Positions 1 through 64,000 of a stretch of DNA of 64,000 bases are shown one piece after another. The stretch covers positions 34,348,001 through 34,412,000 of the forward strand of contig CM126228.1 of NCBI GenBank assembly GCA_052327205.1, read 5' to 3'. Made by a program: the position numbers and the translations under genes. Position 1 is the first letter of the stretch. Each line of letters opens with the position of its first letter. Below the pieces are notes generated by a model that did no database searches, was not told the origin of the DNA, and saw only the letters and a list, made by a program, of their open reading frames with translations. This DNA comes from Somniosus microcephalus. Taxonomy: Eukaryota.

Positions 1-274
1 CACGGGAGAGGGGTAGGGAGCCAGAACAACCCCCTTGCATGCTACGTCCATCCTGGGCCTGCCAATTGCCGTCTTGGCCAGGCCCAGGAGCAGACCCACA
101 AAGAGGTCCTCCGACTTGCCCACACCACCCCACACCCACCTCCACACCAGGTGGCCAATGATCAGGAGCGAGGGATTAAAGTGCAACAAAAATTTGAGGA
201 GTAGCTCCCTCAAATAACTAAATTGGGGCTGTAACCTTTTGCACTCAATGTAAATGTGCAATTTCTTCCCTAGA

Positions 275-1335
275 GTCATAGAATCATAGGTCATTCGGCC
301 TCTCGTGCCTGTGCTGGCCCTTTGGTAGAGCTATCCAACTAGTCCCACTCCCCCTGCTCTTCCCCCATAGCCCTGTAAATTTTTCCCTTCAAGTATTTAT
401 CCAATTCTCTTTTGAATGTTTTTATTGAATCTGCTTTCACCACCCTTTCAGGCAGTGCATTCCAGATTATAACAACTCGCTGTGTAAAAAAATGTTTCCT
501 CATATCGCCTCTGGTTCTTTTGCCAATCACCTTAAATCTGTGTCCTCTGGTTACCAACCTTTCTGCCATTGGTTCTCCTTATTTACTCTATCATAACTGT
601 TCATGATTTTGAACACCTCTATCAAATCTCCTCTAAGGAGAATAATCCCAGCTTCTCCATTCTCTCCATGTAACTGAAGTCCCTCACCCCGGTACCATTC
701 CAGTAAATCTCTTTTGCACCCTCCCCAGTACCTTGACGTATTGTGCCCAGAATTGAACACAATACTCCAGCTGAGGCCTAACCAGTGATTTACAAAAAAA
801 TTAGTATGACTTTCTTGCTTTTGTACTCTCTGCCTCTTAATAAAGCCAAAAATCCCATATGCTTCTTTAACAGCCATCTCAACTTGTCCTGCCACCTACA
901 ACAATTTGTGTACATAAACCCCCAGGTCTCTCTATTCCTGCACCCCCCTTTAAAACTGTATCATTTAGTTCATAGTGCCTCTCCTCATTCTTCCTATCAA
1001 AATGTATCACTTCACATTTTCTACATTAAATTTCATCTGCCATGTGTCTGCCCATTTCTGCCCAGTCTGTCTATGTCCCTCCTGAAGCCTGTTATCATCC
1101 TCCTTAGCGTTTACTACATTTCTGAGTTCCATGCCATTCCCAAACTTTGAAATGATGCCCTGTATACCCAAGTCCAGGTCATTAATATATATCAAAAAGA
1201 GCAGTGGTCCCAATACCGACCCCTGGGGAACACCACTCTCTACCTCCTTCCAGTCTGAAAAACAACCATTCACCACTACTCTCTGCTTTCTGCCCCTTAG
1301 CCAATTTTATATCCACTGTCCCTTTAACCCCATGG
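275..1335 (-). mobile_element. CR1 LINE 3' fragment, degenerate
   Basis: Minus-strand peptides SGVPQGSVLGPLLFLIYINDL and TRGHRFK...FFTQRVVIIWNALP; (CTATGATT)-type tail near 275-290. Confidence 0.9.
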
Positions 1336-2184
1336 GCTCTGCTAACCTTACCTGTGTTCAGAGCTGGATTAAGAATCCTTAGAGTGCTGGGCACCAGGAA
1401 CATTTGGGACCCCTTTGCAATCCCCCTCTCAACCCCCCATCCATTAAAATACAAACTCTGCCTTTCCCTCCCTGACAGTATTTTTAAATGCTGTAATATT
1501 TGATGCAGTTTTTCTGCATCATGGTGAGTTTTACTGGGGGCCCATATTTACACAGGACATCCATGCCAAAGGACCCAATACTTGGCTGGAGCTCCTGGAC
1601 ACGGGCTCTGTAACATACGCATTAATCTACCCCTGTCAATGTGATTGTTTGGTGTCCTATCTGCTCCTTTGCCAAGCTTTGATCGGTTAACTGCAAAACA
1701 ATGTTGTTCCCCATTGACATGTCCAGAACTGTTTTTATATCATGTTTAATTCAGCCTGATTTAGCAGCCGCCTTGCATTTGCCTTCTACTTGGTACCTGT
1801 TTTATTCCAAGTTTCACTTGCCCTATTGTTCTGAATTACTGTTTTTCTCCCCTCAAGCAAGTAAAGGCAGGAATTTATCTTCGTCATTATTCCTCCCACT
1901 AGGTGCGGCACCTAGACTCCTCATCACAAAACCTTGTGTTAATTGTAAACACTCCCAGCCTATTCTCTTAGTCCATAAAGGAAATACACAAGTGGTGGAA
2001 TTATTGAGAATGCACCCTAATTATGTGCTTTTTGAATGGCTGAGAAAATATAAACGCATGTAATGATGGGGTTATTAAAATTAACAGTTGCAGTAAGTGT
2101 TACACAAGACATCTTCCGTAATAGTTGTAATCAGTGACAGATTGCGAAGGGTATACACATTTGGTTGCTTTTTTTAAGCCAGTT

Positions 2185-2477
2185 AAAGAAAGACTTGCAT
2201 TTATATAGCGCCTTTCACGACCACCGGACCTCTCAAAGCACTTTACAACCAATGAAGTACTTTTTGAAGTGTAGTCACTGTTGTAATGTGGGAATCGCGG
2301 CAGCCAATTTGCGCACAGCAAGCTCCCACAAACAGCAATGTGATAATGACCAGATAATGTTTTTTTTTATGTTGGTTGAGGGATAAATATTGGCCCCAGG
2401 ACACCGGGGACAACTCCCCTGCTCTTCTTCGAAATAGTGCCATGGGATCTTTTACGTCCACCTGAGAGAGCGGACGA
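2185..2477 (-). mobile_element. DeuSINE (SacSINE1-like) 3' half with L2-type tail
   Basis: Reverse complement carries AAAAGATCCCATGGCACTATTTCGAAGAAGAGCAGGGG...CCGGTGTCCTGG (Deu domain) and AAAGGCGCTATATAAATGCAAGTCTTTC. Confidence 0.85.
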
Positions 2478-2949
2478 TCCGAAAGAAAAAACCGGTGAAC
2501 AGACAGAGTGACGAGCCGACTACATGGGTCTTGGGTCGAATCCAGTGAGATCCCTCTACAATCAACCGGGCACATCATAGTTCATCAAATCGTTCTGTTC
2601 TGCTTTTATCCCTTGAAAGACCACTGTAACTTGCTCTTACTTCCTGAACACAGCAAGTTTGTTGCACGTGAATTCCTGCTGCTGTATCTGGCATTCGGAT
2701 AAGCTCCTGCAATTTCTTTGAAATCAAAAGTCTGGCGTCCTCCAGATTTTGTTTACTGCCGTTAAGTTAACATTTAACCCGATTTCAAATTAGATACAAG
2801 ATTATCATTCAATTTAGAACAAAAGTGGACAAAGAAAAAAATAGCTTCGCTGTTAAGGTGTCTGAAAACAAAAATGTGATGGGAAGAGTGATTACTCCCT
2901 TATAAGGTAAATGTGACAAACACTATCTCTGTGTTTACAAGATCGATAC

Positions 2950-3640
2950 AGATGAGGGAGGCCATTCCACTCATCTCAGCTAATCTAGCCAGAATTTTTT
3001 TTTAAACTCTCCCCCGATCACATTACCTACCTCCTGAATGAATCTAATGCTTTTGCCTCCGCTATCTTACCGAGAAGACCATACCAGGTTTTGATTGCTG
3101 TTTGCAATGAAACTCGTAACATCTGTCCTAAATTGTCCTATCACTAGTTATAATCTCTTCCTCCTTATTGCAGTATCTTGGCTAACCTTGAAATAGTGCG
3201 CCAGATCAACCTTGTGTATCCTTTTTAATATCTTCTGTAAGCTCCCCTCTCAGTCACCTCTTTTCAACAACCCCAGTTTCTCCAATCTTCCCTCATCACT
3301 CAATCTTTTGATGGCAGGTCGGGCATTTTCTGCTTCGACACTCACCAACCTGCAATGCTTGACCCATTCATTTAATGGGCGGAAAATCAGCGGCTGGCAA
3401 AGACACAACGGAAAATCCTGGCATAAGGACCAGCCTCCTGACTCTTCGAAGCATCGTTTCCACGGCATGAATGTTTTCCCTGTGGTGTGTTGACCAAAAC
3501 TGAAGGTGTAATCTGACCAGGGCACTGTACACTTTTAGCATGGCATCTTCTGACATATACTCAGCTACCCAGGAGTGTAATTTAACATTCTATTTGCTTT
3601 ACTTGTTGCTGCTGCACATTGATTTGACAAGTTAAATGCT
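2950..3640 (-). mobile_element. Old CR1 3' fragment interrupted by a small insertion at ~3315-3423
   Basis: Minus peptides KVYSALVRLHLQFWS and LSDEGRLEKLGLLKRGD. Confidence 0.65.
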
Positions 3641-4134
3641 GAACAAGGGTTTCTTGATTTGATAATCATGCTTGTCTAACAATTACTGGATCATTTTATA
3701 CCATAATAAAAATGACTGGGGGGATTTTACTCTGCTCAACACCTGGGCTTTGAACTTCAGTTATTTTTATTAGCTCAGAACTAATTTTGGCCTCTGTGAG
3801 ATTCTTAGAAGGTTGCAGCAAAAAATGGCCATTTAGCCCATCAAGTCTGCGCCAGTGTTTCAGCAAAATGAACCACTTAATCTAACCTCACTTGCTGCTT
3901 GCTCCTCATTCCTCACACTGCCTACCTGGCTTCAAAGAAAGAAGAAATGTCCAGGAGATCATTGTCACGATTGTTTAAATGCACCTTCAAGCAGTTTTTC
4001 CAAGGTTCTGCTTAACTTTTACAATCCGGTTGCTCACAAAATTAACTGCTTGTTCCAATGCATCCATTCATCACTTGTCTTCACTTGCCCCGAATCTAAG
4101 AACGATTCCTTAGGTATTTTATTGATTTTTTTTT

Positions 4135-5030
4135 CTTAGGATGTGGGTGATGCTGGCAAGGCCGTATTTATCACCGATACCTAGTTGTTCTGAGAAGGTG
4201 GTGGTGGCCTCTGATTGAACCGCTGCAGTCTTTCTACTGTTGACGTTCGCATGATGCCGTTAGACAAGGAGTCACAGGATTTTGACCCAATGGCTATGAA
4301 GGATCATCAGTGTGAAGTCCAAGTCAGGATGATGTATGACTCTGAGGAGACCTTGGAGGCGATAGCACTACCATCACCTTGCTGTTCTTCTCCTTCATGA
4401 CGGTAAAGGTCACAGGATGCGAGTTGTTGTTAAAATAAGTTGGGGGAGTTCCTGCAGTGCATCCTGTAGATATAGTACATACTACAACCTGGTGGTGGAG
4501 GAGGTGGATATTGAGTCCAGTGGCAGGAGCGCCAAACAAGCCGATTGTTTTGTCCTCGATGGTGTCAACCTTCTAGCGTATTGTTGCAGCTGCAGCCATC
4601 CAGGCAGGCGATGAGCTTTCCATCACACTCCTGATGTTGAGGATGAAGAGGCTTTCAGGGGTCAAGAGCCTCTGTCCTGCGCTTGTAGCCATGGTGCTGA
4701 AATGGTTGGTCCAGCTAAGTTTCTGGTCAATAATGAACTCCAAGATGTTGATGGTGGGACACTTGGCAACGTTGGTTCCGTTGAAAGTCAGGAGGAACTG
4801 TTTGGGCTTTTTTTTTTGTTTTGTTGGGGATGGTCATTGCCTGACAATTACGTGGTGCAAATGTAACCTGTTACTCGTCAGGTCCTGCTTTAGGATGGCA
4901 TGAGCTGCCTCATTATTGAAGGAGTTGTGAATGGAGCTGAACACTGTAGAGTCATCAAGGAACAACCCCACTCCTGATCTTCGAACAGAGGGAGGTTCAT
5001 TGATGAAGTAGCTGAAAATAATCACTTTAT
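4135..5030 (-). mobile_element. Degenerate 3' part of the tRNA-headed LINE family (see 25229-28326)
   Basis: Same tail (GGATGTGGGTGATGCTGGCAAGGCC...GAGAAGGTGGTGGTG...TTGAACCGCTGCAGTC); minus peptide FINEPPSVRRSGVGLFLDDSTVFSSI (decayed FADD). Confidence 0.75.
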
Positions 5031-5037
5031 ACATTAA

Positions 5038-5734
5038 GGCCTATAAATTTGGTGACGCCCCGCCAGCACGTTTGCGCCGGAAATTTAGCGCCCGCCGCCG
5101 AGCCAGTTGTGCCCGCCCCAAATTCACTTTCAGCGCCCCAAAGCGGAAGCGGGCGCTGGTACAGGGTGTGCCCGCCCCGCTTGGGGCGCTGAAAGTGAAT
5201 TTCAGCGCTGCCGGTCCCGCTGCGCCACCCGATGCGGAGCGGCAGGCTGCTGTACTGCAGGCCTCCCCCTTCTCTTAAGGGGGAGGTGCCTGCAACGGCC
5301 GGAGCCCCGTTGAAAGTGCCGGCAAAAGAGCCCGGCACAACGGCGAAGTGCCGGGCTCCACGGAAACCAGCCGACAATGCCGCGGGGGGGGGGGTGGAGG
5401 AGGCCGGGGAAGGAGGTGCGGGCAGGCGGCCGCCGAAAAAGCGGCCGGCCGCACCTCCGCTTTAAATAGCGCCTCTAAGGCTGCAGCACGGCCAGGTTTT
5501 CAAAACGTTGTTAGCGGCCGCCAGGGAAGAGGCGGCCGCTACTGAAGATGGGGATCGGCGTGGTTTCGGGCGGTACCGGGGCGCTGCGCACACCGATGAC
5601 GTCATCGGTGCCGGCGCAGCGCTACCGGCTTACGCCGATTTAAAGGCCCACCTAATTTCAGCGGCGACGCAACTTCCGGCGCAACCCACTCTTGCGCCCC
5701 TAAATGGGCGCAAACCCAAGGGAATTTCTAGGCC
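5038..5734. mobile_element. Non-autonomous PIF/Harbinger-type DNA transposon (MITE), GC-rich, 697 bp
   Basis: Terminal inverted repeats GGCCTATAAATT / AATTTCTAGGCC; TAA target duplication at 5035-5037 and 5735-5737. Confidence 0.8.
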
Positions 5735-5904
5735 TAAATCTAATTCACAAACATGTTTGTTCATTTTAAATTTTCTCTAATTGTTCAGACTCACAAATCA
5801 CTACTATTAAATCTGCAAATGGAAAACAAGAAGCCCTTTACCCACTGTGGGACATTGATTGCAATCTGATATTCGATTGACTGATTTAGCCCTTTAAGGG
5901 GGCT

Positions 5905-6056
5905 AGAGAACTCCCTCCCTAACAGCGGTGTGGGAGTACCATCAACACATAGACTGCAGCGGTTCAAGAAGGCGGCTCACCACCACCTTCTCAAGGGCAA
6001 TAAATGCTGGCCTTGCCAGCGACGCCCACATCCCAGGAATGAATTTTAAAAAAAGA
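5905..6056 (+). mobile_element. 3' tail of the tRNA-headed LINE family
   Basis: GAACTCCCTCCCTAACAGC...GGCAATAAATGCTGGCCTTGCCAGCGACGCCCACATCCC matches 28167-28306. Confidence 0.85.
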
Positions 6057-6299
6057 ATTTTAAGCTTGAGGTGATGGGGACCGGGAGCTAACGTAGATCC
6101 ACGAGGACTCGGGTGATGGGCGAATGGGATTTAGTGGAAGATAGGATAGATGCAGTGGAGTTTTGAACAAGTTGGAGTTTAAGATTGTGACTCAGACTTC
6201 CCAGGCTCAAAGTTCTTTCTATCAGCCTCAGCCAAATAGAGAAAATCGAAATGGAGAGCTGACCCTTGTCACTCACGCACAGATCCCACAAAACAAATA

Positions 6300-7500
6300 C
6301 GCAAGAGGAAGTGCATTTGGCTCCGTTTGGTTCATCCATTCAGAAAGGCCTCTCCAATGGTTTGTTCAATAACTCCAGGGTTTTCACCAGAACAGCTCTA
6401 CACGAAAGTCCATTTGTGTGAAGAAGAATTTCCAGTCCTAAATGTGCCGTTTACTATTTTGAGCCTGTGTCCCTCTTGTCCTACTTTCACATTTTGGTTT
6501 GAAGTAATTTTCCTTTATCTTTTCCATGCCATTTAATATCTTGCATACCTTTATAAGATCATCTATCAGTCATCTCCTTTCAAACCCCAAGTTTATCCAA
6601 CTTTCCTCATACCTCTGACACTAAGAAAGCAGAATGGTGGCTTTTCCCTGAACTGCCCTCTGTATTTAAGTATCTCCTTTATGTCTCAGTGCTCAGAACT
6701 GTAAATGATACTCAAAGTGTGATCTGACCAAAGCAGTACACAGTTTGAGCATGATGTCCTCTGACTTGTACCCTACTGCTTTAGCTATATCATCCAGCAT
6801 TCAATGTATTTTGTGGACTGCTGTTCTGCAGTGTTTGGACAAGTTGAGCATCAAGTCTATGACCCAGAGATCTCTTACAATGTCATCCTTAGCTATTTCA
6901 AACCCTATTCATGGAGTATGCATATTGTCCATTTTTTCTTTCTATGTGCTTTAGACTTATCAATAGTAAATAAACTTCATCTTCCATTGATTGGTCTGTC
7001 CCCTTACATATTTTGTCCATCCCATCTTGTATTTCCTGAACTTCTCAGAAGCAGCTGCTTCTCCTAGTTTGGTGTCTCTGCAAACTTGACCAATTTGTGT
7101 TGAGTTTCTGAATCCAAGTTCTTGATGTAAAGTAGAAAGAATAGTAGTCCCAACATTAATCCCTGGGGTACTCCATTTGATACTCCCCCTAACATCACTC
7201 TATGTTAACAAGTATCTCATGTTTCTGCTCTTCAGATAATCTCTTATCCTTTCCTAACGATTACCCTGAATTATCACCACCTTGAGCTTAACTAAGTGTG
7301 GAACTTTGTCAAATGCTTTTTGGAAAAGATTTTTTTTTAAGAAAAAGTGACATCCCAAGTGGACCATGTCAGGACGTTCATTGTCCACTTGGCATGTCAC
7401 TTCTAAAGTTTGGTTAGGCAGCACCTTCCCCTATGTTGACTGTTGTTTACTAGATTACTATTGTACAGATAATAATCAATTTATCTCCTGATAATCAATT
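6300..7500 (-). mobile_element. Old CR1 fragment
   Basis: Decayed CR1 RT motifs on the minus strand (ATCCCTGGGGTACTCC = GVPQG; GGAACTTTGTCAAATGCTTTTTGG = QKAFDKVP; GTGATCTGACCAAAGC = ALVRSH). Confidence 0.65.
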
Positions 7501-7547
7501 CCTTTTTTTTTACTCAGTGCTGTTTTTATTTACTTATGTTCAGGATG

Positions 7548-8181
7548 CTCAAGACCTCTCCTGGTCCCTCAATACCTCCTCTCTGGTGAAGAAGGCCCAG
7601 CAGCGCCTATATTTCCTAAGGAGACTGAAGGGATGTAACCTGTCACCCCTGATCCTCTCTAACTTTTACCGCTGCACTATAGAGAGCATCCTGACAAACT
7701 GTATCACAGTATGGTATGGCAGCTGTAGCTACTATGACCGGAAAGCCCTGCAGCGGGTAGTCAAAACTGCCCAACGCATTACCGGCACCCGGCTACCGAC
7801 CATAGAGCACATATACCAGAAACGCTGTCTACAGTGGTCACGGTCCATCATCAAAGACCCTACCCACCCCAGCCACAGTCTGTTCGCCCTCCTGCCATCT
7901 GGGAGACGCTACAGATGTATTCGCACCCGTACGACCAGATTTAGGAACAGCTTCTTTCCCAGGGCTGTCATCCTACTGAACTCCACAAATAAACTCTAAA
8001 GCCTGCACATCTGCCAATGCACTTTATTATGGTTATGTTTATGTTAATATACTACAAGCCAAATGTATGAATGTTTAAATGTCTTAATCCAAATGTACAC
8101 TCTCGGGAGCCGCAAGCCTACATTTCGTTGTACTGCACTTGTGCACTAACAATGACAAAAGTTGATTTGATTTTGATTTGA
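7548..8181 (+). mobile_element. Rex1/Babar LINE, 5'-truncated
   Basis: ORF DLSWSLNTSSLVKKAQQRLYFLRRLK...FYRCTIESILTNCITVWYG...LLPSGRRYR...RFRNSFFP; (TTGAT)n tail. Confidence 0.9.
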
Positions 8182-8660
8182 TGTGAGTGATGCTGGCAAG
8201 GCTGCATTTACTGGCCATCCCTGGTGGCTCTGAGAAGGTGGTGAAGAATAGGCGTTGCTTGATGGCTCCTTCCACCATTTTACTGATGACTGGGAGGAGG
8301 CCGATAGGGGGGTAACTGACCGGATTAAATTTATCCTGTTTTTTTTTTTAATGGCTCGGACATGCCTGGGCAACCTTCCACATTGTTGGATAGATGCCAG
8401 TGTCATACGTGTACTGGAACAGCGTGGCTAGGGTGGCAGTTAGCTCCAGTGCACAAATCTTCAGCACTACACCAAGATTAATGGGTCTGCAGTTACATGT
8501 GTCTACTTCGTTTTTAAAAATAGGCACCACATTAGCCTGTCCCCAATGCACTGGTATCTCCCCAGTGTTCATCGGCTCCCTCATAGTGACCATCAATGCC
8601 TCACAAATCTCCTCCCCAGTCTCTCGCAGATGAACAGCATCCATCCCTGGAGCTGTATTT
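8180..8660 (-). mobile_element. LINE fragments: tRNA-headed family tail/RT (8180-8470) joined to a CR1 RT fragment
   Basis: Minus peptides VLKICALELTATLATLFQYTYDTGIYPTMWKVAQ and TGEIPVHWGQANVVPIFK. Confidence 0.7.
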
Positions 8661-9200
8661 GTTTCGAGTCCTTCAGCCCCTCAATAACACACGGGAGGCT
8701 GTTGTCGCTTTCATTCTTGGTCAGAGGAGTGCAATGGGGATCTTGTGCAGGGAAGGGGGAAATGAATTCCATTGTTTTGTAATCCAAGACTTCTTAGCAC
8801 AGACCACATATGTGGAAATAGGGCTCATTAAACTCGTAATATTTGCATATAATTATGTGTTGCAAGATGCAGCAATTCCTGGAATAGCTTGAACTGACAT
8901 TTGCATTGTTGCAATGAAAGTGTTTAAATATTTAACTGGCCTTCTTGCTCTTCCTCACTGGGACTATCTGATTGCACCTCTGCTGCAGTTCAAACGCTCC
9001 TCAAAATTATTTCCAGCTTATCTGACAGCATGAATACGAGGCGCTGTGTTATCATCATCATCGCACACTTGATGACATCACATTCACTAGGCACAACATC
9101 TTGGAAGATACTTATTCAGCCAAGATTTCTTTTCAATTCTGTCAATGCCATAGAAGACTTTGCTCACCAATTAAAACAGGATATTAAGTCACCGGACTTT

Positions 9201-12200
9201 AGTGTATTAGGGATGGGTTTCTTGAGCAGTATGTAACTGAACCGACCGGGGGCAAGCAACCTTAGATTTGGTCCTGTGTAATGAGACAGGATTAATTAAA
9301 AATGTCCTAGTAAAGGATCCCCTGGGAATGAGTGACCATAACATGGTTGAATTCCATATTCAATTAGAGGGTGAGAAGGTTGGATCTCAAACAAGCGTGC
9401 TGAGCTTGAATAAAGGAGACTATGAAGGTATGAGAGCGGAATTGATTAGAGTGGACTGGGAAAATAGATTAAAGGGTAAGACGGTACATGATCAGTGGTG
9501 TACATTTAAGGAGTTATTTTACAAATTCCAAAAAAAAAATATTCTACTGAGGAAAAAAGGGTGTAAAAGAAAAGATAGCCATCCATGGCTAAGTAAAGTA
9601 ATTAAGGATAGAATCCGACTAAAAACAAGGGCATATAAGGTAGCCAAATCTACAGGGAGGATAGAAGATTGGGAAGTCTTTAAACGACAGCAAAAAATAA
9701 CTAAAAGATTGATTAAGAAAGGGAAGATAGATTATGAAAGTAAATTAGCAAAAAATATAAAAACAAATAGCAAAAGTTTCTATAGTTATATAAAAAGAAA
9801 AAGGGTGGCTAAAGTAAATGTTGGTCCCTTAGAGGATGAGACCGGGAAATTAATGGTGGGAAACATGGAGATGGCAAAAACACTGAACAGATATTTTGTA
9901 TCAGTCTTTACGGTAGAGGACACTAAGAATATCCCAACACTGGGCAAACAGGGGGCTCTAGGGGGGGAGGAGCTAAATACGATTAAAATCACTAAGGAAG
10001 TGGTACTCGGTAAAATAATGGGACTCAAGGCGGATACATCCCCTGGACCTGATGGCTTACATCCTAGGGTCTTGAGGGAAGTGGCGGTAGGGATTGTGGA
10101 TGCATTGGTAATAATTTTCAAAAACTCCCTGGACTCAGCAAAGGTCCCGGCAGATTGGAAAACTGCTAATGTAACACCCTTATTTAAAAAGGGTAGTAGG
10201 CAGAAGGCTGGAAACTATAGACCTGTTAGCCTAACATCTGTGGCTGGTAAAATTTTAGAGTCCATTATTAAGGAGACAGTAACGGGATATTTGGATAAAC
10301 ATAATTTAATAGGACAAAGTCAGCATGGTTTTATGAAGGGGAAGTCATGTTTGACAAATTTGCTTGAGTTCTTTGAGGAAGTAACATACAGGGTGGATAA
10401 AGGGGAACCAGTGGACGTAGTGTATTTAAACTTCCAAAAGGCATTTGACAAGGTGCCACACAAAAGATTATTGCTCAAGATAAAAAATCACAGGATTGGG
10501 GGTATTATTCTGGCATGGGTGGAGGATTGGCTATCTAACAGAAAGCAGAGAGTTGGGATAAATGGTTCATTCTCAGACTGGCAATCAGTAACTAGTGGTG
10601 TTCCGCAGGGGTCAGTGCTGGGTCCCCAACTCTTTACAATCTATATTAACGATTTGGAGGAGGGGACCGAGTGTAACATATCAAAGTTTGCAGATGATAC
10701 AAAGATGGGAGGGAAAGTAGTGAGTGAGGAGGACATAAAAAACCTGCAAGGGGACATAGACAGGCTAAGTAAGTGGGCAGAGATTTGGCAGATGGAATAC
10801 AATACTGGAAAGTGTGAGGTTATGCACTTTGGCAGGAAAAATCATAGAGCAAGTTATTATCTTAATGGCAAGAAACTGGAAAGTACTGTAGTACAAAGGG
10901 ATCTGGGGGTCCTGGTGCACAAAACTCAAAAAGTTAGTATGCAGGTGCAGCAAGTGATCAAGAAGGCCAATGGAATGTTGGCTTTTATTGCTAGGGGGAT
11001 AGAATATAAAAACAGGGAGGTATTGCTGCAGTTGTACAAGGTATTGGTGAGATCGCACCTGGAATACTGCATACAGTTTTGGTGTCCATACTTAAGAAAA
11101 GACATACTTGCTCTCGATTCAGTACAAAGAAGGTTCACTCGGTTAATCCCGGGGATGAGGGGGTGGACATATGAGGAGAGGTTGAGTAGATTGGGACTCT
11201 ACTCATTGGAGTTCAGAAGAATGAGAGGGAATCTTATTGAAACATATAAGATTGTGAAGGGGCTTGATCGGGTGGATGCGGTGAGGATGTTCCCAATGAT
11301 GGGTGAAACTAGAACTAGGGGGCATAATCTTAGAATAAGGGGCTGCTCTTTCAAAACTGAGATGGGGAGAAACTTCTTCACTCAGAGGGTAGTAGGTCTG
11401 TGGAATTTGCTGCCCCAGAAAGCTGTGGAAGCTACATCATTAAATAAATTTAAAACAGAAATAGACAGTTTCCTAGAAGTAAAGGGAATTAGGGGTTACG
11501 GGGAGTGGGCAGGAAATTGGACATGAGTCAATTAGAGGGTGAGAAGGTTGGATCTCAAACAAGCGTGCTAAGCTTGAATAAAGGAGACTATGAAGGTATG
11601 AGAGCGGAATTGAGTAGAGTGGATTGGGAAAATAGATTAAAGGGTAAGACGATACATGATCAGTGGTGTACATTTAAGGAGTTATTTTACAACTTCCAAA
11701 AAAATATATTCCACCGAGAAGAAAAGGGTGTAAAAGAAAAGACAGCCATCCGTGGCTAAGTAAAGAAATTAAGGATAGTATTCGGCTAAAAACAAGGGCA
11801 TATAAGGTAGCCAAATCTAGTGGGAGGATAGAGGATTGAGAAAACTTTAAAAGACAGCAAAAAATAACAAAAAGATTGATTAAGAAAGGGAAGATAGATT
11901 ATGAAAGTAAATTAGCAAAAAATATAAAAACAGATAGTAAGAGTTTTTATAGTTATATAAAAAGAAAAAGGGTGGCTAAAGTAAATGTTGGTCCCTTAGA
12001 GGATGAGACCGGGAATTTAATGGTGGGAAATATGGAGATGGCAAAAACACTGAATGAATATTTTGTATCAGTCTTTACAGTAGAGGACACTAAGAATATC
12101 CCAACACTGGACAAACAGGGGGCTATGGGGGGGGAGGAGCTAAACACGATCAAAATCACTAAGGAAGTGGTACTCGGTAAAATAATGGGACTCAAGGCGG

Positions 12201-14423
12201 ATAAATCACCTGGACCTGATGGCTTACATCCTAGGGTCTTGAGGGAAGTGGCGGTAGGAATTGTGGATGCATTAGTAATAATTTTCCAAAACTCCCTGGA
12301 CTCAACAAAGGTCCCGGCAGACTGGAAAACTGCTAATGTAACACCCTTATTTAAAAAGGGCAGTAGACAGAAGGCTGGAAACTATAGACTGGTTAGCCTA
12401 ACATCTGTGGTAGGTAAAATTTTGGAGTCCATTATTAAGGAGACAGTAACAGGACATTTGGATAATCATAATTTAATAGGACAAAGTCAGCATGGTTTTA
12501 TGAAGGGGAAGTCATGTTTGACAAATTTGCTGGAGTTCTTTGAGGAAGTAACATATAGGGTGGATAAAGGGGAACCAGTGGACGTAATGTATTTAGACTT
12601 CCAAAAGGCATTTGACAAGGTGCCACACAAAAGATTATTGCTTAAGATAAAAAAATCACGGGATTGGGGTAATATTCTGGCATGGATAGAGGATTGGCTA
12701 TCTAACAGAAGGCAGAGAGTTGGGATAAATGATTCATTCTCAGACTGGCAATCAGTAACTAGTGGTGTTCCGCAGGGGTCAGTGCTGGGTCCCCAACTCT
12801 TTACAATCTATATTAACGATTTGGAGGAGGGGACCGAGTGTAACATATCAAAGTTTGCAGATGATACTAAGATGGGAGGGAAAGTAGTGAGTGAGGAGGA
12901 CATAAAAAACCTGCAAGGGGACATAGACAGGCTAAGTAAGTGGGCAGAGATTTGGCAGATGGAATACAATACTGGAAAGTGTGAGGTTATGCACTTTGGC
13001 AGGAAAAATCGTAGAGCAAGTTATTATCTTAATGGCAAGAAACTGGAAAGTACTGAAGTACAAAGGGATCTGGGGGTCCTGGTGCACAAAACTCAAAAGG
13101 TTAGTATGCAGGTGCAGCAAGTGATTAAGAAGGCCAATGGAATGTTGGCTTTCATTGCTAGGGGGATAGAATATAAAAATAGGGAGGTATTGCTTCAGTT
13201 GTACAAGGTATTGGTGAGACCGCACCTGGAATACTGCATACAGTTTTGGTGTCCATACTTAAGAAAAGACATACTTGCTCTCGCGTCAGTACAAAGAAGG
13301 TTCACTCGGTTAATCCCGGGGATGAGGGGATGGACATATGAGGAGAGGTTGAGTAGATTGGGACTCTACTCATTGGAGTTCAGAAGAATGAGAGGCGATC
13401 TTATTGAAACATATAAGATTGTGAAGGGGTTGGATCGGGTGGATGCGGGGAGGATGTTCCCGATGATGGGTGAAACTAGAACTAGGGGGCATAGTCTTAG
13501 AATAAGGGGCTGCTCTTTCAAAACTAAGATGAGGAGGAACTACTTCACTCAGAGGGTGGTAGGTCCATGGAATATGCTGCCCCAAAAAGCTGTAGAAGCT
13601 ACATCATTACATAAATTTAAAACAGAAATAGACAGTTTCCTAGAAGTAAAGAGAATTAAGGGTTACGGGGAGCGGGCAGGAATTTGGACATGAGTCTAGG
13701 TTCGGATCGGACATGGCCCTGTGGGTAGCGGAGCGGGCCCAGGGGCCGTGTAGCCTGATCCTGCTCCTATTTCGTGTGTCTAATTCTGTTAGATTCAGGA
13801 GATGGTTCTGTGATAGTAGATTGGCGGTTAGGATCAGATCAGCCATGATCTTACTGAATGGCGGAGCAGGCTCGAGGGGCCGATTGGCCCACTCCTGCTC
13901 CTATTTCTTATGTTATGAGTCTAGGTTCAGAACGGTCATGGCCCTGTGGGTAGCGGAGCGGGCCCAGGGGCCGTGTAGCCTGGTCCTGCTCCTACTTCTT
14001 GTGTTCTAATTCTGTGTTAGATTTCAGGAGATGGTTCTATTCACAGGGATTAGTGGAGACATCGAACAGGCTGGCAGCTAAGTGTCCTTCAAGAGTAAAT
14101 TGGGCCTGTTCCTGGCTGGGGTGGAGATCACCTTTTACAGAAGGTAAGTACTGTAGGAAATACAAGGACAGAGTGATCTCCTGGATGAGTTTCGATCGCC
14201 TAGATGGGTCGGAGAGGAATTTCCCAGATTTTTTCTCCCAAATTGGCCATTGTTTTTTTTAGCTAGTTTTTCGCCTCTCCCGGGAGATCACATGGGTTCG
14301 GGTGGGATGGAGAGTGATAGTAGATTTGAGGTTAGGATCAGATCAGCCATGATCTTATTGAATGGTGGAGCAGGCTCGAGGGGCCGATTGGCCTACTCCT
14401 GCTCCTATTTCTTATGTTCTTAT
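9201..14423 (+). mobile_element. CR1 LINE (outer copy), 5'-truncated; ORF2 9268-11526, with 3'UTR resuming at 13915-14423
   Basis: 752-aa ORF with the end of the APE domain (SDHNMVEF), RT motifs QHGF, QKAFDKVPH, GVPQGSVLGP, FADD and the CR1 C-terminus TRGH...FFTQRVV; tail (TTCTTATG)n. Confidence 0.95.
11530..13914 (+). mobile_element. CR1 LINE (inner copy of the same family) nested at the stop codon of the outer copy
   Basis: 605-aa ORF 11876-13693 with YLDFQKAFDKVPH and FADD, plus its own shorter 3'UTR and tail; flanked by ATGAGTC at 11523-11529 and 13915-13921. Confidence 0.9.
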
Positions 14424-14665
14424 GGAACAGGAAGGGTTAAGGAGCTAAAATTCTAATTGAATCACATGTTTTTGTTGCATCATCAGTAAAAAAATAATTG
14501 TCTGTCAAAACTCCACATCTGCAGCTGACTGAATATATATTTGTAAATTATGGACAAACTAAAGTGTTCTCCGTAACACAGCTATTACGGTTCTATTAAA
14601 CCACAGTCATTCTTTGCTTTGAATTATCCTGCAATTAAAAGTAAGCAATTTAAATTAAACAACAT

Positions 14666-15110
14666 AGAAAGAAGGACTTGCATTTCTATAGCGCCTTTCT
14701 CAACCTCAGGACGTCCCGAAGCGCTTTACAGCCAATGAAGTACTTGTGCAGTGTAGTCACTGTTGTAATGTAGGAAACGCGCAGCCAATTTGCGCACAGC
14801 AAGCTCCCACAAACAGTATTGCGATAAGTGACCAGATAATCTGTTTTAGTGATATTGGTTGAGGGATAAATATTGGCCAGGACAGTGGAGAGAACTCCTC
14901 TGTTCTTCGAATAGTGGCCGTGGGACCTTTTACATTCACCCGAGAGAGCAGATGGGGCCTCGGTTTAAAAATCATCAAAAAGACGTCACCTCGGACAATG
15001 CTGCGGTGAAGTGTCAGTCTAGATCACCTGCTTACGTTTCTGCAGTGTGGCTTGAACCCACAGCCTTCCGACTCCGAGGCAAGAGTGCTACCACTGAGCC
15101 AAGGCTGACA
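14666..15110 (-). mobile_element. DeuSINE (SacSINE1-like), near full length
   Basis: tRNA-like head (GGCTCAGTGGTAGCACTCTTGCC...GGGTTCAAGCC), Deu domain and L2 tail on the minus strand. Confidence 0.9.
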
Positions 15111-15949
15111 CCGACATGATTTCAATTTGAATTAATAGTAGACTTTATGGTGCGATCCATAAGTTCTGATCTGGGTACAGAGCAGACGTATTATGGAGTA
15201 TGGACAAATACTTGCTCTTTCTGGAGTGTGTTTTTCAAGCTACTGCAATAAAGTATGTGTCTGTCCAATTTTATAGTGATAACCACACTGGAAAGTACAG
15301 TTACACCCATTATAACAGCAAAGCAAACCGAATTACCTGCGAGACTTGCTGTAAGTCAACGTACCCGAAAACTCCTCTGGTTAATCATAGTTTCTGATCT
15401 CTATGAATGCACAAAGAGGGCGTTAAATCCAAGTGGGTTGAGACATTCCTATCAACTGTACTCACAGCCAGAGAATGCAAAGGTGGTGGTTGGGCAGCTA
15501 TGTTGTCAGGAGGTAATTAATTTAACAGCGATTCTTAAATCGACAACAGGAACCTGTAAAGAGCTGCGACAGCTATAAGGAACTATACTGCCCTCTATCA
15601 CTCACACACCAGCGGCACATCGCTTAAAAATCACCTGGGCCACATTTGCAAAAGGGATCCTTTTTTTCTAAAATATGTAAAGTAGGTGCCATTTGAGCTG
15701 AGCTGTGAAGGAAGTAACCTGCAATATATTCAGTGGGCATGTCCAGAAAATGTAACAATCAACAGCTCATCTCTGTGAAAAGTGAGGCCCTTTCAGGACT
15801 GAAAGGTTGAAAGTGTAAAATCATCACTGAGGTGCAGAGAGAATACAGGCACAAGTGGAAATGTTTTGAATATTGAGAACTAAGATAACACAAACTATGG
15901 GCCTAAGCAATTCCAACCCATAATTTATTTATAATAAACTATATTATAT

Positions 15950-16748
15950 AGCGGTGGACGCTGAGTTCCTTCAAGCGAGAGCTGGACCTGTTTCTGGCTG
16001 GGGCGGAGATCACTGCTTACAGAAGGAAGGTACTGCAGGGAATTCAGGGCCAGGGTGCTCTCCTGGACTAGTTTCGATCACCTAGCTGGGTCGGAGAGGA
16101 ATTTCCCAGATTTGTTTCCCCCAAATTGGCCTGGTTTTTAAAAAATCTGTTTTTTCACCTCTCCCAGGAGATCACATGGTTTCGGGTGGGTAGTGGAGTG
16201 TCTTCTTCTCTTAGGCAGTCCCTCGGGACCGAGGATGACTTGCTTCCACATTAAAAATGAGTTCTCAGGTGACTGCTGAGTCCAATGCGGGACCTACAGT
16301 CTCTGTCACAGGTGGGGCAGACGGTGGTTGAAGGGGCGGTTGGGGTGCTTGGGTTGACGTGCGCTCCTTCCGCTGGGCTTCTGGCGAAGAGACTCGGTGT
16401 TCGGCGCCTTCCCGGATGCTTCTCCTCCACTTTGTGCGGTCTTGGGCCAGGGATTCCCAGGTGTCGGTGGGGATGTTGCACTTTTTCAAGGAGGCTTTGA
16501 GGGTGTCCTTGAAGCGTTTCCTCTGCCCACCTGGGGTTCTCTTGCCGTGTCGGAGCTCCGAGTGGAGCGCTTGTTTTGGGAGTCTCATATCGGGCATGCA
16601 GATGATGTGAGATCACATGGTTTCGGGTGGGGTGTTGAGTGTATATATTGTGATACAGATGGTGTCGCAATTGTGTGGGACACGGCTCGATGGACCAGAA
16701 GGTCATTGTCCGTCATTTACCTGTCCGTCATTGTTCGTATGTTCGTAT
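15950..16748 (+). mobile_element. CR1-type 3'UTR fragment, interrupted by an RTE
   Basis: Homologous to 14070-14313; ends GGCTCGATGGACCAGAAGGTC...(TTCGTATG)n. Confidence 0.7.
16202..16608 (-). mobile_element. RTE-clade LINE 3' end
   Basis: Minus peptides MPDMRLPKQALHSELRHGKRTPGGQRKRFKDTLKASLKKC and CPTCDRDCRSRIGLSSHLRTH (C2H2); (AAG)n tail. Confidence 0.9.
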
Positions 16749-17049
16749 AACTAAGATAAAGCCCACACTTGTGAAATTAGGATGTTAGAAAGTGTTTCAA
16801 AAATATAACTATCTAGTGAGCCATAAATGGAGACATGAAAAGAGGTAAATAATCCTTTCCTCAACATTGAAAATTAGGACAGGGAGGGGAGTCTGATTTC
16901 TAACGTGTTATTGGGCCATTAGAACTCTGAGCTCATCTGAATTCACCACAAGCGAATGCTATGATTGCTTCAATTAATAACATCCCTAAAAGGTCTCATT
17001 ATTAATTATCATATATATATATTTGTACATATCACCTCATACTTATTAG

Positions 17050-18147
17050 AGCTGTTCCATGCTGTGGTTACATCCAGACTTAAATATGCCAATGCTTTCC
17101 TGACCGAACTCCTGCCCTCCACCCTCTGTAGACTTCACTTTATCTGAAACTCTCTTGCCCGTATCTTATCTCCAGGTCCCCCTCACCTATCACCCATCCT
17201 TGATGACCTACATTGGTTCCTTGTTCCCCCAATTTAAAATTCTAATCCTTACATTTAAATCCCATCCTCACTTCTCCTCTCCCCATCTCTTTAACCACTT
17301 ACACCTTATAACCCCACTCCTTGAACTCTCCGTTCCTCTGATTCTGATCTTTTGTGTATCCCTCCCCCCTTCCTTCACCCCACCATTGGCAGCCATGCCT
17401 TCAGCTATCTAGCCCCCACACTCTAGTATTTCCTCTATAAACCCATTCTACCCCTCTCTCCTTCTTTAAGAAGCACTTTAAAACCCACCTCTTTGACCAA
17501 CCTTTTAGTCACCCCTCCCAATATCATCTTCTTTGGCTCAGCATCCATTTTTCTCTGATTGCGCCTCTGTGAAGCGCCTTAGAACATTTTTTTCTACGTT
17601 CAAAAGGTGCTATATAAATGCAAGCTGTTATTTATGTTGTGAATGTGAACTCGGCTGCCCATGTCCTAACTCGCACCAAGTCCCGTTTGCCCATCACCCC
17701 TGTGCTCGCTGACCTACATTGGCTCCCGGTTAAGCAACGCCTCGATTTCAAAATTCTCATCCTTGTTTTCAAATCCCTCCATGGCCTCGCCCCTCCCTAT
17801 CTCTGTAATCTCCTCCAGCCCCACAACCCTCTGATATATCCGCACTCCACTAATTCTGTCCTCTTGAGGATCCCTGATTATAATCGCTCAACCTTTGGTG
17901 GCCGTGCCTTCTATTGTCTAGGCCCTAAGCTCTGGAATTCCCTGCCTAAACCTCTCCACCTCACTACCTCTCTTTCCTCCTTTAAGACGCTCCTTAAAAC
18001 CTACCTCTTTGACCAAGCTTTTGGTCACCTGCCCTAATTTATCCTTATGTGGCTCGGTGTCAAATTTGTTGTCTTACAATACTCCTGTGCAGCACCTTGG
18101 GACGTTTTACTACGTTAAAGGCGCTATATAAATACACGTTGTTGTTG
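17050..18147 (+). mobile_element. Two tandem L2 LINE 3' fragments (older 17050-17640, younger 17648-18147)
   Basis: HAVVTSRLKYANAFL; ITPVLADLHWLPVKQRLDFKILILVFKSLHGLAPPYL...GGRAF...PKLWNSLP; tails AAAGGCGCTATATAAAT. Confidence 0.9.
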
Positions 18148-19184
18148 ATGTGGACTCCTGGGGCAGAGCTTCATCTGTTGGGAGTGCATAACGGGAAACT
18201 GTGAGCACGCTCCTTCCTATTTTTTGTCTATTAAAATGAATGGCCAGAAGATCATGGGGAGACACCTGTGCTTCGCTGATTAAGTCCTCCTGGTGGGTGA
18301 ACCTTCGCACCAGGAGCCGGCATTTGTAAAAGCGGCGGTATGAGGTTAAAACAATCGCATTCAAACAAGGGTAGCAAAGTATTTCAACATTATTTTCTAT
18401 TTTTTTTAATCGACCAGTGGGTCTGCCAATATTGTCAGAGGGCATGATCTTTTATAATGCTTGGCTCATTGAACTATTAACTTTAATCACTGTTTCATAA
18501 TGCCTTTCAAACTGGCAAAGAATGAAGCAGGTTTTCAGCTAGATACGGAAACAGCTGTTCTTACAGTTGGCACTGTACTGGTAAATTTAACCCAAACTCG
18601 AATTATAAAAAGGCGCTGGTTAGCGGACGCCTGTTGCCTTGACGACCAGCTGTTATAGCTGTTAGGTAGGCACAAAATTTGCATTAAAATCATCCTGATT
18701 AAAATTGGATGTCGTCTCCAAATACCTCTCACTCATTTTCTCTCTCTCTCTCCCCACAGTAAATGTCCCTTTGAGTCTGTGCCCTCTCTCCTGTATGTTG
18801 CTCACACAGTTTCGAGCTTTCTCTACGCATGCCTATCTTTCCCTCCTCCAGGTGTGTGGAAATTCTTCAACACTTTCTCTCCCTCCCTTTCTCTCTTCCC
18901 GTCACACAAACTGTGTGTGTGTCTGTTTCTCTCCGTCCTTTCCTTTTCTTATGTAAAAAATGCCTTCAAAATAGTATTTCTGTCCCAAGCTCACTCTAAA
19001 ATCCTGAGGTTCATTCATTATCTTGTTTTGAAGTCTTGCACTTTTTGCTGTGAAGCACTTTGGGACGTCCTGGGGCCGTGAAAGGGTCTACATAAATGCA
19101 AGTTCTTTCTTTCTTCTTGTTTCACACCTTTCAAGTCTTCAGATCGTGGGATTTACTTTTTTTTATAATTTAGTTAGTCTCATT

Positions 19185-19525
19185 TTGCAGGCAAATGTGA
19201 CAGCCAACTTTTGCACAGCAAGGTCGCCCAATGATATAAATGACCAGTTAATCTGTTTTTGGTGGTCTTTGTTGAGGGATGAATGTTGCCTAGGACACTG
19301 GGAGAACTCCCTCTGCTTCTTCGCACAGTGCCATGGGATCTTTTACATCTACAAGCAAATAAGGCCTCAGTTTAATGTCTCATCCAAAAGGCAACACCTC
19401 TGACAATGCAGCATTCCCTCAGAGCTTCACTGAAGTATCAGTCGAGATGATGTACTCAAGTCCCTGGACTGGGAGTTTAAGCACACAACCTTCTAATTTA
19501 GAGGCCAGAGTGCTGCAATTGAACT
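19185..19525 (-). mobile_element. DeuSINE, diverged
   Basis: GTGCCATGGGATCTTTTAC, GGCCTCAGTTTAATGTCTCATCC and head remnants. Confidence 0.75.
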
Positions 19526-19949
19526 AAATGTGCTACTTTGAGAAAAAACAAGATGTTAATAACTGCTATAGACAGCTGCTACAGAAGTCCTACTGCTTCA
19601 AGTACTGCATAAATTGCCTGTAGATAATCATACTCATTGCTTTCTCCAAAGCGTTTCCATGTATTTAAGACCGTGGCAAACTTGGGATTATAGGCCCGGG
19701 TGATTTTCAGAGAGTTGTAGCTGTTACTTTTCCTTAGCTGCTAGTGACGGCCTTTTCCTTAGCTGCTAGTGACGGCCATGAGAATATGACCTGACCCACT
19801 TCCAATCCACCCCTGGCTTGTTTCTGACCATCAGCCCGAGTCCTGGCCTGGAGCCAGGTTTTGAATGCAAACATCTGTCACTGTATGACGGTACACGGTC
19901 ACTGTTTATTGTATTTAAAGGGGGAAAAACTGGGTTGCCTTGGGCCCCC

Positions 19950-20250
19950 CGGGGCTACAAAGTCCCTAGCGCCTGGGGGGGGCGGCGCCGATAACATCTC
20001 CCGCGAAATTTAGCGGGAGGTTAGCGGCGGCGGTAGCCGGTAGCTCCCTGCGGCGCTGCGCCTCCGGCGATTACATCATCACCATGCGCAGCACCCTGCT
20101 CACGCCCTGGCCGCGCCCCTCTGACCTACCGCCGGACGCTATGTCCGACAGGGTCAGGGTGTTTTTTTTTGCGGCCACAGCGGCACAAATTAAAGGGCAG
20201 GTGCCGGGTGGCCATTTTTTTGGGGCCCCCTGCCAGCACCTGCCCCCTTC
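19950..20250. mobile_element. GC-rich MITE fragment related to 5038-5734
   Basis: GCGGCGCTGCGCCTCCGGCGATTACATCATCACCATGCGCAGCACC resembles the reverse complement of 5578-5630. Confidence 0.5.
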
Positions 20251-20577
20251 CGCTTCTTCATTACAACAGTGACTACACTCCAAAAGTACTTCATTGGCTG
20301 TGAAGCGCTTTGGTATGTCCGGAGGTCGTGAAAGCCTGTCCTTTCCCTCTAATCTATCTCTCTCTTCTCTCCCCTACATTTTACTTTTTTCCTCTCTGTC
20401 TTTCTCCTTCCCCGCTTTAATTTCTTTCTCTGTCTCCTTTTCCTTTCGCTCCTTTTTCTGTCTCTACGTTCTTTGCTTCTCCCTTCATGTCTTCACTTCT
20501 CCCTCTCGACCTCTTACTGTCAAAACAAAAATATAAATCTTACCTCAGAAGTCTGAGTTAAACATTCCATACTACAT

Positions 20578-21008
20578 GTGTCAGCCCAGTGGCTCAGTGG
20601 GCAGCACCCTCGCCTCTGAGTCACAAGGTTGTGGGTTCAAGTCCTACTCCAGAGACTTGAGCACAAAAATCTAGGCTAACACTCCAGTGCAGTACGGAGG
20701 GAGTTCTGCACTGTCAGAGGTGCTGTTTTTGGATGAGACGTTAAATCAAGGCCCCGTCTGCCCTCTCAGGGTGGACGTAAATGAAGAGCAGGGGGGCTAT
20801 CCCTGGTGTCCGGACCAATATTTATCACTATAACAGATTATCTGGTCATTATTACATTGCTGTTTGTTAGAGCTTGCTGTGCGCCAATTGGCTGCCATGT
20901 TTCCTACATTACAACAGTGACTACACTTCAAAGGTACTTCATTGGCTGTCAAGCGCTTTGGGACGTCCGGTGGTCGTTAAAGGCGCGATATAAATGCAAG
21001 TCTTTCTT
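20578..21008 (+). mobile_element. DeuSINE (SacSINE1-like), near full length
   Basis: A box TGGCTCAGTGG, B box GGTTCAAGTCC, Deu domain and L2 tail. Confidence 0.9.
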
Positions 21009-22079
21009 ACTTAAGGTTTTATGCAAAATATCTCACAACTTTCCAGTTTTTCCACTCAGTATTCACTCAACTGATGAGAAAACTATACATGGAGTCAAAG
21101 TGAAAATTGAGAAAAATAAATAATGTTTGGCTTTAACTATTAAAAAAAGGCAGAAAGGATAGTTATTGTTTGTCTGGCTTTCTCCGAGGTAAAACGGAAG
21201 TAGGTTTCTGGTGTGTTGTAGAATCACTTGGAAGCAATTTGACGCTTGGCGCTGCTCCAGCTTCGCTGCCATAACTTCATTGGAGCTCTGCCAGAAACCC
21301 TGTTTGCGTATGTAAATAGAGTTTCCGATGAACTTCTAGTGAAGTTAAGGTGGTGAGGCAGAAGCAGCTCGGAGGAAATTCCTGGGCTTGATTTGCACGG
21401 ATTGGCCAGGGCTCATTGTTACTGTCGTGAGCCTCATCTCCCAGAACCCCTCCTCCAAAACATTACCTGTCTCCAACCCTAGGTAATCCCTCACCGCCAC
21501 AGGAGCAGTCATCCACATCTATCAATTCCAGCCATGGCTTTTCCAGTGCCCTCCTAGTCAGATTCCTTAGCTCATTCTTAACTAATTCCAACGGATCCAG
21601 AGTTGCCGTACTAAGTTCTACTCACCCCATTTCCCACCACATCTCCATTGGCTCCCTTTCTCCCAGCAAATCAATTTTGTCCTCATTTATTAATCCATCC
21701 ATGCCTTGCTGCACCCTACCTCTGTAAATTCCTCCTGCCCTACATCGCACCTTGCACCCTCCACTCTCCTGAGTCTGGTTAACTCTTCTGTTCATTGGTA
21801 ACAGAACCATCAGGTATCATGGACCTGCATTCTGGAATTCAGGTCCTTCCCGTTTCTCTCCAAAAGCCTCCTCAAATTCTATCTCTTTGGCCACACCTTT
21901 AGTCACCTCCTTTAATCTTTTCCCAATTCCTGCTGATTGTCTGATCTGTTCCTCTGTGAAGTGCCTCGAGATGTTTTGCTATTAAAGATACTATATAGCG
22001 GGTATGGCAATGTGAATTAAAAACAGAAAATGCTGGAAATACTCAGCAGGTCAGGCAGCATCTGTGGAGAGAGAAACAG

Positions 22080-22116
22080 AGTTAACGTTTCAGGTCGATG
22101 ACCCTTCATCAGAACT
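22080..22116 (-). ncRNA. Minimal type I hammerhead ribozyme (Penelope pLTR)
   Basis: AGTT-CTGATGA-AGGGTC ATC GACCT-GAAA-CGTT-AACT on the minus strand. Confidence 0.75.
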
Positions 22117-22960
22117 GGAAAAAGTTGGAGATGTAACAGATTTTTAAGCAGATGTAGGGGCAGGGAAAGGGAGTAAAGAACAAAAGGGACGGTCTGTGAT
22201 AGGATGGAAGGCAGGAGAGATTAAGAGACAAAAGGGATGATGGTGAAAGACAAAAGGAGATGGTAATGGGACAGGTAAAGAAACAAAAGATGGGTCTAGA
22301 AGAGGTGTAAATGGGAATGGCAGAATCATCAAAAGCTGCCATGTGAGAGAGAAAAAATAAGGGCAGAGGTTCTGGTGACAGGTGACCAGAAGCTCGGGGT
22401 CCCCCTTACGGACTGAACGGAGGTGTTCCGCAAAGCGGTCACCCAATCTGCATCTGGTCTCCCCTATATCGTGAGCAGCGAATACAGTATACTAAATTGC
22501 AAGAAGCACAAGTAAATCGCTGTTTCACCTGGAAGGAGTGTTTGGGGCCCTGGACAGTGGGAAGGGGGGAGGTAAAAGGGCAGGTGTTGCATCTCCTGCG
22601 CTTGCACGGGAAGGTGCCGTGGGAAGGGGAAGGGGTGTTGGGGGTGATTGAGGAGTGGACCAGGGTGTCGCGGAGGGAGTGGTCCCTTCGGAATGCTGAA
22701 AGGGGAGGTGAGGGGAAGATGTGTTTGGTGGTGGGATCACGCTGGAGGTGGCGGAAATGGCGGAGGATGATCCGTTGAATGTGGAGGCTGGTGGGGTGAA
22801 AGGTAACTTGTCCCATTACAATCTCCTTTTGCCTTGCACCATCATCCCTTTTGCCTTTTAATCTCTCCTACCTTCCATCCTATCACAGACCTTCCCTCCC
22901 CTCCCCCCTCTCCCTGCCCCTACACTTGCTTAAAAACCTGTTACATCTCCAAATTTTTCC

Positions 22961-22997
22961 AGTTCTGACGAAGGGTCATCGACCTGAAACGTTAACT
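22961..22997 (+). ncRNA. Minimal type I hammerhead ribozyme (Penelope pLTR)
   Basis: AGTT-CTGACGA-AGGGTCATCGACCT-GAAA-CGTT-AACT. Confidence 0.75.
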
Positions 22998-23104
22998 CTG
23001 TTTTTCTCTCTCTACAGAGGCTGCCTGACCTGCTGAGTATTTCCAGCGTTTTCTGTTTTTATTTCAGATTTCCAGCATCCGCAGTATTCTGCTTTTGTAT
23101 TGGG

Positions 23105-23457
23105 TATGGTAATGTAGTGGTTATGGTACTGCACTAATAATTGAGTAGAACATGAGTTCAGATCCCATCATGGCAGTCTCAGACTTTGAATTCAGTTTTA
23201 GAAATTTTGGAAATAAAATTCTGGCGTCAGTAAAAATGACCATAAAGCTGTCGGATTGTCGTAAACACCCAACTGGTTTAATGTCCTTTAGGGAAGGAAA
23301 CCTGTGTGCTTACCTGGTCTGGCTGATATGTGACACTGAACTGAAGTGACCTAGCAAGGCACTCAGTTGTTTCAATACCAGCAATTAGGGATGGTCAATA
23401 AATGCTAGCCTTGGCAGCAACACCCACATCCAGAGAATGAATAAATAATAAAAAAAT
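23105..23457 (+). mobile_element. SINE-like head+tail derivative of the tRNA-headed LINE
   Basis: Head aligns to 25235-25549 (TAGTGGTTATG...GAGTTCAGATCCC...TTTAGGGAAGGAAA...ACTCAGTTGT) and is joined to the LINE tail GCAATTAGGGATGG-CAATAAATGCT. Confidence 0.8.
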
Positions 23458-23669
23458 ATTATAAGGGAGTTGTTTGTTCCACTCCCATTACCTCACTCTT
23501 AATGAGCAGTTAGGGTGATATGTTTGAGTTATGATTTTGTAGCTATATGTTGAAAATTAATAGCACATGAAGAGACTCCCTGAACTAACAGAAGATGAGA
23601 ATGATGTCATGAGGCTAATTATGATGGGAAAAATGACAGGCTTTGAATATATTATTCAGGAGGCCCAAG

Positions 23670-24183
23670 CAGTTTCTCCTGCATTGGAGGCAGTTCACAG
23701 ATGATTCACACGGTTAATTCCAGAGATGATTGGTTGACTTATGAAGAAAGGTTGAGCAGGTTGGGCCTATACACATTGAAATTTAGAAGAATGAGAGGTG
23801 ATCTTATTGAAACATATAAGATACTGAGGGGGCTCGACAAGGTAGATGCAGAGAGGATGTTTCCCCTCGTGGGGAAATCTAGAACTTAGGGGCATAGTTT
23901 CAGAATAAAGGGTCGCCCTTTTAGAACTGAGATGAGGAGGAATTTCTTCTCAGAGGGTCGTAAATCTGTGGAATTCTCTGCCCCAGAGGGCCATGGAGGC
24001 TGGGTCATTAAATACATTTAAGGTGGAGATAGACAGATTTTTGCAAGATGAGGGAGTGAAGGGTTATGGGGAGCGGGCAGGGAAGTGGCTTTGAGCCCAA
24101 GATCAGCCATGATCTTATTGAATGGCAGAGCAGGCTCGAGGGGCCAAGTGGCCTATTCCTGCTCCTATTTCTTATGTTCTTAG
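23670..24183 (+). mobile_element. CR1 3' end
   Basis: LTYEERLSRLGLYTLKFRRMRGDLIETYKIL; tail CCTGCTCCTATTTCTTATGTTCTTA. Confidence 0.9.
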
Positions 24184-25228
24184 AACTCGATGGCAATAGA
24201 TCAAGAGGCAGGCAAAGAAGAACGTGGCTAAATAATGCAATAGAACAGGGGCAGGTGTAACATTCAAGGGCTGATACAGTTCAGGAAGAATGATTAGCAA
24301 CCTCCAGAACAGAGAGACGGAGATGGGAGCTGAAACTCGGCGGCCGAACATGATGACGACCAAGTCACACATAGGCCACCACTGGGCAAGGACGGCAGGT
24401 TTCCTTCCCTGAAGGACATTAGTGAATTCGTGAATCCGATAGCTTCATGGTCACTTTTACTGATCCCAGCTTTTTGTTTCCAGATTTTTAGTTGAATACT
24501 GAGCGTGAGCTATTGAATTGCTTTTTTCCCGAAGCAATCCTTTAGCGTATTAAATATTTTAGTACACCTTTAATTCAACATTAGTATCTTGCTTTTTCTA
24601 TAAACCTATACCTTGCACTAATAAATAGAATTTGCTTCTTTATCTTCAAAATTCTTTGTGAATGTCTCAATATGCACAAAAATCAATATTTTCAAACTAA
24701 CGCAAATGTGCTCACAGAATCGCTGTACTACACTCATGAAAAAACATGGAAAGAAATATTCGTATTTCAAACAATATCTCCAATCCCAAAGCATCAAAAC
24801 TGTGAGACCTTTCTGGCACAAGGTTTCGCTGGGCAGGTCAGAGGATGGCGGTCCCCTCAACCACGGCGGGGTAGATTTTTACATTTTGACAGGGTTAGAA
24901 AGTGAGCGGTGACGGATCAGCCGCCCATTATTCACCCTGCCCGAGGATCGCAGTCAAAGGAAAGGAAAACCCAGCAGAAGGTACAACATCCGCTCGATCC
25001 ACAAACACCCGTTTTCTGCCAAAGCCCAGAGTTACAATCGACCCCGGTGTTTCCAAGCTACAGCCGCTAAAATCGGAGGTGATCTCTGCACCCAGTTCTC
25101 CGATCCGTGCCTCCATTCCACACTGGGACAGGGTCTTGCAATTTGGGGGTTAAAGGTCACAGCAATACAGGTAAACTCTTAACCGATTTCTTAAAAGCAC
25201 ATTTAAGAAAAGAAAAAAGGGGCTCAAT

Positions 25229-28200
25229 GGGAACAGTAGCATAGTGGTTATGTTACTGGGCTAGTAATCCAGAGGCCTAGACGAATGATCCGTAGACGTG
25301 AGTTCAAATCCCGCCACGGCAGCTGGGGAATTTACTTTCAGTTAATTAAATAAATCTGGAATGAAAAGCTAATATCAGTAATGGTGACCATGAAACTATC
25401 AGATTGTCGTAAAAACCCATCTGGTTCACTTTAGGGAAGGAAATCTGCCGTCCTTACCCGGTCTGGCCTATATGTGACTCCAGACCCACAGCAATGTGGT
25501 TGACGCTTAACTGCCCCTCTGAAATGGCCCAGCAAGTCACTCAGTTGTAAAAAAAAACGCTACGAAAAACAAGAATAATAAAACCGGACGGACCACTCAG
25601 CTTCGACCTCGGCACCGGCTACGGACACAACAACGGCACACCCAGACCAGTCGACCCTGCAAAGTCCTCCTCACCAACATCTGGGGACTTGTGCCAAAAT
25701 TGGGAGAGCCGTCCAGACTAGTCAAGCCGGTCCCAAATTCCTCCATCACCATCCCTGGGTATGTCCTGTCCCACCGGCAGGAGAGACTCACCAGGGGTGG
25801 CGGCACAGTGATATACAGTCGGGAAGGAGTGGCCCGGGAAGTCCTCAACATAGACTCCCGACCCCATGAAGTCTCATGGCTTCAGGTCAAGCATGGGCAA
25901 GGAAACCTCCTGCTGATTACCACCTCCCACCCTCCCTCAGCTGATCAATCAGGACTCCTCCATGTTGAACACCACTTGGAAGAAGCACGGAGAGTAGCAA
26001 GGGCACAGAATGCACTCTGGGTGGGGGACTCAAAGTCCATCACCAAGAGCACTACTACTGACCGAGCTGTCCTGAAGCACGGTGGCATAGTGGTTAGCAC
26101 TGTTGCCTCACAGCGCCAGGGACCCGGGTTCGAATCCGGCCTCGGGCGACTGTCTGTGTGGAGTTTGCACATTCTCCCTGTGTTTGCATGGGTTTCCTCC
26201 GGGTGCTCCGGTTTCCTCCCACAGTCCAAAGATGTGCGGGTTAGGATGATTGGCTATGATAAATTGACCCTTAGTGTTAGGGGGATTAAATACGTGGGGT
26301 TACGGGGATAGGGTGGGATATGTGTTGGTGTAGGGGTTACGGGGATCGGGTGGGATATGTGTCAGTGCAGGCTCGATGGGCCGAAATGGCCTCTATCTGC
26401 ACTGTGGGGTTTCTGTGATTCTGTGACATAGCTGTCAGTCTAGGCCTGCGACAGGTGGTGAGAGAACCAACACGAGGGAAAAACCTACTTGACCTCATCC
26501 TCACCAATCTACCTGTCGCAGATGCATCTGTCCATGACAGTGACCACCACACAGTCATTACAGTGACCACCACACAGTCATTGTGGAGACGAAGTCCCGT
26601 CTTCACACTGAGGATACCCTCCATCGTGTTGTGTGTCACAACCACTGTGCTAAACAGAACAGATCTAGCAGCTCAAAACTGGGTATCCATGAGGCGCTGT
26701 GGGCCATCAGCAGCAGCAGAATCGTATTCCACTACAATCCGTAACCTCATGGCCCAGCATATCCCTCACTCTACCATTACCACCAAGCCACCAGGGGACC
26801 AACCCTGGTTCAATAAGGAGTGTAGAAGAGCATGGCAGGAGCAGCACCAGGTGTACCTAAAAATGCGATGCCAACCTGGGGAAGCTGCAACACAGGACTA
26901 CATGCATGCTAAAAAGCAGAAGCAGCATGCTATAGAGAGAGCTAAGCGATCCCACAATTAAAGGATCAGATCAAAGCTCTGCAGTCCTGCCACATCCAGT
27001 CGTGAATGGTGGTGGACCATTGAAAAACTAGTGGGAGGAGGAGGCTCCATGAATATCCCCATCCTCAATGATGGTGGAGCCCAACACGTGAGTGCAAAAG
27101 ACAAAGCTGAAGCGTTTGCAACCATCTTCAGCAAGAAGTGCCCAGTGGATGATCCATATCGGCCTCCTCCTGAGGTCCCCACTACCACAGAAGCCAGTCT
27201 TCAGCCAATTCGATTCACTCCACGTGCTATCAAGAAACAGCTGAGCGCACTGGATACAGCAAAGGCTATGGGCCCCGACAACATCCCGGCTATCGTGCTG
27301 AAGACTTGTGCTCCAGAACTAGCCTCGCCTCTAGCCAAGCTGTTCCAGTACAGTTATAACACTGGCATCTATCCGACAATGTGGAAAACTGCCCAGGTAT
27401 GTCCTGTCCACAAAAAGCAGGACAAATCCAATCCAGCCAATTACCGCCCCATCGCAACTCCTCAGATAATGAAGCAGTCCATGTCCGCATTCAGCAAGAC
27501 CTGGACGACATTCAGGCTTGGGCTGATAAGTGGCAGGTAACATTCGCGCCACACAAGTGCCAGGCAATGACTATCTCCAACAAGTGAGCATCTCTAACCA
27601 CCGCCCCTTGACATTCAATGGCATTACCATTGCCGAATCCCCCACCATCAATATCCTAAGGGTCACCATTGACCAGAAACTTAACTGGACCAGCCACATA
27701 AATACTGTGGCAAAAGGGCAGGTCAGAGGCTAGGTATTCTGCGGCAAGTGTCTCACCTCCTGACTCCCCAAAGCCCTTCCACCATCTACAAGGCACAAGT
27801 CAGGAGTGTGATGGAATACTCCCCACTTGCCTGGATGAGTGCAGCTCCAACAACACTCAAGAAGCTCGACACCATCCAAGACAAAGCAGCCCGCTTGATC
27901 GGCACCTCATCCACCACCTTAAACATTCACTTCCTCCACCACCGGCGTACCATGGCTGCAGTGTGTACCATCCACAAGATGCACTGCAGCAACTCACCAA
28001 GGCTTCTTCGGCAGCATCTCCCAAACCCACGACCTCTTCCACCTAGAAGAACAAGGGCAGCAGGCGCATGGGAACACCACCACCTCCAAGTTCCCCTCCA
28101 AGTCACACACCATCCTGACTTGGAAGTATATCGCTGATCCTTCATCGTCGCTGGGTCAAAATCCTGGAACTCCCTCCCTAACAGCACTGTGGGAGTACCT

Positions 28201-28326
28201 TCACCACACGGACTGCAGCGGTTCAAAGCGGCGGCTCACCACCACCTCCCCAGGGCAATTAGGGATGGGCAATAAATGCTGGCCTTGCCAGCGACGCCCA
28301 CATCCCATGAACGAATAATAAAAAAA
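25229..28326 (+). mobile_element. tRNA-headed, ORF1-less LINE (CR1/L2 group), end-to-end copy with frameshifts, a nested SINE and an RT-core deletion
   Basis: A box TAGCATAGTGG (25237-25247), B box AGTTCAAATCC (25301-25311). APE motifs VLLTNIWGL, RGGGTV, WVGD, EPTRGKNLLDLILT, SDH. RT-flank motifs KAMGPDNIP, PVHKKQDKSNPANYRPI, QQDLDDIQAWADKWQVTF, YKAQVRSVMEY. A-rich end. Confidence 0.9.
26077..26424 (+). mobile_element. V-SINE (HE1-like) nested in the LINE endonuclease
   Basis: tRNA head GGTGGCATAGTGGTTAGCAC...GGGTTCGAATCC; V domain GTGTGGAGTTTGCACATTCTCCC...GGTTTCCTCCCACAGTCCAAAGA; CR1-type tail; splits the host codons VLK^DIA. Confidence 0.9.
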
Positions 28327-28919
28327 TGCTGGAAGTCACTTACGATTACTCAAGATGAGACTGAATCCTACTTAAGATGAAAATCTTCTCCAATACAGCA
28401 CCATATCAAGCAATACTCTGCAAAATATTGTTCATAGATTCTTACAGCCAAGAAGGAGACCATTTGGTCCATCGTGCCGGTGCCCTGAAAGAGCAATATA
28501 ATTAGTCCCACTCCCCTGCTCTTTCCTCATAGCCGTGCAATTGTTCTGCTCAATTTTTAGAAGATCAAAATATAGACCAAACATTTAATCATTTGATCAT
28601 TTAAGACCAAATTGAATGCATTCCTTTCCCAGACCAGAACAACATATTAATCAAGGTATCAGGTGATTAAGAGCCTTCAGAGCTGATAATGACTTTTTGA
28701 GTATAAAGGTGTTTTCACAATGTGTAGTAGGTGCTAGGGGAAGCATAACTGAAGTGGGGACTCACACTCTCCTCGTTTCACTTTTGTTGCACACCACTGG
28801 TGCTTGTGGGGCCCAGATAGATTTGAGAAAATGATACTGTAGTATCAGTGGTAAATTACAGGTTTCCTAACCTCAGTACATGCTCCAGCATGTGAGAGTT
28901 AATTCAGCATTTAAACTCC

Positions 28920-29500
28920 CCGTGCCTTTGTTACCTCTCGGCTTGACTATTCCAACCCACTCCTGGCTGCCCTCCCACGTTCTACCCTATGTAAATTTGA
29001 GGTCATCCAAAACTCAGCTGCTCGAGTCCTAACTCGCACCAAGTCCCATTCACCCATCACCCCTGTGCTCTGACGTTCATTGGTTCCCGGTTAAGCAACA
29101 TCTCAATTTTAAAATTCTCATCTTTGTGTTCAAATCCCTCCATGGCCTCGCCCCTCCCTATCTCTGTAATCTCCTCCAACCGCCCCCCCGCCCCCACCCG
29201 AGATATCTGCGCTCCACTAATTCTGCCCTCTTAAGCATCCCTGATTGTAATCGCTCCACCATTAGTGGCCGTGCCTTCTGTTGCCTAGGCCCTAAGCTCT
29301 GGAATTCCCTCCCTAAACCTCTCTGCCTCTCTTTCCTCCTTTAAGATGTTCCTTAAAACCTACCTTTGACCAAGCTTTTTGTTATCTGCCCTAATTTCTC
29401 CTTATGGGGCTCGGTGTCAAATTTTCTTCTACTACGCTCCTGTGAAGCGCCTTGGGACGTTTTATGACGTTAAAGGTGCTATATAAATACAAGTTATTGT
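28920..29500 (+). mobile_element. L2 LINE 3' fragment
   Basis: FKSLHGLAPPYLCNLLQP...GRAFCCLGPKLWNSLP; L2 tail. Confidence 0.9.
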
Positions 29501-29509
29501 TGAGATTAA

Positions 29510-30190
29510 ATTCTGCTCAACCTCTATTTTCAGCTGGATTGATCCCAACTGGCTGCACTGGAACCTCACTGCAAAAGAGGGCAGACGGGGCAGCGCGTGC
29601 GCCTGGAACGTACGTTTTTTTTCCAGGTTTCTCCGGGAGGGTAAGTCTCCAGGAGTTACACATGTAAAAAGCAGTCGCAAGGCCTGCTTTTAACAAGGTA
29701 AGTGGTGAATTAATTAAAATTAAAACATTTTTTCCACAGGTTTATTATTTTTAAATACTTTAAAGAAAGGTAAGTTTATTTTTAGCCCCGTTAGAAAATG
29801 TAATTAATTTTTTCAAAAATTTAAATTATTGTTTAAAATAGTTATTTTATGTAATTTATAGTTATTTAAAAAATGTGATTTAAAAAAAAATGTATTTGAA
29901 GTTTTAGTGATGTTTTGGGGCTTATAGTATTTATAGTTTTGACAGCTCTTCCTGTCAATTTTATGAATGGGCATTTCCCTGCTACGATTGGCTCTCCATT
30001 GTCCACGTGATCCCAGGGGATGCTTCGAACTAACTGCGCCCCTGGGATACGCAAGCACTGCGCGCCAGCAGTTGGAGGAGGCCCAGGATCGGAATCCCAC
30101 GCGGGCCCACAGCTCAACGGCCGACGCGCTAGGTAAGTGCAGGTCGGGGGCTTGCACCCGCGGGAAGCCTCCGACCCGAATTTCTGGGCC
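29510..30190. mobile_element. Harbinger-type MITE, only the right end retained
   Basis: Ends GAATTTCTGGGCC, similar to the TIR at 5722-5734; AT-rich core with GC-rich flanks; left TIR not found. Confidence 0.5.
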
Positions 30191-30213
30191 ATGTTATTCA
30201 TATATTTTCTATG

Positions 30214-30405
30214 GTGTGGAGATGCCGGTGTTGGACTGGGGTAGACAAATGTAAGAAGTCACACAACACCAGGTTATAGTCCAACAGTTTTATTTGAAAT
30301 CACAAGCTTTCGGAGCGCTGCTCCTTCGTCACCGGCCAGCGCACCGAAAGCTTGTGATTTCAAATAAAACTGTTGGACTATAACCTGGTGTTGTGTGACT
30401 TCTTA
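30214..30405. mobile_element. Penelope-derived fold-back (inverted pLTR ends) with a 15-bp TSD
   Basis: 65-bp perfect inverted arms 30249-30313 / 30344-30408; CATATATTTTCTATG at 30199-30213 and 30406-30420; hammerhead remnant TGACGAAGGAGCAGCGCTCCGAAA on the minus strand. Confidence 0.8.
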
Positions 30406-30854
30406 CATATATTTTCTATGTTGCACCTGTCTGCTTGATTTCCTTCTTTCCCGCATGCTACTGCTCTCAGATGTGATGGTAGAGTCCCTTTACTAATGAT
30501 GTAGTCTTTAAAGTTGTAGCTAGGTCCAACAATGTGATTGTAAACTCTACCCTAGACTTCCCATCAAGTCTCACTGGCTGTAATTTATGATCACGTAATG
30601 GGTTAACCTGAACTGACCTAACAGAGTACAAAATAATGAATGACAGCTATCCAACAGACTGATGACTGAGGTGTCATTTGTGGCTCAGTGGTAGCACTCT
30701 CGCCTCGGAGTCAGTGTCTGTGGGTTCAATCTTGCCTCTCAAGTGGATGTAAAAGCTTCCATGGCAGCATTTCAAAGAGCAGCACATTAATTCTCCCCGG
30801 TATCCTGGCCAATATTTATCCCTCAACCAACACCTATACCTATATATCAGGAAA

Positions 30855-32075
30855 GGTTGAACAGGCTGGGTCTCTTTTTGCTTGCAAAGGGTGACCGAAT
30901 TGAGGTCTTTAAAATTATGAAAGGTTTTGATAGGAGTAGTCACAGAGGGCTGGATTTTGTCAATGGGGAACTTTTGGAGGCGGGACTCCCACTTGTTGAG
31001 TTTTAGTCCCGCCTCCATCGACTTGTGGCCAACCCACGCTATTTTCCCTTGATTGACCTTGTTAAGCCCGCCCAGCAGGTTTAGCAGGCCAATTAAGGGA
31101 AAGCTGGTTACAGGAGACGTCACGAGTGCCGTTTCATCTGTCAAGAGCTTTTGACAGATGAAATGTCATCGTTTGACGGCTCTGTGAAGCTGTCAATCAC
31201 TGACAATCTGTCTTCTAAGTTGTGTCTTTACTCAAGACGCAATTAGAAAGCCTTCCTGACCAGAAAGCAGAGGCTGCAGCTTTTGACAGTTCAGCGGCCA
31301 TTCTGCTTTCTGTGCCGGTGAGCTGAGGGACTCCCGAGACCTGAAGGGAGGAAGCCTGCAGGAGAAAGTAAAGGTAAATAAAACTTATTAAAACACTTTA
31401 CACACACCTCACACACTTACCTCTGCACACATGCACCCATTACTCTGCTGCACACCGGACATCTCGGCCCCTCTGACCCCCGCAGACCGACGAACCACCT
31501 CGCTGACCCTGGCGAGGTTTGGAGCCGTCGGGAAGCCCACACTTCAGGGCTCAAAATAGGGATTAGCCAGAAAACTACCTGTTAACAGGCAGTTAACTGG
31601 CATTAATCCCCTTCCCGGGACCCGGCGCGGGTCAGGTACCCGCCTCCTGGCAAGATGGCATGGAGGCGGGTTGGGCACCCGCCCCCAAATTCTGCCATTT
31701 TCCCGGTAGTCCCGCTTCCAAACCCGCCTCCCCAGGGCTGGCAAAATCCAGCCCAGAGAGAGTGTTTCCACTTGTGGGGAAGAGCATAACTAGAGGCCAT
31801 CAATATAAGATAGTCACCAAGTAATCAAATAGGGAATTCAGAAGAAACTTCTTTACCCAGAGAGTGGTGAGAGTGTGGAACTCGCTACCACAGGGAGTGG
31901 TTAAAGCAAATAGTATAGATGCAGTTAAGGGGAGGCTAGATAAGCATATGAGGGAGAAGGGAATAGAGGGTTACTCTGACAGAGTTAGATGAGGAAAGAC
32001 GGGAGGAGGCTCCGGCATAGACTGGTTGGGCCGAATGGCCTGTATCTGTGCTGTATATCCGATGTAATCCTATAA
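30855..32075 (+). mobile_element. CR1 3' end split by a MITE
   Basis: GAGGTCTTTAAAATTATGAAAGGTTTTGATAG continues after 31757 as GTGTTTCCACTTGTGGGG...TTCTTTACCCAGAGAGTGGTG. Confidence 0.85.
30947..31754. mobile_element. Non-autonomous DNA transposon (Harbinger-like MITE), 808 bp
   Basis: 13-bp perfect TIR GGGCTGGATTTTG / CAAAATCCAGCCC; 3-bp TSD AGA (30944-30946, 31755-31757); the host CR1 rejoins when it is removed. Confidence 0.9.
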
Positions 32076-32091
32076 AAAGATGATCTGGATT

Positions 32092-32525
32092 TTTTTTTTT
32101 TTTATTCGTTCCTGGGATGTGGGCATCGCTGGCAAGACCAGCATTTATTGCCCATCCCTAATTGCCCTTGAGAAGAGGGTGGTGAGCCGCCTTCTTGAAC
32201 CGCTGCAGTCCGTGTGGTGAAGGTACTCCCACAGTGCTGTTAGGGAGGGAGTTCCAGGATTTTGACCCAGCGATGATGAAGGATCGGCGATATACTTCTA
32301 AGTCAGGATGGTGTGTGGCTTGGAGGGGAACTTGGAGGTGGTGGTGTTCCCATGCGCCCGCTGCCCTTGTCCTTCTAGGTGGTAGATTGCTGTTTGTGGG
32401 AGCTTGCCGCCTTTCCTACATTACAACAGTGACTGCAGTTCAAAAGTACTTCATTGGTAGTAAAACACTTTGGGACATCCTGAGATTGTGAAAGGCGCTA
32501 TATAAATTCAAGTTCTTTATTTTTC
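32092..32525. mobile_element. tRNA-headed LINE tail (minus, 32092-32385) fused to a DeuSINE tail (plus, 32386-32525)
   Basis: Direct match to the reverse complement of 28040-28326, followed by TTGCTGTTTGTGGGAGCTTG...AAAGGCGCTATATAAAT. Confidence 0.8.
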
Positions 32526-33148
32526 TTTTCTTTCAAAGAACCAGCACAGCTACGATGGGCCGAATGACCTGTGCTGTAAGATTCCATGATCTTATGCTGC
32601 AGAATAAGAAGGCCCAGTATAAAAGAATGATCTCAAACGCAAAAAGATAAAGTGTATGAAAACTCTCACTCTTGTTCATCACCTGCCTACATGGCGCCTA
32701 CAGTGGGCAGGCAATGTTCTCACTCATCTGCCAAAGGGTCAGTGTGGCAGGAGCAAGATCAACATGAAACTCTCTCCAAGTTCCAACGCTCTTATCCGCT
32801 GTTAAATATTCATAGAACACAATTCGTTGTGGGTGACAAAACCTTCCCCCACGTGGTGTTTTCAAGTGAGATGGAGATATCCATGTAAAATGTAACAATA
32901 AGGAAGTTCTGAGAGAGACAAAGGGAGGAAAGGGAGTATCAGAGAGGGAGAGGGGGAAATGAAAGAGGGAGAGAGAGGGGCATGGGAAGGAGGGAGAGGG
33001 GCGTGGGGGAGAGAGGGAGGGGGGGGTCGGGGGAGAGAGGGAGGGGGGGTCGGGGAGAGGGGCGTGGGGGAGGGAGAGGGGGTGGGGGAGAGGGAGAGGG
33101 GGGTGGGGGAGAGGGAGAGGGGGGTGGGGGAGAGGGAGTGGGGGTGGT

Positions 33149-33824
33149 GACCCAACACAATCGTCGCTAAGCAAAAGGAAAAATATCTGTCATATTGGGC
33201 AGAAACAACAAAAACCCAAAGCAAACTCAATTGCTACTTGGCCCTAAACAGACAATACAACATAGCTGATTACCTGACCATGGTAAAGGATAACAAACTG
33301 AGAAGAACCTTGACAAGGTACAGACTTAGCGAACATAGCCTAGCGATCGAAAAAGGCAGACACAGGCAGACCAGGCTGCCAAGAGAAGACAGGATATGCT
33401 CTCACTGCAGTCAGGGAGTAGTAGAGACAGAGATGCACTTCCTCACAGCCTGTGGAAAATATCAGGGCATCAGAGAGAATTTCTACCAAAAATTCTCACA
33501 AATATGCCCTGAATTCAGAAATCTGACTGACAACCAAAAACTCCCATTCTTACTGGGGAGGAGAGAAGCTGTGTAACACTGGCGGCACACTATGTTACAG
33601 CTTGCCATGAACAGAGGGACAACCAGTAAACTAAGACAAGAGTATATATAAACAAGGCGAATGTATATTTATAAACTCAGGGATATACCTGTTTATACAC
33701 TGTATGAATGGAACCGCGTTTATGTGTTCAACCATAAATGTATTTTGATGCTTTGGCAACATAAGATGTACCTTATCATGCCAATAAAGCGATTTGTATT
33801 ATTGTATTGTATTGTATTGTATTG
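33149..33824 (+). mobile_element. RTE-X-like LINE 3' fragment, copy 1
   Basis: LTRYRLSEHSLAIEKGRH...RICSHC...ETEMHFLTAC (CCHC knuckle); AATAAA followed by an (ATTGT)n tail. Confidence 0.8.
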
Positions 33825-34866
33825 AGAGGGGGGAGGGAGAGGGAGGGGAGAGAGGGGGGGAGAGAGGTGGGGGAGAGAGGGGTGGGGAGAGAGGGGTGGG
33901 GAGAGAGGGGTNNNNNNNNNNNNNNNNNNNNNNNNNNNNNNNNNNNNNNNNNNNNNNNNNNNNNNNNNNNNNNNNNNNNNNNNNNNNNNNNNNNNNNNNN
34001 NNNNNNNNNNNNNNNNNNNNNNNNNNNNNNNNNNNNNNNNNNNNNNNNNNGGGGGGAGAGGGGGGAGAGTGGGGGGGAGAGAGAGGGGGAGAGAGGGGGG
34101 GAGAGAGGGGGAGAGAGTGGGGGGAGAGGGGGNNNNNNNNNNNNNNNNNNNNNNNNNNNNNNNNNNNNNNNNNNNNNNNNNNNNNNNNNNNNNNNNNNNN
34201 NNNNNNNNNNNNNNNNNNNNNNNNNNNNNNNNNNNNNNNNNNNNNNNNNNNNNNNNNNNNNNNNNNNNNNNNNNNNNGGGGGAGAGAGGGCGGGAGAGAG
34301 GGGGGAGGGGCTGGGGGGGAGGGAGGGGGGGGAGAGGTGGGGGGGGAGAGTGGGGGGGGGAGAGTGGGGGGGGAGAGAGTGGGGGGGGAGAGAGTGGGGG
34401 GGGAGAGTGGGGGGGGGGAGAGTGGGGGGGGGAGAGTGGGGGGGGGAGAGTGGGGGGGGAGAGTGGGGGGGGAGAGTGGGGGGGGAGAGTGGGGGGGGAG
34501 AGTGGGGGGGAGAGTGGGGGGGGAGAGTGGGGGGGGAGAGTGGGGGGGGAGAGTGGGGGGGGAGAGTGGGGGGGGAGTGGGGGGGGGAGAGTGGTGGGGG
34601 GAGAGTGGGGGGGGGAGAGTGGGGGGGGGAGAGTGGGGGGGAGAGTGGGGGGGAGAGAGTGGGGGGGAGAGAGTGGGGGGGGAGAGGGAGGGGGGAGAGG
34701 GGGGGGAGAGGGGGAGGGGGGAGAGGGGGAGGGGGAGAGGGGGAGGGGAGGGAGAGGGGGGGGAGAGGGGGGGAGAGAGGGGGAGGGGGTGGGGGGGGAG
34801 GGGGGGAGAGAGGGGGGGAGGGGGGAGAGAGAGGGGGGGAGAGAGGGGGGGTGAGGCATGGGAGAG

Positions 34867-36128
34867 AATTTCACACTAGGAACAACTAAAATTGAACGAA
34901 CCACAAACTACACATACTTGGGCTTAAAAATCAGTTCTACGGGAAATTTTCATCTGGCTGTGAATGAACTGAAAGAGAAAGCAAGAAGGGCTTTCTATGC
35001 CATTAAAAAATCAATCCAAATAGAAATCCCAATTGGCATTTGGCTCAAAATTTTTAATCAGTAATTGAACCAATTGCACTCTATGGCAGTGAGGTGTGGG
35101 GACCACTAACACAACAAGAATTTGCAAAATGGGACAAACATCCAATTGAGATCCTACATGCAGAATTCTGTAAAAGTATCCTCTGGACTCAAAGGAAAAC
35201 CGTAAACAATGCATGCAGGGCAGAACTAGGCCAATATCCATTAATAATCACTATCCAAAAAAGAGCCACCAAATTTTGGAAACACCTAAAAATGAGCAAC
35301 CCCCACTGCTATCGTTACGAAGCCCTGAAATGCCAAGAGAGGACCATAAAGAAGAATACCCTCAGTCAACTAGTCCTGGGACTCAGCGAAGTAACTACTA
35401 ACACTACTAACAATAACCAGCCCCAGGACAGTGACAGCGTAACACAAAGAATTCGACCCAACACAATCGTCACTAAGCAAAAGGAAAAATATCTGTCATA
35501 TTGGGCAGAAACAACAAAAACCCAAAACAAACTCAATTGCTACTTGGCCCTAAACAGACAATACAACATGGCTGATTACCTGACGATGGTAAAGGATAGT
35601 AAACTGAGAAAAACCTTGACAATGTACAGACTTAATGAACATAGCCTGGCGATCGAAAAAGGTAGACACAGGCAGACCCGGCTACCAAGAGAGGACAGGA
35701 TATGCTCTCACTGCAGCCAGGGAGTGGTGGAGACAGAGGTGCACTTCCTCACAGCTTGTAGAAAATATCAGGGCATAAGGGATAATTTCTACCCAAAATT
35801 CACAAAAATATGCCCGGAATTCAGAAATTTGAATGACGACCAAAAACTCCCATACCTACTAGGGGAAGAGAGAAATTGTGTAACCTTAGCGGCACACTAT
35901 GTTACAGCTTGCCATAAGCAGAGGGACAACAACTAAATATAAGAAAAGAGTATATAAAAATTATATGAATGTATATTTATACACTCAGGGATATATCTGT
36001 TTATACACTGTATGGATAGATCTGTATTTATGTGTTCAACCATGAATGTTTTTCGATGCTTTGGCAACATAAGATGTACCTTGTCATCATGCCAATAAAG
36101 CGATTTGAATTGAATTGAATTGAATTGA
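34867..36128 (+). mobile_element. RTE-X-like LINE 3' fragment, copy 2
   Basis: YTYLGL...KARRAFYAIK, EPIALYGSEVWG, HAEFCKSIL...ACRAELGQYPL, CCHC knuckle; one 1-bp frameshift near 35055; (AATTG)n tail. Confidence 0.85.
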
Positions 36129-39100
36129 GAGAGGGGGTGTAGGGGAGAGAGGGAGAGGGGCATGGGCGAGAGAGAGGGGAAGGGGCATGGGAGAGAGGGA
36201 GGGGGAGGGGAATGGGAGAGAGGGAGAGGGAGGGGAAATGGGAGAGAGGGAGAGGGAGGGGAATGGGAGAGAGGGAGAGGGAGGGGGAATGGGGAGAGGC
36301 AGGGAGGGGAATGGGGGAGAGGCAGGGAGGGGAATGGGGGAGAGGCAGGGAGGGGGAATGGGGGAGAGGCAGGGAGGGGGAATGGGGGAGAGGCAGGGAG
36401 GGGGAATGGGGGAAAGGCAGGGAGGGGGAATGGGGAGAGGGAAGGAGGGGGAATGGGGGAGAGGGAGGGAGGGGGAATGGGGGAGAGGGAGGGAGGGGGA
36501 ATGGGGGAGAGGGAGGGAGGGGGAATGGGGGAGAGGGAGGGGGAATGGGGGAGAGGGAGGGAGGGGGAGAGGGAGGGGAAATGGGGGAGAGGGAGGGAGG
36601 GGGAATGGGGGAGAGGGAGGGAGGGGGAATGGGGGAGAGGGAGGGAGGGGGAATGGGGGAGAGGGAGGGAGGGGGAATGGGGGAGAGGGAGGGAGGGGGA
36701 ATGGGGGAGAGGNNNNNNNNNNNNNNNNNNNNNNNNNNNNNNNNNNNNNNNNNNNNNNNNNNNNNNNNNNNNNNNNNNNNNNNNNNNNNNNNNNNNNNNN
36801 NNNNNNNNNNNNNNNNNNNNNNNNNNNNNNNNNNNNNNNNNNNNNNNNNNNNNNNNNNNNNNNNNNNNNNNNNNNNNNNNNNNNNNNNNNNNNNNNNNNN
36901 NNNNNNNNNGAGGGGTGAGAGGGAGGGGAGGGGGAGGGGGGAGAGGGAGGGGGAGAGGGAGGGAGGAGGGAGGGGGGGAGAGGGAGGGGGGGAGAGGGAG
37001 GGGGGGAGAGGGAGGGGGGAGAGGGAGTGGGGGGAGAGGGAGGGAGAGGGGAGAGGGGGGGAGAGGGGAGAGGGCGGGAGGAGGTATGGGGGAGAGGGAG
37101 GGAGGGGGAATGGGGGAGAGGGAGGGAGGGGGAATGGGGGAGAGGGAGGGAGGGGAATGGGGGGAGAGGGAGGGAGGGGGAATGGTGGGAGAATGAGGGA
37201 GGGGGAATGGGGGGAGAATGAGGGAGGGGAATGGGGGGAGAATGAGGGAGGGGGAATGGGGGGAGAGGGAGGGAGGGGGAATGGGGGGAGAGGGAGGGAG
37301 GGGGAATGGGGGGAGAGGGAGGGAGGGGGAATGGGGGGAGCGGGAGGGAGGGGGAATGGGTGGGAGAGGGAGGGAGGGGGAATGGGGGGAGAGGGAGGGA
37401 GGGGGAATGGGGGGAGAGGGAGGGGAATGGGGGGAGAGGGAGGGAGGGGGAATGGGGGAGAGGGAGGGAGGGGGAATGGGGGGAGAGGGAGGGAGGGGGA
37501 ATGGGGGGAGAGGGAGGGAGGGGGAATGGGGGGAGAGGGAGGGAGGGGGAATGGGGGGAGAGGGAGGGAGGGGGAATGGGGGGAGAGGGAGGGAGGGGGA
37601 ATGGGGGGAGAGGGAGGGAGGGGGAATGGGGGGAGAGGGAGGGAGGGGGAATGGGGGGAGAGGGAGGGAGGGGGAATGGGGGGAGAGGGAGGGAGGGGGA
37701 ATGGGGGGAGAGGGAGGGAGGGGGAATGGGGGGAGAGGGAGGGAGGGGGAATGGGGGGAGAGGGAGGGAGGGGAATGGGGGGAGAGGGAGGGAGGGGGAA
37801 TGGGGGGAGAGGGAGGGAGGGGGAATGGGGGAGAGGGAGGGAGGGGGAATGGGGGGAGAGGGNNNNNNNNNNNNNNNNNNNNNNNNNNNNNNNNNNNNNN
37901 NNNNNNNNNNNNNNNNNNNNNNNNNNNNNNNNNNNNNNNNNNNNNNNNNNNNNNNNNNNNNNNNNNNNNNNNNNNNNNNNNNNNNNNNNNNNNNNNNNNN
38001 NNNNNNNNNNNNNNNNNNNNNNNNNNNNNNNNNNNNNNNNNNNNNNNNNNNNNNNNNNNNNNNNNNNNNNNNNNNNNNNNNNNNNNNNNNNNNNNNNNNN
38101 NNNNNNNNNNNNNNNNNNNNNNNNNNNNNNNNNNNNNNNNNNNNNNNNNNNNNNNNNNNNNGAAGGGGAGGGAGGGGGAAGGGGATGGAGAGGGGGGNNN
38201 NNNNNNNNNNNNNNNNNNNNNNNNNNNNNNNNNNNNNNNNNNNNNNNNNNNNNNNNNNNNNNNNNNNNNNNNNNNNNNNNNNNNNNNNNNNNNNNNNNNN
38301 NNNNNNNNNNNNNNNNNNNNNNNNNNNNNNNNNNNNNNNNNNNNNNNNNNNNNNNNNNNNNNNNNNNNNNNNNNNNNNNNNNNNNNNNNNNNNNNNNNNN
38401 NNNNNNNNNNNNNNNNNNNNNNNNNNNNNNNNNNNNNNNNNNNNNNNNNNNNNNNNNNNNNNNNNNNNNNNNNNNNNNNNNNNNNNNNNNNNNNNNNNNN
38501 NNNNNNNNNNNNNNNNNNNNNNNNNNNNNNNNNNNNNNNNNNNNNNNNNNNNNNNNNNNNNNNNNNNNNNNNNNNNNNNNNNNNNNNNNNNNNNNNNNNN
38601 NNNNNNNNNNNNNNNNNNNNNNNNNNNNNNNNNNNNNNNNNNNNNNNNNNNNNNNNNNNNNNNNNNNNNNNNNNNNNNNNNNNNNNNNNNNNNNNNNNNN
38701 NNNNNNNNNNNNNNNNNNNNNNNNNNNNNNNNNNNNNNNNNNNNNNNNNNNNNNNNNNNNNNNNNNNNNNNNNNNNNNNNNNNNNNNNNNNNNNNNNNNN
38801 NNNNNNNNNNNNNNNNNNNNNNNNNNNNNNNNNNNNNNNNNNNNNNNNNNNNNNNNNNNNNNNNNNNNNNNNNNNNNNNNNNNNNNNNNNNNNNNNNNNN
38901 NNNNNNNNNNNNNNNNNNNNNNNNNNNNNNNNNNNNNNNNNNNNNNNNNNNNNNNNNNNNNNNNNNNNNNNNNNNNNNNNNNNNNNNNNNNNNNNNNNNN
39001 NNNNNNNNNNNNNNNNNNNNNNNNNNNNNNNNNNNNNNNNNNNNNNNNNNNNNNNNNNNNNNNNNNNNNNNNNNNNNNNNNNNNNNNNNNNNNNNNNNNN

Positions 39101-42100
39101 NNNNNNNNNNNNNNNNNNNNNNNNNNNNNNNNNNNNNNNNNNNNNNNNNNNNNNNNNNNNNNNNNNNNNNNNNNNNNNNNNNNNNNNGGGAGGGGGAATG
39201 GGAGAGAGGGAGGGAGGGGAATGGGAGAGAGGGAGGGAGGGGGAATGGGAGAGAGGAGGGAGGGGGAATGGGAGAGAGGGAGGGAGGGGAATGGGAGAGA
39301 GGGAGGGAGGGGGAATGGGAGAGAGGGAGGGAGGGGGAATGGAGAGAGGAGGGAGGGGGAATGGGAGAGAGGGAGGGAGGGGAATGGGAGAGAGGGAGGG
39401 AGGGGGAATGGGAGAGAGGGCGGGAGGGGAATGGAGAGAGGGCGGAGGGGGAATGGGAGAGAGGGAGGGAGGGGGAATGGGAGAGAGGGAGGGAGGGGGA
39501 ATGGGAGAGAGGGAGGGAGGGGAATGGGAGAGAGGGAGGGAGGGGAATGGGAGAGAGGGAGGGAGGGGAATGGAGAGAGGGAGGGAGAGGGAGAGAGGAG
39601 GGAGGGGAGAGAGGGCGGGAGGAGAGGGAGGGAGGGAGGAGGGAGAGGGGGCATGGGAGAGGGAGAGGGGGAATGAGGGAGGAGGGGAGGGAGGGGAATG
39701 GGAGAGAGGGAGGGGGAATGGGGGAGAGGGAGAGGGGAATGGGGAGAGGGAGAGGGGGAATGGGGGAGAGGGAGAGGGGAATGGGGAGAGGGCGAGGGAG
39801 AGGGGGAATGCGGAGAGGGAGAGGGGGAATGGGGAGAGGAGAGGGGGAATGGGGAGAGGGAGAGGGGAATGGAGGAGAGGGGAGGGAAGGGGAGAGGGGA
39901 GGGGATGAGAGGGGTAAGGGAATGAGAGGGAAGGGGGAATGGGGAGACGGAGAGGGGGAATGGGGGAGAGAGGGGAATGGGGAGAGGGAGAGGGGAATGG
40001 GAGAGGAGGGATGGGGAGAGGAGGGGGAATGGGGAGGGGAGGTGGGAGAGGGGAATGGGGGAGAGGGAGAGGGGGAATGGGGAGAGGGAGAGGGGAATGG
40101 GGTGAGGAAGGGAGAGGGAGAGGGGGAATGGGAGAGAGGGAGAGGGGGGAATGAGGGAGAGGGAGAGGGGAATGGGGGAGAGGGAGAGGGGGAATGGGGG
40201 GAGGTGAGAGGGGAATGGGAGAGGGGAGGGGAATGGGAGATGAGGGAGAGGGAATGGGAGAGAGGGGGAGGGGAGGGGGAATGGGGAGAGGGAGAGGGGG
40301 AATGGGGAGAGGGAGAGGGGGAATGGGGAGAGGGAGGGAGGGGGAATGGGAGAGAGGGATGGGAGGGGGATTGGGAGAGGGAGAGGGGGGAATGGGGGAG
40401 AGGGAGGGAGGNNNNNNNNNNNNNNNNNNNNNNNNNNNNNNNNNNNNNNNNNNNNNNNNNNNNNNNNNNNNNNNNNNNNNNNNNNNNNNNNNNNNNNNNN
40501 NNNNNNNNNNNNNNNNNNNNNNNNNNNNNNNNNNNNNNNNNNNNNNNNNNNNNNNNNNNNNNNNNNNNNNNNNNNNNNNNNNNNNNNNNNNNNNNNNNNN
40601 NNNNNNNNNNNNNNNNNNNNNNNNNNNNNNNNNNNNNNNNNNNNNNNNNNNNNNNNNNNNNNNNNNNNNNNNNNNNNNNNNNNNNNNNNNNNNNNNNNNN
40701 NNNNNNNNNNNNNNNNNNNNNNNNNNNNNNNNNNNNNNNNNNNNNNNNNNNNNNNNNNNNNNNNNNNNNNNNNNNNNNNNNNNNNNNNNNNNNNNNNNNN
40801 NNNNNNNNNNNNNNNNNNNNNNNNNNNNNNNNNNNNNNNNNNNNNNNNNNNNNNNNNNNNNNNNNNNNNNNNNNNNNNNNNNNNNNNNNNNNNNNNNNNN
40901 NNNNNNNNNNNGAGAGGGGGGAGAGGGATAGGGGGGCATGGGAGAGAGGGAGAGGGAGAGGGGGCATGGGGGAGAGGGGGAAGAGGGAGAGGGAGAGGGG
41001 GGCATGGGGGAGAGGGAGAGGGGGGCATGAGGGAGAGGGGGGCATGGAAGAGAGGGAGAGGGGGGCATGGGAGAGAGGGAGAGGGGGCATGGGAGAGAGG
41101 AGAGGGGGGCATGGGAGAGGGGGGCATGAGGGAGAGGAGAGGGGGGCATGAGGGAGAGGGGGGCATGAGGGAGAGGGGGGCATGAGGAGAGGGGGGCATG
41201 GGGGAGAGGGAGAGGGGGCATGGGGGAGAGGGAGAGGGGGCATGGGGGAGAGGGGGGCATGAGGGAGAGGGGGCATGGGGAGAGGGGGGCATGAGGGAGA
41301 GGGGGGCGAGAGGGAGAGGGGGGCATGGGGCGAGAGGGAGAGGGGGGCATGGGGGCGAGGGGGCATGGGGAGAGGGAGAGGGGGGCATGGGGAGAGGGAG
41401 AGGGGGGGCATGGGGAGAGGGAGAGGGGGGAGAGGGAGAGGGGGGCATGGGAGAGAGGGAGAGGGAGAGGGGGCATGGGGAGAGGGGGAAGAGGGAGAGG
41501 GAGAGGGGGGCATGGGGGAGAGGGGGGCATGGGGGAGAGGGAGAGGGGGGCATGAGGGAGAGGGGGGCATGGAAGAGAGGGAGAGGGGGGCATGGGAGAG
41601 AGGGAGAGGGGAGAGGGGGCATGGAGAGAGGGAGAGGGGGGCATGGAGAGGGGGGCATGAGGGAGAGGGAGAGGGGGGCATGAGGGAGAGGGGGCATGAG
41701 GGAGAGGGGGGCATGAGGGAGAGGGGGCATGAGGGAGAGGGGGGCATGAGGGAGAGGGAGAGGGGGGCATGGAGAGAGGGAGAGGGAGAGGGGGCATGGA
41801 GAGAGGAGAGGGAGAGGGGGGCATGGAGAGAGGGAGAGGGAGAGGGGGGCATGGGAGAGAGGGAGAGGGAGAGGGGGCATGGGAGAGAGGGAGAGGGGGG
41901 CATGGGGGAGAGGGAGAGGGGGCATGGGGGAGAGGGAGGGGGGGGCATGAGGGAGAGGGGGGCATGGGGGAGAGGGAGAGGGGCATGGGGAGAGGGGCAT
42001 GGGGAGAGGGGGGCATGAGGGAGAGGGGGCATGGGGGAGAGGGGGGCATGAGGGAGAGGGGGGCATGGGCGAGAGGGAGAGGGGGGCATGGGGGAGAGGG

Positions 42101-42302
42101 AGAGGGGGGCATGGGGCGAGAGGGAGAGGGGGGCATGGGGGAGAGGGGGGCATGGGGGAGAGGGAGAGGGGGGCATGGGGAGAGGGAGAGGGGGCATGGA
42201 GAGAGGGAGAGGGGGGCATGGGAGAGAGGGGGAATGGCAGAGGGAGGGAGGAGAGAGAGAGAGAGGGAATGGAGAGGGAGAAGTAGTGAGAGAGTTTTCT
42301 AC

Positions 42303-42631
42303 CTCCGAAGGTACTGCACCCCATCCCCGAACCGTTCCTCAAACTCCTCCCAGGCCAGTCTCTGGGCGGCCTGAGCCCCCTCCGAGCCGATGGCGGACAG
42401 GTCCAGGATCTCGGAGACCTCCTCGAAGCCGGCGGTGAAGTCGTTGAAGTTGATGGAACCGTCCTTGTCCACGTCCAGCTTGCGGAAGAGCGGGGCGACC
42501 TGCGGGTCGGACAGGCTCAGCTCCCGGCACACGCTGCAGAAATCCTCGAACTCGATCAGCCCCGAGCGGTTCAGGTCGCAGGCGGAGAAAAGTCTCCTGA
42601 GGTCGGGCCGGGTCATCGCCCCCGTGTCCAT
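42303..42631 (-). CDS. RASEF: First coding exon of a Ras and EF-hand domain-containing protein (RASEF/RAB45 family, possibly the rasef2-like paralog)
   Basis: MDTGAMTRPDLRRLFSACDLNRSGLIEFEDFCSVCREL...LFRKLDVDKDGSINFNDF...AWEEFEERFGDGVQYLR shows two EF-hand loops. It matches the recalled RASEF N-terminus (LRSVFAACDANRSG...VFQRLDADRDGAI...AWQDFQARLGD). The exon ends CGG AG|GTAGAA (phase 2, 329 nt) and is CpG-rich. The family call is firmer than the orthology. Confidence 0.85.
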
Positions 42632-43030
42632 GCGGCTGTCCCGGGCTCCGGGTTACTCTGCGCTCAGGCTGCTCTGCACCTGGCTGCCGGCTGTGCCCTG
42701 CCTCTTGACGTCAAGTTGCCTCTTTGCATTGCATTGCCCAGTGTGTGTGTGAGAGTGAGTCTGAGTAATCCTGGTTAGACAGGACTGGCTGCGATCATTC
42801 CACACCAAACAGGCGTTTTCCTACAAGCAGGATCACTCTGCAGCACTCTGCTTGTCAGGATTCAGGTTGCACTGTTAATGCAATGTGTGAAACCACTTCC
42901 AATCCTATTGTACAACACAATGCAGTGCAGATCACTTACTTCAATATGTTATAAACTCTTGCAAGCACCTCCTATAAGTCCTATTTCCTGTCACAGTACA
43001 GTCACCTATTCTCTGACTCACCTGGACTAC
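42632..43030 (-). promoter_or_regulatory. Putative 5'UTR/proximal promoter of the RASEF-like gene, with a palindromic CRE (TGACGTCA 42706-42713) and an AP-1 motif (TGACTCA 43014-43020)
   Basis: Non-repetitive sequence immediately upstream of the ATG, contiguous with the CpG-rich exon. Motifs read directly; TSS unknown. Confidence 0.45.
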
Positions 43031-43107
43031 CCCATGGGAGCTCTGCCAGTATAGTTTTAAAAGTCCGAGTTAACTTTGTCACTTAATTCTACAACGTTGT
43101 TGCACCC

Positions 43108-43520
43108 TGGCTCAGTGGCAGCACTCTCGCCTCTGAGCTCGACGGTTGTGGGTCCCACTCCCGAGACTTGAGCACAAAATCTAGGCTGACACTCCGGCGC
43201 TGCACTGTCGGAGGTGCCGTCGTTCTGATGAGACGTTAAACCGAGGCCCCGTCTGCTCTCTCTCTCTCTCAGGTAGACGTAAAAGATTCCATGGCACTAT
43301 TTCGAAGAGGAGCAGGAAAAGCTCTCCCCGGTGTCCTGGCCAATATTATCCCTCAACCAACACCTAAATTATCTGGTCATTTATCTGATTGCTGTAGGTG
43401 GGACTTTGCTGTCCGCAAATTGTCTGTCGCGCTTCCTACATTACAACAGTGACTATACTTCAAAAGTACTTCATTGGCTGTGAAGTGCGTTGGGACATCC
43501 TGAGGTTGTGAAAGGCGCTG
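43108..43520 (+). mobile_element. DeuSINE
   Basis: TGGCTCAGTGGCAGCACTCTCGCC head, Deu domain and L2 tail. Confidence 0.85.
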
Positions 43521-43659
43521 TATTTTCTTTCAGTTCTTTTTCTGAGGGGAAATGGGTTAAAACACTTTTGTTTTTGCAGGGATTTGGGGGTGTGGCCATT
43601 ATCTCTGTTTCTACAAATATGTACTACCTATTTGAAGCACTGTTGTTTCAAAAACACAT

Positions 43660-44280
43660 TGGGGTCAACTGGATGGTAACGGCCTCAGAATGGGGTCGGT
43701 AGACTTACCGCCCCATTAACACCAGTGGTGGCGCCATTTTGAAAGGGGCCAACCGCCAGGTGACCAAAGCGCCTGCCTGATTCAGACGACAGGCCTCTTA
43801 TAATATGGAAATCAGTGCCCCATGGCCTAAATAGGATCACGATTGCCACCTCGGTGAATTAACCGTGCACACTCCGACCAGATCCATGGGCAATGGAACC
43901 GAAGAGACCCGCCAAAGGTAAGTGTCAAAGTATTTTTATGGGCCCCAGAGGACTAACAGTGCACCTCCAGGGCCCACGAAAATAATCTAGGCCGCTGCCG
44001 CCCCGGGACCCTCACCCTCCGCGATCAGGAACCCCCCCCCCCCTCGGCAACTTAACTTACTAGTGGCTGCCCCGGCCCGATCTTCAGGCCTCAATCCAGC
44101 GAGCTGCATCAGGACCCTGCTGCTAACCTGCCGGATTTAAATGAGGCCGGGGCATCAAAATGGCAAAGGGCGGGTGGGGGGGGTGGAGGGTGAGGGAGGT
44201 GGGGGGGAGGCGGTGACGGGGGGCCTCTTTGCAACTGGAATGGGCGGTCGACTTTCACCCAAAGGTCAAAATCGAACCTA
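43660..44280. mobile_element. Degenerate GC-rich MITE-like element
   Basis: Ends GGGGTCAAC / GGTCAAAATCGAACC resemble the other MITE termini; subterminal ACCGCCCCATT / AATGGGCGGT inverted match. Confidence 0.4.
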
Positions 44281-44569
44281 TTCATTGCAAAAGAAATGAA
44301 TTGGTGAGGGACATTGTACATGGAGCTGTCTCTTTGGGCACTGCCAATATATTGAGGTGAGGCCCTTTGCTATGACAAGAATGTCCTTTCCAAATGAACT
44401 GCTTTGTAATAGTTTCAGGGCTGGGTGTGCTTACTGAAACTCTTAAAACCCTGGAAACAAATTGAGGAACTTTTAAAATTAAAATATTTTGTTTATAATT
44501 GCAGTCAAATCTGTCCCAATCATCCAGTCTAGGTAAAATGATAAAAATAGTTTTAACAGTTAAAAGGAA

Positions 44570-45275
44570 GTTGTATCTCTGTAGCACCTTATTACGTCTT
44601 CAGGACATCCTGACGTGTTTCACAGCCAATGAACTACTTTCTGAAGTACAGTCACTGTTGTGATGTAGGGAAGTACAGCAGCTCATTTTGCACACAACAA
44701 AGTCGCATAAATAGCAAATGAGATAAATGGACAGCTAATTTCTTTTTCTGGAGGTTTTAATTGAGAGGGAAATGTTTGATTAGGACACAACGTGAACTCC
44801 AGTTCAATAAGTGCTTATGGGATCTGTTATGTCCACTTGTACAATCAGGCAGGGCTTCAGTTTTCTTCTGAGGCAGTCCCTCGGAACCGAGGATGACTTG
44901 CTTCCACACTAAAAATGAGTTCTCAGGTGACTGATGAGTCCAATGCGGGACCTACAGTCTCTGTCACAGGTGGGGCAGACGGTGGTTGAAGGGGTGGGTG
45001 GGTGGGGTGCTTGGGTTGACGTGCACTCCTTCCGCTTGCTCCCGGCGAAGAGACTCGAGGAGTTCGGTGCCTTCCCGGATGCTTCTCCTCCACTTTGTGC
45101 GGTCTTGGGCCAGGGATTCCCAGGTGTCGGTGGGGATGTTGCACTTTTTCAAGGAGGCTTTGAGGGTGTCCTTGAAGCGTTTCCTCTGCCCACCTGGAGC
45201 TCTCTTGCCCGTTTTAACATCTCGCTCAAAGGGCAACACCTCTGAAAATACAGCACTTTCTCAGTACAACGCTCA
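44570..45275 (-). mobile_element. Old DeuSINE containing an RTE 3' fragment (44864-45210)
   Basis: RTE peptide GKRAPGGQRKRFKDTLKASLKKCNIPTDTWE; the SINE sequence GGGCTTCAGTTT^TAACATCTC rejoins around it. Confidence 0.85.
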
Positions 45276-45289
45276 AATATTCATAAGAT

Positions 45290-46190
45290 CAAAAGATAAT
45301 TATGGATGTGGAAGGCTATTTGCCCATCTTAATTCATTCACCCAGAGAGATCCGAACATCCCCTAATTGTAGTTTAAATGATTCCAGGGGTTTTGCCTCC
45401 ACCACACTAACTGTCCCACATGTTGGTCATTCTTTGTGTGAAGAAGAATTTCCTGATATAAGTGTTAAAATTACCTTTTGCTGGTTTGAACCTCTGTCCC
45501 CTAGTTCTAATCCTACAGTTTAATTATATACCTCAATCAAATCGTCTCTCAGATGCCTCCTTTCCAAGCTGAAATGCCCAAGTCTTTCTAATCTTTCCTT
45601 AGAAGCTAGGACCCTTGACTGTGTGGACCAGCCTTGTGGCTCTTCTCTGCAATGCCTCCTGTGCTTGAATGTCTCTCTTGTTTCTTGATGATCAGAACTG
45701 GACACAATATTTAGGGTGCGGTCTGACCAGAGCGCTATATGGTTTGATCATTACCTCCTCTGATTTATAGTCTACGGTTTTGGGGATATAGTTCAACATC
45801 CTATTAGATTTGTTGACTGCTGCTCTGCATTGGTTGGACATGTTTAGTATTGAGACTCTTGGGTCTCTTTTGGCTTCATCGTTAGTTATTTCAACACCAC
45901 TCATGGAGCGCGCGTGTCGTCGATTTCTCTTTCCTATGAGTAGCACTTTACACTAAATGTTCTGCTGTTGTTCTGCCCACTTGCATATTTTATCCAACTT
46001 TTTTTTAAATTTCTGAACTGCTTACTTTGATTCCACTGCTCCTCCTACTTTGATCTCATCTCAAAATTTGGCCACTTTGCATTGAGTTTCTGAATCCAGG
46101 TCATTTATGTAACTTAGAAGCAGTAGCGGTCCCAGCTCCAAGCTCTGAGGTACCCCACTCCATCATAACTTCTTGAACATGTACTTGTTG
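45290..46190 (-). mobile_element. Old CR1 3' fragment
   Basis: Minus peptides YSALVRPHPKYCVQF and KERLERLGHFSLERRHLRDDLIEVY. Confidence 0.8.
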
Positions 46191-47515
46191 TGTCCTACTC
46201 AAGGGAGTTCTGCCCGGTGTCCTGGCCAATATTTATCCCTCAACCAACATTTATCCCTCAACCAACATCACTAAAAAACAGATGATCTAGTCATTATAAC
46301 ATTACTGTTTGTGGAATCTTGCAGTGTGCAAACTGGCTGCCGCGTTTCCTACATTACAACAGCGACTACACTTCAAAAGTACTTCATTGGCACTTTGCGA
46401 TGCCCTGTGGTCCAGAAAGGAGTGTCTGGAGAGGTTTTAGTCTGTGGAGATTGGGATACCACGAAGAACTTATGTAATCACCATATTAATCAGATATACT
46501 ATGATTTCTCATCTGATGTATGTGTCGATACACACTAATTGTGTAAATGACAACACAGTATCTAAATGGATAAGTGTGCTTATTATTTCATAACATACCA
46601 TCTACTCTCCACAAATCAAGGAAAACCCAGTTAACCACTAGCCACAACCCCAGAGCATTACACATCTGAGCAGCACTTGTTACAGCTCCCTCTCGAAGCA
46701 GACGCCAATACAGATACATATATTGTGGCAGATATTGATACTGATGAAGATTAGGGTGAGGAATCACTATGAGAAAGGTGGTGAATGATAAGTTGGCTGG
46801 TACAGGGCAGCAGCCCAAAATGATGCAAGTCCTTACTGAGTTTTTAATTTGTTCTTGGGATGTGGGCAAGACAATAGCAATTGTCCATTTGTTGTTGTCC
46901 TGAGGGCAATAAGAGTCAACCACATAGTGTAGGACTGGAGTCACTTGTACGCCAGACCAAGCAGGAGGGACAGTTTCCCTTCCCTGAATGACATTAGTGA
47001 ATCAGTTAGGCTTTTACCACAAGCTGGCAGCTTTTAAGATCATTTTCAGGTGCAAGTTCCCCCAGGATTTCAAATGGAGACTGTTACAGCAGCAGAACTT
47101 AATCCCTAATATCTCCTTTGGCTTAGAATCCATTTTTCTCTGATTATGGTTCTGTGAAGTATCTTGGGACGCTTTTCTACACTATATAAATGAAAGCTGT
47201 TTTTTGTTGTTATACACCTGACATTGGGATATGATCTGGGTAGCGTGAAAGGCATTGCCATCTCCCATATTGGCTGTGGAGGATTAGAAGTCTGCACTGC
47301 AGTCTATCATTGAGCATTTGTAATGGAGACCTTCGTTTGACAGGCCATAGGCACAATAGCCACACCACTCATGAATTCTCACATAGCTGCTATGGAGCCT
47401 TTAGTGTTGAAATTCCAAGTAGTCATGGCCAGATTCCATTCACTTAGAGAACAGTTAGAGGCACCCATGATAAAGGGATTCCAAAGACTCATAGATGACC
47501 TCTATTCTATGGTCA

Positions 47516-48802
47516 TTCACTATAAGCCCACAGCTACCTGGACTACACTTCCTCCCACCCCGCTTCCTGTAAGGACTCTATTCCATTCTCCCAGTTTCTC
47601 CGTCTCCGCCGCGTCTGCTCTAACGATGCCACCTTCCATACTAGCGCTTCCGACATGTCTTCCTTTTCCCTCAACCGAGGATTCCCCTCTACTGTGGTTG
47701 ACACGGGCCTTGACCGTGTCCATTCTATTTTCCGCACTTCTGCTCTCACCCCTTCCCCTCCCTCCCGGAACCATGATAGGGTTCCCCTTGTCCTCACCTT
47801 TCACCCTACCAGCCTTCACATTCAACGGAGCATCCTCTGCCATTTCCGCCACCTCCAACGTGATCCCACCACCAAACACATCTTCCCCTCACCTCCCCTT
47901 TCAGCATTCCGTAGGGACCGCTCCCTCCGTGACACCCTGGTCCACTCCTCTATCACCCCTAACACCCCTTCCCCTTCGCCCAGCACCTTCACATGCAAGC
48001 GCAGGAGATGCAACACATGCCCTTTTACCTCCTCCTTTCCCACTGTCCAGGCCCCAAAGACTTCTTCCAGGTGAAACAGCGATTTATTTGTACTTCTTAC
48101 AATTTAGTATACTGTATTCGCTGCTCACGATGTGGTCTCCTCTACATTGGGGAGACCAAACGTAGATTGGGTGACTGCTTTGCGGAACACCTCCGTTCAG
48201 TCTGTAAGGGTGACCCCGAGCTTCCGGTCGCCTGTCATTTTAATTCTCCACTCCACTCCCACTCTGACCTCTCCGCCCTTGCTTCTTACACTGTTCCAAT
48301 GAAGCTCACGTAAGCTCGAGGAACAGCACCTCATCTTTCGATTAGGCACTTTACAGCCTTCTGGACTCAACATCAAGTTTAACAATTTCAGACCATAACC
48401 TCTGCCCCTATCCTTTTTTTCCCCCTCTCTCTCACATGGCAGCTGTCGATCATTCTGCCATTGCCATTTACACTTCATCCAGAGTCATCTTTTGTTTCTT
48501 AACTTGTTCCATTACCATCTCCGTTTGCCTTGCACCATCATCCCTTTTGTCTCTTAATCTCTCCTGCCTTCCACCCTATCACAGACTTTCCCTTTTGTTC
48601 TTTCCTCCCCTCCCCCCTTTCCCTGCCCCTACACTTGCTTAAAAACCTGTTCCATCTCCAGCTTTTTCCAGTTCTGACGAAGGGTCATCGACCTGAAATG
48701 TTAACTCTGTTTCTCTCTCCACAGATGCTGCCTGACCTGCTGAGTATTTCCAGCATTTTCTGTTTTTATTTCAGATTTCCAGCATCCGCAGTATTTTGCT
48801 TT
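47516..48802 (+). mobile_element. Penelope-like element 3' part (end of RT, linker, GIY-YIG, pLTR with hammerhead at 48670-48706)
   Basis: CKRRRCNTC; NLVYCIRCSRCGLLYIGETKRRLGDCFAEHL; TSD TCTATTCT(A/C)TGGTCA at 47501-47515 and 48803-48817. Confidence 0.9.
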
Positions 48803-50321
48803 TCTATTCTCTGGTCACTGGGCAATGCCTTCCACAATAGCATGTGTTGGGTGACACTGGTAACACAGTTGTCAATTATGTTGGCAGGGGTTTGGTGCCA
48901 TCACATAGCTCTGCACAGGTGGAATTGGCGCTACTTCAGAAGCAAATGAGCCCACGGCAACTACAGAACCAGAGACCTTTTGAATTGGTGCAAGATCCTT
49001 CGAGGTTTATTTCAGTGACAGGTAGCGGGCTTTCTGTATTCCCATGTGGCCCTTATTCAACTATCCACTGGTATTACCCCTTCTTCAACTAGAAGAGCAC
49101 ATAATGGTGAGCTACATCTACAACCAACACAGAGACGCTCGTCACACACAAGAGCAAATGCGGCAGAAAAACATTGGGCATGTACTGAAAACATCATAAA
49201 AATAAGTCACTGTCAGTATATTTTGCACTCTGGAATTCTTTCATTGCGCCAAAGATGAAATCAGTTGCCCACAAGCCAAACATAACATGCAGTGAACAGC
49301 AATAGAAATAGGGTTGGCAAACACCAGTTCTGTGATTGTAAGCATGTCCAAGAGTAAATAATAGTGTCTATAATAGTGTCCAATTGCACAGATTATTGGA
49401 ATAATTATCTTCCTGGCTGTAGTGTCTGATATACTGCTGGTTCTTGTTGGGTAATTCACGATATTACAGGGCCTTAATTGGCTCCTTAATGGAAAGCAGA
49501 GGAGTCCTGCAGTGTTCCATTTGAGTGCCTGGAATGTCTTTGTGGTATTAAATTTGAAGGAAGTGATGTCTTCGATGCCACTCTGCATTGCAGATGGTTG
49601 ACTGTCCCTTTGTGGCACGCCTTACCATACTCTCTCTGGGGAACCTGTGTCTACTCATGCATTGTTCCTCTGCTGTGGCCAGGTATCTTCCGATTGTAGT
49701 AGACCCATTGTCTGGGTGCATACCTGCTGTGACCTGTGAGCTTCCCATGCCCTCTGTGCTCTTCAGTCATTCTTTCCCCCTTCTCCACATCACTCTGCCC
49801 AGCAATGGTTGCTATACCAATACTCAAGGTCAGTAAACTCCAAGTATTAATCACTGCTCTCTAGCAACACATAACTCTTCATATTCTTAATCCTCACTTA
49901 CCCCAGGTCTGATCTTCCATAAAGTACTCGCCTTTCAATATGTTTCCGCAGAATGTTGGACAAGTTGCTCATTCCTGACTTTTAACTAGACATTAACGCA
50001 TTCAACTTGTCAGAAGTGTTTTTACGGAGCAGGGGTACTTGGATCACAGTCATTCAAAGCATTATTCCAGCATTTTTTAAGCACAACTACTTTTTTCTAC
50101 AGCTACATGAATGGAGGAATATCAGCCTCCTTGTGTCTGTGGAAAGTTTCTGAAGGGCACAGATGCAAGATGAGCTGTGTAACTACAGCACGACTCTTCC
50201 AAATTGTTTTGTGTCTTATATGATAAAGCTGAAATGTGAAACTTTTCGGTCCTTTCTCATTTAACAAATTATACTGGCAAATGAGGGCTGCTGAGTAGAG
50301 CTCATCTCTTGTGCATCTTTG

Positions 50322-50770
50322 CTTATTCATTCTCGGGATGTGGGCATCGCTGGCAAGGCCAGCATTTATTGCCCATCCCTAGTTGCCCTTGAGAAGGTGG
50401 TGGTGAGCCACCTTCTTGAACCGCTGCAGTCCGTGTGGTGAAGGTGCTCCCACAGCGCTGTTAGGGAGGGAGTTCCAAGATTTTGACCCAGCGACGATGA
50501 AGGAATGGCGATATATTTCCAAGTCAGGATGGTGTGTAACTTGGAGGGGAACTTGGAGATGGTGGTGCTCCCATGCGCCTGCTGCCCTTGTCCTTCTAGG
50601 TGGAAGAGGTCGCGAGTTTGGGAGGTGCTGCCGAAGAAGCCTTAATGAGTTGCTGCAGTGCATCTTGTAGATGGTACACACTGCAGCCACGGTGCGCAGG
50701 TGGTGGAGGGAGTGAATGTTTAAGGTAGTGGATGGGGTGCCAATCAAGCAGGCTGCTTTGTCCTGGATAG
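50322..50770 (-). mobile_element. 3' fragment of the tRNA-headed LINE family
   Basis: IQDKAACLIGTPSTTLNIHSLHH...AGSKSWNSLPN, collinear with 27873-28320. Confidence 0.9.
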
Positions 50771-51217
50771 TTCTGCTTTCCCTCATTAGACAGTATCTGT
50801 ATAATTACACACTTTATTTTTGCATAGCTTGTTCCATAATGGTACCAGTATGACACAGGCACCAACAATGTTCCTGTGCCAATGAAGTAATCACTTAACT
50901 CAATCCCACTTATCTCTCTACCAGTGCCAGGTCCAGATCTCTCTACAGCTGGCACAGTATCACTGCACTTTTATGTTCTGTACAATCCAAACAACACTAC
51001 GCAGGACACATTACCACCTAGTCAATAACGATTGCAGAACCACAGAAATCCAGTCCCAGAAGTTTATACACTCCACGGCTGGATCAGGAACAAGAGAAAT
51101 TCTTTGAAAGCTCCTCCTTGTTCCTAACCCACCTATGGTAACATGTTAACAGACCCTCCTCCTTCACAAATCACACCCCACTGAACAGAATAATCATCAA
51201 AGCCCTGGTGGCACACC

Positions 51218-51975
51218 AACAACTTGTATCAATAAAGCGCCTTTAACGTACTTAAACATCCCAAGGCGCTTCACAGGAGAGCTATAAAATAAAATTTGAT
51301 ACCGAGCCAGATATTAGGGCAGATGAGGTAGGTTTTAAGGAGCATCTTAAAGGAGGATAGAGAGGTGGAGAAACATAGAAACTAGGAGCAGGAGTAGGCC
51401 ATTCGGCCCTTCGAGCCTGCTCCGCCATTCAACGAGATCATGGCTGATCATCCAAACCCTACCCGGTCCCTACACCGACAGCCATCCCACCCAAGCCCTA
51501 TCCCCATAACCCCACATATTTAATCCCCCCTAACACTAAGGGCCAATTTTTTATCATGGCCAATCAACCTAACCCGCACATCTTTGGACTGTGGGAGGAA
51601 ACCGGAGCACCCGGAGAAAACCCACGCAAACACGGGGAGAATGTGCAAACTCCACACAGACAGTCACCCGAGGCCGGATTTGAACCCGGGTCCCTGGCGC
51701 TGTGAGGCAACAGTGCTAACCACTATCCAGAGCTTAGGTCCTAGGCAGCTGAAGGCACGGCCACCAATGGTGGAGCGATTGAAATCGGGGATGCTCAAGA
51801 GGCCAGAATTAGAGGAGCGCAGAGATCTCAGAGGGTTGTAGGACTGGAGGAGATTACAGCGATAGGGAGGGGCGAGGCCATGGAGGGATTTGAAAACAAG
51901 GATGAGAATTTTAAAATCGATGTGTTGCTTAACTGGGAGCCAATGTAGGTCAGCGAGCACAGGGGTGATGGGTGA
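51218..51975 (-). mobile_element. L2 3' fragment with a nested V-SINE (51372-51725, minus)
   Basis: LADLHWLPVKQHIDFKIL...GPKLW runs directly into the V-SINE head; the L2 tail continues at 51218-51371. Confidence 0.9.
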
Positions 51976-52865
51976 TCAACCATCCCACGGGCACTGGCAC
52001 ATTGGACGAGCTCAGTGCCACTGCCACTGCTTGAAAGGGCAAGTATTAGCTGGATCCATGAAGTTATAGTGAGGCATCACACTGGGATGCCACAACCTTG
52101 TTATAACAGCTCCATACCAGCAGAAATGTTTATATATATTATCCACAAGTCGTCCTATTTATTTGGAATACTTGTAGCGCATTTATGTTAATAAAGTGTT
52201 TACACTGTTGTTAACTCACTCAGACCTTGTAAATCAATTTACCCACACCCTAAGAGAGAACATTTTGCTGTCTCACTGACTCTTAAGTCACCTCATTTCT
52301 GTCCTTTGTTGGTTGAAGAGTGGATTGTCACTGAAACCAAACATAAACTGATGTGCAGTATAATCCACCTTAATTGCAGGAGTCACATCACTGCCGGTGC
52401 ACACCATATACCCCTCAGTAGTTGGTCCTATGTGACACTGATTTGGAGATGTGCTGCTATAACCAGGCAGTGGAGCTTAAGGCAAATAGTCATTGTTACG
52501 CTAACTGAATTCCATGCCCTACCTCCATTCTGGCTCATTTAATGTAATATCTATGAAAAAACATAGATATTGTTTATAAAAATAAATAGTAAGAACTACT
52601 GCTACAAGTATTGCTCGTACAAAATTGAAGTGCTACCTGAGGAAACGGTTGTAGTCTGTCACATGTCTGGATTTTGTGACCATTTTTCCACAGAATGGAT
52701 TTGGAAAAAGAGTTCAATTTAATGCTGCTGGTTTTAAAAGAAATGTGTAATCTCATGAATTTTTTTCAAAGCGACACCTGAACAAAAGGTGGTTAATACA
52801 TTAATTTACAGTGACTACAATTCTAAAGTACTTCAATAGCTGTAAAGTGCTTTGGGACGTTCCAA

Positions 52866-53185
52866 AAGAAAGAAATAGCTTGCATTTACATAGCGCCTTT
52901 CACAACCTCAGGGCATCCCAAAGCGCTTCATTGTTGTAACGTAGGAAATGTAGCAGCCAATTTGCACATAGCAAGCTCCTACTGAAAGCAATGAGATAAA
53001 TGACCAGATAATCTGTTTTGGTGTTGTTGGTTGAGCGATAAATATTGGCCAGGACACCGGGAGAACCGCCCTGCTCTTCTACAAATAGTCCTACGGGATC
53101 TTATACATCCACTTGAGAGGGCAGTTTAACGTCTCATCCGAAAGTCGGCACCTCCGACAGTGCAGCATTCCCTCAGTACTACTGG
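52866..53185 (-). mobile_element. DeuSINE
   Basis: Tail TTGCATTTACATAGCGCCTTTCAC and Deu domain. Confidence 0.8.
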
Positions 53186-53203
53186 TGGATTGGGGCAGGT
53201 ATT

Positions 53204-54279
53204 CCTTTTTCCTCAACCGAGGATTCCCCTCTACTGTGGTTGACATGGCCCTTGACCGTGTCCGTTCCATTTCCCGCACTTCTGCTCTCACCCCTTCCCC
53301 TCCCTCCCAGAATCACGATAAGGTTCCCCTTGTCCTCTGCTCTCACCCCTTCCCCTCCCTCCCAGAATCACGATAAGGTTCCCCTTATCCTCACCTTTCA
53401 CCACACCAGCCTCCACATTCAACGGATCATCCTCCACCATTTCCGCCACCTCCAACGTGATCCCACCACCAAACACATCTTCCCCTCACCTCCCCTTTCA
53501 GCATTCCGAAGGGACTGCTCCCTCCGCGACACCCTGGTCCACTCTTCAATCACCCCTAACAGCCCTGCTCCTTCACCTGGCACCTTCCCGTGCAAGCGCA
53601 GGAGATACAACACCTGCCCTTTTACCTCCTCCCTTCCCACTGTCCAGGGCCCCAAACATTCCTTCCAGGTGAAACAGCGATTTACTTGTACTTCTTGCAA
53701 TTTAATATACTGTATTCGCTGCTCACGATGTGGTCTCTTCTACATTGGGGAGACCAAACACAGATTGGGCGACCGCTTTGTGGAACATCTCCGTTCAGTC
53801 TGTAAGGGTGACCCTGAGCTTCCGGTCACCTGTCACTTTAATTCTCCGCTTCACTCCCACTCTGATCTCACTGTCCTCGGCCTATTACATTGTTCCAATG
53901 AAGCTCAACGTAAGCTCGAGGAACAGCACCTCATCTTTCGATTAGGCACTTTACAGCCTTCCGGACTCAACATTGAGTTCAACAATTTCAGATAATAATA
54001 CCTGCCCCCATTTTTCATGCTGTATGATTTTGCCATTTCCATTTGCAACATTTTCACAGTATGTTCCTTCAATTCCTTTCTCCCCCCCCCCCCCCCCCCC
54101 CCGTCTCTGCACCTGCTTAATATCTGTTACATTTCCAGCTTATTCCAGTTCTGATGAAGGGTCCCAGACCTGAAACGTTAACTCTGTTTCTCTCTCCACG
54201 GATGCTGCCTGGCCTGCTGAGTATTTCCAGCATTTTCTGTTATTTCAGATTTCCAGCATCCGCAGTATTTTGCTATTGT
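53204..54279 (+). mobile_element. Penelope-like element 3' part with GIY-YIG ORF (to 53995) and hammerhead at 54147-54183
   Basis: NLIYCIRCSRCGLFYIGETKHRLGDRFVEHL...RKLEEQHLIFRLGTLQPSGLN; perfect 15-bp TSD ATTGGGGCAGGTATT at 53189-53203 and 54280-54294. Confidence 0.92.
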
Positions 54280-54544
54280 ATTGGGGCAGGTATTGTTGAT
54301 TTACCCTTACAGGCACTGACCCACCCACCCTGACCATGCAGATGACCCTGTCCTTATAATTTGGGATTAGCTCATTGTCTAGTGACATAAGGGGACTTAA
54401 AACCACTTCTGCCACACTTCTTCCAGTGGAATGGACTGATAGGAATCTTGGACCCATTGTGTCTATCTGTATCTGTCCATGTCCGAACATCTTACTGATC
54501 TATGGTAGAAGTTCAAAGAGGACCCACCCCAGTGTGACAGCTGA

Positions 54545-54870
54545 GCAACAACATGTACTTATATGGCGCCTTTAACAATAGTAAAAAGTCCCAAAGCGCT
54601 TCACAGGAACGTTATCAAACAAAATTTAACACGAGCCACATAAGGAGATATTAGGACAGATGACGGGTTTAAGGAACGTTTTAAAGAAGGAGAGAGAACT
54701 AGAGAGGAGGAGAGGCTTAGGGAGGGAATTCCAGAGCTTAGGGCCCAGGCAGCTAAAGGCACGGCCGTCAGTGGTGGAGCGATTAAAATCAGGGATGCGC
54801 AAGAGGCCAGATTTGGAGGAACGCAGAGATCTTGGAGACTGTAGGGCTGGAGTAGGTTACAGAGATGCAG
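54545..54870 (-). mobile_element. L2 3' fragment
   Basis: Reverse complement of 17810-18147. Confidence 0.85.
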
Positions 54871-55404
54871 AGCAAAGGACAGGCAAGATTTGGGTGTGAG
54901 GTGGCACCTTATGTGTGTGTGTGGCTGACTCAATTAAAAAACTCACCTTCAGATTTGCCCAATATTGACAGAGAACGGTGTGTGGTGTGTGTATGTGGGA
55001 GGGGGAATTACAAAGGAGAAGGAAAAAGAGGGATGCCCATATATGTTTTTTATTAATATTGCAAAACCCAAGTGAAGAGCCAAATGCAGGACAACACCAA
55101 GTTTAAAGAGAATAGGATAGATGATAGATTGATTAAGATAGGTTAAAGAGAATAGGATAGATAGATGATAGATTGATCAGGATAAATCAAGCAGCAGTGG
55201 TTTGGTTCAGTGATGCCAAGCCTGGGTTTCAAAAGCCTGCAGTTTGTGGGTGTTTTAACTGTACACAGTTCTGAGAGGTTTGACGTGACAAACTTCAGTT
55301 CACAGCGAAACTGCAGTAAACAAAGTATGTGTTGAACTTTCCACCTGATCATAGATAATCAGGTTGTGCTTATTACCTGGAGCCAATGAAAAGAGCCAAA
55401 AAAA

Positions 55405-56140
55405 AGGAAAGACTTGCATTTATATAGCACCTTTCATGACCTCAGGATGTCCCGAAGCACTTTACAGTCAATGAAGATTTTTTTTAATTTTTTTTTAAGT
55501 GTAGTCGCTGTTGTAATATAGGAAACGCTGCAGCCAATTTGTGCAAAGCAAGGTCCCACAAACAGCAATGTGATAATGACCAGATGGCACTATTTCGAAG
55601 AAGAGCAGGGGAGTTCTCCCCGGTGTCCTGGCCAATATTTATCCCTCAACCAACATAACAAAAACAGATTATCTGGTCATTATCACATTGCTGTTTTTGG
55701 GAGCTTGCTGTGCACAAATTGGCTACCGCGTTTCCCACATTACAACAGTGACTCCACTTCAAAAATACTTCATTGGCTGTAAAGCGCTTTGAGACGTCCG
55801 GTGGTGGTGAAAAGCGCTATATAAATGCAAGTCTTTTTTCTTTTTTTAAATAATCTGTTTTCAGTGATGTTGGTTGAGGGATAAATAACGGCCAGGAGAC
55901 CGGGGAGAACTGCCCTGCTCTTCTTCAAAATAGTGCAATAGGATCTTTTACGTCCACCCGAAAGCGCAGACGGGGCCTCAGTTTAACATTTCTTCCGAAA
56001 GACGGCACCTCCGACAGTGCAGCACTCCCTCAGTACTGCACTGGAGTGTCAGCCTAGATTTTTGTGCTCAAGTCTCTGGAGTGGGACTTGAACCCACGAC
56101 CTTCTGACTCAGAGGCGAGAGAGAGTGCCAATTGTGCCAC
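55405..56140 (-). mobile_element. DeuSINE (minus) with a plus-strand DeuSINE 3' half nested at 55585-55849
   Basis: The host sequence GACCAGA^TAATCTGTTTT is split by the inverted copy. Confidence 0.85.
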
Positions 56141-56547
56141 GAGGCAAAGAAAAAAGAAAAAGCGAACCTGGATTTAAATTTAAAAACAAATGGAGGATGG
56201 ATTGAGAATGTTGAGCTCCCAGGAATGGTAACTGTTCCATTATTTCAAACACAAATCTGTGTCTTCCTAATGATTTTCCATCGCAGTGATTCGTGGAATT
56301 CTAGTATCATTTATGAAGCTGGATAAGCATTTCTATTTGCAACAAATATAAACTCTGAGAGGATATGTACAGATATGGAGTAGCAATTGTATTGAATGTT
56401 ACGTTTCCAGCTAGCCCTCAGGAATCCAATATCTTCAACTGTGTTTATTAAAATTCAGAATGTTTCATATATTCAGAATAGTGATATTAATTCAGTCATA
56501 AATAGTGCCTTTCTGGCAACCCCCCCAACCCACCATGGCCAGTTGCA

Positions 56548-57016
56548 AAGAAAGAAAAGAAAGACTTGCATTTATATAGCACCTTTCATGACCACCGGAC
56601 GTCCCAAAGCGCTTTACTGCCAATGAAGTACTTTTTGAAGTTTAGTCACAGTTGTAATGTAAAAAACGCAGCAGCCAATTTGGGCACAGCAATCTCCCAC
56701 AAACAGCAATGTGATAATAACCAGATAATCTGTTTTTAGTGATGTTGACTGGGGTATAAATATTGGCCAGGACACTGAGGATAACTCCCTTGATCATTTC
56801 GAAATAATGCCATGGGATCTTTTACGTCCACCTGAGAGCTAGGACATGGCCTCGGTTTAACGTCTCATCCAAAAGACGGCACCTCCGACAGTGCAGCACT
56901 CCCTCAGCGCTGCACTGGAGGCTCAGCCTAGATTATTGTGCTCAAGTCTCTGGAGTGGCATTTGAACCCACGACCTTCTGACTCAGAGGTGAGGGTGCTG
57001 CCCACTGAGCCATGGC
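56548..57016 (-). mobile_element. DeuSINE, full length
   Basis: Head, Deu domain and tail all present. Confidence 0.9.
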
Positions 57017-57724
57017 TCTGTAGCAAGTCCATCTCCTTCTCTCAGTCAGGTGAATAATGAATGGGCCAGATTGAGAGAGAGAAACCAAGGGGACTGGTGA
57101 TGGACATTTTGCTTCTGCCATTGATGTTGGAATCCAGCTCAGGCTGAATTCAGGGTATTATCGGCTCAATCCCTATTGGGTGCAGGAGCATGGCAGAAGC
57201 TACTCATAATTCAGTATCAGTTGGGGCAGTTTCTTTACTGAGACTACAGGGTGCAGTGTGGGAAATAGAAACATCAGACTGATGCAGGAGTTGCTATCTT
57301 GAGGCACATTGTTGGGGCAGATTAAAGGGGGCTTTTCTCTGTATCTGCCCTGTGATGTATCTGGTCTGGGAATGTTTGGACACTGATGCTGGGTTGCAAA
57401 AGTGGAAAACTATCTAATCCCCCAGAACCGATACCTCTCATCATTATCGACACAGAAGTTCAATCAAAAGCATTTTTAAAATGGGAGAAATGGAGTAAAA
57501 TGATGATCTCAAATTCGCCTTACTGATGTGGGCAGGACTGAGTGATCAGCTGCTTCCTACAGGTAGGAGGGGAGAAAGAATTGTCATTCTGAGTGACATC
57601 TGGACAAACCTGGCGATACATCCACTTGTGCTCTCATCTGCAGTTGCTGTCTGGGACAAGGAGAGATAGTAAAGGAAGAAAATAACTTAGGAGGATTCTA
57701 TATTTAAATTGGAGCGGATAAAAT

Positions 57725-60700
57725 CATAGAACCATAGAAGATAGGAGCAGGAGTAGGCCATTCGGCCCCTCGAGCCTGCTCCGCCATTTAATGAGATCAT
57801 GGCTGATCATCCACATTCAGTACCCTGTCCCTGCTTTCTCCCCACATCCCTTTAGCCTTAAGAAATATATCTAACTCCTTCTTGAATATATTTAATGAAT
57901 TGGGCTCAACTGCCTTTTGTGGTAGAGAATTCCACAGGTTCACCACTCTCTGGGTGAAGAAATTCCTCCTCATCTCTGTCCTAAATGGCTTACCCCTTAT
58001 CTTTAAACTGTGACCCCTGGTTCTGGACTCCTCCACCATCGGGAAAATCCTTCCTGCATCTAGTTTGTCTAGTCCTGTTAGAATTTTATAAGTTTCAATG
58101 AGATCCCCTCACATTCTTCTAAACTCCAGCGAATATAAGCCCAATCGACCCAATCTCTCCTCATACGTCATTCCTGCCATCCCAGGTATCAGTCTGGTGA
58201 ATCTTCGCTGCACTCCCTCCATGGCAAGAACATCCTTCCTCAGATAAGACGAACAAAACTGCACACAATACTCAAGGTGTGGTCTCACCAAGACCCTGTA
58301 CAACTGCAGCAAGACATCCTTGCTCCTGTACTCAAATCCTCTCGCTATGAAGGCCAACATACCATTTGCCTTCTTAACCGCCTGCTGCACCTCCATGCTT
58401 ACCTTCAGCGACTGGTGCACAAGGACACCCAGGTCTCGTTGCATTTCCCCTTCTCCCAATCTATTGCCATTCAGATAATAATCTGCCTTCCTGTTTTTGC
58501 CACCAAAGTGGATAACCTCGCATTTATCCACATTATACTGCATCTGCCATGCATCTGCCCAATCAGCCAACCTGTCCAAATCATACTGGAGTTTCTCTGC
58601 ATCCCCCTCACAGCACACACGCCCACCCAGCTTTGTGTTGTCTGCAAACTTGGAGATATTACATCTAGTTCCCTCGTCTAGATCATTAATATATATTGTG
58701 AATAACTGGGGTCCTAGCACCGATCCCTGCGGTACCCCACTAGTCACTGCCTGCCACTCGGAAAAAGACCCGTTTATTCCAACTCTTTGCTTCCTGTCTG
58801 CCAACCAGTTCTCTATCCAAGTCAGTACCTTACCCCCAATCTGATGTGCTTTAACTTTACACGCTAATCTCTTATGCGGGACCTTATCGAAAGCCTTATG
58901 AAAGTCCAAATACACCACATCCACTGGTTCTCCCTTATCTATTCTACCAGTTACATCCTCAAAAAATTCCAGAAAATTAGTCAGCACGATTTACCTTTTG
59001 TAAATCCATGTTGACTTTGTCTGATCCTGTCACTGTTTTCCAAGTGCTCTGCTAATTCGTCTTTTATAATGGACTCTAGCATTTTCCCCACTACTGATGT
59101 CAGGCTTACCGATCTATAATTCCCCGTTTTCTCTCTACCACCTTTTTTAAATAGTGGGGTTACATTAGCTACCCTCCAATCCATGGGAACTATTCCAGAG
59201 TCTATAGAATTTTGGAAGATGACCCGTAATGCACCTACTATTTCTTGGGCCACTTCCTTAAGTACCCTCGGATGTAAATCATCAGGCCCTGGGGATTTAT
59301 TGGCATTCAATCCCGTCATTTCCCTAACACCATTTCCCTACAAATACTGATTTCATTCAGTTCCTCCTTCTCATTAGACCCTATGTTCCCCGACATCTCT
59401 GGACTGTTATTTGTGTCCTCCTTTGTGAAGACAGAACCAAAGTATGTATTTAATTGGTCAGCCATTTCTTTATTCCCCATTATAAATTCCCCATATTCTG
59501 ACTGCAAGGGACCTACGCTTAACTGCACCAATCTTTTTCTCTTCACATATCTATAGAAGCTTTTACAGTCAGTATTTATGTTCACTGCAAGCTTACTCTC
59601 GTACTCTATTTTCCCCCTCTTAATTAATCCCTTTGTCCTCCTTTACTGAATCCTAAACTGCTCCCAATCCTCAATTTTGCTGCTTTTTCTGGCCAATTTA
59701 TATGTCCTCTCCTTGGATCTTATGCTATCCCTAATTTCCCCTGTTAGCCACAGTTGCGCCACCTTTTTTGTTTTATTTTTATGCCAGACAGGGATGAACA
59801 AATTCTGTAGTTCATCCATGCGATCTTTAAATGTTTCCCATTGCCTATCCACCGCCCACCCTTTAAGTAACGTTCCCCAATCCATCCTAGCCAACTCGCA
59901 CCTCATACCAGCATAGTTTCCTTTATTTAAATTCAAGACCCTAGTCTTTGAGTCAACTACTTCACTCTCCATCTTAATGAAGAATTCTATCATATTATGA
60001 TTGCTCCTCCCCAAGGGGCATCGCACAACATTGCTAATCAATCCTTTCTCATTACATAATACCCAGTCTAAGATGGCCTGATCTCTCGTTGGTTCCTCGA
60101 CATATTGGTCCAGGAAACCATCCCGTATACACTCTAGGAATTCCTTCTCCACAGTATTGTTACTAATTTGGTTAGCATAATCTATATGTAAATTAAAGTC
60201 ACCCATGATAACTGCTGTGCCCTTATTGCACGCATCTCTAATTTCCTGTTCAATTCCATCCCCAACCTCAGCATTACTGTTTGGGGGTCTGTATACAACT
60301 CCCACTAAAGTTTTCTGCCCCTTGGTATTTCTCAGCTCTACCCATACAGATTCCACATCATCAGAGCTAATATCCTTCCTTACTATTGTGTTAATCTCCT
60401 CTTTAACCAGCAATGCTACCCCACCTCCTTTTCCTTTTTGCCTGTCCTTCCTGAATATTGAATACCCCTGGATGTTGAATGCCCAGCCTTGGTCACCCTG
60501 GAGCCATGTCTCCGTAATCCCAATTATATCATATCCGTTTACATCTATTTGCGCAGCTAATTCATCCACCTTATTACGAATGTTCCTCGCATTAAGACAC
60601 AAAGCCTTCAGGCTTGTTTTTTTTAACACGCTTAGTCCTTTTAGAATTCTTATTTACTGTGGCCCTGTTTGATTTACACACTTGATTTCTCTGCCTTCCA

Positions 60701-60790
60701 CTTTTGCTTTTCTCCTTCCCGTCTTTTGCTTCTATCCTTGCTTCCCTTTCCTTTGTCTCCCTGCACAGGTTCCCAATCAAATTGGAATTA
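57725..60790 (-). mobile_element. CR1 LINE with whole ORF2 (APE+RT), frameshifted
   Basis: LCLNARNIRNK, IIGITETW, GGGVAL, VYRPP, MGDFN, LDWVL; RT motifs QHGF, KAFDKVPH, GVPQGSVLGP, FADN; CR1 tail at 57725-57810. Confidence 0.95.
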
Positions 60791-60796
60791 ACACTT

Positions 60797-60950
60797 TCCC
60801 CTGGGTCTCTACCCCTGGGTCTTTCCCCCCTGGGTTTCTACCCCTTGGTCTTTCCCCCTGTGACTCTTCCCCCTGGGTCTCTTCCCCCTGGGTCTCCTCC
60901 CCTACGTGTTTTCCCCTGGGTCTCCTCCCCTGGGTCTCCTCCCCTGGGTA
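60797..60950. repeat. Degenerate CCCCTGGGTCT(CT) tandem repeat
   Basis: Repeated CCCTGGGTCT cores with pyrimidine spacers. Confidence 0.7.
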
Positions 60951-60974
60951 GTTTGTTCCAACTAACAACTTCTG

Positions 60975-61163
60975 GTAAAGTGTAGAAAGCAATTATCAAA
61001 GGATACCAGAACTGAGAGGTTATAACTGTCAGGAAAGACTGAATAGGCTGGGGCTATTTTCTCTAGAAAAGAGAAGATTGAGGGGTGATCTGATAGAGTT
61101 CTTTAGAATTATGAAGGTGTTTGATAGGGTAGATGTAGAGAAGATGTTTCCATTGGTGGGCAA
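60975..61163 (+). mobile_element. CR1 fragment that is the Gypsy insertion target
   Basis: GAAAGACTGAATAGGCTGGGGCTATTTTCTCTAGAAAAGAGAAG...ATGTTTCCATTGGTGGG ends abruptly at the LTR edge. Confidence 0.8.
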
Positions 61164-61353
61164 TGTAGTGTCCGCGTGTTGATAAAGACACTGAAGACAG
61201 GAGTTGGTTCATAGGTGTTTACTAAGCAAAGTCTGTTGGGGGGGGGGGGGCGGGGGTTCTAACGGATATACACAATATACAGGCTTATATAGCCCGAGTG
61301 GTCATTACCAGCATTACAGCACACCTGGGGTTCTTAAAGGCACATACACTACA
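61164..61353 (-). mobile_element. 3' LTR of a Gypsy retrotransposon (190 bp)
   Basis: TGTAGTGT...ACACTACA inverted termini; polypurine tract AAAAGGGGAGGAAT (61354-61367) directly precedes it on the minus strand; TATATAA inside. Confidence 0.9.
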
Positions 61354-61445
61354 ATTCCTCCCCTTTTAGCTAACCAGTACATCATATTTTAAGTAATTAT
61401 TAATTATGTTATAAGAAAAATAATATACACATTTGCTGCAGTTAA

Positions 61446-64000
61446 TTAATTATAAGTCAGTCTCTCAGGAGGCTTCCTGACTCGGTCCGGATAACGCCTC
61501 GGTGGTGTAATAGTTTCTGGTGGTGTAGTAGGTTCTTTTGGCAAGGCTGATTCGGCTTGAATGCCAGTGTCGGGTTCATCGGGTTCCAGTATCACCGGAT
61601 CGGAGGTAGATATGGGTATCTCTACTTCATCGTTAGACGTATAGCGTTGTGGTATAGGTTGTCCCTTTTCGGATGACTCTATGATTTGGTCAGCATGGCG
61701 CCTTATTATGCTTTCTCCAATGTCCACGGTATACATCAGTGGTCCTAGTCGTGTGCAGATAGTTCCAGGCTGCCATTTCTCGGTACGGTAGTCCCGGGCC
61801 AAAACTTGTTGACCTATCTGGAAGGTTCTAGTTGGCCTTTCATTCATGCCTTGAAACTGCCGGTTCTCCACGTCCCTTCTGATGTTGGGCTTGACCAAAT
61901 CCAGCCGGCATCTTAGGTTTCTATTGAAGAACATCATGGCGGGAGTTTGGTTGGTAACCATATGTGTTGCATTCCTGTATGCGAACAAGAAGTTATCCAC
62001 CTTGTGCTGAAGTTTTATGTCTTCATTACCCATGGCCTTTATGGGCTTCTTGAAGGTCTGGACAAACCTTTCAGCCAATCCATTGGTGGCGGGATGGTAT
62101 GGGGCGGACGTGTAGTGTTTAACCCCATTGTTTTTTAAGAACTTCCTGAATTCTTAGGACACAAATTGCAGTCCATTATCAGAACAGATCTGTTCCGGCA
62201 GCCCATTCCTGGCAAATATGGTCCTTAATACTGTGATGGTTTTTTCCGTGGTGGTGGAGGACATCTTTACTACCTCTGGCCACTTGGAGTGTGCATCAAC
62301 CGCGATTAAGAACATTGAGTCCATAAATGGACCAGCAAAGTCGATGTGTACCCTTTGCCAGGGAGATGAGGGCCACTCCCATGGATGTAGAGGGGCTTGT
62401 GGTGGAGCGTTTTGGACCTTCTGGCATCCTAGGCAGCTCTTGGTCATTTCTTCGATGTCTCCATCGATACCTGGCCACCATACAAACACCCTGGCTAGGT
62501 TCTTCATTTTCACTCCACCCAGATGCCCCTCGTGAAGCTCCTTTAGCACTTTATCCTGGAGTTTGGGTGGAATCACCACTCTGGATCCACACATCAAGGT
62601 TCCTCGGCACACTGACAGCTGTTCTCTTCTTTGCGAGAATGCTGGCAACAATGGTTCGCCATGTGCTGGCCATCCCTTCACTGTTAAATCGTAGACCCGT
62701 GAAAGAGTCGGGTCATTTCTTGTTTCCCTTTCAATGGCAGAATTTGTTACTGGTAGACATTCCACTATGGTAGAGTGGAACATCTCCATTGGGTCTACTG
62801 TAGGTGCCTCTTCTACCGTTGGCAACGGTAGGCGCGATAAACCATCAGCATTCCCATGCTGTTTTGACCCTTTGTATTCTATGTTGTATTGGTGTGCCCC
62901 TAGAAAAAGGGACCACCTCTGTAGCCTTTGCGCTGTCATAATGGGAGCACCCTTTTTAGGGTTGAATATGGAGATGAGGGGTTGATGGTCAGTCAACAAG
63001 GTAAATTTTTGTCCGTGTAGGTAATGGTTGAATTTCTTTACTCCCCATACCAGGCTGAGTGCTTCCCTGTCGATTTGGGCATAATTACGCTCAGCTGAGT
63101 TTAATGAGCGTGACGCAAAAGTTATCGGCCGTTCCGAGCCATCAGGGAATTTATGCGATAATACTGCTCCTATGCCGTAAGGGGATGCATCGCACGCCAG
63201 TCTGATTGGCAGTGATGGGTTGTAATGAGCCAAAACTTCTTTGGATGTGATTAAATCTTTGCATTTATGGAAGGCATGTTTGCAGTCTTCGTTCCATTTC
63301 CAAATTACTCCTGTTTGTAGCAGTTCATTAAGAGGGTGTAGAAGAGTTGATAAGTTCGGTAAAAATTTATGATAGTAATTTATTAATCCCAGGAACGACC
63401 TTAATTGTGAAACATTTTCAGGTGCTGGGGCTTTTATGACCACTTCAATTTTTTCAGGTGACTTATGCAACCCTTCCTTATTAATTATGTGGCCACAATA
63501 TGATATTTGATTTCGGAAAAATTCGCACTTGGGGCGATTTGCTCGTAGGCCCCGTTCTCTCAGCCTAGTGAGCACCTGCTCTAAATTGGCAAGGTGCTCG
63601 TTGTCGTTTTCTCCTGTTACAAGGATGTCGTCTAGGTAGCATTGAGTCCCCGGAATCCCTTGGAGGACTTGCTCCATAGCTCTTTGCCAGATAGCTGGAG
63701 CGGATGCTACTCCGAAAACCAGTCGATTGTACTGGTACAGACCTTTGTGTGTATTTATCGTGAGATATTTTTTAGAGGCCTCTTCAACCTCCATCTGTAG
63801 ATATGCCTGTGCCAAGTCAATTTTGGTGAAACGTTTCCCTCCAGATAGTGAGGCGAAAATATCTTCTATCCTCGGAAGAGGATACTGTACCATGTGAAGG
63901 ACCGGGTTTACAGTCACCTTGAAGTCTCCACAGATGCGAATTTTTCTCTGCTCTTCAGATTTATCATTCTTCAATGCTTTCTTCATGACTGGGATGATGG
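61446..64000 (-). mobile_element. Ty3/Gypsy (Mag-like) pol: RT, RNase H and integrase, with one in-frame stop; runs off the window
   Basis: RICGDFK, YPLPRIE, YLDDIL, ACDAS, LTDH, NADGLSR, HEGH..C..C, RVHIDFAG, SDNG, SAPYHPATNGLAER. ORFs 62154-63986 and 61446-62078 share a frame, separated only by TAA at 62154-62156. Confidence 0.95.

Follow-up and report, generated by a model that had tools for sequence, protein, structure and literature searches.

A Zenon-type LINE with a tRNA-derived SINE head, a candidate autonomous Pol III-transcribed retrotransposon of sharks and rays

The window, that is the whole 64,000-nt stretch of Somniosus microcephalus DNA analysed here, contains at 25229..28326 of the forward strand a dead, decayed full-length copy of a Zenon LINE that begins with a tRNA-derived head. 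From 5′ to 3′ the family consists of the tRNA-derived head, a SINE-type body, one APE-RT frame, a short 3′ stem-loop and an A tail. Two subfamilies were distinguished, an older one (O), to which the window copy belongs, and a young one (Y). The window copy is laid out as follows.

25229..28326, + strand: tRNA-headed Zenon LINE copy of the older subfamily O, from a family about 3.3 kb long when intact
25229..25326, + strand: tRNA-derived head, with a sharp family 5′ end 8-10 nt upstream of the A box
25237..25247, + strand: A box (type 2 Pol III promoter), sequence TAGCATAGTGG
25256..25272, + strand: anticodon-arm-like hairpin, sequence CTGGG-CTAGTAA-TCCAG
25276..25295, + strand: long variable-arm-like hairpin, with compensatory changes between O and Y; damaged in the window copy
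25301..25311, + strand: B box, sequence AGTTCAAATCC
25327..25547, + strand: SINE-type body, common to a short head-body-tail SINE of the same genome
25559..25663, + strand: AUG-less basic leader in the endonuclease frame, with a candidate non-AUG start at a conserved GCT-ACG
25664..28262, + strand: single APE endonuclease-RT frame, VLLTNIWGL from 25664; broken in the window copy
26078..26424, + strand: unrelated nested tRNA-SINE, inserted after integration; other copies have no SINE at this site
28263..28326, + strand: 55-nt 3′ UTR containing a stem-loop and AATAAA (28271-28276), plus A tail; the short SINE has the same tail

Re-reading of the sequence placed the A box, the anticodon-like arm and the B box where the original prediction had read them, and the first APE motif, VLLTNIWGL, begins at 25664 as it had said. 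The frame of the window copy is damaged by the nested SINE (presumably V-SINE/HE1-like), by small deletions and by one stop, and about 490 nt of the RT core are gone at 27453. At other loci, natural copies were found in which a head is followed by an intact frame, of 972 and 953 aa respectively. The copy with the longer frame, L184, has matches to PF03372 (residues 42-242), PF14529 (136-245) and PF00078 (529-775), and the catalytic motifs GDFN, SDH and FADD are present.

By comparison of sequences, the element is a member of the published elasmobranch Zenon family (PMC13343379; here and below, statements taken from cited papers refer to the parts of each that were available). As in the window family, elasmobranch Zenon has a single APE-RT ORF, no ORF1, a poly-A tail and a length of 2.9-3.3 kb (PMC13343379). 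In the same source Zenon is reported from elasmobranchs, coelacanth and hagfish, always without ORF1 and with a poly-A tail. The lack of room for an ORF1 had been noted before; Zenon being always ORF1-less (PMC13343379), the trait is ancestral and does not speak for Pol III transcription. When the first 400 nt were compared by eye, head, body and leader were found to start all seven elasmobranch Zenon consensuses (CarCar, HypSab, RhiTyp and ScyCan Zenon-1; SquAca Zenon-1, Zenon-2 and Zenon-3; PMC13343379). The head was absent from the first 400 nt of all three non-elasmobranch consensuses (two from hagfish and one from coelacanth, the start of the latter being of low confidence), and these are T-rich there. 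L2, Daphne, Crack and Vingi, which had been considered as the identity of the family, were dropped after the match to the Zenon consensuses.

More distant relatives were also compared. Other Zenon or CR1-Zenon elements (from Lepidoptera, hagfish, coelacanth (CR1-5_LCh) and marine invertebrates) resemble the family in having a single ORF and an A tail, with best matches of 41-46% over the RT. A SIDE derived from lepidopteran Zenon differs from the family in that it has neither tRNA homology nor a Pol III promoter in the published description (PMC6740152). In a quick RT tree, built without labelled Zenon references, the family falls among compact single-ORF elements of invertebrates, in one clade of support 97 with a butterfly protein and apart from the CR1 of the window. 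Among 80 metagenome homologues, many on contigs with little upstream DNA, a regular-expression search found both boxes upstream of the frame in none, and in the longest frames of these contigs T4 was near the codon-shuffle expectation. ARAGORN called no tRNA in the 60 of these 80 that were run, a program that also misses the head in the window and whose negative is therefore uninformative. No relatives were found in viral and prokaryote collections.

In order to determine whether the joint of head and ORF is a property of this locus or of the family, other insertions were collected. Exact-pattern searches of the genome, whose counts are lower bounds, gave 2,497 body-to-leader and 323 body-to-tail matches, and none for the reversed controls. 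With a query spanning the body-ORF junction, 5,286 candidates were obtained in the 6.4-Gb genome, of which 40 were scored. Among 29 other loci the element started at the equivalent of window positions 25224-25236 in 18, within the head in two and within the body or leader in nine; these 29 shared no sequence upstream of the 5′ end, their flanks being unrelated. When head and body alone were used as the query, 21/25 loci ran on into the ORF and 4/25 had internal deletions with differing breakpoints, the 25 including the query locus itself, one previously sampled locus and one duplicate pair. Selection of copies by their RT gave a consistent picture. Of 40 such copies, drawn from 122 RT matches (20 by frame length and 20 by score), 13 go as far as the leader, the body or the head, whereas the other 27 are 5′-truncated at scattered points; no alternative 5′ end shared among these 40 was found abutting the element. 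The junction, at the same position in many insertions, is thus a trait of the family as the original prediction required, and upstream extension into an ORF1 was absent from every copy examined. The junction counts, the 29 loci, the head-and-body query and the RT-selected copies together exclude chance adjacency, SINE targeting and an ORF1. A 13-nt target-site duplication was seen in one of 23 complete units, the other 22 being at the null level with none of at least 7 nt.

We also asked whether the ORF has been selected while joined to the head. For each subfamily a yardstick sequence was made from the commonest codon per column (48 and 12 copies, with the intermediate L083 excluded). Counted from the first APE motif, 937 codons are open in both yardsticks, and over these O and Y differ by a dS of 0.229 and a dN of 0.038, a ratio of 0.16; for changes private to single copies, dN/dS is 0.56-0.63. 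In 26 copies with both parts the head tree and the ORF tree share the O/Y split, with the exception of the chimera L242. By these measures of divergence, purifying selection has acted on the ORF during its linkage to the head. The element had been called in effect an autonomous SINE, and the description holds in the sense of an autonomous element with a SINE head because of this selection (dN/dS 0.16) and the co-inheritance of head and ORF. As in SINE2 elements, it has a tRNA-derived head with A and B boxes; it departs from them in not being short, non-coding and non-autonomous, since it is 3.3 kb long with a selected 972-aa frame.

A and B boxes form an internal type 2 Pol III promoter. Differences between O and Y in these boxes are confined to degenerate positions. 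The spacer between the boxes has diverged, and its hairpin is retained through three compensatory pair changes (alignment columns 51-68, 53-67 and 54-66), which, counted between the two lineages O and Y, amount to three events. The anticodon-like arm has been lost in Y, where 2/5 pairs are broken. The 5′ end of the family coincides with the +1 position of a tRNA. From these comparisons the promoter in the head looks maintained. Neither ARAGORN nor Rfam called the head as a tRNA in the window. When it was aligned to tRNA genes of the same genome (types Ser, Thr, Leu and Asp, with shuffle maxima of 43-60), the best tRNA-Ser(AGA) scored 62-65.5 and tRNA-Thr(AGT) 51-58.5. The head had been assigned to tRNA-Thr(AGT); that origin is not borne out among the four types compared, since tRNA-Ser(AGA) scores higher and a long variable arm fits Ser.

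Minimal Pol III terminators are TTTT and TVTTT (PMC8466645). The sense strand of 25229..28326 contains no T4+ run, as had been read by eye, and the T4-free gap from 25012 to 28554 is the longest in the window outside a G/A-rich simple repeat. Nine T3 runs are present, five of them within the nested SINE and three in the 5′ region; the ninth, at 27115, is the single coding TTT previously noted outside the nested SINE. It understates the family level because the window copy has lost about 490 nt of the RT core, and intact frames hold 5-8 TTT runs. A4 runs are common, as had also been said (17 A4+ runs in the window copy), and the neighbouring CR1 ORF2s are T4-rich, with 7 T4+ in 2,283 nt and 6 in 1,851 nt (about 3/kb); a shorter CR1 frame in the window has 0 in 1,008 nt. 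Across 61 copies, which are not independent of one another, 29 T4+ runs were counted in 161,217 nt inside the element and 1,071 in 193,516 nt of flank (0.18/kb versus 5.53/kb), so that T-runs in the family lie far below background. A4+, C4+ and G4+ runs inside the same copies number 742, 524 and 363 (4.6, 3.3 and 2.3/kb). Further sets agree: 20 Y copies gave 8 T4+ in 58,838 nt, and 16 additional loci gave another 8 in 28,224 nt. Both subfamily yardsticks contain none.

The claim that the coding sequence had been purged of terminators was examined by codon shuffling and was borne out in part. With 1-4 T4 runs expected per ORF, their absence alone has a p of 0.03-0.3; what stands is the avoidance of synonymous T where it would form a run. 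Because CpG decay leaves T in front of G, naive codon shuffling makes the effect look larger than it is; after stratification for CpG the effect is smaller and still present. We therefore excluded CpG-derived T (sites with G following) and compared synonymous T at sites where it would give a run of at least 3 with that at isolated sites. In six copies T was used at 5/55, 6/58, 4/55, 4/50, 1/42 and 8/57 of the run sites, against 22-24% of isolated sites (Fisher p = 0.029, 0.035, 0.006, 0.014, 0.0004 and 0.15), a drop in 5/6 copies, the p of 0.15 belonging to one older copy. Pooled controls gave 97/271 at run sites versus 260/641 at other sites for LINE frames of the same genome, and 414/1174 versus 1089/3267 for 11 homologues. 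Individually, 0/5 same-genome frames showed a drop, and of the 11 homologues one showed a drop (p = 0.04) and one an excess. The avoidance of T rises with run length and is absent from same-genome CR1 and from the homologues. Sites at which T could yield a run of at least 4 number 6-13 per frame in the family versus 17-63 in homologues.

In the intact copies L177 and L182, five-mers holding 4 or more T number 3, compared with 74-75 holding 4 or more A. Young copies still contain one TGTTT, which is a weak terminator. At codon boundaries the observed/expected ratio is 0.36-0.58 for TT and 0.53-0.67 for TA; judged from such ratios, a general avoidance of U contributes to the T-poor frame. The suggested preference for TTC over TTT was found as a modest bias (Phe TTT:TTC of 3:15 and 5:14, the T-ending share in other two-fold boxes being about 35-40%), the stronger signal being the avoidance of T-runs across codon boundaries. 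A low Phe content (2%) was discarded as a sign specific to the family, several homologues being equally low. On the run-site comparison, avoidance of T-runs is real and specific to the family; since O and Y share ancestry, it amounts to little more than one evolutionary sample.

The 3′ ends are A-rich in the 60 ends listed, often with T mixed in. Of the 60 copies listed, 26 have a T4+ run no more than 30 nt from the end, versus 142/891 flank windows, an excess that slippage of the A tail may explain. At least two T precede the A tail in 29/59 ends, and T4+ occurs in 11/59 versus 55/594 of the background, weakly above it. Folding of the 3′ UTR stem-loop gave a z of -1.84, which is weak. The mammalian T+ SINEs (B2, Dip, Ves), which have a Pol III promoter and AATAAA followed by a T stretch of varying length and an A tail (PMC8466645), may be comparable to the element; they are non-coding, and the T stretch of the element is weakly above background.

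A short head-body-tail SINE of roughly 420 nt occurs in the same genome, and its tail is the Zenon 3′ UTR together with the three codons before it. The body at 25327..25547 is putatively the Deu domain of SacSINE1. SacSINE1 and LmeSINE1 were reportedly described as Deu-SINEs by Nishihara in 2006. Like the element, these have a tRNA head, a body and a LINE-type tail, and their copy lengths of up to 425-463 bp fit the short form; unlike it, they are non-coding and non-autonomous, and their tail resembles L2-2_CM or CR1-4_DR, whereas the short SINE here has a Zenon 3′ end (PMC5499810). tRNA-Deu SINEs with a common head, body and tail are reported from sharks, chimaera and coelacanth (PMC5499810), so the SINE module appears older and more widespread than the headed LINE. 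Bipartite LINE derivatives or SIDEs (PMC5786205; Persaeus, PMC6740152) join LINE 5′ and 3′ ends, as do the four unique deletions found with the head-and-body query. They carry a LINE 5′ UTR inside a SINE; here an autonomous LINE begins with the tRNA promoter of a SINE.

The frame of L184 has its first Met at residue 286 of 972, beyond the APE domain. In Y an in-frame TAA lies just past the body, three codons upstream of GCT-ACG. The GCT is in the APE frame in 45/49 copies scored. By eye, it keeps this frame in the consensuses from white shark, stingray, whale shark and catshark, notwithstanding length differences of 3 nt. An out-of-frame AUG is present in the leader of 10/23 O copies, 0/39 Y copies and, by eye, 6/7 published consensuses, and a uORF or frameshift route may thus be possible. 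Since the frame is AUG-less through the APE domain and the first Met follows the endonuclease, initiation by either route is, as far as frames can tell, non-canonical. In subfamily O, AATAAA occurs two or three times in the first 330 nt and about a dozen ATGs precede the AUG-less frame. Folding of the body revealed no conserved or covarying structure (z 0.21; ten input regions, L038 lying partly in flank), and so lends no support to an IRES there.

Taking these data together, we slightly favour, at somewhat better than an even chance, an autonomous Zenon-type LINE transcribed by Pol III into one 3.3-kb RNA that is both translated and reverse-transcribed; Pol III transcription in some form is probable. 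A template switch in the shark-ray ancestor would have swapped the 5′ UTR of Zenon for the head and body of a SINE, and T-runs would subsequently have been purged, being Pol III terminators. The uncapped RNA would be translated by non-AUG initiation just 3′ of the body, near GCT-ACG. The protein would bind the 3′ stem-loop in cis and integrate the element by target-primed reverse transcription without ORF1; the short head-body-tail SINEs would be mobilised in trans by the LINE, new ones arising by internal deletion. That an uncapped Pol III RNA of 3.3 kb would have to be translated is a serious obstacle, and a 1995 report is said to have described a translatable Pol III RNA. Pol III transcripts can retrotranspose without ORF1p (PMC2666806). 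The boldest form of the proposal, in which this is the first natural autonomous protein-coding Pol III retrotransposon, with an uncapped AUG-less 3.3-kb RNA, the Deu domain as ribosome entry and activity since the shark-ray ancestor, is doubtful though far from negligible.

The element could also be an ordinary Pol II LINE, the captured head serving as a mere 5′ UTR or as a Pol II promoter and the poverty in T stemming from other pressures such as LINE strand bias or avoidance of U-rich decay or sensing motifs. LINEs are regarded as Pol II transcripts (PMC5786205), AATAAA lies close to the A tail, the absence of T4 is weak in individual frames, and depletion of TA at codon boundaries about equals that of TT. 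We nevertheless consider this reading rather unlikely, because the avoidance of T grows with run length and is missing from same-genome CR1 and homologues, the A and B boxes are retained across sharks and rays, and the 5′ end falls on the tRNA +1 position. Early AATAAAs and about a dozen upstream ATGs before an AUG-less frame would also ill suit a scanned capped mRNA. A divided route, with Pol III RNA being copied and the protein coming from capped read-through transcripts that Pol II makes at the same locus or at others, would explain why the boxes are kept and T-runs purged with no need to translate an uncapped RNA, and thousands of copies are available in the genome. It is improbable, given that a dN/dS of 0.16 and the co-inheritance of head and ORF imply linkage in cis and that the frame remains AUG-less.

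That head and ORF form no functional unit at all can be regarded as refuted. The missing duplication of at least 7 nt in 22/23 units would agree with it. Chance adjacency of SINE and LINE, LINE targeting of a SINE site and a non-autonomous long SINE with a dead ORF are opposed by the 2,497 junctions, the congruent head and ORF trees, truncated copies with no SINE upstream, purifying selection and the intact 972- and 953-aa frames behind a head. The reading of a Pol III-transcribed autonomous LINE is thus preferred to the three others.

The Zenon family itself is already known, and the new aspect, relative to the parts of its description consulted, is the SINE-type promoter on a Zenon LINE. In the main text of PMC13343379 there is no mention of tRNA, promoter, polymerase or pol III, and in its preprint none of tRNA, promoter or pol III; in the parts of the paper examined, nothing is remarked on the head, on the purging of T-runs or on the lack of a start AUG. 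No description of a tRNA-headed or Pol III-transcribed LINE was found in the literature searched, which lay outside Repbase, Dfam and subscription journals. In the textbook division LINEs are Pol II transcripts and coding, and SINEs are Pol III transcripts and non-coding. If the preferred reading is true, a long Pol III RNA can serve as a natural mRNA; under the boldest form, the polymerase divide between LINE and SINE would also vanish and the Deu domain would gain its first molecular function. The compact system would make it testable whether and how Pol III transcripts get translated and what SINE body domains such as Deu do. The element is likely the autonomous partner of shark tRNA-Deu SINEs, and the data suggest that shark repeat libraries confuse LINE 5′ ends with SINE copies.

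Sequences of the family were also present in public data. Runs from eight organisms contained 0.37-0.89 of the words of L184, the runs labelled or guessed to be RNA consisting of contigs from which start, strand and polymerase cannot be read. In four public runs the contigs covered 30/30 bins, which we do not count as a sign of Pol III expression, and recurrent body-to-tail joints were seen.

The public sequencing run X15, which is made of contigs, was mapped on positions 400-3760 of L184, an intact natural copy of the headed Zenon LINE with a 972-aa frame. Depth over the head and body was ∼50 times that over the 5′ part of the ORF, contig depth being a poor measure. This result suggests that the X15 organism has many more copies of the short SINE, which shares its head, body and 3′ end with the LINE, than of the LINE itself, the opposite of what is found in the source genome.

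Within L198, a locus of the source genome, oriented positions 1470-1980 are a short deletion derivative that has a 13-nt target duplication and begins with part of its own head in inverted orientation. Of two other copies in this genome, L242 is a chimera of the older (O) and younger (Y) subfamilies, O-like in its 5′ part and Y in its 3′ part, and L083 is intermediate between the two.

Five homologous proteins (P0019, P0020, P0027, P0032 and P0036) form a Zenon clade that is Branchiostoma-like and whose Phe content, 1.5-1.8%, is below that of headed shark Zenon. This clade is possibly a second T-poor lineage. A tRNA Deu-SINE occurs in amphioxus as well.

The window contains the following further Zenon-related pieces and CR1 elements:

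50379-50804, minus strand, 3′ end fragment, same family as the 25229..28326 copy
8249-8473, minus strand, RT piece, same family as that copy
About 24360-24490, minus strand, older fragment resembling the SINE body of headed Zenon
46588-47001, minus strand, older fragment resembling the same body
9241-11526, plus strand, nearly intact CR1 ORF2 frame, 761 aa, first of a tandem pair
11840-13693, plus strand, nearly intact CR1 ORF2 frame, 617 aa, second of the pair
57881-60653, minus strand, third CR1

The tandem frames are 95% identical across the RT region, and all three CR1 elements served as controls for the Zenon comparisons. We take 33151-35936 to hold two RT C-terminal fragments of a different LINE type flanking a long G/A-rich simple repeat. 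Presumably, 22439-22867, 47526-48074 and 53117-53995 are Penelope-like pieces and 61446-62153 is an integrase fragment.

Elsewhere in the source genome, tRNA-Ser(AGA) genes lie in large tandem arrays on C4 (0.74-1.9 Mb) and C43 (4.89-4.92 Mb), with tRNA-Leu and tRNA-Asp genes as neighbours.
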